Assembly: GCA_017432665.1 (NCBI GenBank)
Contig: JAFRIS010000019.1
Location: forward strand, 1 to 51,736
Direction of reading: 5' to 3'
DNA length: 51,736 bases
From: Bacilli bacterium
GTDB lineage: Bacteria > Bacillota_I > Bacilli_A > RF39 > UBA660
Part shown: positions 1 through 51,736 of the stretch, one piece after another
Layout: every line of letters starts with the position of its first letter
How positions within the stretch are numbered: position 1 is the first letter of the stretch
The notes under the pieces: model-generated
Database searches by the model: none
Told to the model about the DNA's origin: nothing
What the model saw: the letters and a program-made list of their open reading frames with translations, nothing else
Translations under genes and position numbers: made by a program

Positions 1-2453
1 CCACATGGACAAGGATCATTTCTACCTATCTTTTGTACTCTTTTAGGCTTTCTTTTGATAGGTGTTTCTTCTGAATCATTTGTTATCATTTTAGTTTTGT
101 TTTCTTGTCTTTCTAAGTTTTGTCTTATTTCTGCTTTTAATAACATAATTGATACATCTTTATCAACTTTTTGTAACATAGCATCAAACATATCAAAACC
201 TTCCATAGTATAAGCTCTTAATGGATCTTCTTGAGCATATCCTCTCAAATGAATACCTTCTCTTAAATGAGACATTGTATTGATATGTTCAGTCCAATAA
301 TTATCTAATACTTGAAGAGTAATTACTTTTTCAAATTCATCTGTTACTTCTCTTGGAATATCTTCCAATTTCTTTTCATATTCATCTATTACTCTTTTTG
401 ATAAGAAATCTATTAACTCAGGCGCTTCTAAACCAGCAATATCAGCTTTTTTAAGGTCTTTTCTCAATAAGTTTTCATTGGCAAATTCTCTTATTTCTTC
501 ATGATCTTCTTCAGTTAAGAATCCTTCTGGTGCTAAATGAGAATTAACTAAATCTTCAATGTGATGTCTAAATGTAGATAAAATCATTTCATGAATAGAT
601 TCATTATCTAAAATTTTATTTCTTTTATCATAAATAATCTCTCTTTGATTATTCATTACATCGTCATATTGTAGTAAGTTTTTACGAATATCAAAGTTAT
701 TTCCTTCAACTCTTTTTTGAGCAGTTCCAACTGATTTAGTAAATGTCTTAGATTGAATAGAATTATCACCAAATCCCATGTTTTCCATCATTGTACCAAT
801 TCTATCAGAACCAAATCTTACCATTAAATCATCTTTCATTGAGACAAAGAATTGTGTATATCCAGGATCTCCTTGACGACCAGAACGTCCACGTAACTGA
901 TTATCAATACGACGAGATTCATGTCTTTCAGTACCTACTACACATAATCCACCTAAAGCTCTTGTTTCATCTGATAATTTAATATCTGTACCACGACCAG
1001 CCATATTAGTAGCAATAGTTACTGATTTATTTAAACCAATCTTGGAAATAATTTCTGCTTCTCTTTCATGATTCTTAGCATTTAATATTTCATGTGGTAT
1101 TTTTGCTTTCTTTAATAAATCACTTATTAATTCGCTTGTTTCAATAGCAATTGTACCAATAAGTACTGGTTGCCCTTTTTCATATCTTTCTTTTACGAAA
1201 TTAATGATTGCCTTATATTTAGCTTCTTTACTAGCAAATACTAAATCTGGAGCATCAATTCTTACTACTGGCATATTAGTTGGTATTTCTACAACATACA
1301 TATTATAAATATTTCTAAATTCTTCTTCTTCTGTTTTAGCAGTACCTGTCATACCAGATAATTTCTTATACATTCTGAATAAGTTTTGGAAAGTAATAGT
1401 AGCCATTGTTTTAGTTTCTTCTTCAATAGTTACTCCTTCTTTAGCTTCTATTGCTTGGTGTAATCCCTCTGAATAAGCTCTACCTTTCATTAAACGTCCA
1501 GTAAATTGATCTACTATAACTATTTCATCATCTTGAACTACATAATCTACATCTCTTCTCATAGAATAATTAGCCCTTAATGCTTGATTAATAAAATGTA
1601 ATAACTTAGCATTTTCAATATCATATAAATTATTAATATGAAACATACTTTCTGCTTTACTAGAACCACTATCAGTTAAATTAACACTTTTAGTCTTTTC
1701 ATCATAAATATAATCTTTATCTTCTTTTAATCCTTTAGCATATCTATCTGCTTGAATATATAAATTAGAATTAGCTAATTCTCCACCAGAAATAATTAAT
1801 GGTGTTCTAGCTTCATCAATTAATACCGAGTCAACCTCATCAATAATAGCAAAGTTTAATGGTCTTTGAACTCTGTCTTCTTTTCTCACAACCATGTTAT
1901 CTCTTAAATAGTCAAATCCTATTTCATTATTAGTAGAGTATAAGATATCACAATTATAAGCTTCCTGTTTCTCTTCTGAATTCATTTCTCTAGTATTAAC
2001 TCCTACTGTTAAACCTAGGAATTTATGAATTCCTCCCATCCACTCAGCATCACGTCCAGCTAAGTATTCATTAACTGTAATAATATGTACTCCATCACCA
2101 GTTAAAGCATTTAAATAAGCTGGTAAAACTGAAGTTAATGTTTTTCCTTCACCAGTCTTCATCTCAGCAATATTACCATAATGGATTGCTAAACCACCTA
2201 AAATCTGTACATAAAAATGTTTCTCACCTATAACACGAAATGCTGCCTCTCTAGCAGTAGCAAAAGCTTCTACTAATATATCATCTAGTGTTTCACCGTT
2301 TTTTAATCTATCTTTAAACTCTTCTGTTTTATTTTGTAACTCTGTATCAGTTAATTTAGAATATTCTTCATCTAAAGCCATTACTTTATCAGCAATTTTT
2401 CTAAATCTTTTTAATTCACGATACTCATGATCAAATACTTTTAATATACTCAT
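1..2453 (-). CDS. secA: Preprotein translocase ATPase SecA; C-terminal end cut by window edge
   Basis: Absent from the ORF track because it is open at the edge. Reverse translation from the ATG at 2453 gives MSILKVFDHEYRELKRF. It contains AEMKTGEGKT (Walker A) and AIIDEVDSVLIDEARTP. It ends in NDPCPCG at nt 1-20, the start of the C-terminal zinc motif. Confidence 0.95.
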   Translation of the reverse strand, partial: MSILKVFDHEYRELKRFRKIADKVMALDEEYSKLTDTELQNKTEEFKDRLKNGETLDDILVEAFATAREAAFRVIGEKHFYVQILGGLAIHYGNIAEMKTGEGKTLTSVLPAYLNALTGDGVHIITVNEYLAGRDAEWMGGIHKFLGLTVGVNTREMNSEEKQEAYNCDILYSTNNEIGFDYLRDNMVVRKEDRVQRPLNFAIIDEVDSVLIDEARTPLIISGGELANSNLYIQADRYAKGLKEDKDYIYDEKTKSVNLTDSGSSKAESMFHINNLYDIENAKLLHFINQALRANYSMRRDVDYVVQDDEIVIVDQFTGRLMKGRAYSEGLHQAIEAKEGVTIEEETKTMATITFQNLFRMYKKLSGMTGTAKTEEEEFRNIYNMYVVEIPTNMPVVRIDAPDLVFASKEAKYKAIINFVKERYEKGQPVLIGTIAIETSELISDLLKKAKIPHEILNAKNHEREAEIISKIGLNKSVTIATNMAGRGTDIKLSDETRALGGLCVVGTERHESRRIDNQLRGRSGRQGDPGYTQFFVSMKDDLMVRFGSDRIGTMMENMGFGDNSIQSKTFTKSVGTAQKRVEGNNFDIRKNLLQYDDVMNNQREIIYDKRNKILDNESIHEMILSTFRHHIEDLVNSHLAPEGFLTEEDHEEIREFANENLLRKDLKKADIAGLEAPELIDFLSKRVIDEYEKKLEDIPREVTDEFEKVITLQVLDNYWTEHINTMSHLREGIHLRGYAQEDPLRAYTMEGFDMFDAMLQKVDKDVSIMLLKAEIRQNLERQENKTKMITNDSEETPIKRKPKRVQKIGRNDPCPC

Positions 2454-2483
2454 ATGTATCATCTCCTTCAAATACATATTTTA

Positions 2484-2522
2484 TCAAAAAAAAAAGAGAA
2501 TTTAAAGTATTATTCTCTTTTT
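2484..2522 (-). terminator. Intrinsic terminator after hpf
   Basis: Minus strand reads AAAGAGAAT, a 10-nt loop, ATTCTCTTT, then a long U run, just downstream of the hpf stop. Confidence 0.75.
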
Positions 2523-2527
2523 ATTAA

Positions 2528-3064
2528 TTATTCTGATTCGATAATTCCGTAATTCTCATCTTTTCTTTTATATATTACAGCAAAGTTATCTGTATCAGCA
2601 TCTTTAAACATAAAGAATTCGTGCCCTAGTAATTCCATTTGAAGAATAGCTTCTTCTTCACTCATTGGTTTTACTTCTACACTCTTTCTTTTTACTATTT
2701 TATGTTCTTCTTTATCTTTTTCATCATCAAAATCAATTGATGCAAAGTTAAAATCATAGCTAGGCTTAGATTGTCTAGCCATTAATCTAGTCTTATTCTT
2801 TCTGATTTGTCTTTCAAGCTTATCAATTGTCTTATCAACTGATGCATAAAAGTCCTCTCTAGTTTCTTCTGATCTTAAAATAATTGTTTTCAATGGTATG
2901 GTAATTTCTACAGTTTGCTCGTGACCTTTTACTTTAACTATGACGTTTGCGCGAACATTTTCGCTATTTTCTAGATATTTATCTAATTTTTCTAATTTCT
3001 CTTCAATATATTCACTCATAGCTTTAGTAACTTTGATCTTATCTCCATGAATAATAATTTCCAT
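2528..3064 (-). CDS. hpf: Ribosome hibernation promoting factor, long form (HPF/YvyD)
   Basis: 178 aa starting MEIIIHGDKIKVTKAMSEYIEEKLEKLDKYL, with the C-terminal dimerisation domain EEAILQMELLGHEFFMF. It lies directly upstream of secA as in B. subtilis. A TGCTATACT extended -10 lies upstream. Confidence 0.9.
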   Translation of the reverse strand: MEIIIHGDKIKVTKAMSEYIEEKLEKLDKYLENSENVRANVIVKVKGHEQTVEITIPLKTIILRSEETREDFYASVDKTIDKLERQIRKNKTRLMARQSKPSYDFNFASIDFDDEKDKEEHKIVKRKSVEVKPMSEEEAILQMELLGHEFFMFKDADTDNFAVIYKRKDENYGIIESE

Positions 3065-3112
3065 ACTATCCCTCCTTTATACTCATAGTATAGCACAACA
3101 ATATTAAAAAAA

Positions 3113-3838
3113 CTACTTTTTATAGATAGTAATTGTTTCAATATAATAATTATCTATTATTTCTTGTTTTTCCTCTAACCATCTATTTCTATCAATAATT
3201 TTTTTCAAAAAATAAAGTCCTATACCATGATTTTTCCCCTTAGTTGTTATTCCTTTTTCAAATCTATTATTAACTATACTACTTCTTTTAAAAGTATTGG
3301 ATATAACTATATTAACTTTATCTTTTAATTCATATATTTCTAGAACAATATTTTTCTTTCTGCTTATTTTAGCTGCATCTATAGCATTATCATATATTAT
3401 TCCTATGACTTTAGTTAAAATAGATATTTGCCTATTATTAAGCTTTTCTATTATGCTTTTATCATTAATATTTATAGATATTTCAACATTAATTTTATTT
3501 TTTTGAGCAACAATAGTTTTATAATAGATAATTCCTTTTAAGGCTCCTTTAGGGAAATCTTTTAGTTTTATAACTATCTCATTATTAATACTAATGTTTT
3601 CATTTATTATCTCTTTAATTTTAGTTTTTACTTCTTTTTCATTTGATAATTCAAATAATACTGCTAATTGATTCTTATATTCATGTCTAATAAATTGTTC
3701 TCTTTCTATCCATTCTCCAAATTTTTGAATATCAACAAGTAACATATTATATTCTTGCGATAATCTATTATATTTATTTCTATAATTAGTATATATTAGC
3801 ACTATAAATACAAGACCAATAATCCTTATTATTAGCAC
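3113..3838 (-). CDS. Orphan single-TM GHKL histidine kinase-like protein (AgrC/ComD-type core)
   Basis: GTG start behind AAGGAG. There is one N-terminal TM helix (IIRIIGLVFIVLIYT). H-box-like FIRHEYKNQL, N-box IIYDNAIDAA and G-box KGKNHGIGLYFLKKI are present. No response regulator is adjacent. Confidence 0.6.
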   Translation of the reverse strand: MLIIRIIGLVFIVLIYTNYRNKYNRLSQEYNMLLVDIQKFGEWIEREQFIRHEYKNQLAVLFELSNEKEVKTKIKEIINENISINNEIVIKLKDFPKGALKGIIYYKTIVAQKNKINVEISININDKSIIEKLNNRQISILTKVIGIIYDNAIDAAKISRKKNIVLEIYELKDKVNIVISNTFKRSSIVNNRFEKGITTKGKNHGIGLYFLKKIIDRNRWLEEKQEIIDNYYIETITIYKK

Positions 3839-3924
3839 TTTACCTATCTCCTTTTTGAGATACGCAATATAATATAAGACTTAAATTATATTCACACATC
3901 TATTATTAGAATATCATTATTTTT

Positions 3925-3954
3925 TGTAAATTAAAAGAACACCTTTGTGTTCTT
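3925..3954 (-). terminator. Intrinsic terminator after tagO
   Basis: Minus strand reads AAGAACAC-AAAG-GTGTTCTT then TTTAATTT. The stem overlaps the tagO stop codon. Confidence 0.7.
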
Positions 3955-5023
3955 AATTTTTATGAAATAATCTTTTCTTTTTGATATTACTTTTATCATA
4001 AATAATAGTAGTATGAAGTACAAACCAAATAACTATGATAAAGATTATAATATATAGAATTTGCCCAATAATTGGATCCTTTAATGTATAGAAAATTGAT
4101 GCCGCTGCGAAAAGAATATTAATTGCATAAATTATTAAAACTGTAGTTCTCTGTGAGAAATTCATTCCTAATAATTGATGATGTAAATGTTCTTTATCTG
4201 CTTTAAACGGCGGTTGTCCTTTTAATAATCTTCTAATAATAGCAAATAATGTATCTAATATTGGTATTCCTAGGATTGTTACTGGCACGAAGAACGATAT
4301 TAAAGCCGGTCCTTTAAACTCTAACAATGTTATTACAGCAATAATAAAGCCTAAGAATGTTACACAGTCACCAGCAAATATCTTAGCTGGATAAAAATTA
4401 TGTACTAAGAAACCTAAAGTAGCTCCTAACATAATTAATGTTAAAACCATAACTAAACTTCCTGCTCTTCCTTGATAGAATCCAATAATGGCAATAGTAA
4501 TAAAGAAAATAGTACATATTCCACCACTTAGTCCATCAAGGCCATCGATTAAGTTAATTATATTAGTACACGCTACAATAAATAAAATTGTAATTGGATA
4601 AGCCAAAATACCGAAATCAAAAGAAAATCCAAAAGCAGTAATATTATTTAATAATATTCCACCATAGAAAACTATTACCATTGCAGCTGCTAAATGTCCT
4701 AGTAATTTATATAAAGCTCTGATTGATCTAATATCATCAATAATACCTGTTAGAATGATAATAAAACTACCTATCAAGATTGAATTCATTCTAATACTTT
4801 GTTCTCCAAAAAGCATATATCCTAATAGAAAAGATAAGAATATTCCTAAAGCTCCTAATTTAGGAGTTATTTTTTTATGAATATGTCTATGACCTTCTTC
4901 AGTTCTAGGTACATCTAAAGCTCCTATATGATTGGCAATTTTTTTCATTAAGAACATGATAGCAGCTGAAAACAAAAAAGTAATTAAAACTATCTTAGAA
5001 GCTGCTAATATTTGTAATTTCAT
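3953..5023 (-). CDS. tagO: Glycosyltransferase family 4, undecaprenyl-phosphate GlcNAc-1-phosphate transferase (TagO/WecA-like)
   Basis: 356-aa polytopic membrane protein with the MraY/WecA motif NLIDGLDGLSGG and a HHxLL segment (KEHLHHQLLGM). Confidence 0.85.
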   Translation of the reverse strand: MKLQILAASKIVLITFLFSAAIMFLMKKIANHIGALDVPRTEEGHRHIHKKITPKLGALGIFLSFLLGYMLFGEQSIRMNSILIGSFIIILTGIIDDIRSIRALYKLLGHLAAAMVIVFYGGILLNNITAFGFSFDFGILAYPITILFIVACTNIINLIDGLDGLSGGICTIFFITIAIIGFYQGRAGSLVMVLTLIMLGATLGFLVHNFYPAKIFAGDCVTFLGFIIAVITLLEFKGPALISFFVPVTILGIPILDTLFAIIRRLLKGQPPFKADKEHLHHQLLGMNFSQRTTVLIIYAINILFAAASIFYTLKDPIIGQILYIIIFIIVIWFVLHTTIIYDKSNIKKKRLFHKN

Positions 5024-5061
5024 AGTATTTCACTTCTTTCTAATAAAATTATATCAAAATA

Positions 5062-5092
5062 AGAAAAAAAAAACCAATTTTTATTGGTTTTC
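5062..5092 (-). terminator. Intrinsic terminator after mreB
   Basis: Minus strand reads AAACCAAT-AAAA-ATTGGTTT followed by about 11 U. The stop codon lies in the hairpin. Confidence 0.8.
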
Positions 5093-6076
5093 TTCTAATA
5101 ATTTTATGTTGTTTAGTAATATTCCTGTTCCTTCAGCTACACAAGTAAGTGGTGTTTCTGCTATTAATACAGGTATTGTTAATTCTTCTTCTAGCACTTC
5201 AATTAATCCTGTTAGTAATGACCCTCCGCCTGTTAGAATTACACCTTTTTCCACAATGTCTGCGGATAATTCTGGTGGAGTCTTCTCTAAAACATTTTTG
5301 CATTCTTTAACTATTTTTTTGATTCCTTCTTCCATTGCTACTTTAGTTTCATCCTGAGTTATTTCAATAGCTTTTGGAAGTCCTGTAAGTAAATCTCTTC
5401 CTTTTACTTCTAACTTTTCTTTTTTACTTGGTTTATAAACATTCGCAAAATTAATCTTAATATCTTCAGCTGTTTTTTCTCCTATTAATAATTTATATTT
5501 TTCTTTAATATATTTAATAATTTCTTGATCTAGGGCATTACCAGCAGTTCTAACCGATGATGAAGCTACAATACCATTTAGCGATAATACAGCAATATCT
5601 GTAGTTCCTCCACCAATATCTAGTACCATGTTAGCAGTAGGTTTAGAAATATCCATTCCTGCTCCAATAGCAGCTACTTTAGGTTCTTCTTCTATATAAA
5701 CTTTTCTAGCTCCAGTTTGTTCAGCAGCTTCCCTAATAGCATTCTTTTCTACTTGTGTAATATTAGTAGGACAACAAATTAAAATTCTTGGTCTAAAGAA
5801 CAGATTACGAGCTTTAATTTTCTTGATAAAAGAATTTAGCATTATTTCGGTTAATTCAAAGTCGGCAATTACCCCATCTTTCATAGGTTTAATAGCCTTT
5901 ACTTTTTCTGGTGTTTTTCCTAACATTTCTTTTGCTTCTTCACCGACAGCAATAACACTTTTACTTTCAGTATCAATAACTACAATACTAGGTTCATTTA
6001 AAACTACTCCCCTACCTTTAACATATATTAATACATTAGCAGTACCCAAATCTATTCCTATATCTTTTGCTGGCAT
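5081..6076 (-). CDS. mreB: Rod shape-determining actin homolog MreB/Mbl
   Basis: MPAKDIGIDLGTANVLIYVKGRGVVLNEPSIV and DIGGGTTDIAV. I moved the start to the ATG at 6076 behind GGAAGGA, because the longer track start (6115) runs into the upstream terminator. Confidence 0.92.
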   Translation of the reverse strand: MPAKDIGIDLGTANVLIYVKGRGVVLNEPSIVVIDTESKSVIAVGEEAKEMLGKTPEKVKAIKPMKDGVIADFELTEIMLNSFIKKIKARNLFFRPRILICCPTNITQVEKNAIREAAEQTGARKVYIEEEPKVAAIGAGMDISKPTANMVLDIGGGTTDIAVLSLNGIVASSSVRTAGNALDQEIIKYIKEKYKLLIGEKTAEDIKINFANVYKPSKKEKLEVKGRDLLTGLPKAIEITQDETKVAMEEGIKKIVKECKNVLEKTPPELSADIVEKGVILTGGGSLLTGLIEVLEEELTIPVLIAETPLTCVAEGTGILLNNIKLLEENQ

Positions 6077-6115
6077 ATTATCAGTCCTTCCATCACTTAT
6101 TTTAACATAAAACAT

Positions 6116-6141
6116 AATAAAAAAAAGAGAAAATTCTCTTT
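6116..6141 (-). terminator. Intrinsic terminator after the small membrane-protein gene
   Basis: Minus strand reads AAAGAGAA-TT-TTCTCTTT then TTTTTATT. Confidence 0.6.
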
Positions 6142-6338
6142 TAAATAAACTTTATTGAATTAAACAAATCCATTATAAAATTAGTTACTAAATAAATTAG
6201 TGATACTCCTAATAGAAAATAGAATACTGTCGCTTGAACAACTTTATTTTTTTTAAATATTTTATTAATATTTACTGAATCAAATGACCAAATAACTAAT
6301 ACTGTAACTACGATATATAAAAAGAATTTACCTGTCAT
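6141..6338 (-). CDS. DUF1146 (YwzB-like) small membrane protein
   Basis: 65 aa with two TM helices. SVNINKIFKKNKVVQATVFYFLL resembles B. subtilis YwzB ALNIEKLIKPNRVVQARLL as I recall it. Confidence 0.65.
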   Translation of the reverse strand: MTGKFFLYIVVTVLVIWSFDSVNINKIFKKNKVVQATVFYFLLGVSLIYLVTNFIMDLFNSIKFI

Positions 6339-6777
6339 TGCTATTTTCCTCGTACTCAGTTATTTTATTGATTCTTCTCATATGTTTTTCTAAATTAGAA
6401 AACGGTGTATTAATAAAAGTCTTTACTATTTCTACTGCTTCTTCTTTAGGCGTTTTTTCTCCAAAAGCAACTATATTTGAATCATTATCTTCTCTAGTAT
6501 ATTTTGCTTCTTCACTATTAGATACTTTAGCACAACGTACTCCTTTTACTTTGTTACAAGCAATACTAATACCTATACCAGATCCACAAATAGCTACTCC
6601 AAAGTCTGCTCCTCCAGTTTTTATTAATTCTCCTAACATAAAAGCGTAATCAGGATAATCTACTGAGTCTTCATAATCAGTCCCTAAATCAATTACTTCA
6701 TATTCTTTTTCTAATTCTTTTTTTAAATACTCTTTTAATTTATATCCTCTATGATCATTAGCAATACCTATCTTCAT
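6328..6777 (-). CDS. rpiB: Ribose-5-phosphate isomerase B
   Basis: MKIGIANDHRGYKLKEYL and CGSGIGISIACNK. The start is set at the ATG at 6777 behind GGGTGG. Confidence 0.9.
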   Translation of the reverse strand: MKIGIANDHRGYKLKEYLKKELEKEYEVIDLGTDYEDSVDYPDYAFMLGELIKTGGADFGVAICGSGIGISIACNKVKGVRCAKVSNSEEAKYTREDNDSNIVAFGEKTPKEEAVEIVKTFINTPFSNLEKHMRRINKITEYEENSNDR

Positions 6778-6793
6778 TTTACCACCCATCTAA

Positions 6794-6802
6794 ATTATAA
6801 CA
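6794..6802 (-). promoter_or_regulatory. Extended -10 (TGTTATAAT) upstream of rpiB
   Basis: Exact TGTTATAAT on the minus strand between the terminator of the giant gene and the rpiB SD. The resulting leader would be very short. Confidence 0.5.
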
Positions 6803-6805
6803 TAA

Positions 6806-6838
6806 ACCAAATAAAAAGAAACAGAAACCTGTTTCTTT
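6806..6838 (-). terminator. Intrinsic terminator of the 1018-aa gene
   Basis: Minus strand reads AAAGAAACAG-GTTT-CTGTTTCTTT then TTTATTT, starting 4 nt after the stop. Confidence 0.85.
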
Positions 6839-6841
6839 ATA

Positions 6842-9800
6842 TTATTTATATAGCCATCTATAAGTTGAACTACATCCTGTGCTTGCTGCACCCCAACCTG
6901 TCCATTGTGAGCCACATGCATATCCACAACAGCCAACATCAGTACACTTAACACTACGCGCTCCAAAATGTTCGTCCCTACACTTTTTACACTTATTTAC
7001 TGTTACTGAACAACAACACCAACAACTATCTGCATATTTACCACAAATAGTACAGCCACTCTTCTTGCATGCTGTATAACTTGCTTTAGTAGTACATTTC
7101 CTTGACGTACTTGATGACATACCACACCACGTACAACTTGTGCCTTCTTTCCATTTTTTCTTCTTTTTACCGCAGCAAGTATTTGTACAAGTAGCAGCAA
7201 CATTCTTCTTAATATATTTATATTGTTTGTATGCCGTTATATTTACTGTACATGTCATAGAATTACCAACATTATCTTTGACCGTATAACTCTTATCTTT
7301 CTTTAATCCTGTATCCTTATGATCACTTCCACCTGGACAAGATACTACTCCTGATCCCCCATGATCACCACAACTATATTTTACCGTTACTCCATCTGTA
7401 GTATTTTGATGTGATTTATCTTTACTACAACTTGGTTTTTGCAAATCAACATAGATTTGAGCAGTGAAAGCAGCACAAGTTCGTACATTATCTGCATTAT
7501 CATAAATATTAAGGGCACCATAGTCTTTAGTTTTATAAGTATGCCCTGATTGAGCAAATGATTCAGAAAAGTAAACAGTTTTTTTACAACCACTATTTTT
7601 TACACTACTTGCAGAATCACGGCATTCACGAGTTATAGTTGTTCCTTTTCTACGCCAACTGCTACTTTGTCCACCTATATAGCAAGTTGGTTTTTTATAA
7701 TCTGAGTGAACTGTTTTATTAGCTGCACAAGTTCGTACATTTCCAGCCAAATCTTTAACAGAACCTCCAGCTCCTAGTCCATCAGCTCCAGCATTACTAA
7801 CATATAATTCTTTGTTATAAGTTCCATTGGATGGACTTCCATATATTGTAGAGAAAGTAGTTCTTCCTGTACATCCACTATTTTTATTTGATGCAGTCTC
7901 TTCACAAGTGGCTGTAACTGTAACTGTTTCTTGATTTCCAGATGAATCAAGTCCTATCCATCCAGCAGAATTTTCTCCTGGTGCAGTTTTTACTACATTA
8001 CATTTAGGCAATGTATAATCTACCCATACCTTTGTTACATCTGAAGGAGTTGATATATTACCAGCATTATCAACTGTTCTAAATGATATTTCATTTTTTC
8101 CTTCCAAATCTGTATTAAATAATATTGATCCTCCATTTTTGTTTGTAACACTTTTTGATGAATCATATTTTGCATCGATAGTATGTTCAAAACGATTCCA
8201 TCCAGACAAGTCTTCATCTAAAGTTTGATCCCATAAATCTGCTCCTCTATCTTTCTTATTGTTGTCACTTATAACAGTAGCAGAAGCAAATTGAACTTTT
8301 GACCAGTTACCACCTGCAGTTGGTGTATAGTTACTATATTCTACTTTAGGTGTCTTTGGCGGAGTTTTATCAATATTAGCTTTTATTCTCAATGTAACTG
8401 TGTTTCCTGCTTTATCTTTAACTGTTAATAATCCTTGTCTTCTTCCTTCTTTATTGAATCCAACTAAAATTACTTTCTTCTTAGTTCCACAGTTTCCCTT
8501 CCATTCTTCTGTTGAAACGGTAGAGGCATATCTATCATAAGCAGTTCCTGTACCTAATGTGCCATACACATCAGTATTAGGATTAGTAACATATGGTACA
8601 TTAGTTTCCCATTTCCAACTATCTAAGTGAATATTATCTGATATTTCTATTTTATAAATTACTCCATTTGGATATCTAGCATTATTCATCCAACCACCAA
8701 TTAAGTTATCATATTCACTAGTTTCTATAGTTCCGGTTCTAGATGAAGTATCATCATTAATTACCAAAGTTCCTTTAGAATAAGTATTTGTTGTATTTTC
8801 CTGTTTTCCATCTGCAGTTGATTTATAAGCTCCTAGAACATTTATTGTAGGTAGAGTTTTATCTACATTAACTTTTACACGACAACTATCTGGTGTAGGA
8901 TCTAAGTCACAAATACTATATTCATCTAATAGACTTCCTTGCAAGTTAAAATTTCCTGCATTATCCTGAACTTGAATATATCCATATTCAGCATCTGGTT
9001 GATGAGTATTTGGCCATGTTCTAGCAAATGTTGGTCTTATACAACCACTTCCATTACCATCATCACAAGTAACAGTTATAGTTCTACTCTTTTCTGGACT
9101 ATCTTTATTAATCCATGTATCTGATTCTCCAACTTTTTTATTAGTACATTTAGGATTATCAGGATCTTTTAATGTTCCTTGAGAAGGTGATTTTTCAATC
9201 ATACAACCTTTTTCATTAGTAACTTCTACTCTTGCACTAATATAGGTAGCAGTTGTAACATCTATATATTCACTAATTGGTCTAGTAACAGTTATATATT
9301 CCTCACCATTACCATTTAAAGCTCCAGAATTATATGCTTCATGTAAATCTGGTTCCCCTTCAGTTTTAACATAAATTGAATAATTATAACTTAAAATTTT
9401 AAGGTCTTCTCCATTTTCATCTTCCCCACCACTTATTTTTATAAATAGTGTTGCTTCTCTAAAATTATTTAACAATATATCACTACTTATTTCTTGTAGA
9501 CTACTATCCGTAAAATATATTTGAGGTTCTGAAGGTTTTGGAGTACATTCTGTCTCTTCAGGTGGTTCACCATCACCATTTACTTCATACTTATAATGAG
9601 TATTTGTTTCTTTAGAAACAACAACATATCCTCCTCTATCTTCTTTAAGATATTTCTTTTCAGCTAAAAATTCCGCAGTTAATGTTACTTTTCCACCAAC
9701 GTTTTTTGGTAAAGCGCTTTTATTAGCTTGCATATAGCTTTCTGCAGCCATTTTTAACGTGTTTTCATACATTTCTTTGTCTTCTTTATCTGCATTATTT

Positions 9801-9898
9801 CTAACATGTGAAACACTAGCGATTGCAATTACGCTTAAAATTCCTAGTATCACTATTGCAGCTAAAAGTTCGATCATTGTAAATCCTTTGTTTTTCAT
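6842..9898 (-). CDS. Giant modular type IV pilin-like protein (prepilin-type N-terminal signal, repeat modules, Cys-rich tail)
   Basis: The N-terminus MKNKG|FTMIELLAAIVILGILSVIAIASV has Gly-1, Phe+1, Glu+5 and a hydrophobic helix. A D-x-[AV]-[GD]-N motif occurs six times. Twenty of the last 115 residues are Cys. Confidence 0.8.
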   Translation of the reverse strand: MKNKGFTMIELLAAIVILGILSVIAIASVSHVRNNADKEDKEMYENTLKMAAESYMQANKSALPKNVGGKVTLTAEFLAEKKYLKEDRGGYVVVSKETNTHYKYEVNGDGEPPEETECTPKPSEPQIYFTDSSLQEISSDILLNNFREATLFIKISGGEDENGEDLKILSYNYSIYVKTEGEPDLHEAYNSGALNGNGEEYITVTRPISEYIDVTTATYISARVEVTNEKGCMIEKSPSQGTLKDPDNPKCTNKKVGESDTWINKDSPEKSRTITVTCDDGNGSGCIRPTFARTWPNTHQPDAEYGYIQVQDNAGNFNLQGSLLDEYSICDLDPTPDSCRVKVNVDKTLPTINVLGAYKSTADGKQENTTNTYSKGTLVINDDTSSRTGTIETSEYDNLIGGWMNNARYPNGVIYKIEISDNIHLDSWKWETNVPYVTNPNTDVYGTLGTGTAYDRYASTVSTEEWKGNCGTKKKVILVGFNKEGRRQGLLTVKDKAGNTVTLRIKANIDKTPPKTPKVEYSNYTPTAGGNWSKVQFASATVISDNNKKDRGADLWDQTLDEDLSGWNRFEHTIDAKYDSSKSVTNKNGGSILFNTDLEGKNEISFRTVDNAGNISTPSDVTKVWVDYTLPKCNVVKTAPGENSAGWIGLDSSGNQETVTVTATCEETASNKNSGCTGRTTFSTIYGSPSNGTYNKELYVSNAGADGLGAGGSVKDLAGNVRTCAANKTVHSDYKKPTCYIGGQSSSWRRKGTTITRECRDSASSVKNSGCKKTVYFSESFAQSGHTYKTKDYGALNIYDNADNVRTCAAFTAQIYVDLQKPSCSKDKSHQNTTDGVTVKYSCGDHGGSGVVSCPGGSDHKDTGLKKDKSYTVKDNVGNSMTCTVNITAYKQYKYIKKNVAATCTNTCCGKKKKKWKEGTSCTWCGMSSSTSRKCTTKASYTACKKSGCTICGKYADSCWCCCSVTVNKCKKCRDEHFGARSVKCTDVGCCGYACGSQWTGWGAASTGCSSTYRWLYK

Positions 9899-9915
9899 AC
9901 TCTCACCTATCTTAA

Positions 9916-9944
9916 ATTATATCTTATGTATATATTTTTGTAAA
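9916..9944 (-). promoter_or_regulatory. Sigma-A-type promoter of the 1018-aa gene
   Basis: Minus strand reads TTTACA, a 17-nt spacer, then TATAAT. The AGGTGAGA SD follows at 9908-9901 and the ATG at 9898. Confidence 0.7.
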
Positions 9945-9954
9945 GAATATTAAG

Positions 9955-9981
9955 AACAAAAAAAAAGACTTTTTTAGTCTT
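9955..9981 (-). terminator. Intrinsic terminator after rpmE
   Basis: Minus strand reads AAGACT-AAAAA-AGTCTT then TTTTTTTTGTT. The first arm includes the rpmE stop codon. Confidence 0.7.
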
Positions 9982-10186
9982 CTTTCTTTGTAAATCCATA
10001 TTTTTTATTAAACTTATCCACTCTACCAGCACGTGATGCTCTACTTTGTTTTCCTGTATAGAAAGGATGACATTTAGAACAAATTTCAACATTGATTTCT
10101 GGTTTTGTTGATTTACAAGTAAATGTTTCTCCACAAGCACATGTTACAGTACAATCTACTACTTCTGGATGTATATCTTTTTTCAT
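9974..10186 (-). CDS. rpmE: 50S ribosomal protein L31, Zn-ribbon (C+) form
   Basis: [27 protein letters not shown]...[12 protein letters not shown]. Confidence 0.95.
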
Positions 10187-10286
10187 ATTATCTCTCCTTC
10201 CGCCATGACAAATTTTTTTGCCATAGTTAATAAACGCGTAATTAATATATCAAATAATCTTTAATTTTTCAAGTTTTTTCGAATAT

Positions 10287-11543
10287 TTATATCTCTTTAA
10301 TTACTATTTTAGCTCCTACTGCTTTTAACTTTTCAACTATTTGCTCATATCCTCTTAAAATATGTTCCGCATTAGTAATAGTTGTTTTTCCTTCAGCAAG
10401 TAATGCCGCAGCTACCATGGCAGCTCCTGCTCTTAAATCAGTAGCTACTACTTCTGTACCTTTTAAATCTGTAGGCCCTACTACAGTAGCAGTTCTATTT
10501 TTAACTGTAATATCTGCTCCTAATTTATTTAAGTATGGGATATGCATAAATCTATTTTCCCAAATTGTTTCTTCTACTTTTGATTTTCCATTAGCTTTAG
10601 TTAATAAAACAGTAAATGGTTGTTGCAAGTCTGTTGCAAAACCAGGATAAACAGCTGTTTTAATATTAGTTGGTTTTAATTCTTTAGGAGAGTTTAAAAC
10701 AATAACATAATCAGTTCCTATTTCTAACTCAATACCCATTTCTTCTAGTTTTCTAAGCAATGAATCAACATGTTCAGGAATAACATTATCTACTTTTAAA
10801 TTCTTTCCACATAAAGCTGCAATAATTATATAAGTACCTGCTTCTATACGATCTGGAATAACTTCATGGAAACACTTTCCTAACTTTTCTACTCCTTCAA
10901 TTTTAATGGTTGAAGTACCTGCACCAGTAATTTTAGCCCCCATCAAATTTAAGAATGTAGCTACATTTACTATTTCAGGTTCTTTAGCAGCATTATCAAT
11001 TGTAGTAGTTCCTTTCGCTTTAACAGCTGCTAACATAATATTAATTGTTGCTCCTACTGAAGCTATATCTAAATAAATATTAGCTCCATGTAATTCTTCA
11101 GCTTCTACTATATATTTGTTTTTTTCATTTGTAACTTTAGCTCCTAGAGCTTCAAATCCTTTTAAATGTAAATCAATTGGTCTAGCTCCAATAGAACATC
11201 CTCCTGGAAAATACATTACTGCTTTTTTAAATTTACCAAGTAAAGCTCCCATAAAATAGTAAGAAGCTCTTAATTTTTTAGAATATTCTTCTTCTATTTC
11301 AACATTTTCCATATCTTGAGGGTTAATAACTAAACTTTCAGTTGAACGATTAACTTTTACTTTTAATTGCTTCAAAATATCACATAATGCATCTGTATCT
11401 GTTATCTCTGGTACATTGCAAATAGTAGCTTCTTCATCAGTTAAAATAGCAGCTGGTATTAAAGCAACTGTGGCATTTTTAGCACCACTGATTCTAATTG
11501 AACCATTTAACTCTCTTGCTCCCTCAATTTCTATTACTTTCAT
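10287..11543 (-). CDS. murA: UDP-N-acetylglucosamine 1-carboxyvinyltransferase
   Basis: 418 aa with GSIRISGAKNATVALIPAAIL and the active-site loop PGGCSIGARPIDLHLKG. Confidence 0.95.
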   Translation of the reverse strand: MKVIEIEGARELNGSIRISGAKNATVALIPAAILTDEEATICNVPEITDTDALCDILKQLKVKVNRSTESLVINPQDMENVEIEEEYSKKLRASYYFMGALLGKFKKAVMYFPGGCSIGARPIDLHLKGFEALGAKVTNEKNKYIVEAEELHGANIYLDIASVGATINIMLAAVKAKGTTTIDNAAKEPEIVNVATFLNLMGAKITGAGTSTIKIEGVEKLGKCFHEVIPDRIEAGTYIIIAALCGKNLKVDNVIPEHVDSLLRKLEEMGIELEIGTDYVIVLNSPKELKPTNIKTAVYPGFATDLQQPFTVLLTKANGKSKVEETIWENRFMHIPYLNKLGADITVKNRTATVVGPTDLKGTEVVATDLRAGAAMVAAALLAEGKTTITNAEHILRGYEQIVEKLKAVGAKIVIKEI

Positions 11544-11555
11544 ATAAACCTCCTG

Positions 11556-12395
11556 TTATAGTCTTGTTCCAAATAGTTTAACTTTTTCTGCAACTTTCTC
11601 CTTAATAGCTTTTTCTCCACTACCAATTACTTTTCTTGGATCATAAGACTCATTATCATTCTTTAGGAATTCTCTAACCGCAGCAGTCCAAGCTATTTGT
11701 AATTCTGTATTAACATTTATCTTTGAAGTTCCACATTCAATAGCTTTAGCTATCTTATCATCAGGAATACCGCTACCTCCATGTAATACTAGTGGAATTG
11801 GCAATTCATTATTTATTAATGCCATTCTTTCAAAGTCTAAATTTGGTTCTCCTTTATATAATCCATGAACACTACCTAATGCTGGCGCTAAAGCATCAAT
11901 ACCAGTTCCTTCATAAATTGCCTTACATTCATCTAAAGTAGCATTTGTCTCAGTTGAAGTAATATTATCTTCAGTCCCACCAATATGTCCTACTTCAGCT
12001 TCTACTGAAACTCCTCTAGCATGAGCATAATCAACTACTTCTTTAGTAGTTCTAACATTTTCTTCTAATTCTAATCTAGATGCATCAATCATTACAGAAG
12101 TAAATCCTGCATCAATAGCAGCCTTACAACTATCAAAAGATTGACCATGATCTAAATGTAAGCATACTGGGATATCCTTATCTTTAATTAATCCCTTTAC
12201 CATACCAACAATTGTTTCAAATCCTCCCATGTATTTAGCAGCTCCTTCACTAACTCCTAGAATAACAGGAATATTCAATTCTTGGCATTCTTCTAAAATA
12301 TATTTTGTCCACTCTAAATTATTAATATTTAAGTGTGGTACAGCATACTTTCCTTTCTTAGCATTTAATAACATTTCATTAAAATTTACTAACAC
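11556..12395 (-). CDS. fba: Class II fructose-bisphosphate aldolase
   Basis: [15 protein letters not shown] and [11 protein letters not shown] moved the start to the GTG at 12395 behind GGGTGA, which gives (M)LVNFNEML and aligns with B. subtilis FbaA MPLVSMTEML. The track's TTG start at 12440 is the promoter -35 hexamer. Confidence 0.9.
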
Positions 12396-12411
12396 ATTAT
12401 CACCCAATTTA

Positions 12412-12440
12412 ATGATAAGAAAATATACTTGCTTTGTCAA
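12412..12440 (-). promoter_or_regulatory. Candidate sigma-A promoter of fba
   Basis: Minus strand reads TTGACA, a 17-nt spacer, then TATCAT, placed 6 nt before the SD. A TTGTATAAT element lies a little further upstream as an alternative. Confidence 0.5.
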
Positions 12441-12514
12441 TCAAATAGCCTTATTATACAAGCATTTGTCGTCAAATATAGATAGTTAAAACCCCACTAT
12501 TAATTGTGAGGTTT

Positions 12515-13345
12515 TTATATATTTTTTAAGATAAATAACATTCTATCTCTATCAGATAAGTCTTTCTTTATTTCTACTTTAACATCATCTAAATATTCAT
12601 TAACTATTTTAGTAATTTCTTCACCCTGGTCACAGCCAATTTCAAAAGTAATAAGACATCTATCTTTCATATTGTTTTTTACTTGAGATAAGATCTTTCG
12701 ATAGCAATCTAATCCATCTTCTCCTGCATATAAAGCAATCTCTGGTTCATTATTCTTTACTATCTCTTCTATCTCTTCACTAGTCTTAATATAAGGTGGA
12801 TTACTAATAATTAAGTCATATTTCTTATCGATGTTATCTAAAAAGTTGTTTTCTATTAAATTAGCATGTGAATTTAAATTTTCACAGTTTATGTGAGTAA
12901 CTTCTAAAGCTTCTTTAGAAATATCTATTAAATCCACAGATTTTGGGGATAACTTCTTTTCTAAAGTTAGCCCTATTACTCCACTACCACAACCTAAATC
13001 TACTATATCAATAGGTTCTTTGAAATTATCATCAATATACTTAATAGTATTTTCTACTAATTCTTCTGTTTCAAATCTTGGTATTAGGACTCTTTCATCA
13101 ATATAGTACCTACTACCAAAGAAATTAACGCTACCAATAACATATTGTAATGGTCTTCCTTCTTCTAGAGCTAATACTTCTTTTTTATATAGTTCAGATA
13201 CTTCTTCAGATACTGATTCTTCTAAATAATTCAACAATTCTAAAGGATTTTTATTTAGAAGTTCTGCCAATAAAATTTTAGCATGATCTGAATGACAATG
13301 ACCTTTTCCATAGATTAATAATTCTTCTATAGTCATATTATTCAC
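12515..13345 (-). CDS. prmC: Release-factor glutamine N5-methyltransferase PrmC/HemK
   Basis: SAM motif [11 protein letters not shown] and catalytic ISNPPYI. It overlaps the prfA stop. Confidence 0.9.
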
Positions 13346-14405
13346 TTTCTTCGCCTTGTAGTTTTCTCTTTTGATCTTCTTGGATTAAGGCATCAATAAT
13401 ATCATCTAAAGCCCCATCCATTACTCTATCTAGGCTATTAGTTGTATAACCAATACGATGATCAGTTACTCTATTTTGAGGATAATTATAAGTACGTATC
13501 TTTTCAGCTCTATCTCCAGTTCCTATCTTACTACGTCTTTCATTTCCTTCTTTTTCTAATCTTTCTTGTTCTTGTAATTCATAAAGTCTCGATTTTAAGA
13601 CTTTCATAGCTTGTTCTTTATTTTGTATTTGACTTCTTTCATTTTGACATGTAACTACTAATCCTGTAGGTAAATGTGTAATTCTAACTGCTGAGTCTGT
13701 TGTATTTACTCCTTGTCCACCTTTACCACTTGATCTATAAATATCTATTCTTAAATCATTAGGATCAATATCTATTTCAATATCATCATCTGCTTCTGGC
13801 ATTACTAATACTGTAGCAGTAGATGTTTGAAGTCTACCATTTGATTCAGTAACAGGTACTCTTTGTACTCTATGAGATCCATTTTCGTATTTTAATAATG
13901 AGTAAGCCCCATTACCTTTAATAATTAGTTCTATTTGACTAAATCCTCCAGCAGTACCATCTATAGAGTTATATACTTGATAAGAAAAACCTTTCTTTTC
14001 AGCATATCTTGTATACATTCTAAATAAGTCTCCAGCAAATATATTTGCTTCATCTCCACCAGCAGCTCCTCTGATTTCCATAATTACATTCTTACTATCA
14101 TTAGGATCTTTTGGTATTAATAATACTTCTAGTCTTCCATCTAATTCTTCTTTTTGTTCTTGTAGATCTTTTAATTCTTCTTTAGCCATTTCTCCTAATT
14201 CAGGATCTTTAACCATTTCTTCAGTATTTTTAATATCTTCAAGTATTTTCTTATACTTCTTATATTCAGTAACTACTTCTTCTAAATCAGCCATTTCTTT
14301 TGAATACACTCTAGTCTTTTTAATATCACTTAATACTTCTGGTTTAGTTAATTCATTTTCTAGAGATTCATACTTAGCTAATGTTGCCTCTAATCTTTCT
14401 ATCAT
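13338..14405 (-). CDS. prfA: Peptide chain release factor 1
   Basis: [10 protein letters not shown] (GGQ) and the RF1-type P-V-T tripeptide in RVPVTES. Confidence 0.95.
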
Positions 14406-14459
14406 AAGTTCACCTCATTTGCGCCTTTATTGTATCATATTAGCATGAAAAAAACTAGA

Positions 14460-14903
14460 TTATACTTCTAGTTCTAATTCATCTTCATCGATGATAACTA
14501 AGTCCTTTAATTCTTCATTAGTTTCATCGTCATAGTCTTCATCATCAGTATCGTCAAAGCTGTCTTCTTCAATTTCTTCCTCTTCTTCTTTTTCAAGAGA
14601 TTCTTCTTCATCTTCTTCGTCTTCTTCATCAGCAATCTTAACTACTTTATCTGAAGTATGATTACTTCTTAAATCCCATTTACCATTGTCTAATAAGATA
14701 AATCTCTTATCTGTTGATAAAGATGTATAAAAATCTGCGACTTTATTTTCAAAAGTACTTTCTGGTAATTCCATTAAACTAATTACTTTTTTAAATAAAT
14801 CAGCAGTATTCAATTTTCTTTTTCCATTCTCCATTACCATATAAGCAACATCTTTGCTAGATAATGATTCAAGTTCTTCTTTCTTTAATGCTCTTACACT
14901 CAT
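14460..14903 (-). CDS. rpoE: RNA polymerase delta subunit
   Basis: N-terminal HARE-HTH-like domain (FYTSLSTDKRFILLDNGKWDLR) followed by a long acidic D/E tail. Confidence 0.85.
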   Translation of the reverse strand: MSVRALKKEELESLSSKDVAYMVMENGKRKLNTADLFKKVISLMELPESTFENKVADFYTSLSTDKRFILLDNGKWDLRSNHTSDKVVKIADEEDEEDEEESLEKEEEEEIEEDSFDDTDDEDYDDETNEELKDLVIIDEDELELEV

Positions 14904-15006
14904 GTAAAGACCTCCTCTAAGACATTATTCATAAGTTCTAAGTTGTGTATTAATAAAATTACAATAACTTTTATAACATATAACTAATATATTAGCAACA
15001 CTTTTT

Positions 15007-16755
15007 TTACATTTTTTCAGGTACTTCAATTCCAAGTATACCTAGTAGTAACATATTTATATTATAAACTGTCTCAGTAAGTAATATCCAAGAGTCTCTT
15101 AATTCGCTATCTTCCTCAGTAATAATCTTGTTTTCAGCATAAAATGAATTATAGCAAGCTGTTAGTTTATATAGGAATTCTGCTATTTCATTTAATGTCT
15201 TTGCTTCTACTGCTCTATTTAATACTAATGGTAAGTTTAGAATAGTTAAAGCTATTTCTTTTTCCGCAGCTCCCTTTAATTTAGTAATCTTAGTAGCTTT
15301 ATGATCTCCTGCTTTTTTAAGTAAGGATCTCATTCTAATAGTTGAATATAATAGATAAGGTCCTGTCTTACCTTCTAAATCAGTAAACTTTTCTAATTCA
15401 AAGATATAGTCAGTTCCTCTATATGGCAATAAATCTGCATATTTAACAGCAGCTACTGCGACTATTCTAGCAATCTCTTTCTTTTCCTCTTCTTTAATAG
15501 ATTCATTAGTTATCTTTTTATATGTTTCATCATAAACTAAGTCCATTAAAGCTTTTAGGCTCATTACTCCACCATCTCTAGTTTTAAATGGTTTTCCATC
15601 TTTACCATTCATAGTTCCGTTACCTACATGTTCTAGAACTACTCTATCTTCTACTAATTCTGCTTTTCTGGCAGCTCTAAATGTCTGTTCAAAATGAAGT
15701 GCTTGTCTAGCATCTACTACATACCATATTTCATCAGGATTATAGTTGATTTTTCTTTCTAGAATAGCAGCTAAATCTGTTGTTTCATATGATGCAACAC
15801 CATTACTTCTAGTAAATATTAATGGTGGCATAGGTGCTTTATCTTCAGGAGTAGCTACTTCTACTACTTGTGCTCCTTCACTTTCTTTTAATAGGTTTTT
15901 ATCTTCATAAATCTTCTTTAATTCATCAAAGTATTCCATTTCATCTGATTCACCATTCCAGATTTCAAAGTATACATTTAACGATTCATAAGTCTTTTTA
16001 ATATCTTCTTTAGAAATATCTACTACTCTTTTCCATAAATCATAGTATCCTCTTTCATGGCTTTGAATTCTAGCAGTAATATCTCTAGCTTCATCTAAAT
16101 ATTGTTCATCTTCTTTTGCTTTATTAGAAGCTACTGGATATATTTCTTCTAAATCTTTATTAGTAATAGGTAAATCTATTTCACTGTAATCTCCTGTATA
16201 GTCTTCATTAAAATATTCTAAATCAGGATATCTTTCTTTAATCTCTCTTAACACTAAACCTAATGGTCTACCATAATCACCTAAATGAGCATCTCCTAAA
16301 GCATCATATCCTAGTAACAAAGCTAATCTCTTTAAAGCTTCTCCAATATTACCAGTTCTTAAATGTCCTACATGTAATGCTTTAGCTACATTAGCTCCAC
16401 CATAATCAACAATGACTTTTTTAGGCTCTTTCTTATCAATATTATTATGAACATCTTCATGTACTTCATTTAAAAAGTCACAAGTATATTGATCACTTAA
16501 AGTAATATTAATAAATCCTGGTCCAGCAATATTAATATTAGTAAATCTATTATCTTTTTCTAATTCATTAACTATTTTAGTAGCTATATCACGAGGATTT
16601 TCATGATAAGTCTTAGCCAATTGCATAGCATTATTAATTTGATATTCTCCTAGATCCCTTCTATTAGATGGCTCTAATAATACTCTATCTACTTCATAAC
16701 CAGCAGTTTTTAAAATATCTTTTATATCATTTTCAAGTTTTTTAATTATACTCAT
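15007..16755 (-). CDS. argS: Arginine--tRNA ligase
   Basis: 582-aa class I enzyme with HIGH-type ALHVGHLRTG. It overlaps the stop of the upstream DUF1934 gene, as in the Bacillus ywiB-argS pair. Confidence 0.95.
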   Translation of the reverse strand: MSIIKKLENDIKDILKTAGYEVDRVLLEPSNRRDLGEYQINNAMQLAKTYHENPRDIATKIVNELEKDNRFTNINIAGPGFINITLSDQYTCDFLNEVHEDVHNNIDKKEPKKVIVDYGGANVAKALHVGHLRTGNIGEALKRLALLLGYDALGDAHLGDYGRPLGLVLREIKERYPDLEYFNEDYTGDYSEIDLPITNKDLEEIYPVASNKAKEDEQYLDEARDITARIQSHERGYYDLWKRVVDISKEDIKKTYESLNVYFEIWNGESDEMEYFDELKKIYEDKNLLKESEGAQVVEVATPEDKAPMPPLIFTRSNGVASYETTDLAAILERKINYNPDEIWYVVDARQALHFEQTFRAARKAELVEDRVVLEHVGNGTMNGKDGKPFKTRDGGVMSLKALMDLVYDETYKKITNESIKEEEKKEIARIVAVAAVKYADLLPYRGTDYIFELEKFTDLEGKTGPYLLYSTIRMRSLLKKAGDHKATKITKLKGAAEKEIALTILNLPLVLNRAVEAKTLNEIAEFLYKLTACYNSFYAENKIITEEDSELRDSWILLTETVYNINMLLLGILGIEVPEKM

Positions 16756-17096
16756 TTTAACTCCTCTATTCTATATAAAAATTTTTCTTTATCAATTGTA
16801 AAATCTACTTCTAGATTATAATCTTTCTTCTTAATTTTATTAGTTTTAATAACTAGATTTATATGCCGATTATAGTCTTTTACTAAGATAATACTATCTT
16901 CTTTATCATTAAAGTTATAAATCATTTTCATCTGATCATTTTCCCGAACTAATCTGTTATCTTTATAATCAAAGATAACAGTAGTATCATCTGGTTCTTT
17001 ATACTTAATTACACTATCACTTGTGATAGCTTTTACTTTATATGAATCATTTGTTTCGTTATTTTTGATAGTTACTTCTATATCTATTTTTGACAT
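16752..17096 (-). CDS. DUF1934 (YwiB-like) protein
   Basis: Small beta-rich protein directly upstream of and overlapping argS. The start is set at ATG 17096 behind GGGTGA. Confidence 0.7.
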   Translation of the reverse strand: MSKIDIEVTIKNNETNDSYKVKAITSDSVIKYKEPDDTTVIFDYKDNRLVRENDQMKMIYNFNDKEDSIILVKDYNRHINLVIKTNKIKKKDYNLEVDFTIDKEKFLYRIEELK

Positions 17097-17125
17097 AGTA
17101 TCACCCACTTAAATTCAATGTAATG

Positions 17126-17134
17126 ATTATAACA
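17126..17134 (-). promoter_or_regulatory. Extended -10 (TGTTATAAT) for the DUF1934-argS operon
   Basis: Exact TGTTATAAT on the minus strand about 30 nt upstream of the ATG. Confidence 0.6.
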
Positions 17135-17182
17135 CAAGAATATAATTTTTAGTATACTATTATTGTATATTAAGTAGAGTTT

Positions 17183-17191
17183 TGCTATAAT
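17183..17191 (+). promoter_or_regulatory. Extended -10 (TGCTATAAT) for the lemA-pta unit
   Basis: Exact TGCTATAAT on the plus strand. The GGAGG SD lies at 17203-17207 and the ATG at 17214. Confidence 0.6.
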
Positions 17192-17213
17192 TTAGATAGT
17201 ATGGAGGTATTAT

Positions 17214-17741
17214 ATGGAGACTGTTTTACTTATATTTGTAATTATTTCAATACTAGCTTTTATCTTTGTTTTAGTTAATAATAAATTTCAATTAACAATC
17301 ATCAAATTGGATAAAGCTGAAGAAGATATAGATATTTATCTTGAAAAGAAGAAAGAGTTACTTTCAAGAACTATTCCTATTGTGAAAAAAGAATTAAAAA
17401 CAAAGGAATTTATGGAGAACTTAGAGAATTATAATGATGATTTAAACAACTTTGAAAAGCATAATTTTCTAAAGAGTAATTATAATGAACTATTTAAGAC
17501 AATCGATGAGAACGAGAAATTAATGAAGAGTAATTCTTTAATGAAAATCTTAGAAGAATTAAACTCTAACGAAGAAGATATTGTTGGAGCAATCAAATAT
17601 TATAATGATTCTGTAGTTGAATTTAATCAATTGGTTGTATCATTCCCAAGTAATATTCTTGCTTTATTTAAAAGATATAAGAAGTTGGACTTTTATAATA
17701 ATGAAAAAAGGGAAATATTTGAAATATTAAACAAAAAATAG
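17214..17741 (+). CDS. LemA family membrane protein
   Basis: N-terminal TM helix, and a C-terminal AIKYYNDSVVEFNQLVVSFPSNILALF that matches the LemA YN..V..yN..i..FP signature. Confidence 0.75.
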   Translation: METVLLIFVIISILAFIFVLVNNKFQLTIIKLDKAEEDIDIYLEKKKELLSRTIPIVKKELKTKEFMENLENYNDDLNNFEKHNFLKSNYNELFKTIDENEKLMKSNSLMKILEELNSNEEDIVGAIKYYNDSVVEFNQLVVSFPSNILALFKRYKKLDFYNNEKREIFEILNKK

Positions 17742-17755
17742 AAAGAGATGATTAA

Positions 17756-18748
17756 ATGAATTTTATTGAATCTGTTAAAGAAAGAGCTAAAAATGATATT
17801 AAGACTATTATTTTACCTGAATCAATGGATGAAAGAGTTTTAAAGGCAGCTGAAATAGTTTTAAATGAAAATATAGCTAATGTAATTATCATTGGTAATT
17901 CAAAAGAAATTAAGAGTAAAGGACTAAGTTTAGAAAAAGCTACTATTATTGATCCTAATACTTATGAATTAACTGAAGATCTTATCAATAAATTTGTTGA
18001 ACTTCGCAAGCATAAAGGTATGACTTATGATGAGGCTAAGCGTTTATTATTAGAAGATTATATGTATTTTGCTTGTATGTTGATAAAAGATGGTAAAGCT
18101 GATGGAGCTGTATCTGGTGCTTGTCATTCTACATCTAATACTCTTCGACCAGCCTTACAAATAATTAAGACTGCTCCTGGAGTAGATTTAGTATCAGCTT
18201 TCTTCTTAATGGTTGTTCCTGATTGTGAATATGGATCTAACGGTACTTTTATCTTTGCAGATAGTGGTTTAGAGCAAAATCCTGATAGCGAGAAACTTGC
18301 TTCTATTGCTGCTAGTAGTGCTGAAAGCTTTAGATTATTAGTTGAAGAAGAACCAATCATTGCCATGTTATCTCATTCTACTAAAGGCAGCGCCAGTCAT
18401 ACTGATGTTGATAAAGTTATTGAGGCAACGAGAATTGCAAAAGAGAAATTTCCGCAGTATAAAATTGATGGAGAGTTACAATTAGATGCTGCTATTGTTC
18501 CTGAAATAGCTAAAAGTAAAGCTCCTGATAGTACTATCGCAGGACATGCAAATGTTCTTATATTTCCAGATTTAGATGCTGGAAATATTGGTTATAAATT
18601 AGTTCAAAGATTAGCCAAAGCTGAAGCATATGGCCCAATAACACAAGGTATTGCAGCTCCAGTAAATGACTTATCTCGAGGCTGTTCTCCAGAAGACATT
18701 GTTGGAGTAGTCGCAATTACCGCTGTTCAAGCGCAAAGCAAAAAATAA
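17756..18748 (+). CDS. pta: Phosphate acetyltransferase
   Basis: 330 aa containing ILPESMDERVLKAA, SHSTKGS and NVLIFPDLDAGNIGYKLVQR. Confidence 0.93.
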   Translation: MNFIESVKERAKNDIKTIILPESMDERVLKAAEIVLNENIANVIIIGNSKEIKSKGLSLEKATIIDPNTYELTEDLINKFVELRKHKGMTYDEAKRLLLEDYMYFACMLIKDGKADGAVSGACHSTSNTLRPALQIIKTAPGVDLVSAFFLMVVPDCEYGSNGTFIFADSGLEQNPDSEKLASIAASSAESFRLLVEEEPIIAMLSHSTKGSASHTDVDKVIEATRIAKEKFPQYKIDGELQLDAAIVPEIAKSKAPDSTIAGHANVLIFPDLDAGNIGYKLVQRLAKAEAYGPITQGIAAPVNDLSRGCSPEDIVGVVAITAVQAQSKK

Positions 18749-18778
18749 TATCCACAGAAATTGTGGATATTTTTATTT
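18748..18778. terminator. Bidirectional terminator between convergent pta and the membrane-protein gene
   Basis: ATATCCACA-GAAAT-TGTGGATAT followed by TTTTTATTT on the plus strand, with an A run on the other side. Confidence 0.8.
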
Positions 18779-18780
18779 CT

Positions 18781-19557
18781 TTATAATAAACCTATATATT
18801 TTGATATTACATTAACTATCAAGTCTATTAGCATCGGAATCCCAATTATTAATGTAATATATAACTTTCTATTTTTTGACAAATTCCTTAATAATTTTTC
18901 TATAAATGGTTGAACTGTATATAAAAGAACAGTTCCCCCAATTGCAAAATTTCTAGAAGCATCCCAATTTATTCTCTTATTAACATTCAAAAAATCTCTA
19001 GAATAGTCCCATAACATTGTGTGAAATAACTTATCAGTCATAAAATGTGATGCATATTCAATTACTGTAGTTATAACCCAAATCAATAAGAAGACTAAAA
19101 TTATTGTAACATCTAGTTTTCTTATTTTTTTTGACTTCGTATTCTTTAATATGAAATATACAATACTTAAAACTAATAAATTTGTAATAAATAGGCCAAC
19201 ACCATATTTACTTAGAAAATCACCAACATGATAAATTCGCGGTGTAGTATATTCAATAATAGTTACAAAGATAAAAGTAACTGCAGTAAGTACAGAAATT
19301 ATTAAGTATATTGGTTGATTTATTTGATGCTTTTTATTCATAAATTTATCTAACATAAATATCAATATTAGCATTCCAAATCCATAAATAGGAAGAAAAG
19401 GTCCAAACAAAACACCTCTATTTACAAAATGATATGGTGGTACTACAAACCATAACCAAATTACTTCATATAACCAACCTATTAAGGCATATATACAGAA
19501 TATTAAATAATAATCTGGAAATTTTTTTAGTATCTTTTTCACTATTCCACACTCCAA
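18781..19557 (-). CDS. Polytopic membrane protein, putative ABC-transporter type IV (CmpB/PF06541-like)
   Basis: 258 aa with multiple TM helices and an N-terminal IYALIGWLYEVIW signature. The start is uncertain: TTG at 19557 or GTG at 19542. Confidence 0.55.
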   Translation of the reverse strand: MECGIVKKILKKFPDYYLIFCIYALIGWLYEVIWLWFVVPPYHFVNRGVLFGPFLPIYGFGMLILIFMLDKFMNKKHQINQPIYLIISVLTAVTFIFVTIIEYTTPRIYHVGDFLSKYGVGLFITNLLVLSIVYFILKNTKSKKIRKLDVTIILVFLLIWVITTVIEYASHFMTDKLFHTMLWDYSRDFLNVNKRINWDASRNFAIGGTVLLYTVQPFIEKLLRNLSKNRKLYITLIIGIPMLIDLIVNVISKYIGLL

Positions 19558-20204
19558 TCTATTTCTTTTAAATTATTATCACTTAAGAACTTGTTTGTTT
19601 TAGAAAAAGGTCTACTACCAAAGAATCCATTTCTAGCAGAAAATGGTGATGGATGAGCTGACTCAATAATTAAATGTCTAGAGTTAGTAATTAAACCTCT
19701 TTTATTTCTCGCATAAGATCCCCATAATATAAATACTACTGGTTCTTTTTTATTATTAAGTATTTTTATAACATCATCAGTAAAAGTCTCCCAACCTTTA
19801 TCTTTATGAGATGTTGGTTTATGTTCTTCTACTGTTAGTACTGCATTTAATAGTAAAACCCCTTGTTTAGCCCATGGCTTTAAGGAGTTACTCTTAGGAA
19901 AAGGTATTCCTAAATCACTTTCTAATTCTTTAAATATGTTCTGTAATGATGGTGGCTTTAAGACTTCATTACTTACTGAAAAGGATAGTCCTTCAGCTTG
20001 ATTAGGACCATGATATGGATCTTGCCCTAAGATTACTACTTTTACATTATCAAAAGAAGTATATCTAAAAGCATTAAATACTTCGTTTTGTTTAGGATAA
20101 ATAATTTTATGCTTATACTCTTCTTTTACAAATTCCAAGAGATTTTTGAAATATTCCTTCTGATATTCATCTTTTAAAAGAGCATCCCAATCATTTCCTA
20201 TCAT
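19542..20204 (-). CDS. ung: Uracil-DNA glycosylase
   Basis: VILGQDPYHGPNQAEGLSFSV and AHPSPFSA. The start is set at ATG 20204 behind AGGTGA. Confidence 0.93.
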   Translation of the reverse strand: MIGNDWDALLKDEYQKEYFKNLLEFVKEEYKHKIIYPKQNEVFNAFRYTSFDNVKVVILGQDPYHGPNQAEGLSFSVSNEVLKPPSLQNIFKELESDLGIPFPKSNSLKPWAKQGVLLLNAVLTVEEHKPTSHKDKGWETFTDDVIKILNNKKEPVVFILWGSYARNKRGLITNSRHLIIESAHPSPFSARNGFFGSRPFSKTNKFLSDNNLKEIDWSVE

Positions 20205-20205
20205 A

Positions 20206-20820
20206 TTAGTCACCTATTTCATATTCTTTTAGTACTAGTTTTATATCTTCTACATTATCAGGTTTAACAGTTCTACCCTTAATTCCAAGAGAATTAGCTG
20301 TCCTAATATTATCCTCTCTATCATCTATAAATAAGCTTTCTTCCGGAATTATTTTATATTTATCAATTAAATACTTATATATACCCTCATAAGGTTTAAT
20401 CATGTGTATTTTATATGACAACACTACTCCGTCAAATAAGTATTCTATATCTTTTATAACTTTTTCATAACTTTTTTCATTAGTATTAGACAATAAATAT
20501 ACTTTATAACCTTTATTTTTTAAATTTTTAATTATTTCAATCACTTCTTGTTGAATATATCTATATTCATAAAAATTATTCATAAAATTTATTACTAAAT
20601 CTTTATATTTATTGTTACTTCGATCATTTATAATATTAGTAATTTCTTCTCCGGAAAGATAACCAGTATCAATAAGACCTAAACCTCCCCATTCTGGAGA
20701 ATTCACAACACTATTTATTAAGAAATCTTGTTCTTCCTGTGAAGAAGTAAACTTTGGAACTATTTCTTTGGCATTAAAAGTCATTAATACATTACCAAAA
20801 TCAAATATTATATTTTTCAT
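20206..20820 (-). CDS. HAD-superfamily hydrolase
   Basis: Motif I-like IIFDFGNVL, LLSNTN and FIDDREDN. The start is set at ATG 20820. Confidence 0.75.
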   Translation of the reverse strand: MKNIIFDFGNVLMTFNAKEIVPKFTSSQEEQDFLINSVVNSPEWGGLGLIDTGYLSGEEITNIINDRSNNKYKDLVINFMNNFYEYRYIQQEVIEIIKNLKNKGYKVYLLSNTNEKSYEKVIKDIEYLFDGVVLSYKIHMIKPYEGIYKYLIDKYKIIPEESLFIDDREDNIRTANSLGIKGRTVKPDNVEDIKLVLKEYEIGD

Positions 20821-20827
20821 ATTACAC

Positions 20828-21283
20828 CTACTTATGATAACTTTCATTATTATTAATCTTATAAGCTCTATATATTTGTTCTAAAAGAATCACTCTAAAC
20901 AATTGATGAGGAAAAGTTAGTTTTGAAAAAGATAAATGCAAATTAGCCTTATTCTTAATACTATCTGATAAGCCATAACTTCCACCAATTATAAATGTAA
21001 TATTACTATTTTCAATAAAAATAGTTCTTATTTTTTCGGCAAATTCAGGGGAAGTATACTCTTTACCATCAATTTCCATTGTGATGATATAGTCCTTTTC
21101 TCCTAAATGCTTTTCAATCTTTAAAGCTTCCATTTCAAGAGCTTTTTTTTCTTCAACTAGACCTTCGTCTTTTACTTCAATGATTTCTAGATTAGTATAC
21201 TTAGAAATTCTTTTCTTGTATTCTTCCATTCCATCTTTTAAATATTTTTCTTTAATAGAACCAACTGTGATTACTTTTATCAT
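20828..21283 (-). CDS. rlmH: 23S rRNA (pseudouridine1915-N3)-methyltransferase RlmH
   Basis: MIKVITVGSIKEKYLKDGMEEYKKRISKY and a SPOUT C-terminus FIIGGSYGL...SFSKLTFPHQL. Confidence 0.88.
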   Translation of the reverse strand: MIKVITVGSIKEKYLKDGMEEYKKRISKYTNLEIIEVKDEGLVEEKKALEMEALKIEKHLGEKDYIITMEIDGKEYTSPEFAEKIRTIFIENSNITFIIGGSYGLSDSIKNKANLHLSFSKLTFPHQLFRVILLEQIYRAYKINNNESYHK

Positions 21284-21296
21284 ATAATTCTTCTTT

Positions 21297-22052
21297 CTAT
21301 ATTTTAATCATTTTTGTTTCTTCATATTGTTTAGCTATTATTATTTCTACTTTTTTGTCTATTTCTTCTTCTATCATGGCACCTATTGCTTTTTCCTCAG
21401 TATTATTTTTTTCACTTAAATGGGCTAATACTACAATTTTAGTGCTTTGACCTATTACTTTTTTTAAATATTTAGCAGTAGTTTTATTAGATAAATGCCC
21501 TTGATCACTAATTACTCTTTCTTTTAGAAATCTAGGATAAGGTCCATCCATTAGCATTATTTCGTCATGATTACTTTCAATTACATAGGCAGTCTTATCA
21601 ATCATTTTGTTTAAATACTTTCTGTTTATATATCCAGTATCTGTAACATAGACAAGGCTTTTTTCAAAGTAATTAATTATATATCCTACTGAATAGGGGG
21701 CATCATGAGAAGTATGAATTAATTCTATATTTACTTCATTAATATTAAATTTGTCTTCGACAAAGATACATCTATCTTTTTCAACATATTCTTTTAAACT
21801 TTCATACATTTCTTCGGGGATATAAATATTCAATTTAGTATGCTTCAAAAGCGAAGCAAGACCCTTTATATGGTCAGTATGACAGTGCGTTATTAATATT
21901 CCTGAAAAGTCTGTAAAAGAAAGGGAATTTTCTTCTAAACTTTTCTTTAAAGTTAAGTAAGAAATTCCCATATCAATTATCAAATTAGTATTATCACATA
22001 ACACAATTGTGCAATTTCCTTTTGACCCACTTGCTAGCACTTTAAACTTCAT
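21297..22052 (-). CDS. MBL-fold metallo-hydrolase (YycJ/WalJ-like)
   Basis: MKFKVLASGSKGNCT and ITHCHTDHIKG. The start is set at ATG 22052, 1 nt after the upstream stop. Confidence 0.8.
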   Translation of the reverse strand: MKFKVLASGSKGNCTIVLCDNTNLIIDMGISYLTLKKSLEENSLSFTDFSGILITHCHTDHIKGLASLLKHTKLNIYIPEEMYESLKEYVEKDRCIFVEDKFNINEVNIELIHTSHDAPYSVGYIINYFEKSLVYVTDTGYINRKYLNKMIDKTAYVIESNHDEIMLMDGPYPRFLKERVISDQGHLSNKTTAKYLKKVIGQSTKIVVLAHLSEKNNTEEKAIGAMIEEEIDKKVEIIIAKQYEETKMIKI

Positions 22053-22053
22053 C

Positions 22054-23568
22054 TTAATAGAATTGCATTGCATTTAGTGCAACACCTCCACGATATGGAT
22101 AACCTTTCCAAATAGCAAAGTGTAAGTGTACTCCTGTTGCGAATCCTGTTTGTCCCATACCTCCGATAACTTGTCCTTTTTCAACATAATCACCGGCTTT
22201 TACATAACGGCAGCCATTACATAGATGTGCATACATTGAATAGTATCCATTATGATGATCTATAGTAATAAATTGACCGTTATCATATTTAGATCCTGAT
22301 TGAACAACTGTCCCTGATTGAGCAGCAAATATGTTAGATCCATATCCACAACCATTAATATCAGTACCATCATGGAATGATCCCCAACGCCATCCAAATG
22401 GACTTGAAACACTTGAACATGATGCCGGCCATCCCCATTGACCTTTAGTAGCTACTACTGTTCCATAGCCTCCACCATAGTACGCTGAGTAACTTGATTT
22501 TTTACCACCTTTAAGAACTATTTCATTAACAGGTTCTTTAATTACTTCAGTAGCAGTAGTAACAGCATTAACTGTTTCACCATTGATTTTTTGTACTTTT
22601 TGAGTAACTTTATTCTCCCCAGCAGAACCTTTTTGAAGAATTTTTTCATATCCTACTAATTGATTGTTATCATATCTAGTAACTGTAGTATATTTCTTTT
22701 GCTCTCTTTTTACCACATGATCTTCTTCTACTAAACTAAATTGTGGCTTTAAGATACCTAATGTAACTACTTGTCCAGGAGATAACAAACTATTTTCATC
22801 TTGTAAATCTGGATTAGCTATTAAAAATTCTTCTACTGATATTTTATTATTAAAAGCAACATCACTAATAGTATCTCCATCTTTGATAGTATATTTTGCT
22901 TGATCTTCAGTAGTTCCAAATAATAAATATTTACTTAGCATATCTTCTGATTCATAGATGTTTTTATCTACTGGTATTTTAGTTTTTTTGATAGTTATTT
23001 TATTCTTAATATAAATTGCTTCTATTATTGTTCCAGTATCTTGAATTTCTTTCTGTGTATCATTAGCAAAATTATCATAATCTTCTGGTTTTATAAATGA
23101 TTTTGCTGCTTTTTCGATAGAATTAGTAAAGACTTCTTTCTTTAAAACATAGATATTTTGATACTTAGGTTGTTCTTTTTTATCTTTTTCTCTATTTCTA
23201 TCATTCTTAGTTTCTACTGTTCTTATCTTTACAACATAACCATCTATTGTAAACGGTGAAGTATCTTTTATTTCATTATAGATTTGTTTATTTGTTTTTA
23301 AGTCATTACTAAAAGTTGTTTCCTTAACAATATCTAGATCTGTAGGTACATATACTTTTTTTACACCATATTTCCTTTTTATTTCTTCTTGTTGTTTATC
23401 GATATAATTCTCAAAACTACTTTTTGACTTAATTAGACCTAGTGATTTACCTTTTAAATAAACTCTATATACTGTTTGAGGCTCAGTATTAATATTAGTA
23501 AATCCTGTAGTTATTACTAGTGAAAATAATAAAAGTATTGTCATTATAATTTTAATATTTTTATTCAC
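22054..23568 (-). CDS. Secreted M23 peptidoglycan metalloendopeptidase with LysM and G5-like regions
   Basis: N-terminal signal or anchor. LysM-like YTIKDGDTISDVAFNNKISVEEFLIANP. M23 core HDGTDI...YAHL...TGVHLHFAIW. The GTG start overlaps the dnaB stop. Confidence 0.8.
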   Translation of the reverse strand: MNKNIKIIMTILLLFSLVITTGFTNINTEPQTVYRVYLKGKSLGLIKSKSSFENYIDKQQEEIKRKYGVKKVYVPTDLDIVKETTFSNDLKTNKQIYNEIKDTSPFTIDGYVVKIRTVETKNDRNREKDKKEQPKYQNIYVLKKEVFTNSIEKAAKSFIKPEDYDNFANDTQKEIQDTGTIIEAIYIKNKITIKKTKIPVDKNIYESEDMLSKYLLFGTTEDQAKYTIKDGDTISDVAFNNKISVEEFLIANPDLQDENSLLSPGQVVTLGILKPQFSLVEEDHVVKREQKKYTTVTRYDNNQLVGYEKILQKGSAGENKVTQKVQKINGETVNAVTTATEVIKEPVNEIVLKGGKKSSYSAYYGGGYGTVVATKGQWGWPASCSSVSSPFGWRWGSFHDGTDINGCGYGSNIFAAQSGTVVQSGSKYDNGQFITIDHHNGYYSMYAHLCNGCRYVKAGDYVEKGQVIGGMGQTGFATGVHLHFAIWKGYPYRGGVALNAMQFY

Positions 23569-24931
23569 TTGATTTTTCCTCCGTATTTTTCATATCTCTT
23601 CTTAAGTTTAAGAAGGTAGAAGTATTCTTTTTAAATAATAGTTCTATTTTAGCAGTAGGTCCACTACGATGCTTAGCTATATTTACTTCAATAAGACTAT
23701 TATCATCATCACTTGCTTGTTTATCACTACTCTTATAGTAATCATCACGATATAAGAAAGTAACAATATCGGCATCTTGCTCAATTGAACCTGAATCTCT
23801 TAAGTCACTTAATACCGGTCTCTTATCTTCTCTTTGATCTACACCACGTGATAACTGAGAAAGAGCAAGAATAGGCACGCCTAATTCTAATGCTAATGTC
23901 TTTAAACTTCTTGATATATCAGAAACTTCTTGTTGTCTATTAGCACCATAGTTCTTACCTCCAGATAATAATTGTAGGTAGTCAATTACAATTAAAGCTA
24001 AACCTTTTTCACTACTAGCTAATCTACGACATTTAGCTCTTAATTCTCCGATTGTTATACCTGAAGAATCTTCAATAATTAAATTTGATGAAGCTAATTG
24101 TGCAGCAGCTTCATTAAGTCTCTTCCAATCTTGATTTAATAAATTACCTGTTCTTAGTTTAAATCCATCAATTTGTCCCAATGAAGACAAAATACGCATT
24201 GCTAATTGCTCAGCACTCATCTCTAAATTGAATACTACTACTGATTTTTCTTGAGTCATAGCTACATGAGTAGCAATATTTAATGCAAAAGCTGTTTTAC
24301 CTACAGCAGGTCTAGCAGCTAAGATAATTAATTCGTTTTCATGTAATCCTGTTGTAACTCTGTCAAAATCATACCAACCTGTAGCTAATCCTGTTACCTC
24401 TCCTTTTTTCTCAGATAACATTTCCAAGTCTTCTTGAACCTTAGCAACAACATCTTTTATTGGTCTAAACTCTGTACTGGTTCTTCTCTTTACGATATTT
24501 AAAATCTTTTTTTCAGAACTATCTAGTATTTCATTTACTGTTTCATCAGTACGATATCCATCAGATGCGATTTCAGTAGCTGTTTCTATTAAATTTCTTA
24601 ATACAGCAGATTCTTCTACCGCCTGCAAATAATAATCTATATTAGCAGCTGTTGGAACATAGTTTAATATTTCAGTTAAATATTCTACTCCACCTACTGC
24701 ATTTAATTCATTCTTTTTTTGTAATATACTTGTTACTGTTGTTATATCAATTGGTGTATTCTCATCCAACAAAGTAGTCATAGCAGCAAATATTTTACCA
24801 TTCTTTTCACTATAAAAAGATTCTGGCATTAAGTTTTCTGCTGCTTTTTGAACAGCATATTTAGATAAAAAGCAAGAGCCTAATACCGCTTGTTCTGCTT
24901 CTAAATTATGTGGTAATACTTTAGTTGGCAT
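23561..24931 (-). CDS. dnaB: Replicative DNA helicase
   Basis: 456 aa containing LPHNLEAEQAVLGS, Walker A AARPAVGKTAFALN and IVIDYLQLL. Confidence 0.95.
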   Translation of the reverse strand: MPTKVLPHNLEAEQAVLGSCFLSKYAVQKAAENLMPESFYSEKNGKIFAAMTTLLDENTPIDITTVTSILQKKNELNAVGGVEYLTEILNYVPTAANIDYYLQAVEESAVLRNLIETATEIASDGYRTDETVNEILDSSEKKILNIVKRRTSTEFRPIKDVVAKVQEDLEMLSEKKGEVTGLATGWYDFDRVTTGLHENELIILAARPAVGKTAFALNIATHVAMTQEKSVVVFNLEMSAEQLAMRILSSLGQIDGFKLRTGNLLNQDWKRLNEAAAQLASSNLIIEDSSGITIGELRAKCRRLASSEKGLALIVIDYLQLLSGGKNYGANRQQEVSDISRSLKTLALELGVPILALSQLSRGVDQREDKRPVLSDLRDSGSIEQDADIVTFLYRDDYYKSSDKQASDDDNSLIEVNIAKHRSGPTAKIELLFKKNTSTFLNLRRDMKNTEEKSSE

Positions 24932-24941
24932 ACTATCACCT

Positions 24942-25382
24942 CTACTTTATAACATGTACTTTCACAGTAGCCACGATATCCTGATGAAGATTTATCTTAA
25001 CATTATGAAATCCTAATGTAGATATAGATCCATCAATATCGATCATATTCTTCTCTACTTTATATCCCTTTTTATCCAATTCATCTTTTATTTGTTTAAC
25101 ACTAATGCTTCCAAAAACTTTATCTCCAGCACCAGTTTTTACTTTAAATTCTAAAGTTTCTTTAGCTAATTGTTCTTTCATTTTCTTGGCATTTTCTTTA
25201 TTCACTTCATCTTCTTTAGCTTTCTTTGCTTTTTCATGTTCTAATTTAGCTACATTCTCTTTAGTCTTTTTAACGGCATAGCCATTTTTTATTAAGAAGT
25301 TTTCAGCATAACCATCTTTAACATTCTTAATTTGTCCCTTTTTACCTTGATTTTTCAAATCTTTGATAAAAATTACTTCCAT
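24942..25382 (-). CDS. rplI: 50S ribosomal protein L9
   Basis: [36 protein letters not shown]. Confidence 0.95.
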
Positions 25383-25383
25383 A

Positions 25384-26370
25384 TTATTCGCCTTCTTCTT
25401 TTATTATTGCTTTGATTTCTTGGGCCACTTTATTAACTGTTGAATCTTCAAATTTAGCAGCTCCACTATAAGTATCTCCGCCTCCACCTAATTTATTCAA
25501 TATTTTTACAATATCATAGCTTCCTAAACTTCTAGCACTTACTCCAATAGTATTCTTACCTATTCTTCCTACTACAAAAGATGCTTCAATATTATTGAAG
25601 AATAACAATGTTTCAGCTACTTTTGCTAAATCTTCACGACGATAAATTGTATTTTGAGTAGCTTTAGTAAACGCTACATTTCCTTCTAGAGTCTCTATTC
25701 CTGCCATTAGTTTTTGTCTCTCAGTATACTCTTCAATATTCTGCTTTAATAGATATTGAACTTTCTTAGCACTTGCTCCTAACGAAGTTAAATAGTATGA
25801 TGTATAGAATGTTTCAGCAGTTGTATTTAAAGTATAGTTATTAGTATCTAATACTATTCCTGCTAAAAGAATTGTTGCATAATAAGAATCTATCTCAACA
25901 TCATAGTATTCAATTAAATTAGTTACCATTTCACAAGCACTTGATACTTTATTATCATTAATCATAATACAATCTTTAATAGAGCTCTTTCCTAAATCAT
26001 GATGATCAATAACTAACTTATTATCAAATTTCTTTAATAATTCTGGGTTTTGTACTAACTCACTCTTATTAGTATCTAACACTATTAATAGATTTTTTGT
26101 CGAAGTTGGATGTAAATACTCATCAATATTATCACTCTTTATAACTTCAATTACCCCATCTAATTCTCTTAAAACCTTTTCTACACCTGGTTCATGTTCT
26201 TTATCATCAATTATGATATAACATTTCTTTTTACGGCGCTTTAAAACCATATACATTCCAATAGAACTACCTAGAGCATCTAAATCTAAGTCTTTATGAG
26301 CCATTAAAAATACATTTTTGGCTTTACTGATAGATTTGTTAAGTTTTCTTCTTTCATTAATTATACTCAT
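25384..26370 (-). CDS. Stand-alone DHH/DHHA1 phosphoesterase (GdpP/NrnA-like catalytic module)
   Basis: DLDLDALGS and VIDHHD (DHH), with a DHHA1-like [12 protein letters not shown]. It occupies the gdpP position upstream of rplI but has no TM, PAS or GGDEF part. Confidence 0.75.
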
Positions 26371-26396
26371 AATTCCTCCTATAAGAACTCATTATT

Positions 26397-26425
26397 ATTA
26401 TATAATAGTTTACCATATTTGTCTA
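26397..26425 (-). promoter_or_regulatory. Sigma-A-type promoter of the DHH-rplI-dnaB operon
   Basis: Minus strand reads TAGACA, a 17-nt spacer, then TATAAT. An AGGAGGA SD follows. Confidence 0.65.
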
Positions 26426-26440
26426 ATAAAAGAACCTTCT

Positions 26441-26477
26441 ATAAAATAAAAATACTAGAACAATTAATTCTAGTATT
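26441..26477 (-). terminator. Intrinsic terminator of the 331-aa gene
   Basis: Minus strand reads AATACTAGAA-TTAATTG-TTCTAGTATT then TTTATTTTAT. Confidence 0.85.
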
Positions 26478-26497
26478 TATAGCTTTATTTTATCGAA

Positions 26498-27493
26498 TTA
26501 TCTTGGTTGGCAATATGATGATCCATCGACTGCAACATCGCATCTCCATTCATCATTGTAAGCATAAGCTTGTCCTTGTAATGTTGCGTATGCGACAAAT
26601 CCATTTTTGCTTAAAGTACAGCGAGATGTATTACAACTTCCACCTAAACCAGTGATAACAACATTGTTTGCTGAAAAGATTGGTCTGTTTTCTTCAGCAG
26701 CTTCATTTATTCCACCAGTTAGATAATATTCATTATTTTCATAAATAAATCCTACTTCAGTTGATTCTACCTGATTATTAGTAATTTTGTGTCTTAAGAA
26801 TACTGTTTTATTAGTAGCACTATTCATAGCACTATAACTAGAATAAGTTACTCCCAAAGCAGCTGTTCCATCGCCAACTTCTACAACATCTGTGTTAGAA
26901 CGATATACATAATTTTCTGCAGTAGGTGGTTCTATAGCGTTACCATCTGCTTGCTTATAAGCAACTGTAAAACTAAGATTCAAATTTTGAGCACCGTTTG
27001 GTAATTGACTATTTTCTATATTCTTTTTAAATTCGATTCTTACTTTATATTTCTTTGATTGACCAGCACCTAACTTTTGATTCTCTGCTAAAGCTGTACC
27101 ATCACTATAAGTAACAGTATAAATTAAATAAGCAGGTAATGTAGTAATTGTTTCTCCATTCATTTTTGATGTAATAGAAGCAATCATAGCATCAAGAGTT
27201 CCACCATTTACAGCATCAACAGTAAACTCATAATAATCTCCTGGCTTTTCTAGTGTAATATTATAATTTACCGTTGTTAAAGACGAATCAATAGTAGCTT
27301 TATTAGCAGTACTTGTAGAGACACTTCCTGGAGTTATTTCAACATTATTCCAATGAATATCCCAACTAACGCTATCAATACCAGCTGTCCCTTGAATATT
27401 TAATGTTGACTGTAATACAGCATATCCAATACTAATTGCTAGTAATAATACTATTAAGACAATGATTACATTTCTTTTCTTGTTTTTTTTCAT
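26498..27493 (-). CDS. Secreted or membrane-anchored beta-rich protein of unknown function
   Basis: N-terminus MKKNKKRNVIIVLIVLLLAISIGYAVLQSTLNIQGTAG (basic stretch plus hydrophobic helix). The protein is rich in T, S, N and G. The last 50 aa carry four Cys (SCNTSRC...RCDVAVDGSSYC). Confidence 0.6.
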   Translation of the reverse strand: MKKNKKRNVIIVLIVLLLAISIGYAVLQSTLNIQGTAGIDSVSWDIHWNNVEITPGSVSTSTANKATIDSSLTTVNYNITLEKPGDYYEFTVDAVNGGTLDAMIASITSKMNGETITTLPAYLIYTVTYSDGTALAENQKLGAGQSKKYKVRIEFKKNIENSQLPNGAQNLNLSFTVAYKQADGNAIEPPTAENYVYRSNTDVVEVGDGTAALGVTYSSYSAMNSATNKTVFLRHKITNNQVESTEVGFIYENNEYYLTGGINEAAEENRPIFSANNVVITGLGGSCNTSRCTLSKNGFVAYATLQGQAYAYNDEWRCDVAVDGSSYCQPR

Positions 27494-27515
27494 AGTTCAT
27501 TCTCCTACTATAGTA

Positions 27516-27544
27516 ATTATACTAATTAGAACTCTTTTTTTCAA
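27516..27544 (-). promoter_or_regulatory. Sigma-A-type promoter of the 331-aa gene
   Basis: Minus strand reads TTGAAA, a 17-nt spacer, then TATAAT. An AGGAGA SD follows and the ATG is at 27493. Confidence 0.7.
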
Positions 27545-27574
27545 TAAAAAAGATAAAATGCTAGATTTTATCTT
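27542..27574 (-). terminator. Intrinsic terminator after rpsR
   Basis: Minus strand reads AAGATAAAAT-CTAGC-ATTTTATCTT then TTTTATT. The first arm overlaps the rpsR stop. Confidence 0.8.
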
Positions 27575-27783
27575 GAGTAAGGCATTAGTGCTATAGCACG
27601 AGCTCTTTTTATTTGTTTTGAAATATATCTTTGATGTAATGCACAGTTTCCTGTAACACGTCTAGGAACTATTTTCCCTTTTTCGTTTGTATATCTTTTT
27701 AATGTTTCTGGATCTTTATAATCAACTGTTTTTCCAGTACACATTGCACATACTTTTTTCTTTTTACGATTGAATTCTGCCAT
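27568..27783 (-). CDS. rpsR: 30S ribosomal protein S18
   Basis: [23 protein letters not shown]...[28 protein letters not shown]. Confidence 0.95.
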
Positions 27784-27797
27784 AATTTCCCTCCTTT

Positions 27798-28271
27798 TTA
27801 GAATGGTAATTCATCATCACTTATTTCGATACTTGAACCGAAATCTGCAAATGGATTACTATCTACATCAGTACCTTTTGGTTCTTTAGTATCACCAAAA
27901 TCATATGGTGTAGGTTCTTCATTGTTTGATCCATTTGAACTATTATTTGAGGAATTCTTTGATCCTAAAAATTCAACATTATCAGCAACTACTTCTGTTA
28001 CATATCTCTTTTGTCCATCTTTATCTTCATAGCTTCTAGTTTGAAGTCTTCCTTCAACAGCTACTTGACTACCTTGATTTAAATAATTTTTAACATTTTC
28101 AGCTTGTTTTCTCCAAACAGTAATATTGAAGAAATCTGCTTCTCTTTCTCCCTGTTGATTAGTAAAACTTCTATTAACAGCAAGGGAAAAACTTGCAACA
28201 GGAGTATTATTACCTGTATATCTTAATTCTGGATCTCTAGTTAATCTTCCTATTAAAAAAACTTTATTCAT
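27798..28271 (-). CDS. ssb: Single-stranded DNA-binding protein
   Basis: [21 protein letters not shown] fold, a low-complexity linker and an acidic tip DDELPF. Confidence 0.95.
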
Positions 28272-28290
28272 AACTTTACCTCTTTATTTC

Positions 28291-28578
28291 TTATTCTTCT
28301 ACTTTTACGATTAAATGACGAAGTAGATTTTCATTAATTCTAGCAACACGATTAAATTCTTGCTCTGCTTCTTTAGTAGCTTCTACTACTAATAAATAAT
28401 AATATCCAGTACTATACTTATTGATTTCATAAGCTAATTCCTTTTGTCCCATTGCTTTTTCATCTAATACTTTAGCTTTTGCATCTGTTAAAACCTTCTT
28501 CATAGTTTCAGCTGTATTCTTAATTTCAGCTTCCTCCATATCTGGTTTTACAATGAACATTATTTCGTATTTATTCAT
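28291..28578 (-). CDS. rpsF: 30S ribosomal protein S6
   Basis: MNKYEIMFIVKPDMEEAE...YYYLLVVEA. Confidence 0.95.
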   Translation of the reverse strand: MNKYEIMFIVKPDMEEAEIKNTAETMKKVLTDAKAKVLDEKAMGQKELAYEINKYSTGYYYLLVVEATKEAEQEFNRVARINENLLRHLIVKVEE

Positions 28579-28640
28579 TCTTACACCTCCTTTTGGACTA
28601 ATCGGCTATCACTGATAGCAAGGAGTATTTAAAATACTCG
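28579..28640 (-). promoter_or_regulatory. Structured rpsF 5' leader (two hairpins plus an anti-SD segment)
   Basis: Minus strand reads CGAGTATTTTAAATACTCCTTGCTATCAGTGATAGCCGATTAGTCCAAAAGGAGGTGTAAGAATG. It contains hairpin GAGTATT-TTA-AATACTC and palindrome GCTATCA-G-TGATAGC. CTCCTT is complementary to the SD AAGGAG. Confidence 0.55.
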
Positions 28641-28645
28641 TATGT

Positions 28646-28674
28646 ATTATAACAAATTAATTATTAAATGTCTA
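28646..28674 (-). promoter_or_regulatory. Sigma-A-type promoter of rpsF-ssb-rpsR
   Basis: Minus strand reads TAGACA, a 17-nt spacer, then TATAAT, with an extended -10 (TGTTATAAT). Confidence 0.75.
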
Positions 28675-28692
28675 GTTTTATAAAGTGTTTAA

Positions 28693-28701
28693 TGTTATAA
28701 T
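28693..28701 (+). promoter_or_regulatory. Extended -10 (TGTTATAAT) for the divergent zinc-ribbon gene
   Basis: Exact TGTTATAAT on the plus strand, 39 nt from the rpsF extended -10 on the other strand. An AAGGTGA SD follows. Confidence 0.6.
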
Positions 28702-28719
28702 TTCTTTAAGGTGATTATA

Positions 28720-29445
28720 ATGAAATTAATAGAAAAGAAATGTCCTAATTGTGGAGGGAGTTTAGAATTTAGTGAAACAGCTAAATCTTGCAAATGTGAA
28801 TATTGTCATAGAGCATTCGAAATTGAAAGGGATGAAAAAGTAGATGTTAGCGATTTAGCTGAACAATTCAATCTAAGTGAATTAAAAGCTCCTTTAAAAG
28901 CTGTTTCAACAATGTTCATTGGTAGTCGTATCGTTTTCGCTATAATTTTTATTTTTGTTATAGCTATGTTTATTTTCATAGGTAGTCAAATTTATACTGA
29001 TGTTAATGGTGGATCTTATTATTCTGATGTAGAGCAATTTGACAATGATGATTATGGAGATTTTGATCATAAGGCCTATATGACTATTAGTGAAAACGAT
29101 GATAATCTAAATGATTTTAGTTTAGAGTTAAACGTAAAAAGACAAAAAGTATATCTCATATATGATAAAAAAGGTAAAACCAATACAATTTATGTAGTTT
29201 ATAAAGCTGGATATAAAAAGAATTTTGATAAGAATAGAACTTTTATATATGTACCTATAAAGTATGAAAAATTGAAAAGAGGAACTTCTCTAGTATTTCA
29301 ATTAGATAATGGAAAAGTAGAAGCTCCAGAATATTATCTTACTGAAGATAAATCTGAATTTACTTATGGATACAATGATATTGAAACTTTTGAAAATGAA
29401 GTAATAAAACCTTTAGAGAAAAAGTATCAAGTAACAAAGAAATAA
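28720..29445 (+). CDS. Zinc-ribbon membrane protein of unknown function
   Basis: N-terminal CPNCGG...CKCEYC ribbon, one TM helix (IVFAIIFIFVIAMFIFIG) and an extracytoplasmic domain of about 150 aa. The start is set at ATG 28720. Confidence 0.6.
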   Translation: MKLIEKKCPNCGGSLEFSETAKSCKCEYCHRAFEIERDEKVDVSDLAEQFNLSELKAPLKAVSTMFIGSRIVFAIIFIFVIAMFIFIGSQIYTDVNGGSYYSDVEQFDNDDYGDFDHKAYMTISENDDNLNDFSLELNVKRQKVYLIYDKKGKTNTIYVVYKAGYKKNFDKNRTFIYVPIKYEKLKRGTSLVFQLDNGKVEAPEYYLTEDKSEFTYGYNDIETFENEVIKPLEKKYQVTKK

Positions 29446-29466
29446 AAAAAGAGCATTGCTCTTTTT
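29446..29466. terminator. Bidirectional terminator between convergent genes
   Basis: AAAAAGAG-CATTG-CTCTTTTT. Confidence 0.7.
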
Positions 29467-30236
29467 CATTTGTAATAAAAACCAACTAAGTTTTGTCCAC
29501 CATCTTTTTGAGTCCCTTTTACTTCTTCCGCATGAGAATAATAATTAGGATCTTTAGCAGTATCTATTGGTGAAATTTCTATATGAGTTATACCTATATC
29601 TTTTAATTGCTTTTCTATTGCTCCTACTAAGTCTATATGGTAATCGCTATTTTCTTTCATAATAAAACCTTCCCATACTTCTTTAGATTTGGCCCATTTT
29701 GGATAACAGTCATAGACATATGATTCTTTTTTTATACTGCTTCCTACATAGACATAAATATCATCAATGCTACTATTACAGCAATCTATTAAAGCTCTAA
29801 TAGTATCTTGCGGTAATTTTCTATCAATATATAGTGCTCCACAATGAGCTAAAGCTGTATATCCTTTTTTTCTATCTTCACATATAAGTATTGGACAATC
29901 TGCACATGGATTTGCCACTATTATTCCAGGATATTTTTCAGAAATAATTAAAATATCTGCAGGTAAATCTTCATAAAAATAATCTTCTTTTGTCATATGA
30001 GAATCGTCTAACAAAATGTATTTGCCATCAGGATAATCTACTTTACTCAAACCTTTTTGCCTAGATCTAAGTATATGATTACCATCTACCCCCAATTTTT
30101 TACCTAAAATCAATCTTTCTTGATGAAATCTTTCGTATCTTTCTGATTCACTTACTCCTTTGGGATAGAACTTAGGATTCTTAGACATTTTGCCATCTAA
30201 TTTATTACTTTCAAATATTACTATCTTGCTTTCCAT
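29466..30236 (-). CDS. DUF152/YfiH (PgeF, laccase-domain) family protein
   Basis: ANPCADCPILICEDRKKGYTALAHCGALY matches the ADC.P...aH.G core of the family. The start is set at ATG 30236, just after the ychF stop. Confidence 0.6.
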   Translation of the reverse strand: MESKIVIFESNKLDGKMSKNPKFYPKGVSESERYERFHQERLILGKKLGVDGNHILRSRQKGLSKVDYPDGKYILLDDSHMTKEDYFYEDLPADILIISEKYPGIIVANPCADCPILICEDRKKGYTALAHCGALYIDRKLPQDTIRALIDCCNSSIDDIYVYVGSSIKKESYVYDCYPKWAKSKEVWEGFIMKENSDYHIDLVGAIEKQLKDIGITHIEISPIDTAKDPNYYSHAEEVKGTQKDGGQNLVGFYYK

Positions 30237-30237
30237 A

Positions 30238-31338
30238 TTAAACATTAAATCTAAAGTGACAGATATCTCCATCTTGCATTAAATAGTCTTTTCCTTCTAC
30301 TCTAGCCTTTCCTGCTTCTCTTACTTTTAATTCACTGCCAAACTTAATTAAATCCTCATAAGAAATTACTTCAGCGCGAATAAATCCTTTTTCAAAATCA
30401 GTATGAATAATACCTGCACATTCCTTGGCATTCATTCCTTTTTTGAATGTCCAAGCTCTTACTTCATCTTTTCCTACAGTAAAGTAAGTAGCAAGTCCTA
30501 AAATATCATAAGTAGCCTTTATTAATTTATCTAAACCACTACCATCTAAACCCAATCCTTCAAGCATTTCCTGTTTGTCTTCTGGATCTAATTCACTTAA
30601 TTCTTCTTCTACTTTAGCACATAAACTAACTACTCTAGCATTTTCACGAGAAGCGTATTCTTTTACTTTTAAAACATATTCATTATCAGGGTTATCTAAT
30701 TCCTCTTCTTTAATGTTTGCTAGATAGATAATTGGTTTTAAAGTTAAAAAGCTATATGATTTAATAATCTTTTTCTCTTCATCAGATAAATCTAATTGAC
30801 GAAGTGGTTTTTCTTCTTCAAGGGCTTTCTTACACTTTTCTAATACTTCTGTCTCTAAAATATCATCTTTATCTTTGGTAGTTCTAGCCTTTTTAGCAAC
30901 TCTCTCTAATCTACTATTAATAATATCTAAATCTGCGATTGCTAATTCAAGATTAATTGTTTCTATGTCCCTAATTGGATCTATTCCACCTTCTACATGA
31001 ATAATTTTTCCATCATCAAAACATCTTACAACTTCAACAATCGCATCTGTTTCTCTAATATGAGCTAAAAACTTATTACCTAAACCTTCTCCTTTAGATG
31101 CACCTTTTACTAATCCTGCAATATCTGTAAATTCATAAGCAGTTGGGATAAATCTTTCTGGATCATACATTTCTTTTAATTTATCCATTCTTTCATCTGG
31201 TACTGTTACTACTCCTACATTAGGTTCTATCGTTGCGAAAGGATAGTTTTCTGCCAATATCTTCTGATTAGTAATTGCATTAAATAATGTAGACTTTCCT
31301 ACGTTTGGTAAACCTACAATTCCTGCTGTTAAACTCAT
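30238..31338 (-). CDS. ychF: Ribosome-binding ATPase YchF
   Basis: MSLTAGIVGLPNVGKSTLFNAIT and a C-terminal TGS domain YLMQDGDICHFRFNV. The start is set at ATG 31338, and the track's 23-aa extension is rejected. Confidence 0.95.
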   Translation of the reverse strand: MSLTAGIVGLPNVGKSTLFNAITNQKILAENYPFATIEPNVGVVTVPDERMDKLKEMYDPERFIPTAYEFTDIAGLVKGASKGEGLGNKFLAHIRETDAIVEVVRCFDDGKIIHVEGGIDPIRDIETINLELAIADLDIINSRLERVAKKARTTKDKDDILETEVLEKCKKALEEEKPLRQLDLSDEEKKIIKSYSFLTLKPIIYLANIKEEELDNPDNEYVLKVKEYASRENARVVSLCAKVEEELSELDPEDKQEMLEGLGLDGSGLDKLIKATYDILGLATYFTVGKDEVRAWTFKKGMNAKECAGIIHTDFEKGFIRAEVISYEDLIKFGSELKVREAGKARVEGKDYLMQDGDICHFRFNV

Positions 31339-31360
31339 AGTATCCCTCTTTTCTTCACTT

Positions 31361-31369
31361 ATTATAACA
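31361..31369 (-). promoter_or_regulatory. Extended -10 (TGTTATAAT) for ychF
   Basis: Exact TGTTATAAT on the minus strand between the upstream terminator and the GAGGGA SD. Confidence 0.6.
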
Positions 31370-31373
31370 CAAA

Positions 31374-31395
31374 GAAAAAAATACCTAAAGGTATT
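31374..31395 (-). terminator. Intrinsic terminator of the VirD4-like gene
   Basis: Minus strand reads AATACC-TTTA-GGTATT then TTTTTTC, starting at the stop codon. Confidence 0.65.
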
Positions 31396-32749
31396 ATTTT
31401 TCTTCATATATTTTAATTATATTAGTTTCTCTTACAGGAATTGTTGCCTTTTTTGCTTCATAGCCCCAATCTATTTCATAATCTGGTAACAGTTTAGTTT
31501 TAAAAGGCATCATTCTTGGTAGTAAGATAATTGCCGAAAAAATACTAAGTGTTTTTAATTCAGAAACTGAAATTAACGGTTCTTCTTTGTTGTTTACTAT
31601 ATGTGTTCCACAATTTTTAGATATTTCTTCTAATGTATAGATATCATTTGATAACAAATAAATAGTATTTCCAAAGCACATCTTTAATATTTCTACATCT
31701 TCTTTGGAATACATATTTGCTAGGTGTACAAAGCTTTGAATAGCAACTGTAACTCTGATATTTATCGATCTACAGTATCCTAATTTTAGAGCAAAGTCTT
31801 TAATAGGTATCAAAGAATCGAATTCATCTAATAATAAGTTTAATCTCTTTTCTTTATTACCATATAAAGATACTGCATCTATTACTTGATTAGCAAATAA
31901 AGGTATTAAATTACGGCAAAAACTACTAACACCAGTCACAATAAAGATAGCTGTCTTATCATTACTTATTGTAGACATTTCAAAATCACTAGTTGAAAGC
32001 ATATTAGCTAAGTTTTCTTTAGATAAATATCTCTCAATTTTTTGATTAAATACTGAAATGATACTTCCTCTAGTTTCAGGTGGAGCTTGCAATGTTCCTG
32101 CTAATTTCATGAACATTACAGGATCTTTTTCTACTTTCTTTAAGAATTGTTCACTAGAAGTTTTATCCAATAATGCATTAGCTAGTTTTGCAACGCTATT
32201 TAAATTAATTTCCTCTTCTTTAGCAGTTTTAAATAAATATAATACTATTCCAGTAAAATAATTTATTGATGAATTAACCCAAAAAGGATCTGCTTCACTC
32301 TTTTGTGCTTCTGCAAGTAAATAATATCCTAAGTCTTCAATTAACTCTATTGCTTTATCAGGATTTCCTTCTTTATATTGTTTGTGAGCTAAAGTTAGAG
32401 GATTCCAATTATTTCCTTTACGTGAATCTTCAAAATCAATTACGATATTTTTATAACCTTCATCTTCTAATTTTTGAGCTGTTTTTTCATAAATTTCACC
32501 TTTAGGATCATTTATTACTATTGATTCTCCTGCCATCATAGCTAACTTTAAGATTGGCAAAATGACAGCTTGTGTCTTTCCACTACCTGTACTACCTATC
32601 AACAAATTGTGTGCCTCATAAGTATCTATGTATAAATACTTATCATCATACATTACAGGTAATCCAGATTTTTCTACTCCTGTTTCTAGATTTACCGCTA
32701 CTGTTTTTTTCTGAATATGTTCTCTAGTTGCCCATTCAGAATAACTCAT
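31394..32749 (-). CDS. TM-less VirD4/TraG-family (type IV coupling protein-like) ATPase
   Basis: Walker A LIGSTGSGKTQAVILP, Walker B RLNLLLDEFDSL, and DPFWVNSSINYFTG. The hydrophilic N-terminus MSYSEWATREHIQKK has no TM helices. The start is set at ATG 32749 behind GGAGGGAAG. Confidence 0.7.
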   Translation of the reverse strand: MSYSEWATREHIQKKTVAVNLETGVEKSGLPVMYDDKYLYIDTYEAHNLLIGSTGSGKTQAVILPILKLAMMAGESIVINDPKGEIYEKTAQKLEDEGYKNIVIDFEDSRKGNNWNPLTLAHKQYKEGNPDKAIELIEDLGYYLLAEAQKSEADPFWVNSSINYFTGIVLYLFKTAKEEEINLNSVAKLANALLDKTSSEQFLKKVEKDPVMFMKLAGTLQAPPETRGSIISVFNQKIERYLSKENLANMLSTSDFEMSTISNDKTAIFIVTGVSSFCRNLIPLFANQVIDAVSLYGNKEKRLNLLLDEFDSLIPIKDFALKLGYCRSINIRVTVAIQSFVHLANMYSKEDVEILKMCFGNTIYLLSNDIYTLEEISKNCGTHIVNNKEEPLISVSELKTLSIFSAIILLPRMMPFKTKLLPDYEIDWGYEAKKATIPVRETNIIKIYEEK

Positions 32750-32818
32750 ACTCTTCCCTCCTTCTGACATTATTAAATCACAAAAAATTACATACTATTT
32801 AAACAATAACGACTTTTG

Positions 32819-32827
32819 TGTTATAAT
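32819..32827 (+). promoter_or_regulatory. Extended -10 (TGTTATAAT) for the AraC-type gene
   Basis: Exact TGTTATAAT on the plus strand. The GGTGA SD is at 32834-32838 and the ATG at 32843. Confidence 0.6.
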
Positions 32828-32842
32828 TGACTTGGTGATATT

Positions 32843-33310
32843 ATGTTTTCTAATGATCTCATAATAAAAATTATTAATTATCTTGATAATAACTTATATA
32901 AAAAAGTCTCTATTGATGAATTAACTAGAATCTTTCACTATAATAAAGATTATATTATGAGACTATTTAAGCGGGAAATTGGTTTTACTATTGTTCAATA
33001 TGTTAATAATAAGAGAATCTATAATTCTCTACCAGCTTTTAATAGTAAAGATTTATCTATTTTAAATATTTCAATTAATTATGGGTTTTATTCTCAAGAA
33101 TACTATTGTGAAATTTTTCATAAAGTTATTGGAGTCCCTCCTTCTACTTATTACAAATTCATTAATCTAAATCATGATATTTCCGAGAAAGACATTTCTT
33201 TAATTCAGTTTAATGTTGCTTTATTAGAGTACAAATTCCGTAGAATTAATGAATATCTTAATAATATTCCCCCTAAAAGTACTATTAAAGTATTATCAGT
33301 ATTCAAATAA
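32843..33310 (+). CDS. AraC/XylS-type HTH regulator, DNA-binding domain only
   Basis: 155 aa containing VSIDELTRIFHYNKDYIMRLFKREIGFTIVQYVNNKRI...GFYSQEYYCEIFHKVIGVPPSTY (two HTH units). There is no ligand-binding domain. Confidence 0.8.
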   Translation: MFSNDLIIKIINYLDNNLYKKVSIDELTRIFHYNKDYIMRLFKREIGFTIVQYVNNKRIYNSLPAFNSKDLSILNISINYGFYSQEYYCEIFHKVIGVPPSTYYKFINLNHDISEKDISLIQFNVALLEYKFRRINEYLNNIPPKSTIKVLSVFK

Positions 33311-33333
33311 AAAACACCCTTTGGTGTTTTTAT
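33309..33333. terminator. Bidirectional terminator between convergent AraC-type and abgT genes
   Basis: AAAACACC-CTTT-GGTGTTTT then TAT. Confidence 0.75.
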
Positions 33334-34925
33334 ATTGTTGGAGATACTCCTGGTCCTATAGGTAATCCTATAATATACCAACCTATTACAATAAGTATCC
33401 AAGTAATTGAAATTACTATAAAATATGGAGTAATCATTCCTAATGATCTTTTTATTGTATAAGGCTTATCTTTATGTAAATTATAAATATTTAAATAACC
33501 AATATAAATTACAAATGATGCCAATAAAGGGGTAAATCCTTTAGTCATAGAATCTCCAGCTCTTAATACTATTTGAGCAAATTGAGGAGAAATATTTGAT
33601 TGCATAAACATCGGAACCATTATCGGTGAAAATATCATCCATTTACTAGCCGGAGATGTTAGTAAAAAGTTTGCTAATGCTATTAATATTAACGATATTA
33701 ATACTAATGGAATCCCACTTAATGTCATATGCTCTAACAAACTAGCTAACCAAGCAGCTACTATCATACCAATATTACTCTTTCTAAAGATAGCAATAAA
33801 CTGAGCAACTACGAATATTAAGATAAACATACTACCCAAATTAGAAAATTTCTTACTAGCATTTTCAATTATTTCTTTATCATTTTTTACTGTTTTGCTA
33901 CCAAAACCATAAGCAATTCCTGCCAAAATAAATACTAATGATACTAAATATGTGAAACCATCTTGAAAATATGAGTTTTCTCCAAATAATTGATTTACAT
34001 ATGTTTGTTCATTCATATCTAACAACATTCCAGAGAATGGTAAATTAGGTATTAATGAATAGATAAATACTATTAAAACTATTATTGAAACTATTAAAGC
34101 TGATCTCAAACCTTTCTTTTCGTACTTATCTTTTTCTATCATTCTTTGCTCTTCTTCTTCAATGTTGATAACTTTATATGTTTCTGTTTTAGCAAATTCT
34201 TCATCTTTCTTATATTTTCCTATTTTAGGAGCAACTACCTTCTCTATTACAATAGTCCCTACAATAGATAGAATTATAGTAACAACCATAATAAATATTA
34301 AATTTGAAGTTAATGCTATATGGGTAGTTTCATCAATTAAAATTGCTGCATCTCTTGTATAACTCATTAAGGATACTTCCATAGATCCTACAAAGATTGA
34401 TACCCCATAACCAAAAGCTACTCCACAGAAAGCAGTAACTATTCCTAAAATTGGATTTCTATTATTTATGAAGTATATTAATGCCATTAATGGTATCAAT
34501 ATTGCATATCCTACTTCATTAATTAGTGATGAACAAATCGCAACAAAAATTACTAAAAAAGTCATTGTAGTCTTAGGAATTTTACTTAAATGCCTTCTAG
34601 TAAAAGTTTCAATAAAACCTGTTCCTTCTGCTACTGTTATCCCTATCAATGACAGTAATAACATTCCTAATGGTCCAAAGCTAAGGAAATTCTTCGCAGC
34701 ATTACTAATAATAAATTTTATTCCATCAAATGAAAGCATATTTTCAACAGTAATTAGCGTTGGTTCAAGTTCTTTTGTATTTACATTTACAATATTATAA
34801 GTAGCTTGTACTTCTAATAAAGATAATAGTCCACTTAATAATACAATAAACAAGGTTAATACTAAGAACATTGTAATTGGATGAAAATAAAACTTCTTTA
34901 ATTTTAATTTCTTTCTATCTTTCAT
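33330..34925 (-). CDS. AbgT family transporter (p-aminobenzoyl-glutamate/YdaH-like)
   Basis: 531-aa polytopic protein whose N-terminus KLKLKKFYFHPITMFLVLTLFIVLLSG is typical of AbgT. Confidence 0.8.
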   Translation of the reverse strand: MKDRKKLKLKKFYFHPITMFLVLTLFIVLLSGLLSLLEVQATYNIVNVNTKELEPTLITVENMLSFDGIKFIISNAAKNFLSFGPLGMLLLSLIGITVAEGTGFIETFTRRHLSKIPKTTMTFLVIFVAICSSLINEVGYAILIPLMALIYFINNRNPILGIVTAFCGVAFGYGVSIFVGSMEVSLMSYTRDAAILIDETTHIALTSNLIFIMVVTIILSIVGTIVIEKVVAPKIGKYKKDEEFAKTETYKVINIEEEEQRMIEKDKYEKKGLRSALIVSIIVLIVFIYSLIPNLPFSGMLLDMNEQTYVNQLFGENSYFQDGFTYLVSLVFILAGIAYGFGSKTVKNDKEIIENASKKFSNLGSMFILIFVVAQFIAIFRKSNIGMIVAAWLASLLEHMTLSGIPLVLISLILIALANFLLTSPASKWMIFSPIMVPMFMQSNISPQFAQIVLRAGDSMTKGFTPLLASFVIYIGYLNIYNLHKDKPYTIKRSLGMITPYFIVISITWILIVIGWYIIGLPIGPGVSPTI

Positions 34926-34936
34926 AAAAACCCTTT

Positions 34937-35122
34937 CTAATCAAGTATCTTTTTGATTTTTTTATTAAAATCTACTCTTGGGATAAGAACAGTTCTATTA
35001 CAATTAAGACATTTTATTTTAATATCTGCCCCTACTCTTACTATTTCCCATTCGTTTGTTCCACAAGGATGTTGCTTTTTCATAACAACTTTACTTCCTA
35101 CATCATAATTCTTATTTTCCAT
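34937..35122 (-). CDS. DUF951 small zinc-ribbon-like protein
   Basis: KKQHPCGTNEWEIVRVGADIKIKCLNCNRTVLIPR. Confidence 0.75.
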   Translation of the reverse strand: MENKNYDVGSKVVMKKQHPCGTNEWEIVRVGADIKIKCLNCNRTVLIPRVDFNKKIKKILD

Positions 35123-35921
35123 TGTGCACCTCTATTTGTTGATATGGTATTTTTACTTTGGATTCATCTAAACCTTTCTTAAGTTCTTTTCTTAAATATC
35201 TTTGAACAGCAAATTGTTGCATTGGTTCTGTTTCAACTACAATTCTATATACAACTGCTGATCCTGATAGTTCATTAACTCCCCATAATTCTAAATCTCC
35301 TGTTGCATGAGGTATTTTTCCGTTTAAGTCTTTGAATATTTTATCAAAAGCTTTTTCAATCAACTCTTCTTCACATTCATAAGCTATTGAAACATCTACA
35401 ACCGCTAAAGAATTGTGTTCACTATAATTAATAATATTATCCATATAATGATTAGCAATTATCTTAGTAGCTCCTTTAAAATCTCTAATTCTAGTTGTTC
35501 TTAATCCTATAAACACTACTTCTCCCATAAAGCCATCAACTTCAATAGTATCACCTATCTCATATTCTCCTTCAGCGATAATTGAAAATCCAGCAATAAG
35601 ATCAGTGGCCAAATCTTTAAAAGCTAATCCAATTACAGCTGTTCCAATACCTAATCCAGCTAAAATTGATTTAACATTAACACCAAACACTGACAAAATT
35701 GCTAAAATTACTAAGATAATTATTATATATTTAATTATATTAACTATTAAAATTGTCAAAGTATTAATTCTTTGTTTTTGTGTACCTCTTAAATTCTTTT
35801 TATCTAATAATTTTTTAATTACTTTTTTTAATATTTTAAAAGCAACTACTCCAATAATTATATAAATAAGAGGAACTATAATTAACTTTAATTTTATTTC
35901 TAAACCTAAAATTTTAATCAT
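35112..35921 (-). CDS. Small-conductance mechanosensitive channel (MscS family)
   Basis: Three TM helices, then GDTIEVDGFMGEVVFIGLRTTRIRDFKGATKIIAN. Confidence 0.85.
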   Translation of the reverse strand: MIKILGLEIKLKLIIVPLIYIIIGVVAFKILKKVIKKLLDKKNLRGTQKQRINTLTILIVNIIKYIIIILVILAILSVFGVNVKSILAGLGIGTAVIGLAFKDLATDLIAGFSIIAEGEYEIGDTIEVDGFMGEVVFIGLRTTRIRDFKGATKIIANHYMDNIINYSEHNSLAVVDVSIAYECEEELIEKAFDKIFKDLNGKIPHATGDLELWGVNELSGSAVVYRIVVETEPMQQFAVQRYLRKELKKGLDESKVKIPYQQIEVHNGK

Positions 35922-35922
35922 A

Positions 35923-36840
35923 TTATTTAACCTCGATATTCATATATTCTAACAATCTATTTAAATCATTATCATTTACAAAACTAATCTCAATCTTATT
36001 CTTTTTAACCACTACTTTCGTTCCTAATTTTTCACTTAATTCAGATTGTAAATAAACATATTGTGGATTTTTCTCTTCTCTTTTTCTTTGAGGATTAGTT
36101 TTAATAATTGTTGGTTCCATAGTTAGTTTTTCTAATTCTCTAACACTGATGCCATCATTTACTATCTTCTTAGCTAGTTCTTGTTGTTGATTTTCATCTT
36201 GTAATTTACTTAATACTCTAGCGTGTCCCATAGAAATTTCTTTATTGTTTATCTTCTCTTGAATGTTTTGAGGTAATGATAATAAACCTAACATATTAGT
36301 TATATGACTTCTACTCTTGCCTAGTCTTTTTGCTAGTTCTTCTTGAGTTAAAATTAAAGTCTCTTGTAATTTTTTATAAGCGTTTGCTTCTTCAATAGCT
36401 GATAAGTTTTCTCTTTGAAGGTTTTCAAGCAATGCTATTTCCATCATTTGTTGATCAGTAAAATCTTTAACGATAGCAGGTATTTCAGTTAATCCCACCA
36501 TACGGGATGCTTTTACTCTTCTTTCACCAGCTATTATTTCATATCCTTTTATAGATTTTTTAGCTATTATTGGTTGAATTACTCCATGTTCTTTAATAGA
36601 ATCAGCTAATTCTTGTAAAGCTACTTCATCAAAATTTTTTCTTGGCTGATATGGATTACTTCTTAATTCGTCTAACTTTAGCATAACTACTTCTTCTTTT
36701 GGAGTTTCGTTAACAATTTGTTCTTCAACTGTATTATAGTCAATTACATCATTACTAAATAGTTCTTCTAATCCTTTTCCTAAGGCTCTTCTCTTAGGAA
36801 TTCCACTTTCACTAATATTGTTTGTTTCCATTTCTCTCAA
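35923..36840 (-). CDS. spo0J: Chromosome partitioning protein ParB/Spo0J
   Basis: RSNPYQPRKNFDE and IIAGERRVKASR, with the Spo0J-type C-terminus KIEISFVNDNDLNRLLEYM. The start is uncertain: TTG at 36840 or ATG at 36831. Confidence 0.9.
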   Translation of the reverse strand: MREMETNNISESGIPKRRALGKGLEELFSNDVIDYNTVEEQIVNETPKEEVVMLKLDELRSNPYQPRKNFDEVALQELADSIKEHGVIQPIIAKKSIKGYEIIAGERRVKASRMVGLTEIPAIVKDFTDQQMMEIALLENLQRENLSAIEEANAYKKLQETLILTQEELAKRLGKSRSHITNMLGLLSLPQNIQEKINNKEISMGHARVLSKLQDENQQQELAKKIVNDGISVRELEKLTMEPTIIKTNPQRKREEKNPQYVYLQSELSEKLGTKVVVKKNKIEISFVNDNDLNRLLEYMNIEVK

Positions 36841-37606
36841 TCACTTCCTTTGCTAAATTAAGATATGCCTCTGCTCCTCTACTTTTTGGTTCATATGTTA
36901 TTATTGGTTCTCCATGCGATGGAGCTTCTGTTAATTTTACTAATCTTGGAATTATTGTATTATATACTTTTTCTTTAAAGAAACTTCTAATATCTTCAAC
37001 TACTTCAAATCCTAAGTTAGTTCTAGAATCTAGCATTGTTAGTAATACTCCTTCAATATCTAGACTAGGATTTAAAGTCTTTTGTGCTAACATAATTGTT
37101 TTTAATAATTGGGTTATTCCTTCTAGTGCAAAAAATTCACATTGAACAGGAATTATAACTGAATTAGAAGCTGTTAAAGCATTAGTTGTAATAACATCAA
37201 GTGCTGGTGGACAATCAAGAATAATGTAATCAAAATCATCTCTAACTGTAGCAAGACAATTCTTTAGTTGTTCACCTTTTTTATACCCTGCTTGAGTTCT
37301 ACTCTTTTCTAGTAATTCAGCATTTAATCCAGCTAGATTTATTGTTGATGGTATAACAAAAAATCTATCATATTTTGTTTTTACAATAGCATCTTTAATA
37401 TTACATTCACCAGTTAATACTTCATAAATACTTTTATTAATGTCTCCTTTGTTAATCCCAACACCTGTAGTTGTATTACCTTGAGGATCTAAATCAATTA
37501 AAAGTACTTTCTTCCCTAATACAGCTAGTGAAGCAGAAAGATTAATACTTGTTGTTGTTTTTCCAACCCCACCTTTTTGATTTACTAAAGATATAACCTT
37601 ACCCAT
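36812..37606 (-). CDS. soj: Chromosome partitioning ATPase ParA/Soj
   Basis: Deviant Walker A NQKGGVGKTTTSINLSA. Confidence 0.93.
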   Translation of the reverse strand: MGKVISLVNQKGGVGKTTTSINLSASLAVLGKKVLLIDLDPQGNTTTGVGINKGDINKSIYEVLTGECNIKDAIVKTKYDRFFVIPSTINLAGLNAELLEKSRTQAGYKKGEQLKNCLATVRDDFDYIILDCPPALDVITTNALTASNSVIIPVQCEFFALEGITQLLKTIMLAQKTLNPSLDIEGVLLTMLDSRTNLGFEVVEDIRSFFKEKVYNTIIPRLVKLTEAPSHGEPIITYEPKSRGAEAYLNLAKEVIERNGNKQY

Positions 37607-37634
37607 CTAATCACCCATTTCTGATTTCTTTTTT

Positions 37635-37643
37635 ATTGTACCA
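37635..37643 (-). promoter_or_regulatory. Extended -10 (TGGTACAAT) for soj-spo0J
   Basis: Minus strand reads TTTAAA, a 17-nt spacer, then TACAAT with TG at the extended position. Confidence 0.5.
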
Positions 37644-37671
37644 AATATTAGTCTTTTTTTAAATGCTTTTA

Positions 37672-37700
37672 GAAAAAAAAGTAGATTTTTATTAATCTAC
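37672..37700 (-). terminator. Intrinsic terminator after noc
   Basis: Minus strand reads GTAGATT-AATAAA-AATCTAC followed by 8 U. The first arm includes the stop codon. Confidence 0.8.
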
Positions 37701-38957
37701 TTTATCCTCAGTTTTATCAATCTTTATAATCATCTGATATGACTTTTCAAAGTCCATTTCATCAGCTGTTACTTTTATACCATGAGCCTTTAAATCTTCT
37801 ACTAAATCTTTAATCTTCTTTGATGCTTCATCTATTGTATATGTTTCAGTATCTTTTTCTTCTTGATTTATGATACTGGGAGGTAATTCAATTGATGATA
37901 AATCAGAAGTATTAAAATAATCAGATACTTTATCTTCATCTTCATCCATAGAATCAGTCTTTACTATTTTTTCTGCTGGAGTAATAAATTCATTAGCAGG
38001 AATTGAAGATGTCGGATTACCTAAATTTAATAAACTATCTAAAGCATTACCACTACTCTCTGGTTTTATATCATTACTTTTTTCCTTTATCGCATTAACA
38101 TCTACAGATGTTACAGATGGTGGAATAACTGCTGGTATTTGTTTTTCTTCTTCTTTGTCTATTTCTCCATAATTAACTATTTTTGCATTTGGCATTTCTT
38201 CACCCTCTGGAGGCGCAATAGTTACCTTTCCATAATTTGATTGATCCTCTTGCACTTCTGCAGTAGGAATTAAGGGATTATCATTAACAAAAGCTCCTAC
38301 TGAAGCAACCACTTCTTCTTTCTTCTCTTCTGGTTTTGGTGTTGTCTTACCTAACATACCTTTTATTTCATCTTCTAGGCTTCTAACACTCATTTTATTA
38401 TCAATGACTTTCTTAGCCATTTCTTTTTGTTTTTCAGGATCTTCTATATTTAGTAAAGCCCTAGCATGTCTTTCTGATAACTCTTCTTTTAATAAATACT
38501 CTTGTATTTCATCTGGTAAAGAAAGCAACCTTAGTTTATTAGATACTGCAGATTGACTTTTTCCCATTGTTCTAGCCAATTCATCTTGAGTCATTTGATC
38601 AATTTCTAGAATTTTTTGATATGTTCTTGCTTCTTCTATAGGATTTAGATTCTTTCTTTGAAGGTTTTCAAGTAAAGCTACTTTTGAACTTTCTTTATCA
38701 TCTAAATCTCTAATAATAGCAGGGATTTTAGTAAGACCAGCTAAAGCTGAAGCTTTATATCTTCTTTCACCAGCTATTATCTCATATTTGCCATTAACAC
38801 TTCGTACAATTATTGGTTGTATTACACCATGTTCTTTAATAGATACCGCTAATTCTTTTAAGGCTCTTTCATCAAATACTTCTCTGGGTTGAAACCTATT
38901 TGGAATAATGTCATCTAAGTATAATTGTACAACTTCGTCTTTAGTATCTGGATACAT
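37692..38957 (-). CDS. noc: ParB-family nucleoid occlusion protein (Noc-like) with a long low-complexity insertion
   Basis: IIPNRFQPREVFDE and IIAGERRYKASA, with the Noc-type C-terminus GIKVTADEMDFEKSYQMIIKIDK (compare B. subtilis GVKLNTEEEEFEEYIQLTIRIPK). The start is set at ATG 38957 behind GAGAGGGGA. Confidence 0.8.
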   Translation of the reverse strand: MYPDTKDEVVQLYLDDIIPNRFQPREVFDERALKELAVSIKEHGVIQPIIVRSVNGKYEIIAGERRYKASALAGLTKIPAIIRDLDDKESSKVALLENLQRKNLNPIEEARTYQKILEIDQMTQDELARTMGKSQSAVSNKLRLLSLPDEIQEYLLKEELSERHARALLNIEDPEKQKEMAKKVIDNKMSVRSLEDEIKGMLGKTTPKPEEKKEEVVASVGAFVNDNPLIPTAEVQEDQSNYGKVTIAPPEGEEMPNAKIVNYGEIDKEEEKQIPAVIPPSVTSVDVNAIKEKSNDIKPESSGNALDSLLNLGNPTSSIPANEFITPAEKIVKTDSMDEDEDKVSDYFNTSDLSSIELPPSIINQEEKDTETYTIDEASKKIKDLVEDLKAHGIKVTADEMDFEKSYQMIIKIDKTEDKVD

Positions 38958-38987
38958 ATTATTCCCCTCTCTATATTCTCTATTAGC

Positions 38988-39016
38988 ATTATACTTGATT
39001 TTACTATTTATTTCAA
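38988..39016 (-). promoter_or_regulatory. Sigma-A-type promoter of noc
   Basis: Minus strand reads TTGAAA, a 17-nt spacer, then TATAAT. Confidence 0.7.
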
Positions 39017-39023
39017 CTAAAAA

Positions 39024-39055
39024 CAAAAAAAGAAATTACATTTTTTGTAATCTCT
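39024..39055 (-). terminator. Intrinsic terminator of the 534-aa/98-aa cassette
   Basis: Minus strand reads AGAGATTACA-AAAAA-TGTAATTTCT (10 bp with one G-U pair) followed by 7 U. Confidence 0.85.
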
Positions 39056-39059
39056 TTTA

Positions 39060-39356
39060 TTACTTATTATCTTTGTTTTCTAATATTTCAGTTATTTTAT
39101 CAACTAAATCACATAAAGATGTTTGAATAGAACTTGCATAAACTACAACTGCTTCTACAAAATCTTCTTCTGATTCTTTATTTTTTTGTCCTTCTAAGAC
39201 ATCTTTTGTAATAATCATTTCATTTGCGCAACCGAGTTCAATACACATAGCATTAGTTAAACCAGTTATTATTTTTAGTTGTTCTAAGGCTATTTCTTTT
39301 TTTTCTTTTAATGAATTTTCTTTAAATTGTTCCATATATTGATTAAATTCTTTCAT
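39060..39356 (-). CDS. Hypothetical 98-aa acidic helical protein
   Basis: ATG at 39356 behind AGGTGA, 10 nt after the stop of the upstream gene. I recognise no motif. It has 3 Cys and no TM helix. Confidence 0.5.
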   Translation of the reverse strand: MKEFNQYMEQFKENSLKEKKEIALEQLKIITGLTNAMCIELGCANEMIITKDVLEGQKNKESEEDFVEAVVVYASSIQTSLCDLVDKITEILENKDNK

Positions 39357-39365
39357 ATTTTTCAC

Positions 39366-40970
39366 CTATTTAAACATTCCTTTTAATTCTTCTTGTTCTG
39401 ATTTTGATAATTCTGCTTTATCCATTAGCATTAAATATCTTGCCCATTTCCCAGTAACTTTGGCCATAGCTTTTTGAACTTCAGATAATCCATATACTTT
39501 TTTCTTAGCACTTGCTTTGGCATCATGTGTTGCTTGAAGTTCTTTTCCTTTTCCTTGTAAATCAAATTCCTGTTCTAACTTAGCCCAAGGTGAAAATCTT
39601 GCGTGTTCTCCCAAAAAATCATTACAAATAGCTACTAGTTTTTTTTCCATTTCTTTATTTCGTTTTTCCTTGTCAGGTCCTGTTAAATCATACATAGATT
39701 TTTCCTTATTATGTTCTTCTAATCTTCCTAATATTACATTTGCAAAACAAATTTGTAGCTTTTCTAATCTTTCTGATTTATTCTGATGATAATTTTCTGG
39801 TAAAGAAGATTCTGAATAATATTTTTCTTCTTTTGCTTTTATTCCGCGATATAAAATTGCTATATCTTCAACAGACATTAATCTTGTTGCAATATGAACT
39901 CTCTTCCTATAATTATCTATTTCACCGTTTTTATCATAACTATTTAAAAGTTTTTGACTTACTATCTTATTTATTGTGTTTTTTATTAGTTCTGGAGAAG
40001 CTATACTGGCTCCAAAATTTAGTACATAATCTTCATTTTTCTTTATTACAGAATCAACATTTCTTTTTTGTTCTGCACTTAAATTTCCATAGTATGCCAT
40101 AAATCTAGCATATGCTTGTTGGTATTTTGCTAAACTGTTTTTTATTCCTATTCTTTGAAACAATTCTGGATTTTTACCAGGTTCACTATATAATAACTCT
40201 CTAACTATCACATCAACAGTTAATAATCCCATATTCATAATATCAGTAGCTTGAATATTTTCTCTATTAGAATAATTCTCTATTTGTAATCCTCTATCTA
40301 AAACAGTTGCTGTATAGTAATATCCTGACTTAGAAAGTTCTGGATATACTTCACAAATCAGTTTTTTTTCATCATCAGTTAATCCCCATAATGTTGCTTT
40401 TTTATGAATGTGTTCTTCAATTATCTTATCTACTTCTTTTTTCTTTTCTTCTGGTGTTTGCTTTTTTAGTGGTTCTGAATTTATTACTTTTTTTTGTTTT
40501 GCATCTTCTGTTTTTTTCTGTTCATAAGCTTCTGTTATTTCTTTTGATCTTTCCCTATTTAGATTTTCAATTTGTATTTTAGCAGAGATATAACTATTCA
40601 TAGCTGATTTTAAAGTTCCAAATGTGTCATTTGCAATTCTATCTACAATTTTTTCGTGTTTTTCTCTATCCATCCTTACCATAAAAAGTTTTTGATGTTG
40701 CTTCAATATATCGCTAACCATTTCATAAGAAGGGGTTCTTGGTCTTTTATATTTTTCTACTTCTGTTATTATCTTATTTCTTATAATTCTTGCTTGTTGA
40801 TTGTCTACCTTACTCATTTGAGTTATTTTTGAACTTATTTTTTCTCTTTGTTTTTCTTTATCGAATTTTAATAAAGCTACACATGTTCTTATAATTAACA
40901 TGGCTAATTGCTTTTCTTTATCATATTTGGCGTATTCTTTATTGTAAAATTCATCACCTTTATACATATA
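39366..40970 (-). CDS. Hypothetical 534-aa Lys/Glu-rich cytoplasmic protein
   Basis: ATG at 40970 behind GAGGTGG (MYKGDEFYNKEYAKYDKEKQ...). It is a long uninterrupted ORF in AT-rich DNA with no TM helix, no signal peptide and no motif I recognise. Confidence 0.55.
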   Translation of the reverse strand, partial: YMYKGDEFYNKEYAKYDKEKQLAMLIIRTCVALLKFDKEKQREKISSKITQMSKVDNQQARIIRNKIITEVEKYKRPRTPSYEMVSDILKQHQKLFMVRMDREKHEKIVDRIANDTFGTLKSAMNSYISAKIQIENLNRERSKEITEAYEQKKTEDAKQKKVINSEPLKKQTPEEKKKEVDKIIEEHIHKKATLWGLTDDEKKLICEVYPELSKSGYYYTATVLDRGLQIENYSNRENIQATDIMNMGLLTVDVIVRELLYSEPGKNPELFQRIGIKNSLAKYQQAYARFMAYYGNLSAEQKRNVDSVIKKNEDYVLNFGASIASPELIKNTINKIVSQKLLNSYDKNGEIDNYRKRVHIATRLMSVEDIAILYRGIKAKEEKYYSESSLPENYHQNKSERLEKLQICFANVILGRLEEHNKEKSMYDLTGPDKEKRNKEMEKKLVAICNDFLGEHARFSPWAKLEQEFDLQGKGKELQATHDAKASAKKKVYGLSEVQKAMAKVTGKWARYLMLMDKAELSKSEQEELKGMFK

Positions 40971-40986
40971 AACCACCTCTATTATG

Positions 40987-40995
40987 ATTATAGCA
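40987..40995 (-). promoter_or_regulatory. Extended -10 (TGCTATAAT) for the 534-aa/98-aa cassette
   Basis: Exact TGCTATAAT on the minus strand, in the 57-nt gap after the rsmG stop. Confidence 0.6.
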
Positions 40996-41027
40996 TTATT
41001 TTCTTTTGATACAAAGAAAAACAAGTA

Positions 41028-41681
41028 TTAAATTACTTGTTTATGTTTCATTACCACTAAACTTCTTTTACTAGTTTCTTTTGGTAGTAAAAACTTATCT
41101 ATTTTAATAATTTTGTACTTTTTATTAAGTTTTTTTTCTACTTCTGGAGTTAATTCATTATCAATATCACCTTTCATAGCAACAAAAACTCCATCTTTAG
41201 AAACTAAATGCATAGTATAATTAACCAATTTCTCAATATTAGCAACTGCTCGTGAAGTAACTACATCAAAACTTCCTTTAAAATCTTCTCCCCTAACATG
41301 AATTGCTTCTATATTAGATAAATTCAATTCTTTTATCACTTCATTTAAGTAATTAATTCTCTTTTGTAGAGAATCTACTAAAGTTATTTTTAAATTTGGA
41401 AAAGCAATTTTTAAAACTATTCCTGGAAAACCTGCTCCTGTACCGATATCACATAAAGTTTTAGTATTCTTTAAATCAACTACTTTATTTAATGTGAGAC
41501 TATCATAAAAATGCTTTAAATAAACTTCTTCTTTATCAACAATTCTAGTTAAATTAATTTTTTGATTCCATTCAACTAACAATTTGTAAAAGAGTTCTAA
41601 TTGTTCTAATTGTTCATCTGTTAATGATATGTTTATTTTTTCTAATTCTATTAAAAATTCTTCTCTAGTCATTTTTACCAT
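41028..41681 (-). CDS. rsmG: 16S rRNA (guanine527-N7)-methyltransferase RsmG/GidB
   Basis: WNQKINLTRI and DIGTGAGFPGIVLKI. An alternative ATG at 41672 overlaps the mnmG stop. Confidence 0.92.
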   Translation of the reverse strand: MVKMTREEFLIELEKINISLTDEQLEQLELFYKLLVEWNQKINLTRIVDKEEVYLKHFYDSLTLNKVVDLKNTKTLCDIGTGAGFPGIVLKIAFPNLKITLVDSLQKRINYLNEVIKELNLSNIEAIHVRGEDFKGSFDVVTSRAVANIEKLVNYTMHLVSKDGVFVAMKGDIDNELTPEVEKKLNKKYKIIKIDKFLLPKETSKRSLVVMKHKQVI

Positions 41682-43533
41682 ACTCTTTCTTTAAATATAC
41701 TGACAGTATTGAGATATCAGCAGGATTTACTCCACTAATTCTAATAGCTTGAGCTATTGTAGTTGGGCGTACTTCTTTTAATTTTTGACGTGCTTCACTA
41801 GCAATATTCTTAATTTTATCGTAATCAATATCTGTTGGTATCTTTTTCTTTTCTAATTTCAACATTTTTTCTGCTTCTTTATAAGCTTTTTTTATGTATC
41901 CATCATATTTTAATTTTATTTCTAATTGCTCTTTTATTTCTTTATTAAATGGTATTTCTATCATTTTCTCTAGAAATTCAATAGTTATTTCTGGTCTTTT
42001 TAATAAACTTTCTACTGACATTGTACTCGTAGGAATAGATTTGTTGTTTTCTTTAAATACTTTTGCAATATCTTTAGTTATTTTTATTTTGTTTTCTCTA
42101 CTCCACTCTGTTATTTCATCAATCTTGTTTTCTTTATCTTTAAGTTTTTTTATTCTTTCTTCATCTATTAGGCCTACTTGATATCCATAATTTCTAAGTC
42201 TTAAATCAGCGTTATCACTTCTTAGTAATAATCTAAATTCTGCTCTGCTTGTGAGTAATCTATATGGATCTCTTATTCCTTTAGTAATTAAATCATCTAT
42301 TAATACTCCAATATATGCTTCATTTCTTTTTAATACTAGAGGTTCTTTTCCTTCTAATTTCAAACTAGCATTTATACCAGCCATTAAACCTTGACAAGCA
42401 GCTTCTTCATAACCACTTGTTCCATTGATTTGACCTGCTGTATATAAGTTTTCTATTATTTTTGTCTCTAATGATGCATGTAATTGTGTTGGATATATTG
42501 CATCATATTCAATAGCATAACCATATTTTAATATTTTAGCATTTTCAAATCCTGGTAAGCTATGAACCATTTTTTCTTGTACTTCTGGTGGCATAGATGT
42601 TGAAAATCCTTGAAGATACATATCATCATAGAATCTACTTTCTGGTTCTATAAATAATTGATGTCTTTCTTTATCTTTGAATCTTACTACTTTATCTTCA
42701 ATTGATGGGCAATATCTAGGACCTATACCTTCAATATCATCTAAAGCACCATACATACTTGATTTATTTAAATTATCCATAATTATTTTATGAGTTTCTG
42801 GAGTTGTATAAGTTAAGTGACATGGAATTTGATCTTCTATCTTATATTGTGGTTCTAAATCATAACTAAATGTTAAATACTCATCATCTCCTGGTTCTAT
42901 TTTAACCTTTGAAAAATCGATGCTTTTTCTATCTATTCTTTGAGGAGTACCTGTCTTTAGTCTTATTATTTCAAATCCATAATCTTTTAGTTTATCACTT
43001 AAATGTAGTGAAGGTTTTTCTCCATGTGGTCCTTGTCTAGTTCTAGTATCACCTACTAAAATATCTGCTTTTAAATATGTTCCTGTTGTTAATATTACTA
43101 TTTTAGACTCGATTTTTTCACCATTTTCAAGAATTACTCCACATACTTTGTTATTTTCTACTATTAAATCTTCTACCATTGCCTCTTTAATAGTTAAGTT
43201 TTCTAATGAATTTAATTCTTTTAACATTTCCTTTGGATAAGTTGTTTTATCGGCTTGGGCTCTTAAAGATTGAACCGCTGGGCCTTTAGCCTTGTTTAGC
43301 ATTTTTATTTGAAGATGTGTTTTATCAGCTACTTTTCCCATTATTCCACCTAAAGCATCTATTTCTCTAACTACGATACCTTTGGCACTTCCACCAATGT
43401 GTGGATTACATGGCATATCAGCTATATTTTTAATATTTGCAGTAATTAAAAGTGTTTTATGACCTTTTATAGATGTTGCACGAGCTGCTTCTATTCCAGC
43501 ATGACCTCCACCTACTACAATAATTTCATACAT
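41665..43533 (-). CDS. mnmG: tRNA uridine 5-carboxymethylaminomethyl modification enzyme MnmG/GidA
   Basis: MYEIIVVGGGHAGIEAA, an FAD-binding fold. The start is set at ATG 43533 behind AGAGGTGAG. Confidence 0.95.
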   Translation of the reverse strand: MYEIIVVGGGHAGIEAARATSIKGHKTLLITANIKNIADMPCNPHIGGSAKGIVVREIDALGGIMGKVADKTHLQIKMLNKAKGPAVQSLRAQADKTTYPKEMLKELNSLENLTIKEAMVEDLIVENNKVCGVILENGEKIESKIVILTTGTYLKADILVGDTRTRQGPHGEKPSLHLSDKLKDYGFEIIRLKTGTPQRIDRKSIDFSKVKIEPGDDEYLTFSYDLEPQYKIEDQIPCHLTYTTPETHKIIMDNLNKSSMYGALDDIEGIGPRYCPSIEDKVVRFKDKERHQLFIEPESRFYDDMYLQGFSTSMPPEVQEKMVHSLPGFENAKILKYGYAIEYDAIYPTQLHASLETKIIENLYTAGQINGTSGYEEAACQGLMAGINASLKLEGKEPLVLKRNEAYIGVLIDDLITKGIRDPYRLLTSRAEFRLLLRSDNADLRLRNYGYQVGLIDEERIKKLKDKENKIDEITEWSRENKIKITKDIAKVFKENNKSIPTSTMSVESLLKRPEITIEFLEKMIEIPFNKEIKEQLEIKLKYDGYIKKAYKEAEKMLKLEKKKIPTDIDYDKIKNIASEARQKLKEVRPTTIAQAIRISGVNPADISILSVYLKKEYGKND

Positions 43534-43547
43534 TTTCTCACCTCTTT

Positions 43548-44912
43548 TTATTTTCCAAGACAAAATCTAGAAAACATTTCATCAAGTAATTCTTCTTCAT
43601 ATGTTGAACCATTTATTTTACCTAATTCTTCCCAAATACTTTTAATATCTAATTCGATCATATCTATTGGTAAATTATCTTTTAAAGATTTCTCTATTTC
43701 TTCTACCTTTTTTAAGCATTTCTTTAGAATACTAATACTTCTAGCATTGCTTAAATATGTTGGATCCTTTGACTCTATTCCATCAATATTAAATAATTCA
43801 ATAATCTTATTCTTTAATTCTTCTATTCCTTCATTGTTAATAATGCTTAAATTAATAATTTTGTCTTCATCAACCATTAAATCTTCCCTATTGAATTTTG
43901 ATTTTAAATCATTTTTGTTAATTAAGACTAAATAATGCTTATTTTTTAATTTACTTAGTAATTCTTTTATGTCATCAGTTAATTCTTCATTATTATTAAT
44001 CATAAATAGGATTAAGTCAGAATCTTCCATTGTTTTTATACTTTTTTCTACTCCAATTGACTCTATTTTATCTTCTGTTTCTCTAATACCTGCGGTATCT
44101 ATCATATGAAGTAGAATTCCATTAATACTAATTTCTCCTTCAACAATGTCTCTTGTAGTACCTGCTATATCAGTAACAATTGCTTTATCTTCTTGTAATA
44201 AAGCATTTAGAAGTGAACTTTTACCAACATTTGGTCTTCCTATTATTGAAGTTTTTATACCCTCTTTAATTATTTTTCCATTTTCTGATTCTTTTAATAT
44301 TTTAGTTGTTTTTTCTTTTAAATTAGTTATTTTTGGTATTAATATCTCATTAGTTATAATATCAACATCATCATATTCTGGATAATCAATATTTACGTTG
44401 ATATTACTAATGATTTGAACCATATCACTTCTTAATTCATTGATTAATCCAGATGTTTTACCATCTATCTGATTAATAGCCATTTTTCTTTGTACATCAG
44501 TCTTAGCATCAATCATATCCATTACTGCTTCTGCTTCTAAAAGATCAATTCTACCATTTAAAAAAGCTCTTTTAGTAAATTCTCCTGGTTCTGCTAAACG
44601 ACAACCTTTTTCTAGTAACAATTCCAAGACTTTATTTGTAGGAGCAATACCACCATGAGTATTTATCTCTACTACATCTTCAGTTGTAAATGTATGTGGT
44701 GATTTCATTACTGAAACTAAAACTTCATCAATGACATTATCATTCTCATCAACAATATGACCGTAATTAATTGTATGAGTCTTTACATTAGTCAAATCTT
44801 TACCTTTGAAAATTTTATTTACTATTTCAATGGCATCTTCTCCACTAGCTCTAACAATAGAAATTGCTCCTAGTCCTCCAGCGGTAGATATTGCACAAAT
44901 TGTATCATTCAT
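43548..44912 (-). CDS. mnmE: tRNA modification GTPase MnmE/TrmE
   Basis: MNDTICAISTAGGLGAISIVRASG, G1 motif GRPNVGKSSLLNAL and C-terminal FCLGK. Confidence 0.95.
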   Translation of the reverse strand: MNDTICAISTAGGLGAISIVRASGEDAIEIVNKIFKGKDLTNVKTHTINYGHIVDENDNVIDEVLVSVMKSPHTFTTEDVVEINTHGGIAPTNKVLELLLEKGCRLAEPGEFTKRAFLNGRIDLLEAEAVMDMIDAKTDVQRKMAINQIDGKTSGLINELRSDMVQIISNINVNIDYPEYDDVDIITNEILIPKITNLKEKTTKILKESENGKIIKEGIKTSIIGRPNVGKSSLLNALLQEDKAIVTDIAGTTRDIVEGEISINGILLHMIDTAGIRETEDKIESIGVEKSIKTMEDSDLILFMINNNEELTDDIKELLSKLKNKHYLVLINKNDLKSKFNREDLMVDEDKIINLSIINNEGIEELKNKIIELFNIDGIESKDPTYLSNARSISILKKCLKKVEEIEKSLKDNLPIDMIELDIKSIWEELGKINGSTYEEELLDEMFSRFCLGK

Positions 44913-44937
44913 GGTATCCCTCCTTTTTCCTGTACGT

Positions 44938-44946
44938 ATTATAGCA
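44938..44946 (-). promoter_or_regulatory. Extended -10 (TGCTATAAT) for mnmE-mnmG-rsmG
   Basis: Exact TGCTATAAT on the minus strand, upstream of the AAGGAGGGA SD. Confidence 0.6.
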
Positions 44947-44954
44947 TATTATTA

Positions 44955-44981
44955 ATAAAAAAAGAAGAATTATGCTTCTTC
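44955..44981 (-). terminator. Candidate terminator after jag
   Basis: Minus strand reads GAAGAA-GCATAA-TTCTTC followed by 7 U. The stem is short and overlaps the last codons. Confidence 0.5.
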
Positions 44982-45587
44982 TTTTGGTTTAATTACAACA
45001 TAACGATTAGGTTCTTCTCCTTCGCTTTCTGTATATACCTTTTTGTTATTTGTAAGAATATTATGAATAATTCTTCTTTCATAAGAATTCATAGGATCTA
45101 ATTTAGCTTCCACTTTAGTTTGACCTACTTCTCTAGCTATTCTTTTGGCAAGTCTTTCTAATGAATGTTCTCTTTTTTCTTTATATTCATTAACATCAAT
45201 AACAAATTTATAATTTCTACCCAATTCTTTGTTTAAATATCCACTTACTACTAGAGATAAAGCTTTTAAATTTTTACCATTTTTACCAATTAATAAGGCA
45301 TCATTATCAGAGAAAATAATATATTTTGGAACTTCTTCTTTATTTTTTACTTCAATATTTACAGAATATCCCATATTCTTTAATAATTTTACTAAATAGT
45401 CTTTAATATCTTTTACTACTTCTCTTTTTTCAATTACTTCTATTTCTACTTTTTTACTCTTAAATAATCCACCTTTTGTTGTTTCTACTTCTCTTATGAA
45501 TAAGTTTTCTTCAACCTCTTGTAATTCTTCTTTAGCTAATTGAATAGCTTCTTCTTTTGTTTTACCACTAAACTTTCGCTTTTCCAT
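44970..45587 (-). CDS. jag: RNA-binding protein Jag/KhpB (Jag_N, KH, R3H)
   Basis: KFSGKTKEEAIQLAKEEL and the R3H-region NSYERRIIHN. Confidence 0.9.
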   Translation of the reverse strand: MEKRKFSGKTKEEAIQLAKEELQEVEENLFIREVETTKGGLFKSKKVEIEVIEKREVVKDIKDYLVKLLKNMGYSVNIEVKNKEEVPKYIIFSDNDALLIGKNGKNLKALSLVVSGYLNKELGRNYKFVIDVNEYKEKREHSLERLAKRIAREVGQTKVEAKLDPMNSYERRIIHNILTNNKKVYTESEGEEPNRYVVIKPKEEA

Positions 45588-46506
45588 CGTTCTTACTCCT
45601 TCTCACAATATAATTTTGGGCCATCGTAAATAAATTAGATGTAATCCAATATATACCTAAACCTGTTGGCATGAACATTGCAGTTACAATGATCATCACT
45701 GTCATCATAGTTGGCATCATTTTCATTGATGGATCATCAGTATTACTCATTCCACTCATCTTAAATGATAAATATGTTGTTCCAGCAATTAATAACATTA
45801 ATATTATGTAAGAATAGAAAGTTGGATTTCCTATACCTACTGAAGGGGTTGTACCTAATTGTAATCCTAAGAATTTATCTTCAAAGATTACAGGTGTCCT
45901 TTGCACTGCTTCAAAGAATGCTACAAATATTGGTAATTGAATCATAGCAAATAAGCAACCACCCATTGGATTAATATTATATTTCTTATAAATTGCCATC
46001 ATTTCTTGATTTTGTTTAATCATAGATTCTTGATCTTTTTTATTAGCATATTTCTTTTGTAATCTATTTAATTCTGGTTGAGCCTTTTTCATCATCTCAG
46101 ATTGCATAGCAGTTTTCTTAGTAATTGGGTAAGCAATAAATCTAATTATTAAACTAATTATAATTACTGAAATACCATAATTCTTTACTATACTTCCTAA
46201 TACTAATAAGAAAAAAGCTAACGGTTTTACAAAAATAGATGTCCATAAACCTTCATATTTACCAGAAGTTATTTTAAAATTCTTACATTCTGGTAATTTT
46301 TCAATCTTTACTCCATTTTCTTTATATAATTTCCTTGTTTCTTTGTTTGTTGGTTGACATAAGATATTAGCGGTTAATGTTTGACCTGTTGTTTCATTTC
46401 TAACTGCTTTTTTATTTTCATCAGTTAAAGTTTTAGTACAACCAGTAGTTAAAAGTAATAAGAAAAGTATAATTACTATTATTTTTTTTCTATTATTTTT
46501 GTTCAT
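45568..46506 (-). CDS. yidC: Membrane protein insertase YidC/Oxa1, lipoprotein type
   Basis: Lipobox LLLLTTGC, plus PITKKTAMQSEMMKKAQPELNRLQKKY and YWITSNLFTMAQ. Confidence 0.93.
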   Translation of the reverse strand: MNKNNRKKIIVIILFLLLLTTGCTKTLTDENKKAVRNETTGQTLTANILCQPTNKETRKLYKENGVKIEKLPECKNFKITSGKYEGLWTSIFVKPLAFFLLVLGSIVKNYGISVIIISLIIRFIAYPITKKTAMQSEMMKKAQPELNRLQKKYANKKDQESMIKQNQEMMAIYKKYNINPMGGCLFAMIQLPIFVAFFEAVQRTPVIFEDKFLGLQLGTTPSVGIGNPTFYSYIILMLLIAGTTYLSFKMSGMSNTDDPSMKMMPTMMTVMIIVTAMFMPTGLGIYWITSNLFTMAQNYIVRRSKNDGKAKV

Positions 46507-46509
46507 TTC

Positions 46510-46854
46510 CTAGTTTCCTTTCTTATTCTTTGGCATTAATTCTAGAAAATCTTCAGTTAATTCAGAAAAATTTCTAGTTACTGCCTCTTTCCTTAATATT
46601 ATAATATAATCTTTATTATTAAGATACTCTTTTTTATAATTATCAATAATAGATCTTAGTTTTCTTTTGTATTTATTTCTAAATACTGCATTTCCTAATT
46701 TTTTAGAAACAGAAATACCAAATCTATCATAAGGTAGATTATTATCCTTATAATGTACTACAAAATACTTGTTTTTAAGACTTTTTCCAGTTTTGATAAT
46801 GTCATCAAAATCCCTAGTTGTCCTTACAATATATAACTTTCTAATAATAATCAC
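46510..46854 (-). CDS. rnpA: Ribonuclease P protein component
   Basis: A 114-aa basic protein between rpmH and yidC, containing FGISVSKKLGNAVFRNKYKRKLR. The exact start is uncertain (GTG at 46854). Confidence 0.88.
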   Translation of the reverse strand: MIIIRKLYIVRTTRDFDDIIKTGKSLKNKYFVVHYKDNNLPYDRFGISVSKKLGNAVFRNKYKRKLRSIIDNYKKEYLNNKDYIIILRKEAVTRNFSELTEDFLELMPKNKKGN

Positions 46855-46893
46855 CCCTACCAGAGTAAAAAACCACTGTTTAGCAGCGGTATT

Positions 46894-47016
46894 TTATTTA
46901 CATAGTACTTTGCGTCCTTTACGACGACGACGATTCAAAATATTTGTTTTTTTACGTGCAAAAAAACCAAGTTTCTTAGATTTTTTACGGTTATTTGGTT
47001 GATATGTTCTTTTCAT
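46894..47016 (-). CDS. rpmH: 50S ribosomal protein L34
   Basis: Below the ORF-track size cutoff. Reverse translation from ATG 47016 gives [40 protein letters not shown], behind a GGAGGTGGAAGG SD. Confidence 0.93.
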
Positions 47017-47144
47017 GCCTTCCACCTCCAAACATAAATCTACATTATTATAATAATAGAATTGTTATTTTGTCAATTAAAAGTTTGTTTTCAACAAATT
47101 CACAGGTCTGTTAATAATAGTTTTTAACCTTGTTAACAAAAATT

Positions 47145-47227
47145 TGTGGAAAATGTGGAAAACTTCTTTCTTTATTGTATTTATTAAACATTTTTTGTGT
47201 ATAATATTGTGAAAAGCTTGTGGAGTA
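47145..47227. promoter_or_regulatory. oriC left half: DnaA-box cluster upstream of dnaA
   Basis: Compared with TGTGGATAA: two abutting TGTGGAAAA boxes (47145-47153 and 47154-47162, 8/9 each), TGTGTATAA (47196-47204, 8/9) and TGTGGAGTA (47219-47227, 7/9). Confidence 0.8.
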
Positions 47228-47312
47228 TTTTTTTTGTTAAAAAACCATTTATTTTTTTAGTCAATTAATGTAGAATAAGAATTGTCAATGATTCTTGTGG
47301 GGAGATGGTCGA

Positions 47313-48686
47313 ATGAATGTAGAAATTTTATGGTCTAATTTACTTGAACAATTAAAATCAGAACTAACATCTCTCTCTTATGATACTTGGTTTTCTGAGA
47401 CGAAACTACATAAGCTAGATAATGGTAAAGCTTATATTATTGTACCAATGAATATTCATAAGAAACACTTATCATTAAATTATTCTGATATTATAAAAGA
47501 AAATCTTTTTAAACTAACAGATTCTGATTATGATCTTATATTTTTACTAAGTGATGAGATAGAAGATGAAAATGAAAAAATAGAAGAAAAAAAGACTACT
47601 AACGAAACAATAAAACATGAAAATATCAATAGTAATTTGAACAAAAACTATACATTTGATAATTTTATAGTCGGAAACAGTAATAAATTTGCCCAAGCTT
47701 CTGCATTAAGTGTTGCTGAAAATCCTGGTTTACTATACAATCCTTTATTTTTATATGGAAATAGTGGATTAGGTAAGACCCATTTGATGCATGCGATAGG
47801 TAATTATATTACTGAACACAGTAATAAAAGAGTTTTATACGTCACAAGTGAACAATTTAGACAAGATTTTGTTAATACTAATAGAAAAGATGGAGATGGA
47901 ACTAATTTCAATTATATGGACTTCTTTAAAGATAAATATAGAAATATAGATGTTCTATTAATTGATGATATTCAATTTTTGGGAGGTGCTTCTAAATCTC
48001 AGGAAGAATTTTTCCACACTTTTAATAACTTGCATAATGATAAAAAACAAATTATTATATCTTCTGATAGATCTCCAGATGATTTAAAAATATTGGAAGA
48101 TAGGCTTACAACTAGATTTACTTGGGGATTACAAGCAAATATTTATCCCCCAGAATTAGCATTAAGAAAAGAAATATTGAAGAAAAAGATTATAGCAAAT
48201 GACTTTGAACACGATATTCCTGATGATGTAATAGAGTATATGGCTAATAATATAGGACCAGATGTTAGAAAATTAGAAGGAGCAGTAACAAGATTAGTTG
48301 CTTATTCCACAATAATGGGTGGAGAAAACATTACATTAGATTTAGCTATTGAAGCATTAAAAGATAATATAAGTAAAGGAATAGGGGAGAAGAATGATAT
48401 TCAAAGAATTCAAAGAATTGTTGCTGAATATTTCCAAATAACAATAGAAGATATGAGAAGTAAAAAAAGAAGTGCTAATATAGCTTTTCCAAGACAAATA
48501 GCTATGTATCTCTGCAGAAATATGACTAATGAATCTTTTCCTAAGATAGCAATTGAATTTGGTGGTAAAGATCATACTACTGTGATGTATTCAGTAGAAA
48601 AGATAGAAAATGAGATAAAAGTTAATAAAGATTTAGCAAATATCATAGAAAAACTAAAAAAAGATATAGGTGGTGTGTATAATTAG
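47313..48686 (+). CDS. dnaA: Chromosomal replication initiator DnaA
   Basis: YGNSGLGKTHLMHAIGN (Walker A), LLIDDIQFL, and domain IV containing GGKDHTTVMYSVEKI. The start is set at ATG 47313 behind GGGGAGATGG. Confidence 0.95.
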   Translation: MNVEILWSNLLEQLKSELTSLSYDTWFSETKLHKLDNGKAYIIVPMNIHKKHLSLNYSDIIKENLFKLTDSDYDLIFLLSDEIEDENEKIEEKKTTNETIKHENINSNLNKNYTFDNFIVGNSNKFAQASALSVAENPGLLYNPLFLYGNSGLGKTHLMHAIGNYITEHSNKRVLYVTSEQFRQDFVNTNRKDGDGTNFNYMDFFKDKYRNIDVLLIDDIQFLGGASKSQEEFFHTFNNLHNDKKQIIISSDRSPDDLKILEDRLTTRFTWGLQANIYPPELALRKEILKKKIIANDFEHDIPDDVIEYMANNIGPDVRKLEGAVTRLVAYSTIMGGENITLDLAIEALKDNISKGIGEKNDIQRIQRIVAEYFQITIEDMRSKKRSANIAFPRQIAMYLCRNMTNESFPKIAIEFGGKDHTTVMYSVEKIENEIKVNKDLANIIEKLKKDIGGVYN

Positions 48687-48809
48687 AAAAATATCAACAA
48701 ATTATCCACAACTTATAGTTAATAAAATCATTATAAAATAAAGGAATAAGTTGGTTTTTAACTTTTTCCACCGCAATAATAGAAATATATTAAGAAAGAA
48801 GGAATAAAT
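48687..48809. promoter_or_regulatory. oriC right half: DnaA box plus AT-rich candidate unwinding region
   Basis: A perfect TTATCCACA lies at 48702-48710 and TTTTCCACC (7/9) at 48764-48772, within a very AT-rich dnaA-dnaN spacer. Confidence 0.75.
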
Positions 48810-49937
48810 ATGAAATTTACAATTAAAAAGGAATTATTATTAGATGCTTTATTAAAAGTTTCAAAAGCTATTTCAACTAAAAACTTAATACCTGTATTAG
48901 CTGGAATAAAATTCGAATTAAAAAAGAAAAAATTAACATTAACTGCTAGTGATAATGATATTACTATTCAAACTATTATAGAATCTACTGATGAAGAAGA
49001 TTTTAAGATAGAAAATGAAGGAAGTATTATTATTCAAGGTAGATATATATTAGATATAGTAAGAAAATTGCCATCTGAATATATTAATATTGAAGTAATA
49101 GATGATCTTAAAATATTAGTATACACAGAAAACAGTGAATTTAATTTAAATGGTATAAGTGATAGTGAATATCCTAATATTAGTTTAGAAGAGAGTAAAA
49201 AGAAGGTTGAGATGTCTGCTGCTACATTAAAAACAATTGTTGCACAAACAGCTTTTGCTTCATCAAATGAAGAAAGTAAGCCGGTTTTAACAGGTATTAA
49301 TTTCAATGTAGTAGGTAATATTCTAGAATGTAATTCCACAGATTCTTATCGTTTAGCTAGAAAAGTAGTTAAATTAGGTAAGAATAGTGATGAGAATTAT
49401 AATATTGTAATACCTAGTCATAATTTAATAGAGTTTACTAAGATATTGAATAATGATGATGAAAACGTTGAATTACATATCTTTAGTAATAAAATATTAT
49501 TTAAGACAGGTAATTTAAAGTTTGAATCTAGACTTATTAATGGAACTTATCCAAATACTTCTAACTTATTACCTAATGATTCTTTATTAGTAGTAAGTAC
49601 TAATTTAAATGATTTATATAATGTCATTGATCGTGTAAGTATCTTAACTAGTGATAAAGAGAAGAATATTGTTACTCTTGAAACAGAAGGAAATACTTTA
49701 ATTTTAAAGAGTAGTTCTATGGAAATAGGTAGAGTAGAAGAAAAAATGTTAATTTCTAAGAATAATGATGAGAATATTAAAATTTCCTTTAGTTCTAAAT
49801 ATATGATGGAAGCTTTAAAGAGTTTTCAAACTGAAAATATTGAATTACATTTTGTAGGAGAAATAAAACCAATATTAATTAAATCTGAAGATGATGAAAC
49901 TTTAACACAATTAGTTTTACCAATAAGAACATATTAA
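48810..49937 (+). CDS. dnaN: DNA polymerase III beta sliding clamp
   Basis: 375 aa starting MKFTIKKELLLDALLKVSKAISTKNLIPVLAGIKFEL and ending LVLPIRTY. Confidence 0.95.
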   Translation: MKFTIKKELLLDALLKVSKAISTKNLIPVLAGIKFELKKKKLTLTASDNDITIQTIIESTDEEDFKIENEGSIIIQGRYILDIVRKLPSEYINIEVIDDLKILVYTENSEFNLNGISDSEYPNISLEESKKKVEMSAATLKTIVAQTAFASSNEESKPVLTGINFNVVGNILECNSTDSYRLARKVVKLGKNSDENYNIVIPSHNLIEFTKILNNDDENVELHIFSNKILFKTGNLKFESRLINGTYPNTSNLLPNDSLLVVSTNLNDLYNVIDRVSILTSDKEKNIVTLETEGNTLILKSSSMEIGRVEEKMLISKNNDENIKISFSSKYMMEALKSFQTENIELHFVGEIKPILIKSEDDETLTQLVLPIRTY

Positions 49938-49958
49938 GAGGATTATCCTCTTTTTTTG
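49936..49958 (+). terminator. Intrinsic terminator after dnaN
   Basis: AGAGG-ATTAT-CCTCT followed by 7 T. A TGTGGAAAA DnaA-box-like 9-mer follows at 49957-49965. Confidence 0.65.
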
Positions 49959-49969
49959 TGGAAAAAATA

Positions 49970-49999
49970 AAATTCGACAAATTTCGACATTTTTCGACC
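49970..49999 (+). repeat. Three direct 10-bp repeats with a TTCGAC(A/C) core
   Basis: AAATTCGACA, AATTTCGACA and TTTTTCGACC, with cores at 49973, 49983 and 49993. The period is exactly 10 bp, and the repeats lie 56-85 nt upstream of the comK ATG. Confidence 0.8.
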
Positions 50000-50054
50000 T
50001 TTTATTATGATATTGTTATTTTGAAAACGGAAAGTTTTCATGAAGGGGGATATT

Positions 50055-50501
50055 ATGAAATATGAAATTAATAGAGGTACTCTAGCTATAGTACCTCAAG
50101 AAGATGAAAGAAGTTTGGTATATGAAGATAATGAAAGTTATGTAGTAGATCAAAAACCATTTAGTATTATGGAAGAAAGTTGTAAATACTTTGGTAGTAC
50201 TTATGAAGGTAGAAAGAATGGTGCTAGAAATATACTTGGTGCTGAATATAAAGTACCTATAGTTATTGAAGATAGTAATAATTTAATTGTTTTTCCTACT
50301 ACATCACCACAATCAGAAGATTGTGTATGGATATCTTTAAAAAGAGTAAAAAGAATAGAAAAAATGGATTATAATAATACTAAAGTTATATTTGATAATG
50401 ATAAAGAAATTATAGTTAATTGTTCATATTACACAATAGAAAATCAATTATCCAGAGCTTCTAGATTAGATATTATCTTAAGAAATCATAAAAATAGTTG
50501 A
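50055..50501 (+). CDS. comK: Competence transcription factor ComK family
   Basis: NRGTLAIVPQED, KPFSIMEESCKYFGSTYEGRKNGA, VPIVIEDSNNLIVFPTTSP and CVWISL parallel B. subtilis ComK (VNGATIAVLPEE, KPLQIVDRSCRFFGSSYAGRKAGT, PPIMVDPSNQIFLFPTLSS, CGWISH). The start is set at ATG 50055 behind AAGGGGGA. Confidence 0.8.
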   Translation: MKYEINRGTLAIVPQEDERSLVYEDNESYVVDQKPFSIMEESCKYFGSTYEGRKNGARNILGAEYKVPIVIEDSNNLIVFPTTSPQSEDCVWISLKRVKRIEKMDYNNTKVIFDNDKEIIVNCSYYTIENQLSRASRLDIILRNHKNS

Positions 50502-50614
50502 AAAACTATTTTTTTGTGCATTTTTACGCTATATATGGTATAATATATATGTAGGTGTATAGGAATACTTAATTAGGGGAAAGGTGATTATATGGGGCTT
50601 TTAAAGGTGAATAA

Positions 50615-51727
50615 ATGAAAATTAGTAAAATAAACCTAGTAAATTTTAGAAATTATTCTAATACTTCCATCAGTTTAGGAAATAAGATGAATATTTTTGT
50701 TGGAAACAATGCCCAAGGAAAGACTAATATTTTAGAAGGAATTACTATTTTAGCACTTACTAAATCCCATAGAATAGGGGTAAATCCTAATATTATTATG
50801 TTTAATAAGAAAAAATGTAAACTTAGTGGTACTGTTAAAAAAAATAAGATTATTTCTAATTTAGAAATAGAAATAACAGAAGATAGTAAAAAATTAAAAG
50901 TAAATAAAAAGAGTATTAATAAAGTAATAGATTATATTTCTTATTTAAATGTAATAATTTTCACACCTGATGACTTAGAGATAGTTAAAGGATCTCCAAG
51001 TGTAAGAAGAAACTTATTAAATATAGAGTTATCTCAAATATCAAAACAATATATTAAATATTACAATGAGTACAACAAACTGTTAAAAACACGTAATGAA
51101 TATTTAAAAGTATTATTCAATAATAATATAGCTGATGAAAACTATCTTGATATTATTACTGATAAATTAATAGAAAAGGCTGTATTTATTTATCAAAAAA
51201 GAAAGGAATACCTTGATTTAGTTAATCAAAATATTGATAAATATTATAATTTTATATCAGGAGATTCTGGTTTAAAAGTAAAATATATTCCTAATATTGA
51301 AATAATTAATTATGATTCTGAAAGTATTAGAAAAAAATTAAAATATACTTTTAAAAAGAATTATTTAAAAGAATTAAATTATGGTATGACTATATATGGT
51401 CCTCATAGAGATGATTTTATTTTTGAATATGATAATCATGATTTAAAATATTTTGGATCTCAAGGACAACAAAAATTAGCTGTTTTATCTTTTAAAATAT
51501 CTGAAATACCTATATTTGAAGAGATATGTGAAACAGAACCTGTTTTATTATTAGATGATATATTTAGTGAATTGGATATTAAAAAGAGAAATAAGTTATT
51601 AGAAATAGTTAATAAAGATGATATACAAAGTATTATCACAACAACAGATTTAAAAAATATAAACAAGAAGTATTTAGAAGATGCATTTATCTACAAAGTA
51701 GAAAATGGTCTTGTAGAAAGAAAGTAG
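50615..51727 (+). CDS. recF: DNA replication and repair protein RecF
   Basis: MKISKINLVNFRNY, Walker A GNNAQGKTNILEGI, signature-like SQGQQKLAVLS, and LLLDDIFSELD. Confidence 0.93.
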   Translation: MKISKINLVNFRNYSNTSISLGNKMNIFVGNNAQGKTNILEGITILALTKSHRIGVNPNIIMFNKKKCKLSGTVKKNKIISNLEIEITEDSKKLKVNKKSINKVIDYISYLNVIIFTPDDLEIVKGSPSVRRNLLNIELSQISKQYIKYYNEYNKLLKTRNEYLKVLFNNNIADENYLDIITDKLIEKAVFIYQKRKEYLDLVNQNIDKYYNFISGDSGLKVKYIPNIEIINYDSESIRKKLKYTFKKNYLKELNYGMTIYGPHRDDFIFEYDNHDLKYFGSQGQQKLAVLSFKISEIPIFEEICETEPVLLLDDIFSELDIKKRNKLLEIVNKDDIQSIITTTDLKNINKKYLEDAFIYKVENGLVERK

Positions 51728-51736
51728 GTTGAAAGA

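Follow-up and report, generated by a model that had tools for sequence, protein, structure and literature searches.

A predicted giant modular pilin of uncultured gut Bacilli with a hypervariable Cys-rich tail and a fixed chromosomal slot within its genus

Modular pilins are composed of an N-terminal pilin module, a linker, and one or more further modules of types not restricted to type IV filament (T4F) biology (Raynaud et al. 2021, PMC8179133). More than 1,200 of these proteins have already been listed, among them an 860-residue protein with 12 repeats from Candidatus Falkowbacteria (PMC8179133). In Streptococcus sanguinis, PilB (with a vWA module) and PilC (with a lectin module) each carry a class III signal, a pilin module, a short linker, and a bulky body (PMC8179133, PMC9934059). 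Their host is monoderm (Firmicutes), and adhesive display at or near the filament tip has been proposed for them. The T4b tip minor pilins CofB of ETEC and TcpB of V. cholerae and the T2SS tip pseudopilin GspK also combine a pilin N-terminus with additional beta-rich domains; as subunits that start or cap the filament, they offer a surface for binding (PMC8179133).

The protein described here, which we call the giant pilin, has the composition of a modular pilin, with a pilin module, a Pro-rich linker, beta-sandwich modules, and a Cys-rich tail. Judged by its sequence, it is an outsized, uncharacterised form of the known modular pilin adhesins. It shares the layout and the monoderm type of host with PilB and PilC of S. 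sanguinis. Those two proteins, however, comprise a few hundred residues, each with a single recognisable effector domain, and their genes belong to the pil locus, whereas the giant pilin has 1018 residues, seven modules, and a Cys-rich tail without a known family; its gene is an orphan and hypervariable between strains, and its function is predicted. CofB, TcpB, and GspK are about half the size and operon-encoded in diderm bacteria, and no sequence or fold match between them and the giant pilin was recovered. The Falkowbacteria protein likewise unites N_methyl with many repeat modules and comes from uncultured, reduced-genome bacteria, but its repeats are of another type (IPR013211) and it lacks a Cys-rich variable tail. 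For the multi-domain modular pilins catalogued from InterPro (PMC8179133), no conserved chromosomal slot has been described.

The gene is located in a 51.7-kb stretch of DNA (the window), which according to Pfam annotation contains housekeeping genes and the oriC region. An earlier note on this DNA had described a 1018-aa ORF with its own promoter, Shine-Dalgarno sequence, and terminator, placed among core genes (rpmE, rpiB, a ywzB-like gene, and mreB) and without pilus machinery in the window, with comK as another gene of the window. These sequence features were confirmed. A promoter-like site, the Shine-Dalgarno sequence, and a terminator-like hairpin were found (Table 1), with three hairpin sites of this kind in the region compared to 0.9 expected from shuffles. 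The gene order is rpmE, the giant pilin gene, rpiB, DUF1146, mreB, and Glycos_transf_4. The Pfam annotation of the window includes no T2SSE, T2SSF, or Peptidase_A24 gene, and the ComK gene is found at 50040-50501. A second pilin-like N-terminus was not detected in the window by a regex scan. As the GC3 of the giant pilin gene (0.131) is within the range of its neighbours (0.105-0.147), the gene looks native and bears no sign of recent acquisition. In one contig of the same genus, a TfoX_N gene comes after secA.

Table 1. Features of the giant pilin gene and its predicted product, with positions counted from the first nucleotide of the window.
Feature	Position	Strand	Remarks
Giant modular prepilin gene	6842..9898	-	ATG start; 1018 aa + stop; protein begins MKNKGFTMIELLAAIVILGILSVIAIASV
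Sigma-70-type promoter-like site TTTACA-17-TATAAT	9916..9944	-	11/12 consensus matches; top site in 6600-10300
Shine-Dalgarno AGGTGAGA	9901..9908	-	read from sequence; stops 2 bases short of ATG at 9898
Intrinsic-terminator-like hairpin + T-run	6806..6838	-	10-bp stem, 4-nt loop (hairpin 6838-6815)
Leader peptide MKNKG (aa 1-5)	9884..9898	-	predicted prepilin-peptidase cleavage after Gly5
Hydrophobic alpha1-N (aa 6-28), with Phe+1, Glu+5	9815..9883	-	aligns to residues 1-50 of solved pilins
Predicted pilin module (aa 1-110)	9569..9898	-	helix 8-58, three strands, short helix (AlphaFold, hhalign)
Pro/Glu-rich linker GDGEPPEETECTPKPSEP (about aa 108-125)	9524..9577	-	no secondary structure, reduced pLDDT
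D1 (aa 123-245), predicted beta-sandwich without DxAGN	9164..9532	-	predicted strands; most variable module between species
D2 (aa 246-350); CDDGNGSGC, RTWPN, QDNAGN, VNVDKTLP	8849..9163	-	hhalign 75-96% to D5, D6, D7
D3 (aa 351-515), predicted larger beta-sandwich; WMNN, WKWETN, KDKAGN	8354..8848	-	pLDDT > 90
D4 (aa 516-630); VDNAGN, VDYTLPKC	8009..8353	-	weak sub-threshold OmpL47-type, Big_13 matches
D5 (aa 631-735); KDLAGN, SDYKKPTC	7694..8008	-	D5-D6 hhalign 98.3%, E = 1.9e-14
D6 (aa 736-820); YDNADN, VDLQKPSC	7439..7693	-	D6-D7 hhalign 95.5%
D7 (aa 821-897); KDNVGN	7208..7438	-	65-74% identity to closest homologues P0002, P0003, P0005
Hypervariable Cys-rich cassette (aa 905-985)	6944..7186	-	allele comparison with P0111
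Conserved C-terminal end (aa 986-1018, ...CCGYACGSQWTGWGAASTGCSSTYRWLYK)	6845..6943	-	predicted final strand 1011-1017, pLDDT 71-84

The protein starts with MKNKG followed by FTMIE, that is, a short basic leader ending in Gly, then Phe+1 and Glu+5. The class III prepilin signal that had been proposed on this basis was recognised by both motif models, Pfam N_methyl PF07963 (28.9 bits, cut-off 21.2, aa 2-26) and TIGR02532 (30.7 bits, cut-off 16.3), and aa 3-34 form the sole hydrophobic segment of the whole protein. Among the aligned family members, Glu+5 is present in 99 of 99, Gly-1 in 91 of 96 (Ala in the other five), and Phe+1 in 95 of 96. When the family profile was searched against solved pilins, it matched Geopilin (1.4e-9), S. 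sanguinis PilE1 (2.8e-8), and residues 1-96 of gonococcal PilE, and profile position 8 (= Phe6) paired with residue 1 of the mature solved pilins. The pilin module also aligned with operon-encoded PilA over 109 columns (hhalign 99.4%, E = 2.8e-21); the PilA proteins matched in this way adjoin pilB/pilT/pilC/pilD in Bacillaceae and Paenibacillus. Type IV pilin identity of the N-terminus is thus supported at the level of the motif, by the profile search against solved pilins, and by profile-profile homology to PilA.

The AlphaFold model of aa 1-125 (pLDDT 89) predicts a helix at 8-58 with pLDDT 90-98, followed by strands 70-74, 91-96, and 102-107 and a short helix; the full-length model has the same secondary structure. 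Residues 31-110 are 45-55% identical to their counterparts, compared to 30-41% in the adjacent D1, and Y55, P64, G68, L78, and Y104 are invariant, which suggests a constrained, folded pilin domain. In the family alignment, the linker that follows varies in sequence and contains gaps.

In the full model (mean pLDDT 83), the helix 8-58, a small sheet, and the linker are followed by seven modules, predicted confidently to be beta-sandwiches, and the tail. The earlier note had counted six D-x-[AV]-[GD]-N motifs, and exactly six were found (aa 312, 495, 610, 716, 800, and 875), although only 0.083 are expected from the composition of the protein (P(>=6) = 4e-10). The D, A, and N positions of DxAGN are invariant among 22 homologues. 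The view of this region as about 900 aa of repeat modules held for one part of it: D2, D5, D6, and D7 are mutually homologous (hhalign 75-98%), but D3 and D4 have in common only the DxAGN strand, and D1 is not related by hhalign to any other module; its identity to close homologues is 30-41%.

Structure comparison had been recommended in the earlier note for the N-terminus and for each module. Foldseek matched the predicted structure only to multi-Ig arrays of adhesins and surface fibres, namely Aureispira GhpA (9flw), the Ig domains of Enterococcus PrgB (8beg), the Marinomonas adhesin MpIBP (5irb), and the HPI S-layer; these matches are generic (E = 1e-10 to 1e-6, TM-scores 0.1-0.3). The isolated N-terminal model, in contrast, gave no significant match in the PDB and no solved pilin (best E = 1.9). 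GhpA, PrgB, and MpIBP have a chain of beta-sandwiches that forms an extended stalk, as is predicted for the giant pilin. These Ig-like surface proteins are anchored by sortase, by a T1SS retention module, or in the outer membrane, whereas the anchor of the giant pilin would be its pilin module. The DxAGN-type strand motif is common to the giant pilin, Big_13, and Leptospira OmpL47-like domains, but assignment to these Ig-like domains was rejected, as Big_13 scored 11.6 (cut-off 27) and the OmpL47-type barrel 25.8 bits (cut-off 40).

The predicted stalk ends in a tail that differs between strains. With a DNA identity of about 98-99%, the giant pilin gene and the allele P0111 are near-identical, and replacement is limited to a tail block of about 80 codons. 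DNA identity drops between 7202 and 6948 with sharp edges; in this cassette the two proteins are 40.7% identical with 12 gap columns, compared to 93-100% in every other module. Such a block replacement between two near-identical alleles is a new observation. The C-terminal end behind the block is 88% identical to P0111 and 60-70% identical to P0002, P0003, and P0005, with W999 invariant. The cassette has pLDDT values below 50 over most of its length (aa 902-974 and 979-996), and belongs to no Pfam family; among 1.84 billion representatives, no genuine relative was found beyond the giant pilin family. Within the 51.7-kb window, no second copy, template-like repeat, or silent cassette of the tail DNA was found, the best match being 22 nt. 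Neisseria PilE contains a hypervariable D-region between two Cys that is varied by recombination with silent pilS copies. There too, what is swapped as a unit is a Cys-bounded C-terminal segment, and the N-terminal pilin part and the flanks do not change; the resemblance is one of pattern. Unlike in PilE, some 800 residues lie between the pilin module and the variable block of the giant pilin, which belongs to a separate tail, and no silent cassettes were found in the window.

The giant pilin is no one-off but one member of a conserved family. With at least 103 protein clusters and a median length of 1030 aa, this unnamed family is found in MAGs of uncultured gut Bacilli, and its proteins are only 30-50% identical overall. 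The earlier note had proposed to look for homologues in the slot between rpmE and rpiB, and this slot is indeed occupied in genomes of the same genus: the giant pilins there are 44-48% identical, while the flanking proteins are 77-97% identical. This fixed slot, in which the giant pilin diverges far beyond its neighbours, is likewise a new observation. Its fast divergence and the replacement of the tail may together be read as a signature of surface exposure. A minority of family members carry precomputed Ig-like Pfam matches; the body of the family has no recognised domain signature, and a domain-based catalogue would probably miss such proteins. At 86 loci of the related MAG group, we found 139 pilin-type N-termini on proteins of about 100 to 1400 aa, many of them scattered among unrelated genes or in tandem paralogue arrays. 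The earlier note had considered the length of the pilin unusual; this does not hold in view of these proteins and of the more than 1,200 published modular pilins, one of 860 residues. The genomes of this gut Bacilli clade are probably small.

We also compared the protein with the named classes of pilins and other surface proteins. After the generic motif, ComGE was the best named NCBIfam match (E = 2e-7), but all ComG equivalogs remained below their cut-offs (ComGE 31/49, ComGC 20.6/75, ComGF 16.6/80, and ComGD 14.7/70 bits), and the matches were confined to the N-terminal helix. The competence pilins ComGC/GD/GE/GF/GG were rejected on these scores and because the gene sits between rpmE and rpiB, without a comG operon. 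The T2SS pseudopilins GspG/H/I/J/K were rejected on scores below cut-off (GspG 24.4/88.85, GspH 18.8/80, GspI 15.3/44.35, and GspJ 12.2/64.85). The giant pilin thus reaches the cut-off of no named pilin or pseudopilin equivalog, and its gene lies outside any pil or com operon. A sortase-anchored LPXTG adhesin was rejected as well, since the protein, ending in ...STYRWLYK, has neither an LPxT[GANS] motif at any position nor a hydrophobic segment at its C-terminus.

Machinery for filament assembly was found in related MAGs. A T2SSE ATPase of about 397 aa occurs in more than 575 pattern-matched genome stretches; almost all of the best 80 matches per scan carry titles of uncultured Bacilli, Tenericutes, or Mollicutes MAGs or of other Firmicutes, including unclassified ones. 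Some T2SSE matches bear other, probably wrong, taxon titles. Among the best 80 loci of one scan, PilD adjoins the ATPase in 31 and PilC in 29. The pilB/pilC/pilD assignments were confirmed by Pfam, with PilD also present in L038 and L213, and a minimal pilB/pilC/pilD cluster is widespread across related MAGs. One circular MAG of 1.26 Mb has a machinery locus in which pilB adjoins a modular pilin of 551 aa and a pilin of 192 aa. For the family members examined, none of pilB, pilC, and pilD was found within 10 kb of the gene, and the same-genus MAG CAMNCL01 had no machinery locus among the best 80 loci per scan. At least eight MAGs contain orphan pilins and the pilB/pilC/pilD machinery on separate contigs.

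We consider it somewhat probable (roughly 0.55) that the giant pilin is a modular minor type IV pilin, displayed by a type IV filament as a variable adhesin. The prepilin would enter the membrane via its single hydrophobic helix, and a prepilin peptidase of the PilD/ComC type would cut off MKNKG and methylate Phe6. Through Glu+5 and alpha1, the pilin module of about 110 residues would then dock into a filament. This filament would be assembled by an ATPase of the PilB type and a platform of the PilC type, whose genes would lie elsewhere in the genome. The body of about 900 residues is too bulky for the filament shaft, and the subunit would therefore be placed at or near the tip, where the flexible Pro-rich linker would let the seven modules extend as a stalk of about 30 nm (a rough estimate at about 4 nm per module). 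The Cys-rich cassette would form the exposed tip and there bind ligands or act as an antigen, with strain diversity arising by replacement of the block of about 80 codons. Tip-most pseudopilins such as GspK are not known to carry Glu+5; its invariance in the giant pilin family argues against the very first subunit. We infer processing, incorporation into a filament, location at the tip, function as an adhesin, and the cause of the variation from established type IV filament biology and from S. sanguinis PilB/PilC, CofB/TcpB, and GspK, on which this mechanism is modelled. A tip or minor pilin adhesin of rare size had been suggested before; the predicted architecture and the modular pilin concept (PMC8179133) fit this suggestion, except that the size is not rare.

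It is possible, although rather unlikely, that the protein never polymerises and is instead a surface fibre with a pilin-type anchor. Whether cleaved or not, the class III signal would then serve purely as a membrane anchor, and the seven-module stalk would take the variable Cys-rich tip across the wall. Pilin-type N-termini might be a general display route in this lineage, comparable to class III signals on some archaeal surface proteins. An orphan gene among core genes, with its own promoter-like site and terminator, would suit such a fibre, as would the 139 scattered or arrayed pilin-type N-termini at the 86 loci, the lack of an LPXTG motif or any other anchor in the giant pilin, and an estimated stalk length close to that needed for crossing a Gram-positive wall. 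However, a simple anchor requires neither an invariant Glu+5 nor a conserved, probably folded pilin domain (aa 31-110). Glu+5 is dispensable for cleavage but required for assembly of the filament, so its invariance favours assembly over a mere anchoring role. In addition, the lineage retains the assembly ATPase and the platform besides the peptidase, and characterised modular pilins of the same layout are filament subunits (PMC8179133).

Assembly into a ComG-type, ComK-controlled Com pilus, in which the giant pilin as an accessory minor pilin would capture DNA or bind donor cells, appears improbable. Com pili are the commonest type IV filament in Bacilli (PMC6916266, PMC12153270), and the ComK gene of the window, the TfoX_N gene after secA in the same-genus contig, and the 31-bit ComGE match point in this direction. 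Against it stand the sub-threshold ComG scores, restricted to the N-terminal helix, the position of the gene outside a comG operon, and a body in which neither Pfam nor Foldseek revealed a DNA-binding-like module; moreover, the conserved ATPase of related MAGs adjoins pilC, pilD, and modular pilins and not a comGA-GG array. The restriction of the variation to a C-terminal block with sharp boundaries also brings to mind the target of a diversity-generating retroelement (DGR) or of other programmed mutagenesis, which would make the protein a variable ligand-binding protein of the DGR type. Such targets occur commonly in gut bacteria and in bacteria with reduced genomes. We nevertheless regard this as very improbable: beyond the missing template repeat of the tail DNA, the window annotation contains no reverse transcriptase, the alleles are set apart by indels and by differences at most positions of the block and not by adenine-specific substitutions, and the tail is not predicted to adopt a C-type lectin or Ig fold.

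A broader and unlikely reading is that the pilin module may have become the general surface-display route of this clade, with the giant pilin as its main variable adhesin or antigen. In these gut Bacilli, a minimal pilB/pilC/pilD machine would serve dozens of scattered orphan pilins of 100-1400 aa. If this were true, the tip cassette would recombine with other alleles, or with silent copies at further sites of the genome, and so be exchanged, and the exchange would alter the binding of partners or hosts or evade IgA or phage. Antigenic variation of the pilin type would then no longer affect the pilin body but the far end of a stalk estimated at about 30 nm. Outside the replaced tail, the two near-identical alleles also show a minor strain-level hotspot in D3 (8763-8822), where 46 of 60 bases are identical, compared to 56-60 in the other blocks.

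The 1018-aa open reading frame of the giant pilin was borne out, together with the class III prepilin signal that the earlier note had read in its N-terminus: this scored 28.9 bits with PF07963 (threshold 21.2) and 30.7 with TIGR02532 (threshold 16.3). It is the only hydrophobic segment of the protein, in which no LPXTG motif was found. The promoter, Shine-Dalgarno sequence and terminator proposed for the gene were all recovered, the first as a promoter-like site (see table). As described before, core genes surround it, with rpmE upstream and rpiB, a DUF1146 gene, mreB and a Glycos_transf_4 gene downstream. The remainder of the window comprises housekeeping genes, the oriC region (dnaA, dnaN, recF, parB/soj, mnmE/gidA) and comK. 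The absence of pilus machinery was likewise upheld: the window contains no gene for an assembly ATPase (T2SSE, pilB), a platform protein (T2SSF, pilC) or a prepilin peptidase (Peptidase_A24, pilD), nor a second pilin-like gene. The GC3 of the giant pilin gene (0.131) agrees with that of its neighbours (0.105-0.147), indicating that the gene is native; on this and the conserved slot, a recent horizontal acquisition was rejected. A TATAAT hexamer located past the hairpin and ahead of the rpiB start codon fits a picture in which rpiB is transcribed from a promoter of its own and the giant gene is transcriptionally insulated at either end.

Coordinates of the features in the window, the giant pilin protein (aa) and related loci
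Feature	Sequence	Position	Strand	Remarks
Promoter-like site	window	9944-9916	-	11/12 matches; top such site in region
Shine-Dalgarno sequence	window	9908-9901		AGGTGAGA
Giant pilin ORF	window	6842-9898	-	N-terminus MKNKGFTMIELLAAIVILGILSVIAIASV
Pro/Glu-rich linker	protein	about 108-125		predicted model
D1	protein	123-245		predicted beta-sandwich; unrelated to other modules
D2	protein	246-350		predicted beta-sandwich; homologous to D5, D6, D7
D3	protein	351-515		predicted beta-sandwich; shares DxAGN strand only
D4	protein	516-630		predicted beta-sandwich; shares DxAGN strand only
D5	protein	631-735		predicted beta-sandwich; homologous to D2, D6, D7
D6	protein	736-820		predicted beta-sandwich; homologous to D2, D5, D7
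D7	protein	821-897		predicted beta-sandwich; homologous to D2, D5, D6
Strain-level hotspot	window	8763-8822	-	aa ~359-378, start of D3; KSTADGKQENTT vs KADENGKQANTT
Replaced tail block	window	7202-6948		sharp edges; 22-35 matches per 60 alignment columns; indels
Terminator hairpin	window	6838-6815		followed by T-run; top such site in region
TATAAT hexamer	window	within 6790-6841
GHKL/HATPase_c_5 protein	window	3113-3838	-	241 aa
147-aa ORF	window	14460-14903
Coupling-protein-like ORF	window	31394-32770	-	458 aa; T4SS-DNA_transf, TrwB_AAD_bind, TraG-D_C
ComK homologue	window	50040-50501	+	adjoins dnaN and recF in origin region
TfoX_N gene	L003	19992-20285		after secA
Tandem giant pilins	L006	5276-9469; 10001-13042		1397 and 1013 aa
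Tandem giant pilins	L094	6025-9456; 10001-13780		1143 and 1259 aa
Small single-TM protein	L006	9481-9978
Small single-TM protein	L093	9496-9990
Small single-TM protein	L094	9479-9895
Paralogous pilin array	L062	3415-14200		five of ~675 aa
Paralogous pilin array	L025	4662-7507		five of ~146 aa
Paralogous pilin array	L051	3958-6206		four of ~165 aa
Minimal type IV filament cluster	L213	3685-9917		pilB, pilD, pilC (Pfam); beside trmK and sigA

A profile of the family matched the solved type IV pilins Geopilin (1.4e-9), S. sanguinis PilE1 (2.8e-8), PilA and MshA, as well as gonococcal PilE across residues 1-96. Profile position 8, corresponding to Phe6 behind the predicted cleavage site, was aligned with residue 1 of the mature solved chains. 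In a profile-profile comparison with PilA encoded beside pilB, pilT, pilC and pilD in Bacillaceae and Paenibacillus loci, the pilin module reached 99.4% (E = 2.8e-21) over 109 columns, a stretch extending well past the hydrophobic helix. AlphaFold predicted a helix (residues 8-58) followed by three strands and a short helix (pLDDT 89). The prepilin N-terminus found support in the motif models and in profile homology but not in Foldseek, as the small model of the isolated module gave no significant match in the PDB (best E = 1.9). Its homology to pilins is established at the level of sequence.

The model of the full protein (mean pLDDT 83, pTM 0.53) contains seven predicted beta-sandwich modules, D1-D7, whose boundaries are our own delimitation. 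All six D-x-[AV]-[GD]-N motifs of the earlier note were confirmed (aa 312, 495, 610, 716, 800 and 875), compared with 0.083 expected from composition (P = 4e-10), and the D, A and N of the motif are invariant among 22 homologues. The notion of a body built of repeat modules, however, holds only for D2, D5, D6 and D7, which are mutually homologous (hhalign 75-98%) and follow the pattern P-x-C ... C-x-D ... SGC ... DxAGN-x-x-x-C ... VD-x-x-x-P; it does not extend to D1, D3 and D4. With Foldseek, the full model matched only generic multi-Ig arrays (alpha-2-macroglobulin MG domains, the GhpA grappling hook, PrgB Ig domains, the MpIBP adhesin and the HPI S-layer). The body stayed under threshold with Big_13 and OmpL47-type domain models, and no catalytic domain was seen in it.

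The last 121 residues carry 20 of the 40 cysteines of the giant pilin and were largely unmodelled, with pLDDT below 50 at aa 902-974 and 979-996. Searched alone, this tail matched no Pfam family, and among 1.84 billion representative proteins no real relative turned up beyond the family; the one non-family match, P0104, is a spurious low-complexity protein. A near-identical allele from another sample, P0111, occupies the same rpmE/rpiB slot. Per module, its identity to the window protein is 93-100% as far as residue 904; it is 88% over the final 33 residues but only 40.7%, with 12 gap columns, across residues 905-985. At the DNA level, the two alleles are ~98-99% identical throughout, flanks included, barring the tail block and one small hotspot at the start of D3, a loop that is gapped across the family too. 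The same tail pattern holds at greater divergence, since the three closest homologues (P0002, P0003 and P0005) have 32-37% identity in residues 898-975 and 60-74% in the flanking segments. Among the 111 proteins compared, no donor of the P0111 cassette was closer than the window allele (39%). In a third sample (L002), the allele is identical to that of the window. The species is carried by samples ERZ28018901 and ERZ28654662.

Homologues in the rpmE/rpiB slot, which the earlier note had suggested looking for, were found in two contigs of the same genus, L003 and L004 (the latter the same as L087, from the MAG CAMNCL01). Their flanking proteins are 77-97% identical to those of the window (ArgS 91%, PrfA 97%, MurA 91%, RpmE 93%, MreB 88-89%, Hpf 95%, SecA 93-94%), whereas the giant pilin itself is only 44-48% identical. 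This contrast in rates and the tail cassette are as expected of an exposed, selected surface.

A database search at E <= 0.001 yielded a family of 103 protein clusters (median 1030 aa, maximum 1264), with 16 full-length matches at 37-51% identity. PF07963 was found in nearly all clusters, the few motif-less members being fragments or having starts miscalled at an internal Met; none of the members is named. Glu+5 is conserved in 99/99 aligned sequences, Phe+1 in 95/96 and Gly-1 in 91/96, the other five having Ala. An exact-peptide scan of GTDB genomes returned no relatives, and in a full-alignment scan the generic helix pattern of pilins obscured the family; true members came to light with a sub-alignment (residues 240-520). 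They belong to uncultured gut MAGs that were deposited under the names Bacilli, Bacillales, Erysipelotrichaceae, Tenericutes or Mycoplasma sp. No description of the family, or of pili in its lineage, was found in the literature.

Distant members occupy other sites (beside tex, after recD2 or after rpmF) and often have as neighbours another giant pilin and a small single-TM protein. The gene of the latter (138-165 aa) immediately precedes that of the giant pilin. The protein shows a conserved C-x(4,5)-C motif, matches no Pfam family and lacks an equivalent in the window; it may act as a dedicated partner or chaperone. The 147-aa ORF of the window was set aside as a candidate partner of such small TM proteins: judged by eye, its acidic C-terminus points to a protein like the delta subunit of RNA polymerase. 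CAMNCL01 carries at least four pilin-type genes (1048, 1397, 1013 and 135 aa). It follows from its tandem pair that this MAG has at least three giant pilins plus an orphan 135-aa pilin, which lies amid arginine-deiminase and ABC-transporter genes (L055). A regex scan of 86 loci detected 139 pilin-type N-termini, tandem arrays included, on proteins ranging from ~100 to 1400 aa; as the loci were chosen by a pilin pattern, the count gives no genome-wide rate. Some arrays consist of tandem paralogues with near-identical N-termini.

The prepilin peptidase that the earlier note required of the genome was addressed at the level of the lineage. Machinery beside the pilin hits was sought by Walker-A regex and phmmer. 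Among these loci, pilB, pilT, pilC and pilD adjoin pilins only in classic Bacillaceae and Paenibacillus, and in two further loci: L038, with PilC beside PilD (T2SSF; A24_N_bact and Peptidase_A24), and L051, where a 397-aa T2SSE ATPase lies beside four tandem pilins. A 728-aa Walker-A protein in L016 turned out to be an ABC transporter. The 397-aa ATPase has more than 575 relatives in GTDB genomes. The best 80 of these are nearly all from uncultured Bacilli, Tenericutes or Mollicutes MAGs, some with no title more specific than Firmicutes, Bacillota or bacterium, others bearing different, probably wrong, taxon titles. PilD was found in the flank of 31/80 and PilC in 29/80, convergent with pilB. 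In a circular 1.26-Mb MAG (L213, OZ006994.1), pilB is convergent with pilD-pilC, as in those loci, and divergent from two pilin genes, one for a 551-aa modular pilin (Bact_surface_Ig-like and ALK_LTK Gly-rich domain) and one for a pilin of 192 aa; a Pfam scan of ten flanking ORFs revealed no PilM/N/O or PilT. Eight MAGs carry this machinery and orphan pilins on separate contigs. CAMNCL01 was not among the best 80 loci in either of two lineage-PilB scans, and shared-gene comparison revealed no machinery locus from a close relative (best link L144 vs L055, 58-72%).

We consider the giant pilin, with a probability of about 0.55, to be a modular minor type IV pilin that is docked in a filament at or near its tip and displays a variable Cys-rich tip. 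A PilD-type peptidase would process the prepilin, and the pilin module would then dock the protein into a filament whose assembly machinery is encoded elsewhere. The bulk of the protein would place it at or near the filament tip, where the beta-sandwich stalk would present the Cys-rich end. The main rival, a pilin-anchored fibre that does not polymerise, seems rather unlikely: Glu+5 is required for filament assembly and not for cleavage, and its invariance, together with a conserved and probably folded pilin domain, favours filament incorporation over simple anchoring. We regard an accessory pilin of a Com pilus as improbable. It is more doubtful still that the protein is a DGR target, and a template-repeat origin of the tail variation was rejected for the window, in which the tail DNA occurs only once.

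That simple type IV filaments acquire so many functions is currently explained by modular pilins, of which only a few, small examples have been studied; the giant pilin family is about twice their size. The cell-surface biology of these uncultured gut Bacilli is essentially unknown. The giant pilin is an outsized, hypervariable variant of the modular type IV pilin and belongs to an uncharacterised family of uncultured gut Bacilli. Pilin homology and modular layout lend partial support to the earlier note's reading of a tip or minor pilin adhesin of unusual size. Long pilins are not rare, however: the paper on the concept and its precedents (PMC8179133) already lists over 1,200 modular pilins in 264 architectures, one of them 860 residues long. 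The concept is known; what is new, and directly testable, is the size, the orphan position in a core-gene slot, the extreme divergence and a swappable Cys-rich cassette. A catalogue compiled from domain signatures would probably overlook the family, since in the giant pilin, as in most members, the body falls into no recognised domain family. Extreme divergence in a fixed core-gene slot and a sharply bounded variable cassette suggest an exposed, selected interface with hosts, partner cells, antibodies or phages. With this protein, the ability of a filament to bear a ~100-kDa passenger could be tested concretely, and it might also serve to type strains of a prevalent gut lineage.

Several further observations were made. 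Low-GC Bacilli-type pilin/pilB loci appeared under the titles Muribaculaceae, Bacteroidaceae, Oscillospiraceae or Ignavibacteriales (L013, L017, L024, L026, L036, L038, L108, L126, L182 and others), probably reflecting taxonomic mislabels or binning errors. The coupling-protein-like ORF of the window sits amid housekeeping genes (ychF, rpsF-ssb-rpsR), with no further conjugation genes in view. The only other fast-diverging gene of the neighbourhood encodes the GHKL/HATPase_c_5 protein, which is 39-41% identical in the same-genus contigs, compared with mostly ~90% for other flanking proteins; this kinase type includes the AgrC/ComD peptide-sensing family. Lastly, the ComK homologue and the TfoX_N gene of a same-genus contig hint at a competence regulon in the lineage.

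Follow-up and report, generated by a model that had tools for sequence, protein, structure and literature searches.

A conserved cysteine-rich end-domain on a giant modular type IV pilin of uncultured rumen and gut Bacilli

PilB and PilC of S. sanguinis, which like the host of the protein described here is a monoderm member of the Bacillota, each consist of a prepilin signal, a pilin module and a C-terminal module (a vWA module in PilB and a lectin module in PilC), and these modules are presumed to be exposed at the tip of the pilus and to act in adhesion (PMC8179133). CofB of ETEC is likewise built from a pilin module, a linker and beta-rich ligand-binding domains located at the tip (PMC8179133). 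More than 1,200 modular pilins in 264 architectures have been recorded, and many others escape detection for want of database signatures in their modules (Raynaud et al. 2021, PMC8179133), and modular pilins have been proposed to act as pilus-tip adhesins (PMC8179133). A precedent from the class Bacilli that links type IV pilin-type proteins to an extracytoplasmic thiol oxidase is the ComGC/BdbDC system of B. subtilis (Meima et al. 2002, cited in PMC10246001).

The protein that we describe here shares, by its sequence, the overall plan of PilB and PilC. It is far larger than either of them (1018 aa) and has a stalk of multiple Ig-like modules, its end-module is a 115-aa Cys-rich domain without an InterPro or Pfam signature, and its gene stands alone between housekeeping genes, outside any pil locus. 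No sequence similarity to CofB was detected and, unlike the gene described here, cofB is encoded inside its pilus operon; to our knowledge, CofB bears no Cys-rich end-module. ComGC-type pilins that depend on disulfides contain, as far as we know, at most one or two of these bonds, whereas the present protein would imply about 20 overall and about 10 in its tail.

The protein is the 1018-aa translation product of a minus-strand open reading frame at 6842..9898 of the window (by which we mean the whole stretch of DNA that was analysed, 51,736 nucleotides in length). The gene and the part of its product that lies upstream of the tail comprise the following features.

9916..9944, minus strand: sigma-70-like promoter, TTTACA-17-TATAAT, with 11/12 matches, called by consensus match only
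9884..9898, minus strand: prepilin leader MKNKG, residues 1-5, with predicted cleavage between G5 and F6 (PF07963, TIGR02532)
9725..9883, minus strand: residues 6-58, with FTMIE as the mature N-terminus (Glu at +5) followed by the long hydrophobic alpha1 helix (PF07963, TIGR02532, AF2)
9569..9724, minus strand: small globular pilin head, about residues 59-110 (AF2 strands 70-74, 91-96 and 102-107)
7196..9532, minus strand: stalk of all-beta Ig-like modules, about residues 123-901 (AF2, Foldseek)
6842..6844, minus strand: stop codon TAA
6815..6838, minus strand: intrinsic-terminator-like hairpin with a 10-bp stem and a T-rich run, a few bases past the stop codon

The pilin gene is flanked by rpmE and rpiB, its promoter-like sequence sits directly 5' of the start codon inside the short gap between rpmE and the pilin gene, and the gene appears to be a separate transcription unit. 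The surrounding genes (rpmE, murA, fba, rpiB, a DUF1146 gene and mreB) recur as a set at orthologous loci. The pilin gene is present in identical form on two further assembled contigs, from two other samples; one of these (L001) matches the window sequence and the other (L002) differs from it in a patch of secA only, so that the pilin gene offers no informative polymorphisms for a strain-level selection test.

The protein begins with MKNKG|FTMIELLAAIVILGILSVIAIASV, in which a basic leader, a Glu at position +5 and a hydrophobic stretch make up a class III signal. Its N-terminus scores above the curated cutoffs for PF07963 N_methyl (28.9 bits, cutoff 21.2) and for TIGR02532 IV_pilin_GFxxxE (30.7 bits, cutoff 16.3), and weak N-terminal matches to ComGE, GspG and ComGC models reach residues 57-78. 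The tail had been assigned in a preliminary description of this DNA to an extracellular Gram-positive protein, and the prepilin motif bears this out, identifying the carrier as an exported protein of the pilin type. In the full-length AF2 model (mean pLDDT 80.5) a helix spans residues 9-58 and is followed by a small beta-sheet head, as in the pilin fold; in pilins the alpha1 helix is the polymerisation or membrane segment. The stalk is modelled with pLDDT values mostly between 80 and 96 and resembles chains of multiple Ig domains in Foldseek comparisons (for example the GhpA neck, 9flp, E = 2e-11); it gives weak Big_13 and OmpL47-type matches in Pfam and NCBIfam, and its last several modules carry a D-x-A-G-N motif and conserved Cys. 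The 1018 residues thus run from a class III prepilin signal and an alpha1 helix through an Ig-like stalk to the tail, an arrangement in which a pilin module (up to about residue 110), Ig-like modules and a Cys-rich end-module can be told apart as in other modular pilins. A motif scan of the whole 51.7-kb window, together with reading of its ORF translations by eye, revealed no second prepilin motif. The window contains no PilB/C/D or ComG genes, and none was seen in the 10 kb around those family members that were examined; assembly into a filament is for this reason only putative.

The tail (C904-K1018, window 7189..6845) contains 20 Cys in 115 residues (17.4%), where the mean Cys content of the window's 45 ORFs of at least 150 aa is 1.0% and the pilin protein ranks highest. 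Translation of 6842..9898 confirms the count given in the preliminary description, together with the CxxC pairs (CTWC 922-925, CTIC 949-952 and CKKC 970-973), the CC and CCC clusters (at 908-909 and 990-991, and at 961-963, respectively) and the RWLYK end. The tail can be divided into three blocks, the last of which contains a predicted hairpin.

7121..7189, minus strand: N-block, C904-G926, with 5 Cys and the invariant C922-x-x-C925-G at its end (ortholog alignment, block counts)
6992..7120, minus strand: middle insert, residues 927-969, 8 Cys, hypervariable (block counts, identities)
6845..6991, minus strand: C-block, C970-K1018, 7 Cys, CCGYACGSQWTGWGAASTGC...RWLYK, beginning with the invariant C970-x-x-C973 (ortholog alignment, block counts)
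6845..6925, minus strand: terminal beta-hairpin, residues 992-1018, with strands 993-999 and 1011-1017 (AF2)

A further 20 Cys, many of them conserved across the family, lie in the pilin body and bring the total to 40; by our reading of their positions they sit in the repeated beta modules. It follows that the whole exported protein is rich in Cys, beyond the tail alone. The general rule with which the tail had been contrasted, that exported proteins of such bacteria are poor in Cys, holds mainly for aerobic Firmicutes and is less strict in anaerobic ones (PMC2823432). At the DNA level, GC content is 0.36-0.39 across 6751-7200 and about 0.30 on both sides, and short spurious ORFs occur there on both strands (6879..7079 on the plus strand, 7003..7203 and 6790..6966 on the minus strand), much as the preliminary description had it. 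Rfam and tandem-repeat scans returned no feature overlapping the tail.

The tail abounds in Cys, Ser, Thr and Gly, and the window's copy has one His. Its net charge lies between +10 and +18 in all orthologs, while that of the body ranges from -22 to +26, and aromatic residues make up 10-15% of the ortholog tails. The residues I, L, V, M and F account for 2-7% of the tail as against 17-21% of the body, leaving little for a hydrophobic core, which argues that covalent cross-links are needed for the fold. The terminal hairpin, in which a loop carrying W999 and W1002 lies between the invariant C995 and C1009, is the sole part of the tail that AF2 predicts confidently (pLDDT 73-87 in the full-length model and about 70 in a tail-only model). 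The tail-only model, made with a 17-sequence alignment, has a pLDDT of 47.6, and residues 906-991, including the middle insert, remain below 50; the pairing topology that we propose below therefore has no support from the models.

We found 103 members of the family, many of which cover 100% of the query, tail included. Some 20 orthologs show the same enrichment of the tail in Cys, and most of the 103 members show it in different sequence forms; it is thus not due to chance. In 17 orthologs the tail is 34-52% identical to that of the window, with 16 invariant columns that include 8 Cys and 4 Gly. Mean pairwise identity among orthologs is 46% in the N-block, 23% in the middle insert (which varies in length from 30 to 63 aa) and 53% in the C-block, the most conserved part. 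The orthologs P0010 and P0011 have all of their 45 Cys in common in spite of 148 residue differences, and diverge by 6.8% in the tail and 14.8% in the body. Frameshifted or truncated tails in relatives, which would have pointed to non-functional sequence, were looked for, and the orthologs proved intact in this region. The terminal C and W/R/Y columns are kept in an alignment across two tail types, A (the type of the window) and B. Paralogous giant pilins bear many alternative Cys-rich end-modules, including CGV repeats and, in the distant paralogs P0098 and P0087, true TSP1 repeats (PF19030, 25.5 bits, cutoff 23.8).

The preliminary description could name no family of pilins or adhesins that carries a tail of this kind, and a match to a known Cys-rich family, which would have overturned it, did not emerge from our searches. 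Pfam (including Chitin_bind_1 and TSP_1) and NCBIfam gave nothing on the tail, and PDB profile searches gave non-significant matches only, the best for the tail profile being to RPC10 or Rpb9 over all three knuckles (E = 0.15). A tail HMM matched 12 clusters among 1.84 billion representatives, and 11 of these are the pilin family itself or its fragments. The twelfth (P0108) is a weak match to a eukaryotic protein in which RanBP2-type zinc fingers are repeated eight times; its E value of 6.8e-5 is summed over these 8 repeats, and the match covers profile positions 9-46 only. A scan of JGI metagenomes with the patterns CGS[QE]WT[GSD]W and GC[KSR]Sx[SY]R[KW]LY gave 234 matches, none of which was confirmed as a tail. 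The tail is therefore a conserved, lineage-restricted domain without described relatives, carried by uncultured rumen and gut Bacilli.

Several known domains were considered in their own right. Small disulfide-rich domains such as tendamistat, hevein/CBM18 and TSP1 are short, poor in hydrophobic core, braced by disulfides and equipped with exposed aromatics, as the tail would be, but none has a significant sequence relationship to the tail. Between the terminal C-x13-C hairpin with its W-x-x-W and the C11-C27 hairpin of tendamistat there is a weak alignment (E = 0.09), which we treat as a lead only, as we do the presumed resemblance to the hevein CCSQWGW motif, for which there is no Pfam match. 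A TSP1 repeat, which the terminal WxxW...C...R.LY suggests to the eye, was rejected, since Pfam TSP_1 did not match and the probability from hhalign of the terminal subdomain with the TSP1 repeats found in the family was 0.6%. Membership of the zinc ribbons was set aside for want of a significant profile match and in view of Cys counts of 22 and 26 and of single losses to K or T, and a RiPP-like Cys-modified peptide because no modifying enzyme adjoins the gene and the precursor would be an exported protein of 1018 aa.

The distribution of the cysteines points to how the tail may be held together. Even-numbered Cys content is an accepted sign of disulfide formation, and anaerobic Gram-positives as a group show no such bias (PMC2823432). 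The number of tail Cys is even in 18/18 type-A orthologs (16, 20, 22, 24, 26 or 28) and also in type-B tails (16, 10, 12 and 14), and the middle insert has an even number in 17/17 orthologs (2-10). In each of the same 17 orthologs the C-block has two Cys more than the N-block (17/17), the (N,C) classes being (8,10), (7,9), (6,8) and three different (5,7) architectures; the blocks of P0104 and P0105 were counted by eye and both agree with this rule. Cys have been lost together from the N- and C-blocks in at least five structurally different events, each loss in one block being matched by one in the other. The two Cys that the (7,9) clade has lost occupied non-homologous positions of a duplicated CTKxCCGxxTCTSGxCCG[WY] unit and are now K and T, which argues for partner loss and against gene conversion or the swapping of metal ligands. 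Even parity and one-for-one co-loss, from comparative counts on 17-20 related sequences in which the alignment of the variable part is uncertain, favour a disulfide-knotted cap over a metal site or thioether, and indicate that about 10 disulfide bonds may hold the tail together. Among 90 full-length family members 30 have an odd total of Cys, so that some Cys in the family must be unpaired. The hosts inhabit the rumen and gut, which are reducing and anaerobic, and this counts against disulfides.

Our preferred reading, to which we give somewhat better than even chances, is that the tail is the distal, disulfide-knotted, ligand-binding end-domain of a giant modular type IV pilin. C904, C908, C909, C922 and C925 of the N-block would pair with C970, C973, C985, C990 and C991 of the C-block and so zip the two ends of the tail together, a C995-C1009 bond would staple the terminal beta-hairpin, whose loop would display two Trp, and the eight Cys of the middle insert would pair among themselves. 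Such bonds would make of the tail a rigid knob, strongly cationic, aromatic and resistant to proteases, kept off the cell by the Ig-like stalk and serving as the adhesive tip of a pilus or of a membrane-anchored fibril, in which a conserved frame would present a fast-evolving insert. Its likely ligands would be anionic or glycan-rich surfaces met in the rumen or gut, among them polysaccharides of plant cell walls or of mucin, and other cells. The constant positive charge, the aromatics, the conserved frame with its hypervariable insert and the alternative end-modules of the paralogs all argue for a probable role of the tail as a binding tip. Rumen Ruminococcus is reported to adhere to cellulose with the participation of type IV pili (references listed in PMC3672088). 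Folding of such a tail would require an extracytoplasmic thiol oxidase; a thioredoxin-motif scan of the window and 26 related loci (about 450 kb, a small fraction of the genomes) found no DsbA/BdbD-like, DsbB or VKOR-like gene.

Besides the knotted cap, the preliminary description had offered a metal-binding or redox-active tip and a substrate for Cys-directed modification, and these two options have fared less well. The first would make the tail a metal-thiolate domain, with Cys4 zinc ribbons or knuckles or a metallothionein-like cluster that is stable in the anoxic habitat, acting as a structural, metal-binding or redox tip. The invariant C922-x2-C925-G and C970-x2-C973 do look like two zinc-ribbon knuckles, CCGYxCG-x2-W resembles the last knuckle of TFIIS-type ribbons, and the CxxCG...CxxC...CCGxxCGxxW spacing of the tail is shared with TFIIS/RPC10-type ribbons and RanBP2-type fingers, to which its best matches (RPC10 or Rpb9 in the PDB and, as the only HMM match outside the family, the RanBP2-type finger protein) belong; an anaerobic habitat with no Dsb-like gene seen nearby would also favour thiolates over disulfides. 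These matches are non-significant in the PDB searches, and profiles rich in Cys are in general prone to align with zinc fingers. Unlike those of zinc ribbons, the Cys of this extracellular tail do not come in fours: their counts are even, yet often not multiples of four. His is scarce, and the loss of one Cys from each block, as from (8,10) to (7,9), would cripple a metal site, especially as the replacements are K and T rather than H, D or E. We consider a metal-thiolate domain unlikely.

A second alternative, which we regard as rather improbable, would place the protein in the transformation pilus, of the competence (Com) type, as a minor pilin of unusual size that captures extracellular DNA with its cationic, cross-linked tail. 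B. subtilis competence needs BdbDC, reported to act on the cysteines of ComGC (Meima 2002, as cited in PMC10246001). The positive charge of the tail in every ortholog would suit DNA capture, and a TfoX_N gene lies about 7 kb downstream at the syntenic locus L024. The pilin N-terminus scores best against the ComGE, ComGC and GspG models, but all scores against the ComG family are far under the curated cutoffs and a comG operon is absent near all family members examined. Moreover, a hypervariable insert is not expected for sequence-independent binding of DNA, and the presence in each genome of several paralogs with unrelated end-modules suits diversified adhesins better.

It is also conceivable, but very unlikely, that the cationic tail binds the anionic wall polymers of its own cell and that the protein is an element of the wall or sheath rather than a tip. 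The positive charge of the tail is conserved regardless of that of the body, and with no pilus machinery nearby the prepilin N-terminus might be a membrane anchor only. Fast diversification of the insert and swapping of end-modules fit varied external ligands better, and an Ig-like stalk of nearly 800 residues is the typical design of a projecting adhesin.

Cross-linking of the tail by thioethers of the lanthionine, sactionine or ranthipeptide type, the form that a Cys-directed modification would take, is highly improbable, since bonds from Cys to Ser, Thr or carbon would impose neither even parity nor co-loss of Cys. The Cys-, Ser-, Thr- and Gly-rich composition of the tail would suit such enzymes, and a radical-SAM/SPASM gene does lie 5.5 kb upstream of the distant paralog P0042 (locus L025), where a RecD2-like helicase gene and other ORFs separate it from the pilin gene. 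In the window and at L003 and L024 no radical-SAM, SPASM or Lan enzyme is encoded within 10 kb, and the carrier is an exported protein of 1018 aa rather than a short leader-bearing peptide. That the tail is non-functional low-complexity sequence, or an artefact of annotation or assembly at the 3' end, is suggested by its biased composition and by the low AF2 confidence at residues 906-991, but this scarcely credible reading appears effectively refuted by the sequence conservation, namely the maintenance of frame, of the invariant Cys and Gly columns and of the terminal motif in orthologs at such low tail identity and the smaller divergence of the tail than of the body in P0010 and P0011, to which the identical assemblies from two further samples and the terminator-like hairpin directly 3' of the gene may be added.

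Returning to the disulfide-knotted tip, we tentatively suggest, as a possibility less probable than the general reading, that the tail is a 'frame-and-insert' recognition domain on the tip of a type IV pilus, in which the zipper of disulfides between the N- and C-blocks would be the scaffold and the separately bonded hypervariable insert the ligand surface. Knottin scaffolds and antibody loops would be functional analogues of such a domain. If this is true, these strictly anaerobic Bacilli would run an extracytoplasmic oxidative-folding pathway dedicated to an entire family of paralogous giant pilins rich in Cys, at odds with the avoidance of Cys generally attributed to the exported proteins of Firmicutes.

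Modular type IV pilins are recognised as carriers of tip modules, most of which are uncharacterised. The tail described here defines a new domain family that databases have missed and that is confined to uncultured rumen and gut Bacilli. If, as the comparison suggests, its 115 residues hold about 10 disulfides and the full-length protein about 20, the protein would rank among the most densely cross-linked of bacterial surface proteins, and this cross-linking would occur in anaerobic Firmicutes, which have been thought to avoid Cys in exported proteins or to leave them unpaired. If confirmed, the protein would be a tractable test case for oxidative folding in anaerobic monoderms and a compact, hyperstable scaffold whose insert varies in nature, and it would be a candidate adhesin with which abundant uncultured gut bacteria may attach to feed particles, mucus and other cells.

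The Cys-rich tail forms the C-terminus of a 1018-aa pilin, and the elements of the pilin gene and its surroundings are the following.

6842..9898, minus strand: ORF encoding the pilin (1018 aa)
7189..6845, minus strand: Cys-rich tail, residues 904-1018, with 20 Cys in 115 aa (17.4%)
9944..9916, minus strand: strong promoter-like site, TTTACA-17-TATAAT, upstream of the pilin gene
6838..6815, minus strand: terminator-like hairpin, a few bases past the pilin stop codon
10194-10226, minus strand: L31-Firmicutes ribosomal protein leader (RF03156; 38.4 bits against a gathering score of 33.3), upstream of rpmE

Translation of the ORF reads identically to the tail sequence given in the preliminary description, whose count of 20 Cys in 115 aa agrees with ours and whose motifs (CTWC, CTIC, CKKC, CC twice, CCC once, and the ending RWLYK) are all present. 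The tail DNA had also been described as less AT-rich, which is borne out by a GC content of 0.36-0.39 over the tail compared to ~0.30 around it, and the extra short ORFs claimed for both strands appear in the ORF listing. Cys averages 1.0% across the window's 45 long ORFs (≥150 aa), the pilin being the highest. A point not stressed previously is that the body of the pilin (the protein without its tail) holds 20 further Cys, many of them invariant or nearly so family-wide and located in repeated beta modules.

At its N-terminus the protein bears a class III (prepilin) signal, MKNKG/FTMIELLAAIVILGILSV, on which PF07963 and TIGR02532 exceed their curated cutoffs; the ComGE, GspG and ComGC models match the first 60-78 residues below threshold. 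In a full-length AlphaFold2 (AF2) model, made with 47 homologs as input (mean pLDDT 80.5), a predicted helix (residues 9-58) is followed by a small beta head and then by unbroken beta modules to residue 901. A Foldseek search of the PDB with this model returned chains of Ig-like domains, including the GhpA grappling-hook neck (E = 2e-11), alpha2-macroglobulins and protocadherin. Because of the prepilin signal, the modelled helix, head and beta modules, and these Ig-like chains, we assign the protein to the 'modular pilins' as defined by Raynaud et al. 2021 (PMC8179133), of which it is a giant example. Modular pilins are already known, being widespread, very diverse and probably located at the tip, and many have been overlooked for want of database signatures for their extra modules (PMC8179133); what is new here is the tail module and its predicted degree of cross-linking.

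The pilin gene stands alone between rpmE, the gene immediately upstream, and rpiB-DUF1146-mreB, with housekeeping genes all around and with dnaA/dnaN/recF about 40 kb away; the window contains neither genes for pilus assembly nor another prepilin. The position of the gene is conserved for the orthologs P0003 and P0005, and more distant paralogs lie elsewhere, often behind an ORF of ~140-165 aa without a Pfam hit and sometimes behind another giant prepilin. In a syntenic ortholog locus, a gene for a TfoX_N protein (competence regulator N-terminal domain; L024 19992-20285) lies downstream of secA, an observation that bears on the alternative of a competence pilus. Over 13.4 kb, a contig from another sample (L002) differs from the window only by 146 mismatches, all of which cluster in 2 kb inside secA (window 1001-3000), in what looks like a recombination patch between otherwise identical strains. 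Elsewhere in the window, a 331-aa ORF (26498-27493, minus strand) starts with a signal-anchor (MKKNKKRNVIIVLIVLLLAISIGYAVLQSTLNIQGTAG...), carries a cluster of four Cys within the final 50 residues, and may encode another exported Cys-containing surface protein. Positions 35923-51727, as read from ORF translations alone, appear to be the chromosomal origin region, with parB/noc-like, parA-like, rsmG, mnmG, mnmE, jag and yidC-like genes followed by three further genes.

47295-48686: dnaA
48810-49937: dnaN
50615-51727: recF

The preliminary description knew of no pilin or adhesin family with such a tail, and our searches concur. Neither Pfam nor NCBIfam has a match on this tail or on representative tails of other types. 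A profile built from 17 orthologous tails, when searched against 1.84 billion representative proteins, gave 12 matches, 11 of which are members or fragments of the pilin family and one of which, a weak match, is a eukaryotic protein that has eight zinc fingers of the RanBP2 type. Among PDB sequences, the top-scoring matches were non-significant, both for the tail profile (RPC10/Rpb9 zinc ribbons, E = 0.15) and for the terminal subdomain (tendamistat, E = 0.09). AF2 failed to fold residues 906-991; confidence is confined to the last 27 residues (pLDDT 73-87), predicted to be a beta-hairpin whose strands, 993-999 and 1011-1017, enclose the loop T-G-W-G-A-A-S-T-G-C.

The tail is functional sequence, because the reading frame is retained in orthologs at just 34-52% tail identity, together with the terminal motif CCGYxCGSxWxxWGxxSTGCxSxSRxLY[KY] and 16 columns that never vary (8 Cys, 4 Gly, plus Y, K, R and Y), because none of the 148 residue differences between the close pair P0010 and P0011 falls at any of their 45 Cys, and because two further samples yielded an identical assembly of the gene. 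This pair diverges by 6.8% in the tail versus 14.8% in the body. Among orthologs, mean identity is 46% in the N-block (C904-G926), 53% in the C-block (C970-K1018) and 23% in the intervening insert (residues 927-969 here; 30-63 aa), so that the domain looks like a conserved cross-linked frame bearing a fast-evolving insert. The tail is a real, conserved, lineage-restricted new end-domain of a giant modular type IV pilin.

Counting as tail everything past the conserved QY[KR]Y strand, we find an even number of Cys (16, 20, 22, 24, 26 or 28) in 18/18 type-A tails (those orthologous to the window's) and also in type-B tails (the different, W-rich tails of paralogs). In bioinformatics, an even-Cys bias is accepted as a sign that disulfides form (PMC2823432). 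The Cys were further divided at two invariant knuckles, C922xxC925G and C970xxC973.

Cys in the N-block/middle block/C-block of type-A tails
Window: 5/8/7
One ortholog: 6/6/8
Two orthologs: 7/4/9
One ortholog: 7/6/9
Nine orthologs: 8/x/10, x = 2 to 10
Three more orthologs: 5/4/7

The middle block is even throughout, and without exception the C-block has two Cys more than the N-block; P0104 (7/4/9) and P0105 (8/4/10), counted by eye, conform too. Tails departing from 8/10 show five or more distinct architectures. The 7/9 clade has K and T in place of two Cys, at positions that are not the same within the duplicated unit CTKxCCGxxTCTSGxCCG[WY]; the window's N-block retains the first half of this unit and its C-block the complementary part, an arrangement that is reversed in P0023 and P0026. 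The two extra C-block Cys, C995 and C1009, are invariant family-wide. Such a pattern would be expected if N-block and C-block Cys were bonded one to one, C995 were bonded to C1009, and the insert were paired internally. Concerted evolution of the two repeats would not be expected to produce it, since homologous positions would then vanish, and those lost in the 7/9 clade are non-homologous.

Three options had been put forward for the tail, namely metal or redox chemistry, a disulfide cap, and Cys-directed modification; parity and co-loss favour the cap and speak against the other two. Thioether modification is not expected from the pattern, since it imposes no Cys-Cys parity. The only candidate Cys-modifying enzyme seen near any family member, a radical-SAM/SPASM protein (L025 3302-4507), is encoded 5.5 kb upstream of the distant paralog P0042, but a RecD2-like helicase and other genes separate the two, which are probably unrelated. 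Nor are Cys4 metal sites expected, as Cys would then be lost in fours or change to H, D or E, and the observed pattern differs. Several points weaken the disulfide reading: the habitat is reducing, anaerobic Gram-positives as a group have no even-Cys bias (PMC2823432), no Dsb-like genes were seen in the limited DNA available (the window and related loci), and total Cys is odd in 30 of the 90 full-length family members. Within Bacilli there is a precedent in the link of BdbDC to the competence pilin ComGC in B. subtilis (Meima 2002, as cited in PMC10246001), and PMC12453122 reports predicted disulfide-forming enzymes in clostridia. We consider a disulfide-knotted, cationic binding cap the best explanation of the tail. 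In every ortholog its net charge is +10 to +18 (body, -22 to +26), and it is 2-7% aliphatic versus about 20% for the body, with 10-15% aromatics and 29-42% Ser + Thr + Gly.

All 103 homologs of the pilin are metagenome- or MAG-derived and none carries a name. Among GTDB species representatives the family occurs in MAGs only, labeled uncultured Bacillales, Bacilli, Erysipelotrichaceae, Mycoplasma sp. or just bacterium; a Candidatus Peribacteria MAG adds one weak partial match. Where the source can be identified, rumen, sheep duodenum and Hadza gut are among those represented. Genomes carry several paralogs (at least 4 loci in CAMNCL01), up to three of them in tandem.

Tandem giant prepilin genes (650-1400 aa) at related loci
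L008: 1994, 6679, 10013
L021: 10013, 12424
L022: 3835, 6206
L004: 5291, 10013

These tandem and multiple loci suggest a paralogous, diversifying surface-protein family, in which end-modules are swapped freely. Besides type-B tails, the same scaffold carries 14-residue tandem repeats (C-G-V-x-x-Y-x-x-C-x-x-x-x-x, often ending CWH or CYHY) in P0034, P0038, P0045, P0047, P0053, P0055 and P0041-P0043, on which the sole Pfam signal is a sub-threshold match to Lysostaphin_N repeats (E = 6e-4). Genuine thrombospondin type-1 (TSP1) repeats (CSxxCGGG...) are present in the distant giant prepilins P0098 (~960-1190; PF19030 TSP1_ADAMTS, 25.5 bits against a cutoff of 23.8) and P0087 (~490-530; several TSP1 models narrowly under their cutoffs), an unusual union with a bacterial type IV pilin.

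Braced by about 10 disulfides, the tail would be a rigid, cationic and aromatic knob that caps the Ig-like stalk at its distal end. The protein would either sit at the tip of a type IV filament or be exposed as a membrane-anchored fibril, and the knob would bind a ligand outside the cell, one that is probably glycan-rich or anionic. An adhesive role finds circumstantial support in the family's swapping of end-modules, in the precedent of PilB and like modular pilins, which are adhesins (PMC8179133), and in references in PMC3672088 that report participation of type IV pili in cellulose adhesion by rumen Ruminococcus.

Follow-up and report, generated by a model that had tools for sequence, protein, structure and literature searches.

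Organization of the locus

Analysis of the 51,736-nucleotide stretch of DNA (the window) revealed two divergently transcribed genes, flanked by abgT and ychF at a distance of about 15 kb from dnaA. One encodes a soluble member of the type IV coupling protein (T4CP) family of ATPases and the other a small AraC-type protein related to MarA and SoxS (mini-AraC), and the 93-bp intergenic region that separates them contains promoters. The coordinates of both genes and of the associated features are given in Table 1.

Table 1. Genes and sequence features identified at the ATPase/mini-AraC locus (positions in the window).
Feature	Position	Strand	Description
Weak A+T-rich hairpin and T-run	31374..31395	-	Past the ATPase stop, followed by a TGTGTTATAAT-type ychF promoter; indistinguishable from chance
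Soluble T4CP-like ATPase CDS, 451 aa	31394..32749 (stop included)	-	NBD and all-alpha domain, equivalent to TrwB-deltaN70; no TMD, no C-terminal extension
ATPase RBS, AGGAGGG(A)	32756..32763	-	6 nt upstream of ATG 32749; read from the sequence
ATPase predicted extended -10, TGATTTAAT	32772..32780	-	Predicted from the anchored alignment of 49 intergenic regions
20-bp box, AAAAGTCGTTATTGTTTAAA (family consensus AAAAGYCRTTWTTGTTTAAR)	32798..32817	-	Putative operator of the MarA-like protein
Mini-AraC extended -10, TGTTATAAT	32819..32827	+	10/12 match, TG present
MarA/SoxS-like mini-AraC CDS, 155 aa	32843..33310	+	HTH, profile and AF2 evidence
Intrinsic terminator hairpin	33310..33331	.	Between the convergent AraC gene and abgT; 9-bp stem; only terminator-like site in the region

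Pfam analysis of about 40 larger ORFs of the window indicated that all are housekeeping and origin-proximal; they include dnaA, dnaN, mnmE/G, rsmG, parA/B, mscS, abgT and ychF as well as the rpsF-ssb-rpsR region, dnaB, RF-1, ArgRS and MreB. No tRNA was found in the window, HMM searches detected neither VirB4 nor VirB6 in it, and no relaxase, integrase, transposase or tRNA adjoins the pair. When PADLOC-DB v2 was searched, the ATPase gave only a match to mad8 (5.7e-8, 30.6 bits) and weak HerA P-loop matches, while mini-AraC gave none and the housekeeping flanks offer no defence context; the MADS preprint contained nothing useful on mad8. An assignment to known anti-phage defence was rejected, the mad8 match being weak and generic.

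An initial annotation, made from the window alone, had described a 451-aa ORF with T4CP Walker A and B motifs and helical-domain features, a hydrophilic N-terminus devoid of TM helices, a divergent 155-aa HTH-only AraC protein preceded by an extended -10, and a setting with ychF and abgT/mscS as flanks and no VirB4 or tRNA nearby. The motif, HMM, tRNA and Pfam scans, the AF2 model and the comparison of homologues agree with it on each of these points. The terminator that it assigned to the ATPase gene did not hold: the hairpin at 31374-31395 (-5.3 kcal/mol) is not significant (z -0.88), 37 of 200 shuffled sequences fold equally well, and the terminator scan did not detect it.

The ATPase

The longest ORF (31394-32770) would yield a protein of 458 aa. 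This start was rejected in favour of the ATG at 32749, since homologues conserve M1 and W6 with few or no exceptions, the AGGAGGG RBS lies 6 nt upstream and the upstream ATG falls inside the predicted -10/TSS region. The homologues share the N-terminus M-x-Y-x-x-W, and the length is uniform in more than 120 of them.

Walker A is LIGSTGSGKTQAVILP and Walker B is RLNLLLDEFDSL, accompanied by DPFWVNSSINYFTG, and their key residues are invariant among homologues, as are GSTGSGKTQ and LLDEFD of a RecA-like NBD of the FtsK/HerA-related type. The Pfam families T4SS-DNA_transf (6.8e-48), TrwB_AAD_bind (9e-20) and TraG-D_C (1.1e-14) all match the protein. Its best family match is NCBIfam NF045973 (conju_CD1115, 2.9e-61), with a score below the equivalog cutoff of that model (207.7 versus 250 bits). 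The dN/dS values of 0.08-0.15 are similar to those of the neighbours abgT and mscS; the gene is intact and under purifying selection, which excludes the reading, left open by the initial annotation, of a decayed T4CP fragment. A metatranscriptome contig, the one true RNA contig and weak evidence, maps to 32228-32443 inside the gene. Other candidate RNA runs are ambiguous.

A Kyte-Doolittle scan of the ATPase found no TM helix: the highest 19-residue mean (1.94) lies on a buried helix just after the P-loop, and N-terminal to the P-loop there is no hydrophobic segment. N-terminal extensions are likewise missing from all of about 120 close homologues, and an upstream TM-coding remnant is absent because the 93-bp intergenic region is occupied by promoters. 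The AF2 model is globular (pLDDT 92.4), with a helical block at about residues 119-250. Foldseek searches ranked Cagbeta (8DOL) and TrwB-deltaN70 as the best full-length structural matches, with HerA and VirB4 behind them (E 9e-20 to 1e-14 and TM about 0.65-0.72 for TrwB/Cagbeta), while the PDB sequence search returned TrwB alone, and weakly, so that the kinship is shown by the fold search. The all-alpha domain within the NBD is indicated by the TrwB_AAD_bind match, by the AF2 helices and by the full-length alignment to TrwB-deltaN70 and Cagbeta. The ATPase is a bona fide TM-less T4CP-family protein in the core chromosome, of the VirD4/TrwB family and reduced exactly to the cytoplasmic NBD and all-alpha domains.

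The lack of TM helices by itself is less exceptional than the initial annotation implied, because pIP501 TraJ is itself a TM-less T4CP and many remoter long relatives in our protein library have no predicted N-terminal TM helices. An identification of these long relatives as ICE T4CPs was dropped; the one context inspected (P0205) has no T4SS within 4 kb.

The MarA-like protein

The two HTH motifs of the mini-AraC protein span residues 5-107; an additional long helix (115-140) follows, and the tail is disordered yet conserved in sequence, with the terminus ..K.LS(I/V)FK. It matched HTH_18 (1.3e-10) and also HTH_AraC in Pfam, and its residues 1-106 gave profile matches in the PDB to MarA 1BL0 (8e-17), SoxS (1.3e-16), RamA and Rob. 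The ramA_TF, SoxS and MarA models gave 1e-11 to 6e-16, under their cutoffs. The AF2 model contains seven helices, in agreement with the two-HTH fold. As in MarA, SoxS and Rob, a two-HTH domain of ~100 aa is present and there is no ligand or dimerisation domain. MarA, SoxS, RamA and Rob are monomeric activators.

Conservation and phylogeny of the pair

Comparison of 52 non-redundant related loci showed that mini-AraC is found at position -1 of the ATPase in 51 of them, while the flanks vary and consist of unrelated housekeeping genes; no third conserved gene was found within five genes on either side of the pair. Three deeper homologues, with 30-37% identity, keep the divergent pair, and three more basal ones carry it in tandem, the ATPase first and then AraC. 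A miaB-like gene and rsmE are the constant neighbours of the pair in this tandem-order lineage. Synteny of the abgT-ychF slot extends over 10 related species, whose YchF proteins are 90-99% identical, and among these closest relatives the pair is inherited in it. Of the ICE/IME hallmarks, an integrase or relaxase gene, a tRNA target and variable occupancy of the site were not found at the pair among the larger ORFs and the loci compared, as indicated by this syntenic slot, by the missing third gene and by the lack of tRNA in the window. The proposal of the initial annotation that the AraC protein may be a dedicated regulator is strongly supported, in the sense of a dedicated partner of the ATPase, by the adjacency in 51/52 loci and in six deep homologues, by the two gene orders and by an operator-like box described below.

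The NJ tree showed that the AraC-paired soluble ATPases, tandem-order forms included, form one clade separate from canonical T4CPs in 253 of 267 bootstraps (95%). A narrower clade suggested by a first NJ tree was dropped, since the bootstrap of that split was about 0-27%. The soluble clade comprises about 40 clusters at 50% identity from at least 52 species, with members down to 30% identity, and its hosts are uncultured A+T-rich gut and rumen Bacilli, all represented by MAGs. For this bacterial group circular MAGs, OZ006970.1 for example, are available. The module is composed of two genes and one cis site, and it is ancient and under purifying selection.

The intergenic region

Alignment of 49 intergenic regions revealed the 20-bp box in all of them, with C-5, TT and TTGTTTAA invariant and with fixed spacing to the -10 and the RBS. 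The sequence AAGGAGG is conserved at the same RBS offset in the 49 loci, and the predicted ATPase extended -10 occupies +26 to +34, counted from TTGTTT in the box, at every locus; a consensus scan did not pick it out, the second position of its hexamer being T in the window. The centre of the box lies about -42 from the predicted ATPase TSS. On the other side, the box overlaps the -35 region of the AraC promoter, whose -35-like TTTAAA (32798-32803) is within it and whose extended -10 is the best promoter-like site in the region.

The window carries one perfect copy of the box, and among 251 fetched loci (about 3 Mb) it was found at every module-type site listed and in only one other place. It is retained in the tandem-order relatives, upstream of the ATPase in one locus (L254) and of the AraC gene in another (L253). 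The box is a putative operator that the MarA-like protein would bind with class-II-like geometry.

Anchored T4CPs and T4SS loci in the same genomes

The nearest canonical relatives of the ATPase (group B) are 40-43% identical over the full core, have two TM helices and 650-880 aa, and sit in VirB4/VirB6/hydrolase, Tad-like clusters of the same bacterial group. Group B loci contain no AraC gene and no box, and a group-B T4CP clears the NF045973 cutoff with 296.6 bits. A VirB4/VirB6/Tad-like T4SS locus was found on another contig in at least 14 of the 52 module-bearing genomes, and wherever the flank was long enough this locus encoded a long T4CP of its own (685-881 aa). The two closest relatives of the window, CADBCT01 and DFEZ01, were not among the VirB4 matches listed, which covered at most 80 loci and about 600 candidate stretches from MAGs that are incomplete.

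The initial annotation had called the ATPase an orphan and had named a complete ICE or T4SS, just outside the window or elsewhere and inherited together with the gene, as what would speak against this. For these relatives, which carry VirB4 and an anchored T4CP elsewhere, the term fails at the genome level: the ATPase is an additional paralogue and not a sole survivor. The module was never linked to T4SS genes within 8-10 kb (0 VirB4/VirB6 matches in the window and the 52 loci, 763 kb). T4SS loci lack the box (one match, probably by chance, in about 160 loci), and there is consequently no sign that module and T4SS are co-regulated. The soluble ATPase evolves faster than the anchored T4CP, as shown by within-group identities of 0.50 versus 0.72. 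A functional tie of the module to the T4SS is proposed from homology and from this co-occurrence, which is a lower bound.

Interpretation of the module

The explanation that we favour, with moderate confidence, is that the ATPase is a separately regulated soluble T4CP paralogue with a DNA-binding partner, and that it probably works on the pathway of the resident T4SS. The MarA-like protein would bind the box as a monomer and, from about -42, would activate the ATPase promoter, an extended -10 promoter lacking a -35; lying over the AraC promoter, it may also set its own level in loci of the window type. The NTPase so produced would be cytoplasmic, retaining the all-alpha domain for substrate docking but having neither a membrane anchor nor a C-terminal adaptor tail. 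On the T4SS pathway it could pre-engage or hand over DNA or protein substrates; alternatively, it could gate transfer by competing with the anchored T4CP or by entering a joint assembly with it. Since the genes stayed adjacent when their order changed from divergent to tandem, a physical partnership of the two proteins is also probable, and by analogy with TraM-TraD and TrwA-TrwB they may cooperate as DNA-binding adaptor and motor, with the conserved disordered AraC tail as a candidate contact to the ATPase.

A possible but less probable reading, the one put forward by the initial annotation with DNA uptake, defence or chromosome handling as possible roles, is that the ATPase is a domesticated motor that forms with the MarA-like protein an autonomous cytoplasmic system, the co-occurrence with a T4SS reflecting shared ancestry only. 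Such a system may be an ATPase directed onto DNA by a sequence-specific adaptor, an ATPase controlling a transcription factor, or a sensor or defence device. The complete lack of T4SS linkage in the 52 loci and the missing box at T4SS loci point in this direction, and the protein has lost the TMD as well as the C-terminal extension, through which a T4CP is tied to its secretion machine and to adaptors. The faster divergence of the ATPase and its score under the CD1115 equivalog cutoff would also fit a diverged, T4SS-independent role; the AraC adjacency in two gene orders suggests that the two partners suffice, and the closest relatives of the window were not among the VirB4 matches listed from incomplete MAGs. 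On the contrary, a T4SS is present in at least 14 of the 52 genomes, and the all-alpha docking domain and catalytic motifs are kept T4CP-typical. As to a defence device, the known defence match is a weak generic P-loop match only and the flanks are housekeeping genes, not defence islands.

It is improbable, though worth stating separately, that the pair is a sequence-directed DNA motor in which the MarA-like protein, bound at the box ~15 kb from oriC, loads or controls the ATPase through its tail. The box may then be a relaxase-independent launch site for export of chromosomal DNA through the resident T4SS, or the pair may be a T4SS-independent machine for DNA handling or transcription-factor remodelling.

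We consider it very unlikely that the pair is a minimal mobilisation cassette or the remnant of an integrative mobilisable element, with its own T4CP hijacking a resident T4SS, AraC as a DNA-processing accessory and an oriT-like box. IME-encoded T4CPs are known, the flanks of the pair differ widely among lineages and a resident T4SS is available in many hosts. In relaxosomes T4CPs act with DNA-binding accessory proteins (PMC12857230). However, relaxase, integrase, transposase and tRNA genes are all missing beside the pair, and the 52 loci share no further gene within five genes of it. The conserved abgT-ychF slot in the closest lineage fits vertical descent, the dS of the pair is similar to that of its neighbours, and the tandem-order lineage is likewise fixed in position.

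The present data contradict the two remaining readings, which we practically dismiss: that AraC regulates abgT or other neighbours and the ATPase is a passenger has local geography alone in its favour, abgT being the other neighbour of the AraC gene in the window, whereas abgT adjoins this gene in only 8 of the 52 loci against 51 for the ATPase, the spacing of the box is fixed relative to the ATPase start and not to abgT, and abgT and the AraC gene converge on a common terminator; that the ATPase is a decaying T4CP fragment conflicts with its uniform length, conserved N-terminus, intact motifs, low dN/dS and the absence of an upstream TM remnant.

Significance

Coupling proteins are usually viewed as membrane-anchored gatekeepers encoded together with the secretion machine and the relaxase. 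Here a whole T4CP clade appears, from comparison of sequences, to have been reduced to a soluble motor tied to a MarA-like protein and a near-invariant putative operator. Its hosts, abundant but uncultured Bacilli of the gut and rumen, have also retained a conserved Tad-like/T4SS locus, and the module itself is located in the housekeeping chromosome. If the soluble paralogue gates or redirects the T4SS, it would constitute a new control layer of DNA exchange in gut communities; if the module is independent, it would be a new case of a conjugation protein recruited to a cellular job; and in the case of a sequence-directed DNA motor, an adaptor resembling a transcription factor would have gained a repurposed coupling protein as its enzyme. 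For experiments the module is convenient, being small and made of parts that should be easy to express, and its predicted operator offers a direct handle.

Comparison with known systems

A search of the literature on orphan, soluble or TM-less T4CPs, on VirD4-like defence and on RF39/RFN20 secretion returned no description of the module, the only precedent being TraJ/TraI of pIP501. TraJ is a TM-less T4CP from a Gram-positive system, and the small TM protein TraI is its proposed membrane tether (PMC12857230). The module ATPase resembles TraJ in being a T4CP that naturally has no TMD. However, TraJ is encoded inside a tra operon next to the proposed anchor and the relaxase, while the module has no conserved small TM gene or other third gene and no tra genes nearby.

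With VirD4, TrwB and Cagbeta (PDB 1E9R/1E9S/1GL7 and 8DOL) the ATPase shares the RecA-like NBD with the inserted all-alpha domain over its 451 aa, the same Pfam families and the conserved Walker A and B motifs, and it is equal in length to TrwB-deltaN70, an engineered soluble fragment. It differs from them in naturally having neither the N-terminal TMD nor the C-terminal extension, in being encoded with a MarA-like gene instead of VirB or relaxase genes, and in sequence, the identity to solved T4CPs being only 16-18%. The group B proteins (NF045973, 'VirD4-like conjugal transfer protein, CD1115 family', of Mbov_0397-type VirB4 loci) come from the same bacterial group as the ATPase and often share a genome with it, and the M-x-Y-S-R-W-A of the ATPase aligns with the ...G-Y-S-R-W-A that follows TM2 of these anchored forms. 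On the contrary, the two TM helices and the long C-terminal extension of group B are both missing from the ATPase.

In TraD-TraM, TrwB-TrwA and Cagbeta-CagZ each T4CP has a small partner of its own that recruits or regulates it, DNA-binding in the case of TraM and TrwA and inhibitory in that of CagZ (PMC12857230; title of 8DOL). None of these partners is of the AraC type, and the likeness of the module to such pairs is taken as a lead only.

Like MarA, SoxS, RamA and the N-terminal part of Rob, mini-AraC is built around a DNA-binding domain of about 100 aa with two HTH motifs, and the module likewise presents one asymmetric site of ~20 bp that abuts or overlaps a -35 region, an arrangement resembling class II marbox promoters. 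The box sequence itself is not a marbox, and mini-AraC has an extra C-terminal part of 50 aa formed by the long helix and the conserved disordered tail. Within the DNA searched, the apparent target of mini-AraC is its own two-gene module alone.

Chromosomal surroundings of the module

The window lies in the core chromosome near the origin and has a G+C content of 28%; gut metagenomes of cattle, sheep and goats contain matching DNA. It carries dnaA, dnaN, mnmE, mnmG, rsmG, two parB-type genes, parA, mscS, abgT and ychF, and further a Cu-oxidase_4 family gene, ssb, dnaB, prmC and genes for a DHH phosphoesterase, an M23 peptidase, RF-1, ArgRS, a MurA-like protein, FBA, Pta and MreB. No tRNA gene, VirB4 or VirB6 was found in the window, and T4SS and mobile-element genes were absent near the module, in line with the initial annotation.

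Two ORFs at 39060-41024 (-), of 552 aa (very charged, helical-looking) and 101 aa, are flanked by rsmG and the noc-like parB gene, and neither matched a Pfam or PADLOC family; since both are missing at the corresponding position in related loci L001-L005, the pair appears to be a lineage-specific insertion. A 1018-aa protein (6842-9898, -) may be a pilin or pseudopilin-like protein of giant size, its sole family match being to a prepilin-type methylation motif at the N-terminus (N_methyl, 7.6e-7).

Coordinates of the module in the window and of tandem-order pairs in three fetched related loci
Feature	Position	Orientation	Description
ATPase CDS	31394-32749	minus	451 aa; longest ORF form 31394-32770
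20-nt box	32798-32817		from alignment of 49 intergenic regions
Mini-AraC CDS	32843-33310	divergent from ATPase gene	155 aa, AraC-type DNA-binding domain alone
Tandem-order pair	L252:5001-7221	ATPase first, then AraC	AraC of 149-184 aa in the three pairs
Tandem-order pair	L253:3478-5670	ATPase first, then AraC
Tandem-order pair	L254:5001-6834	ATPase first, then AraC

The ATPase and the mini-AraC protein

Profile searches confirmed that the ATPase belongs to the T4CP family, with Pfam matches to T4SS-DNA_transf (6.8e-48), TrwB_AAD_bind (9e-20) and TraG-D_C (1.1e-14); the top NCBIfam model, the CD1115-family VirD4-like protein, gave 207.7 bits, below its cutoff of 250 bits. The N-terminus had been described as TM-less, and indeed no hydrophobic segment was found ahead of the P-loop and the AlphaFold2 model was globular and confident (pLDDT 92.4). 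The best full-length fold matches in the PDB were H. pylori Cagbeta (8DOL) and TrwB-deltaN70 (TM ~0.7), with HerA and VirB4 ranking behind. From the lack of an N-terminal TM, the model and the fold matches, the predicted protein corresponds quite precisely to the soluble NBD and all-alpha domain of a coupling protein.

ATG 32749 is the true start of the ATPase gene, since the M-x-Y-x-x-W N-terminus is kept across all homologues, an AGGAGGG ribosome-binding site lies 6 nt 5' of it and the upstream ATG of the longest ORF falls inside the predicted promoter; the longer start was accordingly rejected. The hairpin after the gene is weak, and the terminator formerly assigned to it could not be upheld. 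The longest ychF ORF (30238-31407, -) runs into the 3' end of the ATPase gene. The start conserved in YchF (MSLTAGIVGLPNVGKST) corresponds to ATG 31338 on the minus strand, and because it is preceded by a GAGGG RBS and a separate promoter of the TGTGTTATAAT type, ychF need not rely on read-through. A 217-nt contig from bovine metatranscriptome run X26 (depth 7.3) matched 32228-32443 with 5 differences, a hint of rumen transcription of the ATPase gene or of a close relative.

The divergent partner proved to be the HTH-only AraC protein anticipated earlier. Its nearest solved relatives in a profile search were MarA, SoxS, RamA and Rob, and its model showed the MarA fold, one long helix (115-140) and a tail, ..K.LS[IV]FK, that is conserved in sequence though disordered in the model. 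It was 66% identical to L001:9440-9907, from the closest relative, and 72% to L002:9439-9906, from a more distant one, the ATPase showing the opposite order (89% to L001 and 70% to L002); a rate change or recombination inside the module could explain the discordance.

A conserved box between the two genes

Alignment of the 49 intergenic regions, anchored on the sole TTGTTTAA of each, revealed a 20-nt box with the consensus AAAAG[TC]C[GA]TT[AT]TTGTTTAA[AG], several positions of which were invariant while the A+T-rich sequence around it was free to vary. The predicted extended -10 (TGnT[A/T]TAAT) of the ATPase gene lies at a fixed +26 to +34 from the TTGTTT of the box with a constant RBS offset, and the box centre falls at about -42 of the predicted ATPase transcription start, with no -35 hexamer at proper spacing. 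The distance from box to AraC start varies by 17-24 nt among lineages; TGTTATAAT, already noted as the AraC-gene promoter, was the top promoter-like site of the region, and the window box overlaps the -35/spacer of the predicted AraC promoter.

The window contains one perfect copy, a 2-mismatch match there being within chance. Among 251 fetched loci (~3 Mb) the box occurred at module sites and only once elsewhere, and it was absent from the T4SS loci of this set. It was retained in homologues of 30-37% identity. In relatives with tandem gene order a box-like sequence precedes the ATPase gene in L254 and the AraC gene in L253. The conserved box is specific to the module and keeps a fixed promoter geometry. 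The simplest reading is a putative operator of the MarA-like protein with class II-activator placement at the ATPase promoter, autoregulation being possible; the placement resembles that of marbox promoters in the MarA literature.

Conservation and age of the pair

More than 120 clusters of ATPase homologues (54-100% identity), all of 436-457 aa, were found in the protein database. A scan of species-representative genomes returned at least 525 relatives, the best 80 of which were grouped into A and B. Group A consisted of 52 non-redundant loci (at least 43% identity) with a short soluble ATPase, and in 51 of these an AraC-type gene (~155 aa product) lay directly upstream and divergent, the remaining locus being at a contig end. 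No third gene was conserved beside the module across the 52 loci, whose flanks were unrelated housekeeping genes (e.g. GltX, Lon, trigger factor, sortase/adhesin, acetate kinase); the abgT-ychF slot was common to the closest relatives of the window only. The pair is the conserved unit. Group B (31 loci, 40-43% identity) comprised T4CPs of 650-870 aa that carry both a pair of N-terminal TM helices and a long C-terminal extension; one of these T4CPs scored above the CD1115 cutoff. Their genes share an operon with those for a cell-wall hydrolase, a VirB6-like protein and a VirB4 of the Mbov_0397 family that is split, and none of the 31 loci had an AraC gene beside the T4CP.

Deeper homologues were drawn from a 50%-clustered protein library. 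Those at 37%, 37% and 30% identity had the AraC gene divergent as in the window, and three more basal TM-less homologues (456-534 aa) had it immediately downstream in tandem, within another conserved context, in which RNase HII (-), cvpA, rsmE, a gene of unknown function and a miaB-like radical-SAM gene lie upstream of the pair (L252-L254). Adjacency is obligate in two gene orders, and since these deep homologues keep the pair, the pairing is old. The AraC tails of the tandem lineage differ, those of L252 and L253 having a long, charged sequence, and no AraC neighbour was seen for one long TM-less relative outside the clade. The AraC-associated soluble ATPases formed a single clade in 253 of 267 NJ bootstrap replicates, with no support for narrower sub-splits.

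Between close pairs, the ATPase gene had a dN/dS of 0.08-0.15 and its AraC partner one of 0.15-0.25, against 0.05-0.14 in abgT and 0.02-0.05 in ychF. Both module genes are functional and not decaying. With intact motifs and purifying selection, the ATPase is not the decayed T4CP fragment that the initial annotation had considered as an alternative. Several contigs with the module or T4SS (L014, L018, L039, L053-L055, L124/L198) were labelled Muribaculaceae, Methanobacteriaceae, Acidaminococcus fermentans and others, most likely by MAG binning or labelling error.

The resident T4SS

A profile scan with the group B VirB4 detected at least 548 species, the best 80 being 77-98% identical to one another, and at least 80 more (82-100%) came from a further scan that used VirB4 of RUG12586, a relative sharing the ychF synteny of the window. 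Matching of assembly accessions across scans placed this VirB4 on another contig in 14 or more of the 52 assemblies with the module, a lower bound since the matches listed are the best 80 of each scan and MAGs are incomplete. Among them are L005, L006, L009 and L017, four of the ten relatives with abgT-ychF synteny; the two nearest relatives, CADBCT01 and DFEZ01, were not among the VirB4 matches listed, which is uninformative for incomplete MAGs. Every T4SS locus with enough flank, including those of module-bearing genomes, also has a long T4CP of 685-881 aa, encoded ~3 kb downstream of VirB4. The designation 'orphan' therefore fails at the genome level in relatives, and from the co-occurrence and these T4CPs the soluble ATPase is an extra paralogue in a clade keeping a conjugation-type machine, not the sole remnant of one.

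Synteny of the region among 56 species extended over all 21.8 kb fetched, in the order RcpC/CpaB-like, CpaF-type ATPase, two unknown genes, T4SS-pilin-like, VirB6-like, VirB3/4, SpoIID-type hydrolase, two-TM T4CP, DUF6273 and RmuC. This ~20-kb locus (L169-L248, e.g. L171:25-20146; L054, L056-L086), syntenic in at least 56 species, is detectable in at least 520-548 species of gut Bacilli, with VirB4 77-100% identical across species, conserved like housekeeping genes. No relaxase was seen in its scanned parts, and it may be either a chromosomal machine for DNA exchange or uptake or a highly successful ICE. VirB4 consists of two adjacent ORFs of ~185 and 596 aa (L074:2540-3136 and 3136-4920; same in 56 loci), matching positions 98-276 and 295-891 of the Mbov_0397-type model; the split recurs in every locus and so probably reflects the true gene structure, not faulty assembly. 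A similar Tad-like, CD1115-T4CP and VirB6 arrangement is present on a Terrisporobacter plasmid, and the nearest plasmid T4CPs were just 27-30% identical to the window ATPase.

Proposed role

The AraC protein would bind the box and activate the ATPase promoter. The ATPase would be a cytoplasmic component of the resident T4SS pathway, where it could either receive substrates, in an accessory or alternative capacity, or compete with the anchored T4CP or gate it. ATPase and AraC protein may also contact one another, because their adjacency outlasts promoter sharing and the AraC tail is conserved yet disordered. We give action on the resident T4SS pathway about an even chance. A T4SS-independent role seems rather unlikely; it would fit the missing TMD and C-terminal extension, the faster divergence of the soluble ATPase than of its anchored paralogue, the absence of the box from T4SS loci and the lack of linkage to T4SS genes.

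Comparison with known systems

In the literature searched, no T4CP-like ATPase was described that has a MarA-like partner and an operator dedicated to it. Judged from sequence, the module is real, widespread and uncharacterised, and may well serve the known T4SS pathway. TM-less T4CPs are already known, such as pIP501 TraJ with TraI, which unlike the window ATPase are encoded inside a tra operon (PMC12857230). The ATPase resembles the soluble domain of T4CPs in fold and in predicted mode of action, but is without the two usual features of the family, the TMD and T4SS linkage. As it also falls short of the curated CD1115 cutoff, we class it within the T4CP family as a soluble, AraC-associated branch of its own and not as a conjugative coupling protein.

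Follow-up and report, generated by a model that had tools for sequence, protein, structure and literature searches.

A translationally coupled two-gene cassette between rsmG and noc in RF39-type Bacilli: a possible two-subunit complex

Between rsmG and noc, an RF39-type Bacilli genome carries a self-contained cassette of two genes, which encode a large basic protein (X) and a small acidic partner (Y) without recognisable relatives outside this lineage. Y shows strict genetic linkage to the C-terminal tail of X. We tentatively propose, at a little short of an even chance, that X and Y are chromosomal genes whose products would form a non-enzymatic complex of two subunits, with acidic Y docked on the basic tail of X. 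The window analysed here is a 51,736-nt stretch of contig JAFRIS010000019.1 (assembly GCA_017432665.1).

Anatomy of the cassette

All cassette features given in the initial annotation were located on the minus strand by reading the sequence together with the ORF list (Table 1). The two-gene unit is present as described there, running from its promoter to its terminator between rsmG and noc, the latter having a promoter of its own. Its sizes and spacing needed slight correction: Y has the 98 aa reported, but X is 533 and not 534 aa long (534 codons including the stop; ATG at 40967, TAG at 39368-39366), and 9 rather than 10 nt separate the X stop codon from the Y ATG (39356). The unit splits two genes that are indeed normally adjacent, as the rsmG-noc gap measures just 95-210 bp in 23 of 28 related species.

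Upstream, a hairpin lies across the rsmG stop codon (TAA, 41030-41028). Judged by its sequence, it is likely the terminator of rsmG, and transcription of X therefore probably starts at the promoter of X itself. At the other end, the hairpin 3' of Y has a predicted dG of -11.9 kcal/mol (z = -3.5 versus shuffles) and is followed by a U-run. This terminator is absent from a simple terminator scan because its stem holds fewer than three G-C pairs. From the U-run onward the sequence is also found in L002, the closest relative, which is cassette-free at this junction; the noc promoter is likewise kept in relatives without the cassette. The downstream noc-like gene scored 291 bits against TIGR04285, slightly below the cut-off of 315.

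Table 1. Features of the rsmG-noc region, in window coordinates
Feature	Position	Strand	Basis or description
rsmG, upstream neighbour (context only)	41028..41681	-	Pfam GidB, E 2.8e-53
Hairpin spanning the rsmG stop codon	41013..41048	-	Inverted repeat I19 (arms of 15 nt with 87% complementarity, loop of 6 nt), then a T-rich run
X promoter (extended -10)	40995-40987	-	TGCTATAAT, read directly in the sequence
Promoter-leader block (extended -10, short leader, X SD)	40973..40995	-	TGCTATAAT-CATAATA-GAGGTGG
X ribosome-binding site GAGGTGG	40979-40973	-	Sequence reading
X, 533-aa basic all-alpha protein	39366..40967 (incl. stop)	-	ORF
X tail module, residues about 477-533	39369..39539	-	...VYGLSEVQKAMAKVTGKWARYLMLMDK...EELKGMFK; sole part of X kept in short-X variants
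Y SD AGGTGA (overlaps the X stop codon TAG)	39362..39367	-	Sequence reading
Y, 98-aa acidic four-helix protein	39060..39356	-	ORF
Intrinsic terminator at cassette end	39018..39058	-	13-bp A/T-rich stem and U-run
noc promoter TTGAAA-17-TATAAT, outside the cassette	38988..39016	-	Top promoter match of the region, 11/12
noc-like ParB gene, downstream neighbour (context only)	37692..38957	-	ParB_N and HTH_ParB

The GC content of the cassette (26-28%) equals that of its flanks, and an origin as foreign DNA, judged by composition, was rejected on this ground. Repeats in direct or inverted orientation and att-like sites were sought around the cassette, with only A/T-rich chance matches, and Rfam contained no RNA family matching within or near the cassette. 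A promoter-leader motif shared by noc and X was dropped from consideration, as its 8 matches in the window against 5.6 expected represent no enrichment. A candidate remnant of the X leader in L002 amounted to a 9-nt A/T-rich match and was not used. The neighbouring order RFN20 is known to reassign AGG or CGG (PMC8629427). In the window, AGG and CGA occur at invariant Arg positions of noc; an alternative genetic code was therefore rejected and the standard code retained.

X and Y match no known family or fold

As the initial annotation had noted, neither protein contains a recognisable domain: X and Y were without a family match in Pfam, NCBIfam, PHROGs, PADLOC and PDB sequences. Extending the Pfam, NCBIfam, PHROGs and PADLOC searches to the window proteins and to 33 X and 37 Y homologues revealed no recurrent family, and searching the PDB by sequence and by profile gave only noise at E > 0.1. 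What surfaced were stray matches: FliD_N in 1 of 33 X members (E 0.033), a weak YwqH-like match in one X variant (E 0.012), and a single RT_II-A match of Y in PADLOC (13.8 bits, E 0.0058). Scattered weak EF-hand-type matches of Y (EF-hand_6 in 1 of 37 members, E 0.0075; S100-Z, E 0.3; myosin light chain, E 0.6) led us to consider an EF-hand protein, which we rejected because the loop residues deviate from the DxDxDGxIxxxE pattern and no family match was significant.

X is strongly basic (pI 9.2, net charge +18, of which the N-terminal domain contributes +12), and its sequence as read contains neither a signal peptide or hydrophobic span at the N-terminus nor a hydrophobic, membrane-anchor-like stretch elsewhere. 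Its AF2 model is all-alpha with 24 helices (pLDDT 88.8). Y is acidic (pI 4.5; homologues 4.3-5.0) and was modelled as four helices (pLDDT 88.6). The confidence of these models suggests that both are real folded proteins. A Foldseek search of the X model against PDB and BFVD gave a best E of 0.12 with TM at most 0.2, and among its 50 best PDB fold matches the best E was 0.14 with TM at most 0.17; the Y model had no match in the PDB (top E 2.9). With no PDB counterpart for either model and no BFVD counterpart for X, the pair would constitute two new protein families, and the modelled folds are probably new as well.

An exhaustive HMMER search recovered 46 X homologues among 1.84 billion protein representatives; a word-indexed search, with a single sequence or a profile, returned a 99% identical copy alone, because Lys/Glu-rich words flood its candidate list. 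Y homologues fell into 408 clusters. Only N333, M364, Y373 and Q405 are invariant among the X homologues, and no Asp, Glu, His, Ser, Cys, Lys or Arg is invariant in their alignment, which points to a non-enzymatic protein. Y retains 13 invariant residues across 37 sequences and has two invariant cysteines, C38 and C82.

Y is linked to the C-terminal tail of X

The co-occurrence of the two genes elsewhere proved strict. Y lies directly 3' of a gene encoding the ~60-aa C-terminal tail of X in 43 of 43 non-redundant loci, counting all non-redundant Y loci with room upstream (40 by HMM at E < 1e-5, 3 by eye). The gap between X and Y is -4 to +11 nt in most homologous loci with a called junction, and in most short-gap junctions the Y SD is made of the last codon of X plus its stop. 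This arrangement indicates that X and Y are translationally coupled.

Nearly all X homologues have a basic tail (in X itself, the last 63 residues carry a net charge of +6). The tail follows the pattern ...R-F/Y-Y-G-M/L-S-K...E-E-L-x-x-M-F-R, with many homologues ending exactly in ...MF or ...MFR. It is found on different helical bodies, namely full-length X, proteins of 167 aa and proteins of 98-120 aa; short-X variants adjoining Y keep only the last ~59 residues of X (hhalign probability 98.4%, E 4e-15). In a mirror-tree comparison, which is confounded by common phylogeny, distances between tails followed those between Y proteins (rho 0.80) more closely than did distances for the rest of X (0.60). 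A three-gene variant carries an extra helical protein upstream.

Distribution, relocation and evolutionary rates

All X and Y homologues reside on low-GC metagenome contigs of RF39 type, and the pair is kept across at least two families; searches of IMG/VR, GenBank phages and PLSDB plasmids returned no relatives. We counted at least 10 housekeeping contexts. The pair occupies the rsmG-noc junction in one genus-level group only (2 of 3 species), and adjacency to noc is confined to the group of the window and that of L096. In other lineages, the pair follows truB, ispG, pta, PNP_UDP_1, recD2-like or M23 peptidase genes. The alternative rlmH-udg site is present in the window itself, where it lacks the pair. 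Across all contexts, the recognisable or annotated neighbours are housekeeping genes, the others being unannotated; no defence, integrase or transposase gene was among them.

Occupancy of the rsmG-noc junction is variable: L002 retains noc-soj-spo0J and lacks the pair there, and L006, L024 and L027 carry unrelated cargo at the same position. In most of the listed contexts with full-length X, including six unrelated ones, the block TGnTATAAT-yATAATAGAGGTG precedes the X homologue. For each species sampled, the context was identical among the contigs read, and one Y sequence indexed in 341 collection blocks showed a single common context at the places read. At this locus the pair is not universally present; it belongs to no characterised family, and its two members co-vary. 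The distribution indicates that proximity to noc is a chance of location and does not reflect function.

The two proteins evolve at very different rates. In three synteny groups, identities span 33-48% for X, 59-85% for Y and 60-93% for the neighbours; the far faster divergence of X is also seen as 35% identity against 79-93% for the neighbours. Within species, dN/dS of X is 0.18-0.53 and Y shows no non-synonymous changes; strains of a single species share 99% identity at a dN/dS of less than 1, and within-species diversity is low. With many homologues under purifying selection, X and Y are more than chance ORFs.

Alternative explanations

We considered whether X is a helical secreted or surface protein without a signal peptide, with Y as the chaperone or targeting factor reading a C-terminal export module. 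This minority reading, drawn by analogy with type VIIb secretion (WXG100/LXG-Lap complexes) or with flagellin and FliS, appears improbable to us. X far outpaces the neighbouring genes in divergence. So high a rate would be more typical for a protein that is secreted, exposed on the surface or engaged in conflict than for a cytoplasmic scaffold, a point against the reading that we favour below. Like LXG effectors with Lap1-4 or WXG100 partners, the pair combines a large, rapidly diverging, all-helical protein that has no N-terminal signal peptide with a directly adjoining gene for a helical partner of ~100 aa. The conserved extreme C-terminus with its recurrent endings and the YwqH-like match in one X variant also fit. 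In addition, 4 of the 7 extra proteins from the three-gene variant have an N-terminus resembling DUF5344 (E down to 4.1e-5), although these matches fall under the Pfam cut-off and are found in this distant variant only. DUF5344 corresponds to Lap3, a targeting factor of type VIIb secretion (bioRxiv 10.1101/2023.07.21.550046).

Against an export function, no LXG, WXG100 or Lap family was detected at E <= 0.1 in 33 X and 37 Y homologues; DUF3130, DUF3958 and DUF5082 were likewise without a match, and DUF5344 without a significant one. The conserved part is C-terminal in X, whereas the targeting part of LXG effectors is N-terminal, and the helper gene lies downstream instead of upstream. The variable toxin domain and immunity gene of LXG systems are absent. 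No secretion-related gene was seen among annotated genes at the X-Y loci retrieved or among the 10 window and L083 proteins scanned, and the neighbours of the three-gene variant contained none either. The fold of Y is unmatched by Foldseek, and the pair varies little within species. The flagellar analogy meets similar difficulties. FliS is a small acidic helical-bundle protein paired with the larger helical flagellin, which has a conserved extreme C-terminus and a variable middle. X and Y share this layout, including a conserved C-terminus as the presumed docking site. However, they match neither Flagellin_N/C nor FliS, flagellar genes are not nearby, and binding of Y to X is a prediction.

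A role in chromosome organisation, proposed in the initial annotation from the location of the cassette, now seems quite unlikely. Here basic X would bind origin-near DNA together with Noc/ParAB, with acidic Y as its regulator. The charges of X, in its N-terminal domain as well as its tail, and the acidity of Y agree with this, and two of the known sites, rsmG-noc and rlmH-udg, both fall within the origin-proximal block, with 18 kb between them in the window. Yet the association with noc is limited to a single genus-level group, other lineages carry the pair in at least 10 other contexts, the L002 junction keeps the partition genes without the pair, and the same junction elsewhere holds unrelated cargo. 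Pfam and PDB fold searches detected no ParA, ParB, SMC-type or HTH family or fold in the pair; in particular, the X homologues yielded no HTH or other DNA-binding family, and the fold of X matched neither SMC, kleisin and ParB nor nucleoid proteins.

The initial annotation also suggested a toxin/immunity or defence pair, with X as the toxin or anti-phage effector and Y as immunity protein, antitoxin or sensor partner, and this fared no better, leaving it with little likelihood. Its appeal lies in a likeness to type II toxin-antitoxin and polymorphic toxin-immunity systems: a large protein with a small acidic partner in a coupled two-gene unit with its own promoter, rapid divergence of X between species, a cassette that relocates between contexts, and presence at rsmG-noc that varies among three congeneric species. 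Immunity proteins of polymorphic toxin systems are expected to track their cognate toxin domain. Y, on the contrary, is far more conserved than X, and a non-catalytic protein of 533 aa with a highly conserved partner of 98 aa departs from such pairs in both size and conservation. PADLOC gave no match for X of the window or its 33 homologues, PHROGs gave none, and X shows no recognisable toxin domain in Pfam and NCBIfam (33 homologues in Pfam); no known antitoxin or immunity domain was found in the pair. No catalytic-type residue of X is ever invariant, the genes are not strain-variable, GC content is that of the flanks, the neighbours do not form defence islands, and viral, phage and plasmid collections yielded no relatives.

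Discussion

We favour the two-subunit complex as the explanation for the X-Y pair. The operon would be specific to RF39-type gut Bacilli and expressed from its own strong promoter, with coupled translation of X and then Y. As a partner or chaperone of the tail, the small four-helix protein Y would dock on the conserved basic ~60 aa, and the remainder of X may serve as a fast-evolving, basic alpha-helical scaffold. The complex is predicted to be structural or regulatory rather than catalytic. Given the strong positive charge of X, our first guess for a putative ligand is a polyanion, either nucleic acid or an envelope polymer. Within lineages the pair would be inherited vertically; over longer times, the complete cassette from promoter to terminator may move among intergenic sites of housekeeping operons, with the rsmG-noc junction as one permissive insertion site. 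As one of several such sites, this location would be uninformative on function.

A parallel for such a scaffold is found in the lineage-specific helical proteins of Bacillota cell division (EzrA and DivIVA/GpsB class), whose members are non-enzymatic, all-alpha, cytoplasmic, poorly conserved and encoded among housekeeping genes. X resembles them in being poorly conserved, all-alpha and apparently non-enzymatic, and in its housekeeping surroundings. It differs in having no Pfam or NCBIfam match to this class, none among the 50 best PDB fold matches, no membrane-anchor-like stretch as read, and an obligate small partner.

A broader interpretation, which is conceivable though distinctly more speculative, is that the pair represents a new RF39-specific module. 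In that case the portable tail would be a predicted handle for Y, the system would serve either a new export or targeting route or a scaffold of cell architecture or the nucleoid, and the cassette would relocate free of mobility genes. The novelty of X and Y lies in their fit to no known family, fold or system and does not imply a new mechanism.

Bacilli of the RF39 type live in the gut, have not been cultured and possess small genomes; a described relative has a genome of about 1.4 Mbp (PMC8035907). Retention in at least two families of such small-genome organisms, together with a strong promoter of its own, makes it unlikely that the pair is dispensable. The negative outcome for the partition locus matters as well: because the junction repeatedly takes unrelated genes, a position in the origin-proximal partition region is no sign of a partition function and no guide to what X and Y do. 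In summary, the tail-plus-partner layout provides a concrete predicted protein-protein interaction and may offer an entry to the biology of organisms that have not been grown.

Organisation of the cassette in the window

On the minus strand, mnmE, mnmG and rsmG are followed by X, which encodes a large basic helical protein, by Y, the gene of its 98-aa acidic partner, and by a noc-like ParB gene, soj and spo0J. Every regulatory signal named in the initial annotation is present on this strand, with two small corrections: X encodes 533 rather than 534 aa, and its stop lies 9 rather than ten nt before the Y start. The rsmG stop codon is spanned by a hairpin of rsmG's own, and the cassette has the same composition as its flanks.

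Features of the rsmG–noc interval
Feature	Position	Strand	Remark
rsmG	41028-41681	minus	
TGCTATAAT (signal upstream of X)	40995-40987	minus	
GAGGTGG (upstream of X)	40979-40973	minus	
X	39366-40967	minus	533 aa
AGGTGA (SD of Y)	39367-39362	minus	overlaps TAG stop of X
Y	39060-39356	minus	
Hairpin and U-run 3' of Y		minus	-11.9 kcal/mol, z -3.5
noc promoter, separate from the cassette	39016-38988	minus	score 11/12
noc-like ParB gene	37692-38957	minus	421 aa

The genetic code of the window is standard. The stop codons of all 11 genes checked (between 15007 and 44912) are TAA or TAG, TGA being found neither internally nor terminally, and AGG and CGA codons are rare, yet occupy invariant Arg positions. 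X and Y share a reading frame, interrupted only by the TAG stop and GTG AAA AAT (39357-39368, minus strand), and read-through would yield a 635-aa fusion; the shared frame looks accidental because spacing and frame vary among other loci.

Residues 8-216 of the noc-like ParB protein match the Noc model TIGR04285 at 291 bits, under the cut-off of 315. Its last ~205 residues form an acidic low-complexity extension without a family match, which is kept in the clade (tblastn matches in L002-L033; L-numbers denote fetched contigs or loci of related species or metagenomes) and diverges quickly. On L098 (7404-8669) and L099 (6622-7887), metagenome contigs of the L096 species, noc is called as ORFs of 145 and 242 aa rather than as a single 421-aa ORF, which reflects a frameshift in the allele or else a misassembly. 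Elsewhere in the window, the sole Rfam match is an L31-Firmicutes ribosomal protein leader (10194-10226, minus), and a 458-aa VirD4/TraG-type type IV secretion coupling protein gene stands alone upstream of ychF in housekeeping surroundings (31394-32770, minus), in the same place as in L096. A 1018-aa protein (6842-9898, minus) has an N-terminal prepilin-type methylation motif as its sole recognisable feature, which suggests a giant pilin-like protein.

X and Y are conserved genes outside known families

Both X and Y are genuine genes and conserved. When 1.84 billion representatives were searched exhaustively with HMMER, 46 relatives of X emerged (11 at E below 1e-30), mostly of 500-640 aa and in many cases aligned over most of their length. 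The Y profile retrieved 408 clusters of 93-122 aa, none with an informative name; the few named ones read 'Bacilli bacterium' and Candidatus Coprovivens. Relatives of the window rsmG stem from MAGs of uncultured gut or rumen 'Bacilli', 'Tenericutes' or 'Erysipelotrichaceae', including Candidatus Faecimonas. Faecimonas and Coprovivens have been placed in families CAG-611 and CAG-1000 of the order RF39 (PMC8035907). X-Y loci have a GC content of 22-31% throughout, and no relatives were found in IMG/VR, GenBank phages or PLSDB.

Consistent with the absence of recognisable domains reported initially, searches of Pfam, NCBIfam, PHROGs, PADLOC and PDB sequences with single sequences and with 33 X and 37 Y homologues gave no match to either protein. 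From the 33-sequence alignment, AlphaFold2 produced a confident model of X (pLDDT 88.8, pTM 0.65) with 24 helices, in which an N-terminal part of long helices is joined by a disordered linker (161-169) to a larger helical body. Y is modelled as a four-helix protein (pLDDT 88.6, pTM 0.76). Foldseek found no significant match to X (best E 0.14 in PDB and 0.12 in BFVD; TM <=0.2) and none to Y in PDB (best E 2.9). Thirteen residues are invariant in Y, among them C38 and C82; those of X (only N333, M364, Y373 and Q405) have no catalytic look. Since no known sequence, fold or gene neighbourhood fits, we place X-Y outside known kinds, which does not in itself imply a new mechanism.

Gene linkage and the C-terminal tail of X

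X and Y form an obligate gene pair linked through the tail of X, its C-terminal ~60 aa. The window, the loci found via X homologues and 42 metagenome loci from a scan for Y formed 47 groups at 95% Y identity, 43 of which had room upstream of Y. For 40 of these 43, the ORF directly upstream was matched by the X model (E<1e-5), and the remaining three show a tail motif recognisable by eye. The X-Y junction measures -4 to +11 nt in most loci where it was called, and the last codon and stop of X commonly make up the SD of Y.

At distant loci the gene upstream of Y encodes only ~98-180 aa and shares with X just the last ~59 residues (hhalign 98.4%, E 4e-15), with the motif ...R-F-F-G-M-S-K-L-K-Q-T...E-L-N-K-M-F-R. 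Seven loci (L111, L122, L124, L125, L126, L129 and L132; e.g. L129 6915-8288) have a three-gene variant, composed of a 186-aa helical protein, a 167-aa protein (98 aa in L125) with only the tail of X in common, and Y. The N-terminus of the 186-aa protein is DUF5344/Lap3-like in four of the seven members (best E 4.1e-5, under cut-off).

Nearly all homologues have a basic tail; Y is acidic. Distances in Y correlate with those in the tail at rho 0.80, versus 0.60 for the rest of X; as the proteins have a common phylogeny, this is no more than suggestive. We infer that Y binds the tail of X.

A travelling unit at a permissive junction

Of 28 related species in which rsmG and noc are on a single fetched contig, 23 show a gap of 95-210 bp between them. 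In a tree built from mnmG, rsmG, noc and soj, the window groups with L002 and L096 (~90-92% identity). X-Y is also found at rsmG|noc in L096 (with L097-L100 and L102) and is absent from this junction in L002, where a hairpin comes after the rsmG stop and precedes a U-run and noc promoter matching the window's. Other species of the clade have a single, unrelated gene at this junction: a 172-aa ORF without family (L006, 7649-8167), the gene of one thymidylate-synthase-like plus pterin-binding protein (L024, 3762-5189) or that of an HD-domain protein (L027, 7735-8319). The junction is a permissive, recurrent insertion site in the clade.

Elsewhere, X-Y lies between rlmH and udg or follows an M23 peptidase, truB, ispG, pta, PNP_UDP_1 or recD2-like gene, among others; wherever neighbours were readable, it sits among housekeeping genes and on their strand. 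Within the window block rplI-dnaB-M23 peptidase-MBL-rlmH-[HAD hydrolase]-udg (19545-25382, especially 20206-20847, minus), a HAD hydrolase gene occupies the interval between rlmH and udg, which is exactly where other RF39-type species have X-Y; this alternative site and rsmG|noc are 18 kb apart in one origin-proximal region. Among neighbours overall, M23 peptidases occur most often (16 loci, 2-3 independent arrangements). One precedes X-Y in most loci of the lineage that includes the Ga0247608/Ga0247609 contigs (L088, L106-L113; e.g. L109 5154-6161), where a membrane protein upstream of X-Y weakly matches a type IV secretion pilin (E 3.4e-4, under cut-off).

The unit travels whole and brings its own expression signals, as the promoter-leader TGnTATAAT-yATAATAGAGGTG is kept upstream of X across unrelated contexts. 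Neither flanking repeats nor mobility genes were found.

Evolutionary rates and interpretation

Between the window and L096, dN is 0.58 for X, 0.21 for Y and 0.04-0.14 for five flanking genes, with dS of 0.91, 0.80 and 0.67-0.81, respectively; X is 35% identical and MnmG 93%. Two further synteny groups gave 33-48% for X, 59-85% for Y and 60-81% for neighbours. Copies of X from one species are ~99% identical; their dN/dS of 0.18-0.53 is near the range of rsmG (0.20-0.36) and exceeds that of noc, soj and spo0J. At this level Y shows no non-synonymous changes. The collection index lists one Y sequence for 341 blocks, on contigs of up to ~520 kb, and the places read have the same context. Such a pattern marks a protein under loose constraint that is nevertheless retained and vertically inherited.

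We tentatively favour a non-enzymatic complex of two subunits, chromosomally encoded and probably well expressed, in which acidic Y would sit on the basic tail of X and X would act as a helical scaffold; as X is charged, a polyanion is the first guess for its ligand. An export substrate with its helper, of a type VII-like kind, seems unlikely: the divergence rate of X, its conserved extreme C-terminus and the sub-threshold Lap3-like protein of the three-gene variant speak for it, but no LXG or WXG100 family was found in the 33 X and 37 Y homologues, nor any secretion gene among the annotated neighbours at the fetched loci. The toxin/immunity or defence pair proposed initially failed the tests run and is improbable, the rates not being those of a strain-variable conflict locus. 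An equally improbable Noc/ParAB accessory or nucleoid factor, also suggested there, fared no better in the tests run, the position next to noc being incidental given the many other contexts.

The link to chromosome partition is removed, and no surprising mechanism is in hand. X-Y amounts to two new families, cleanly paired and open to testing, from an important uncultured gut lineage, and it behaves unusually, as a 'cassette without mobility genes'.
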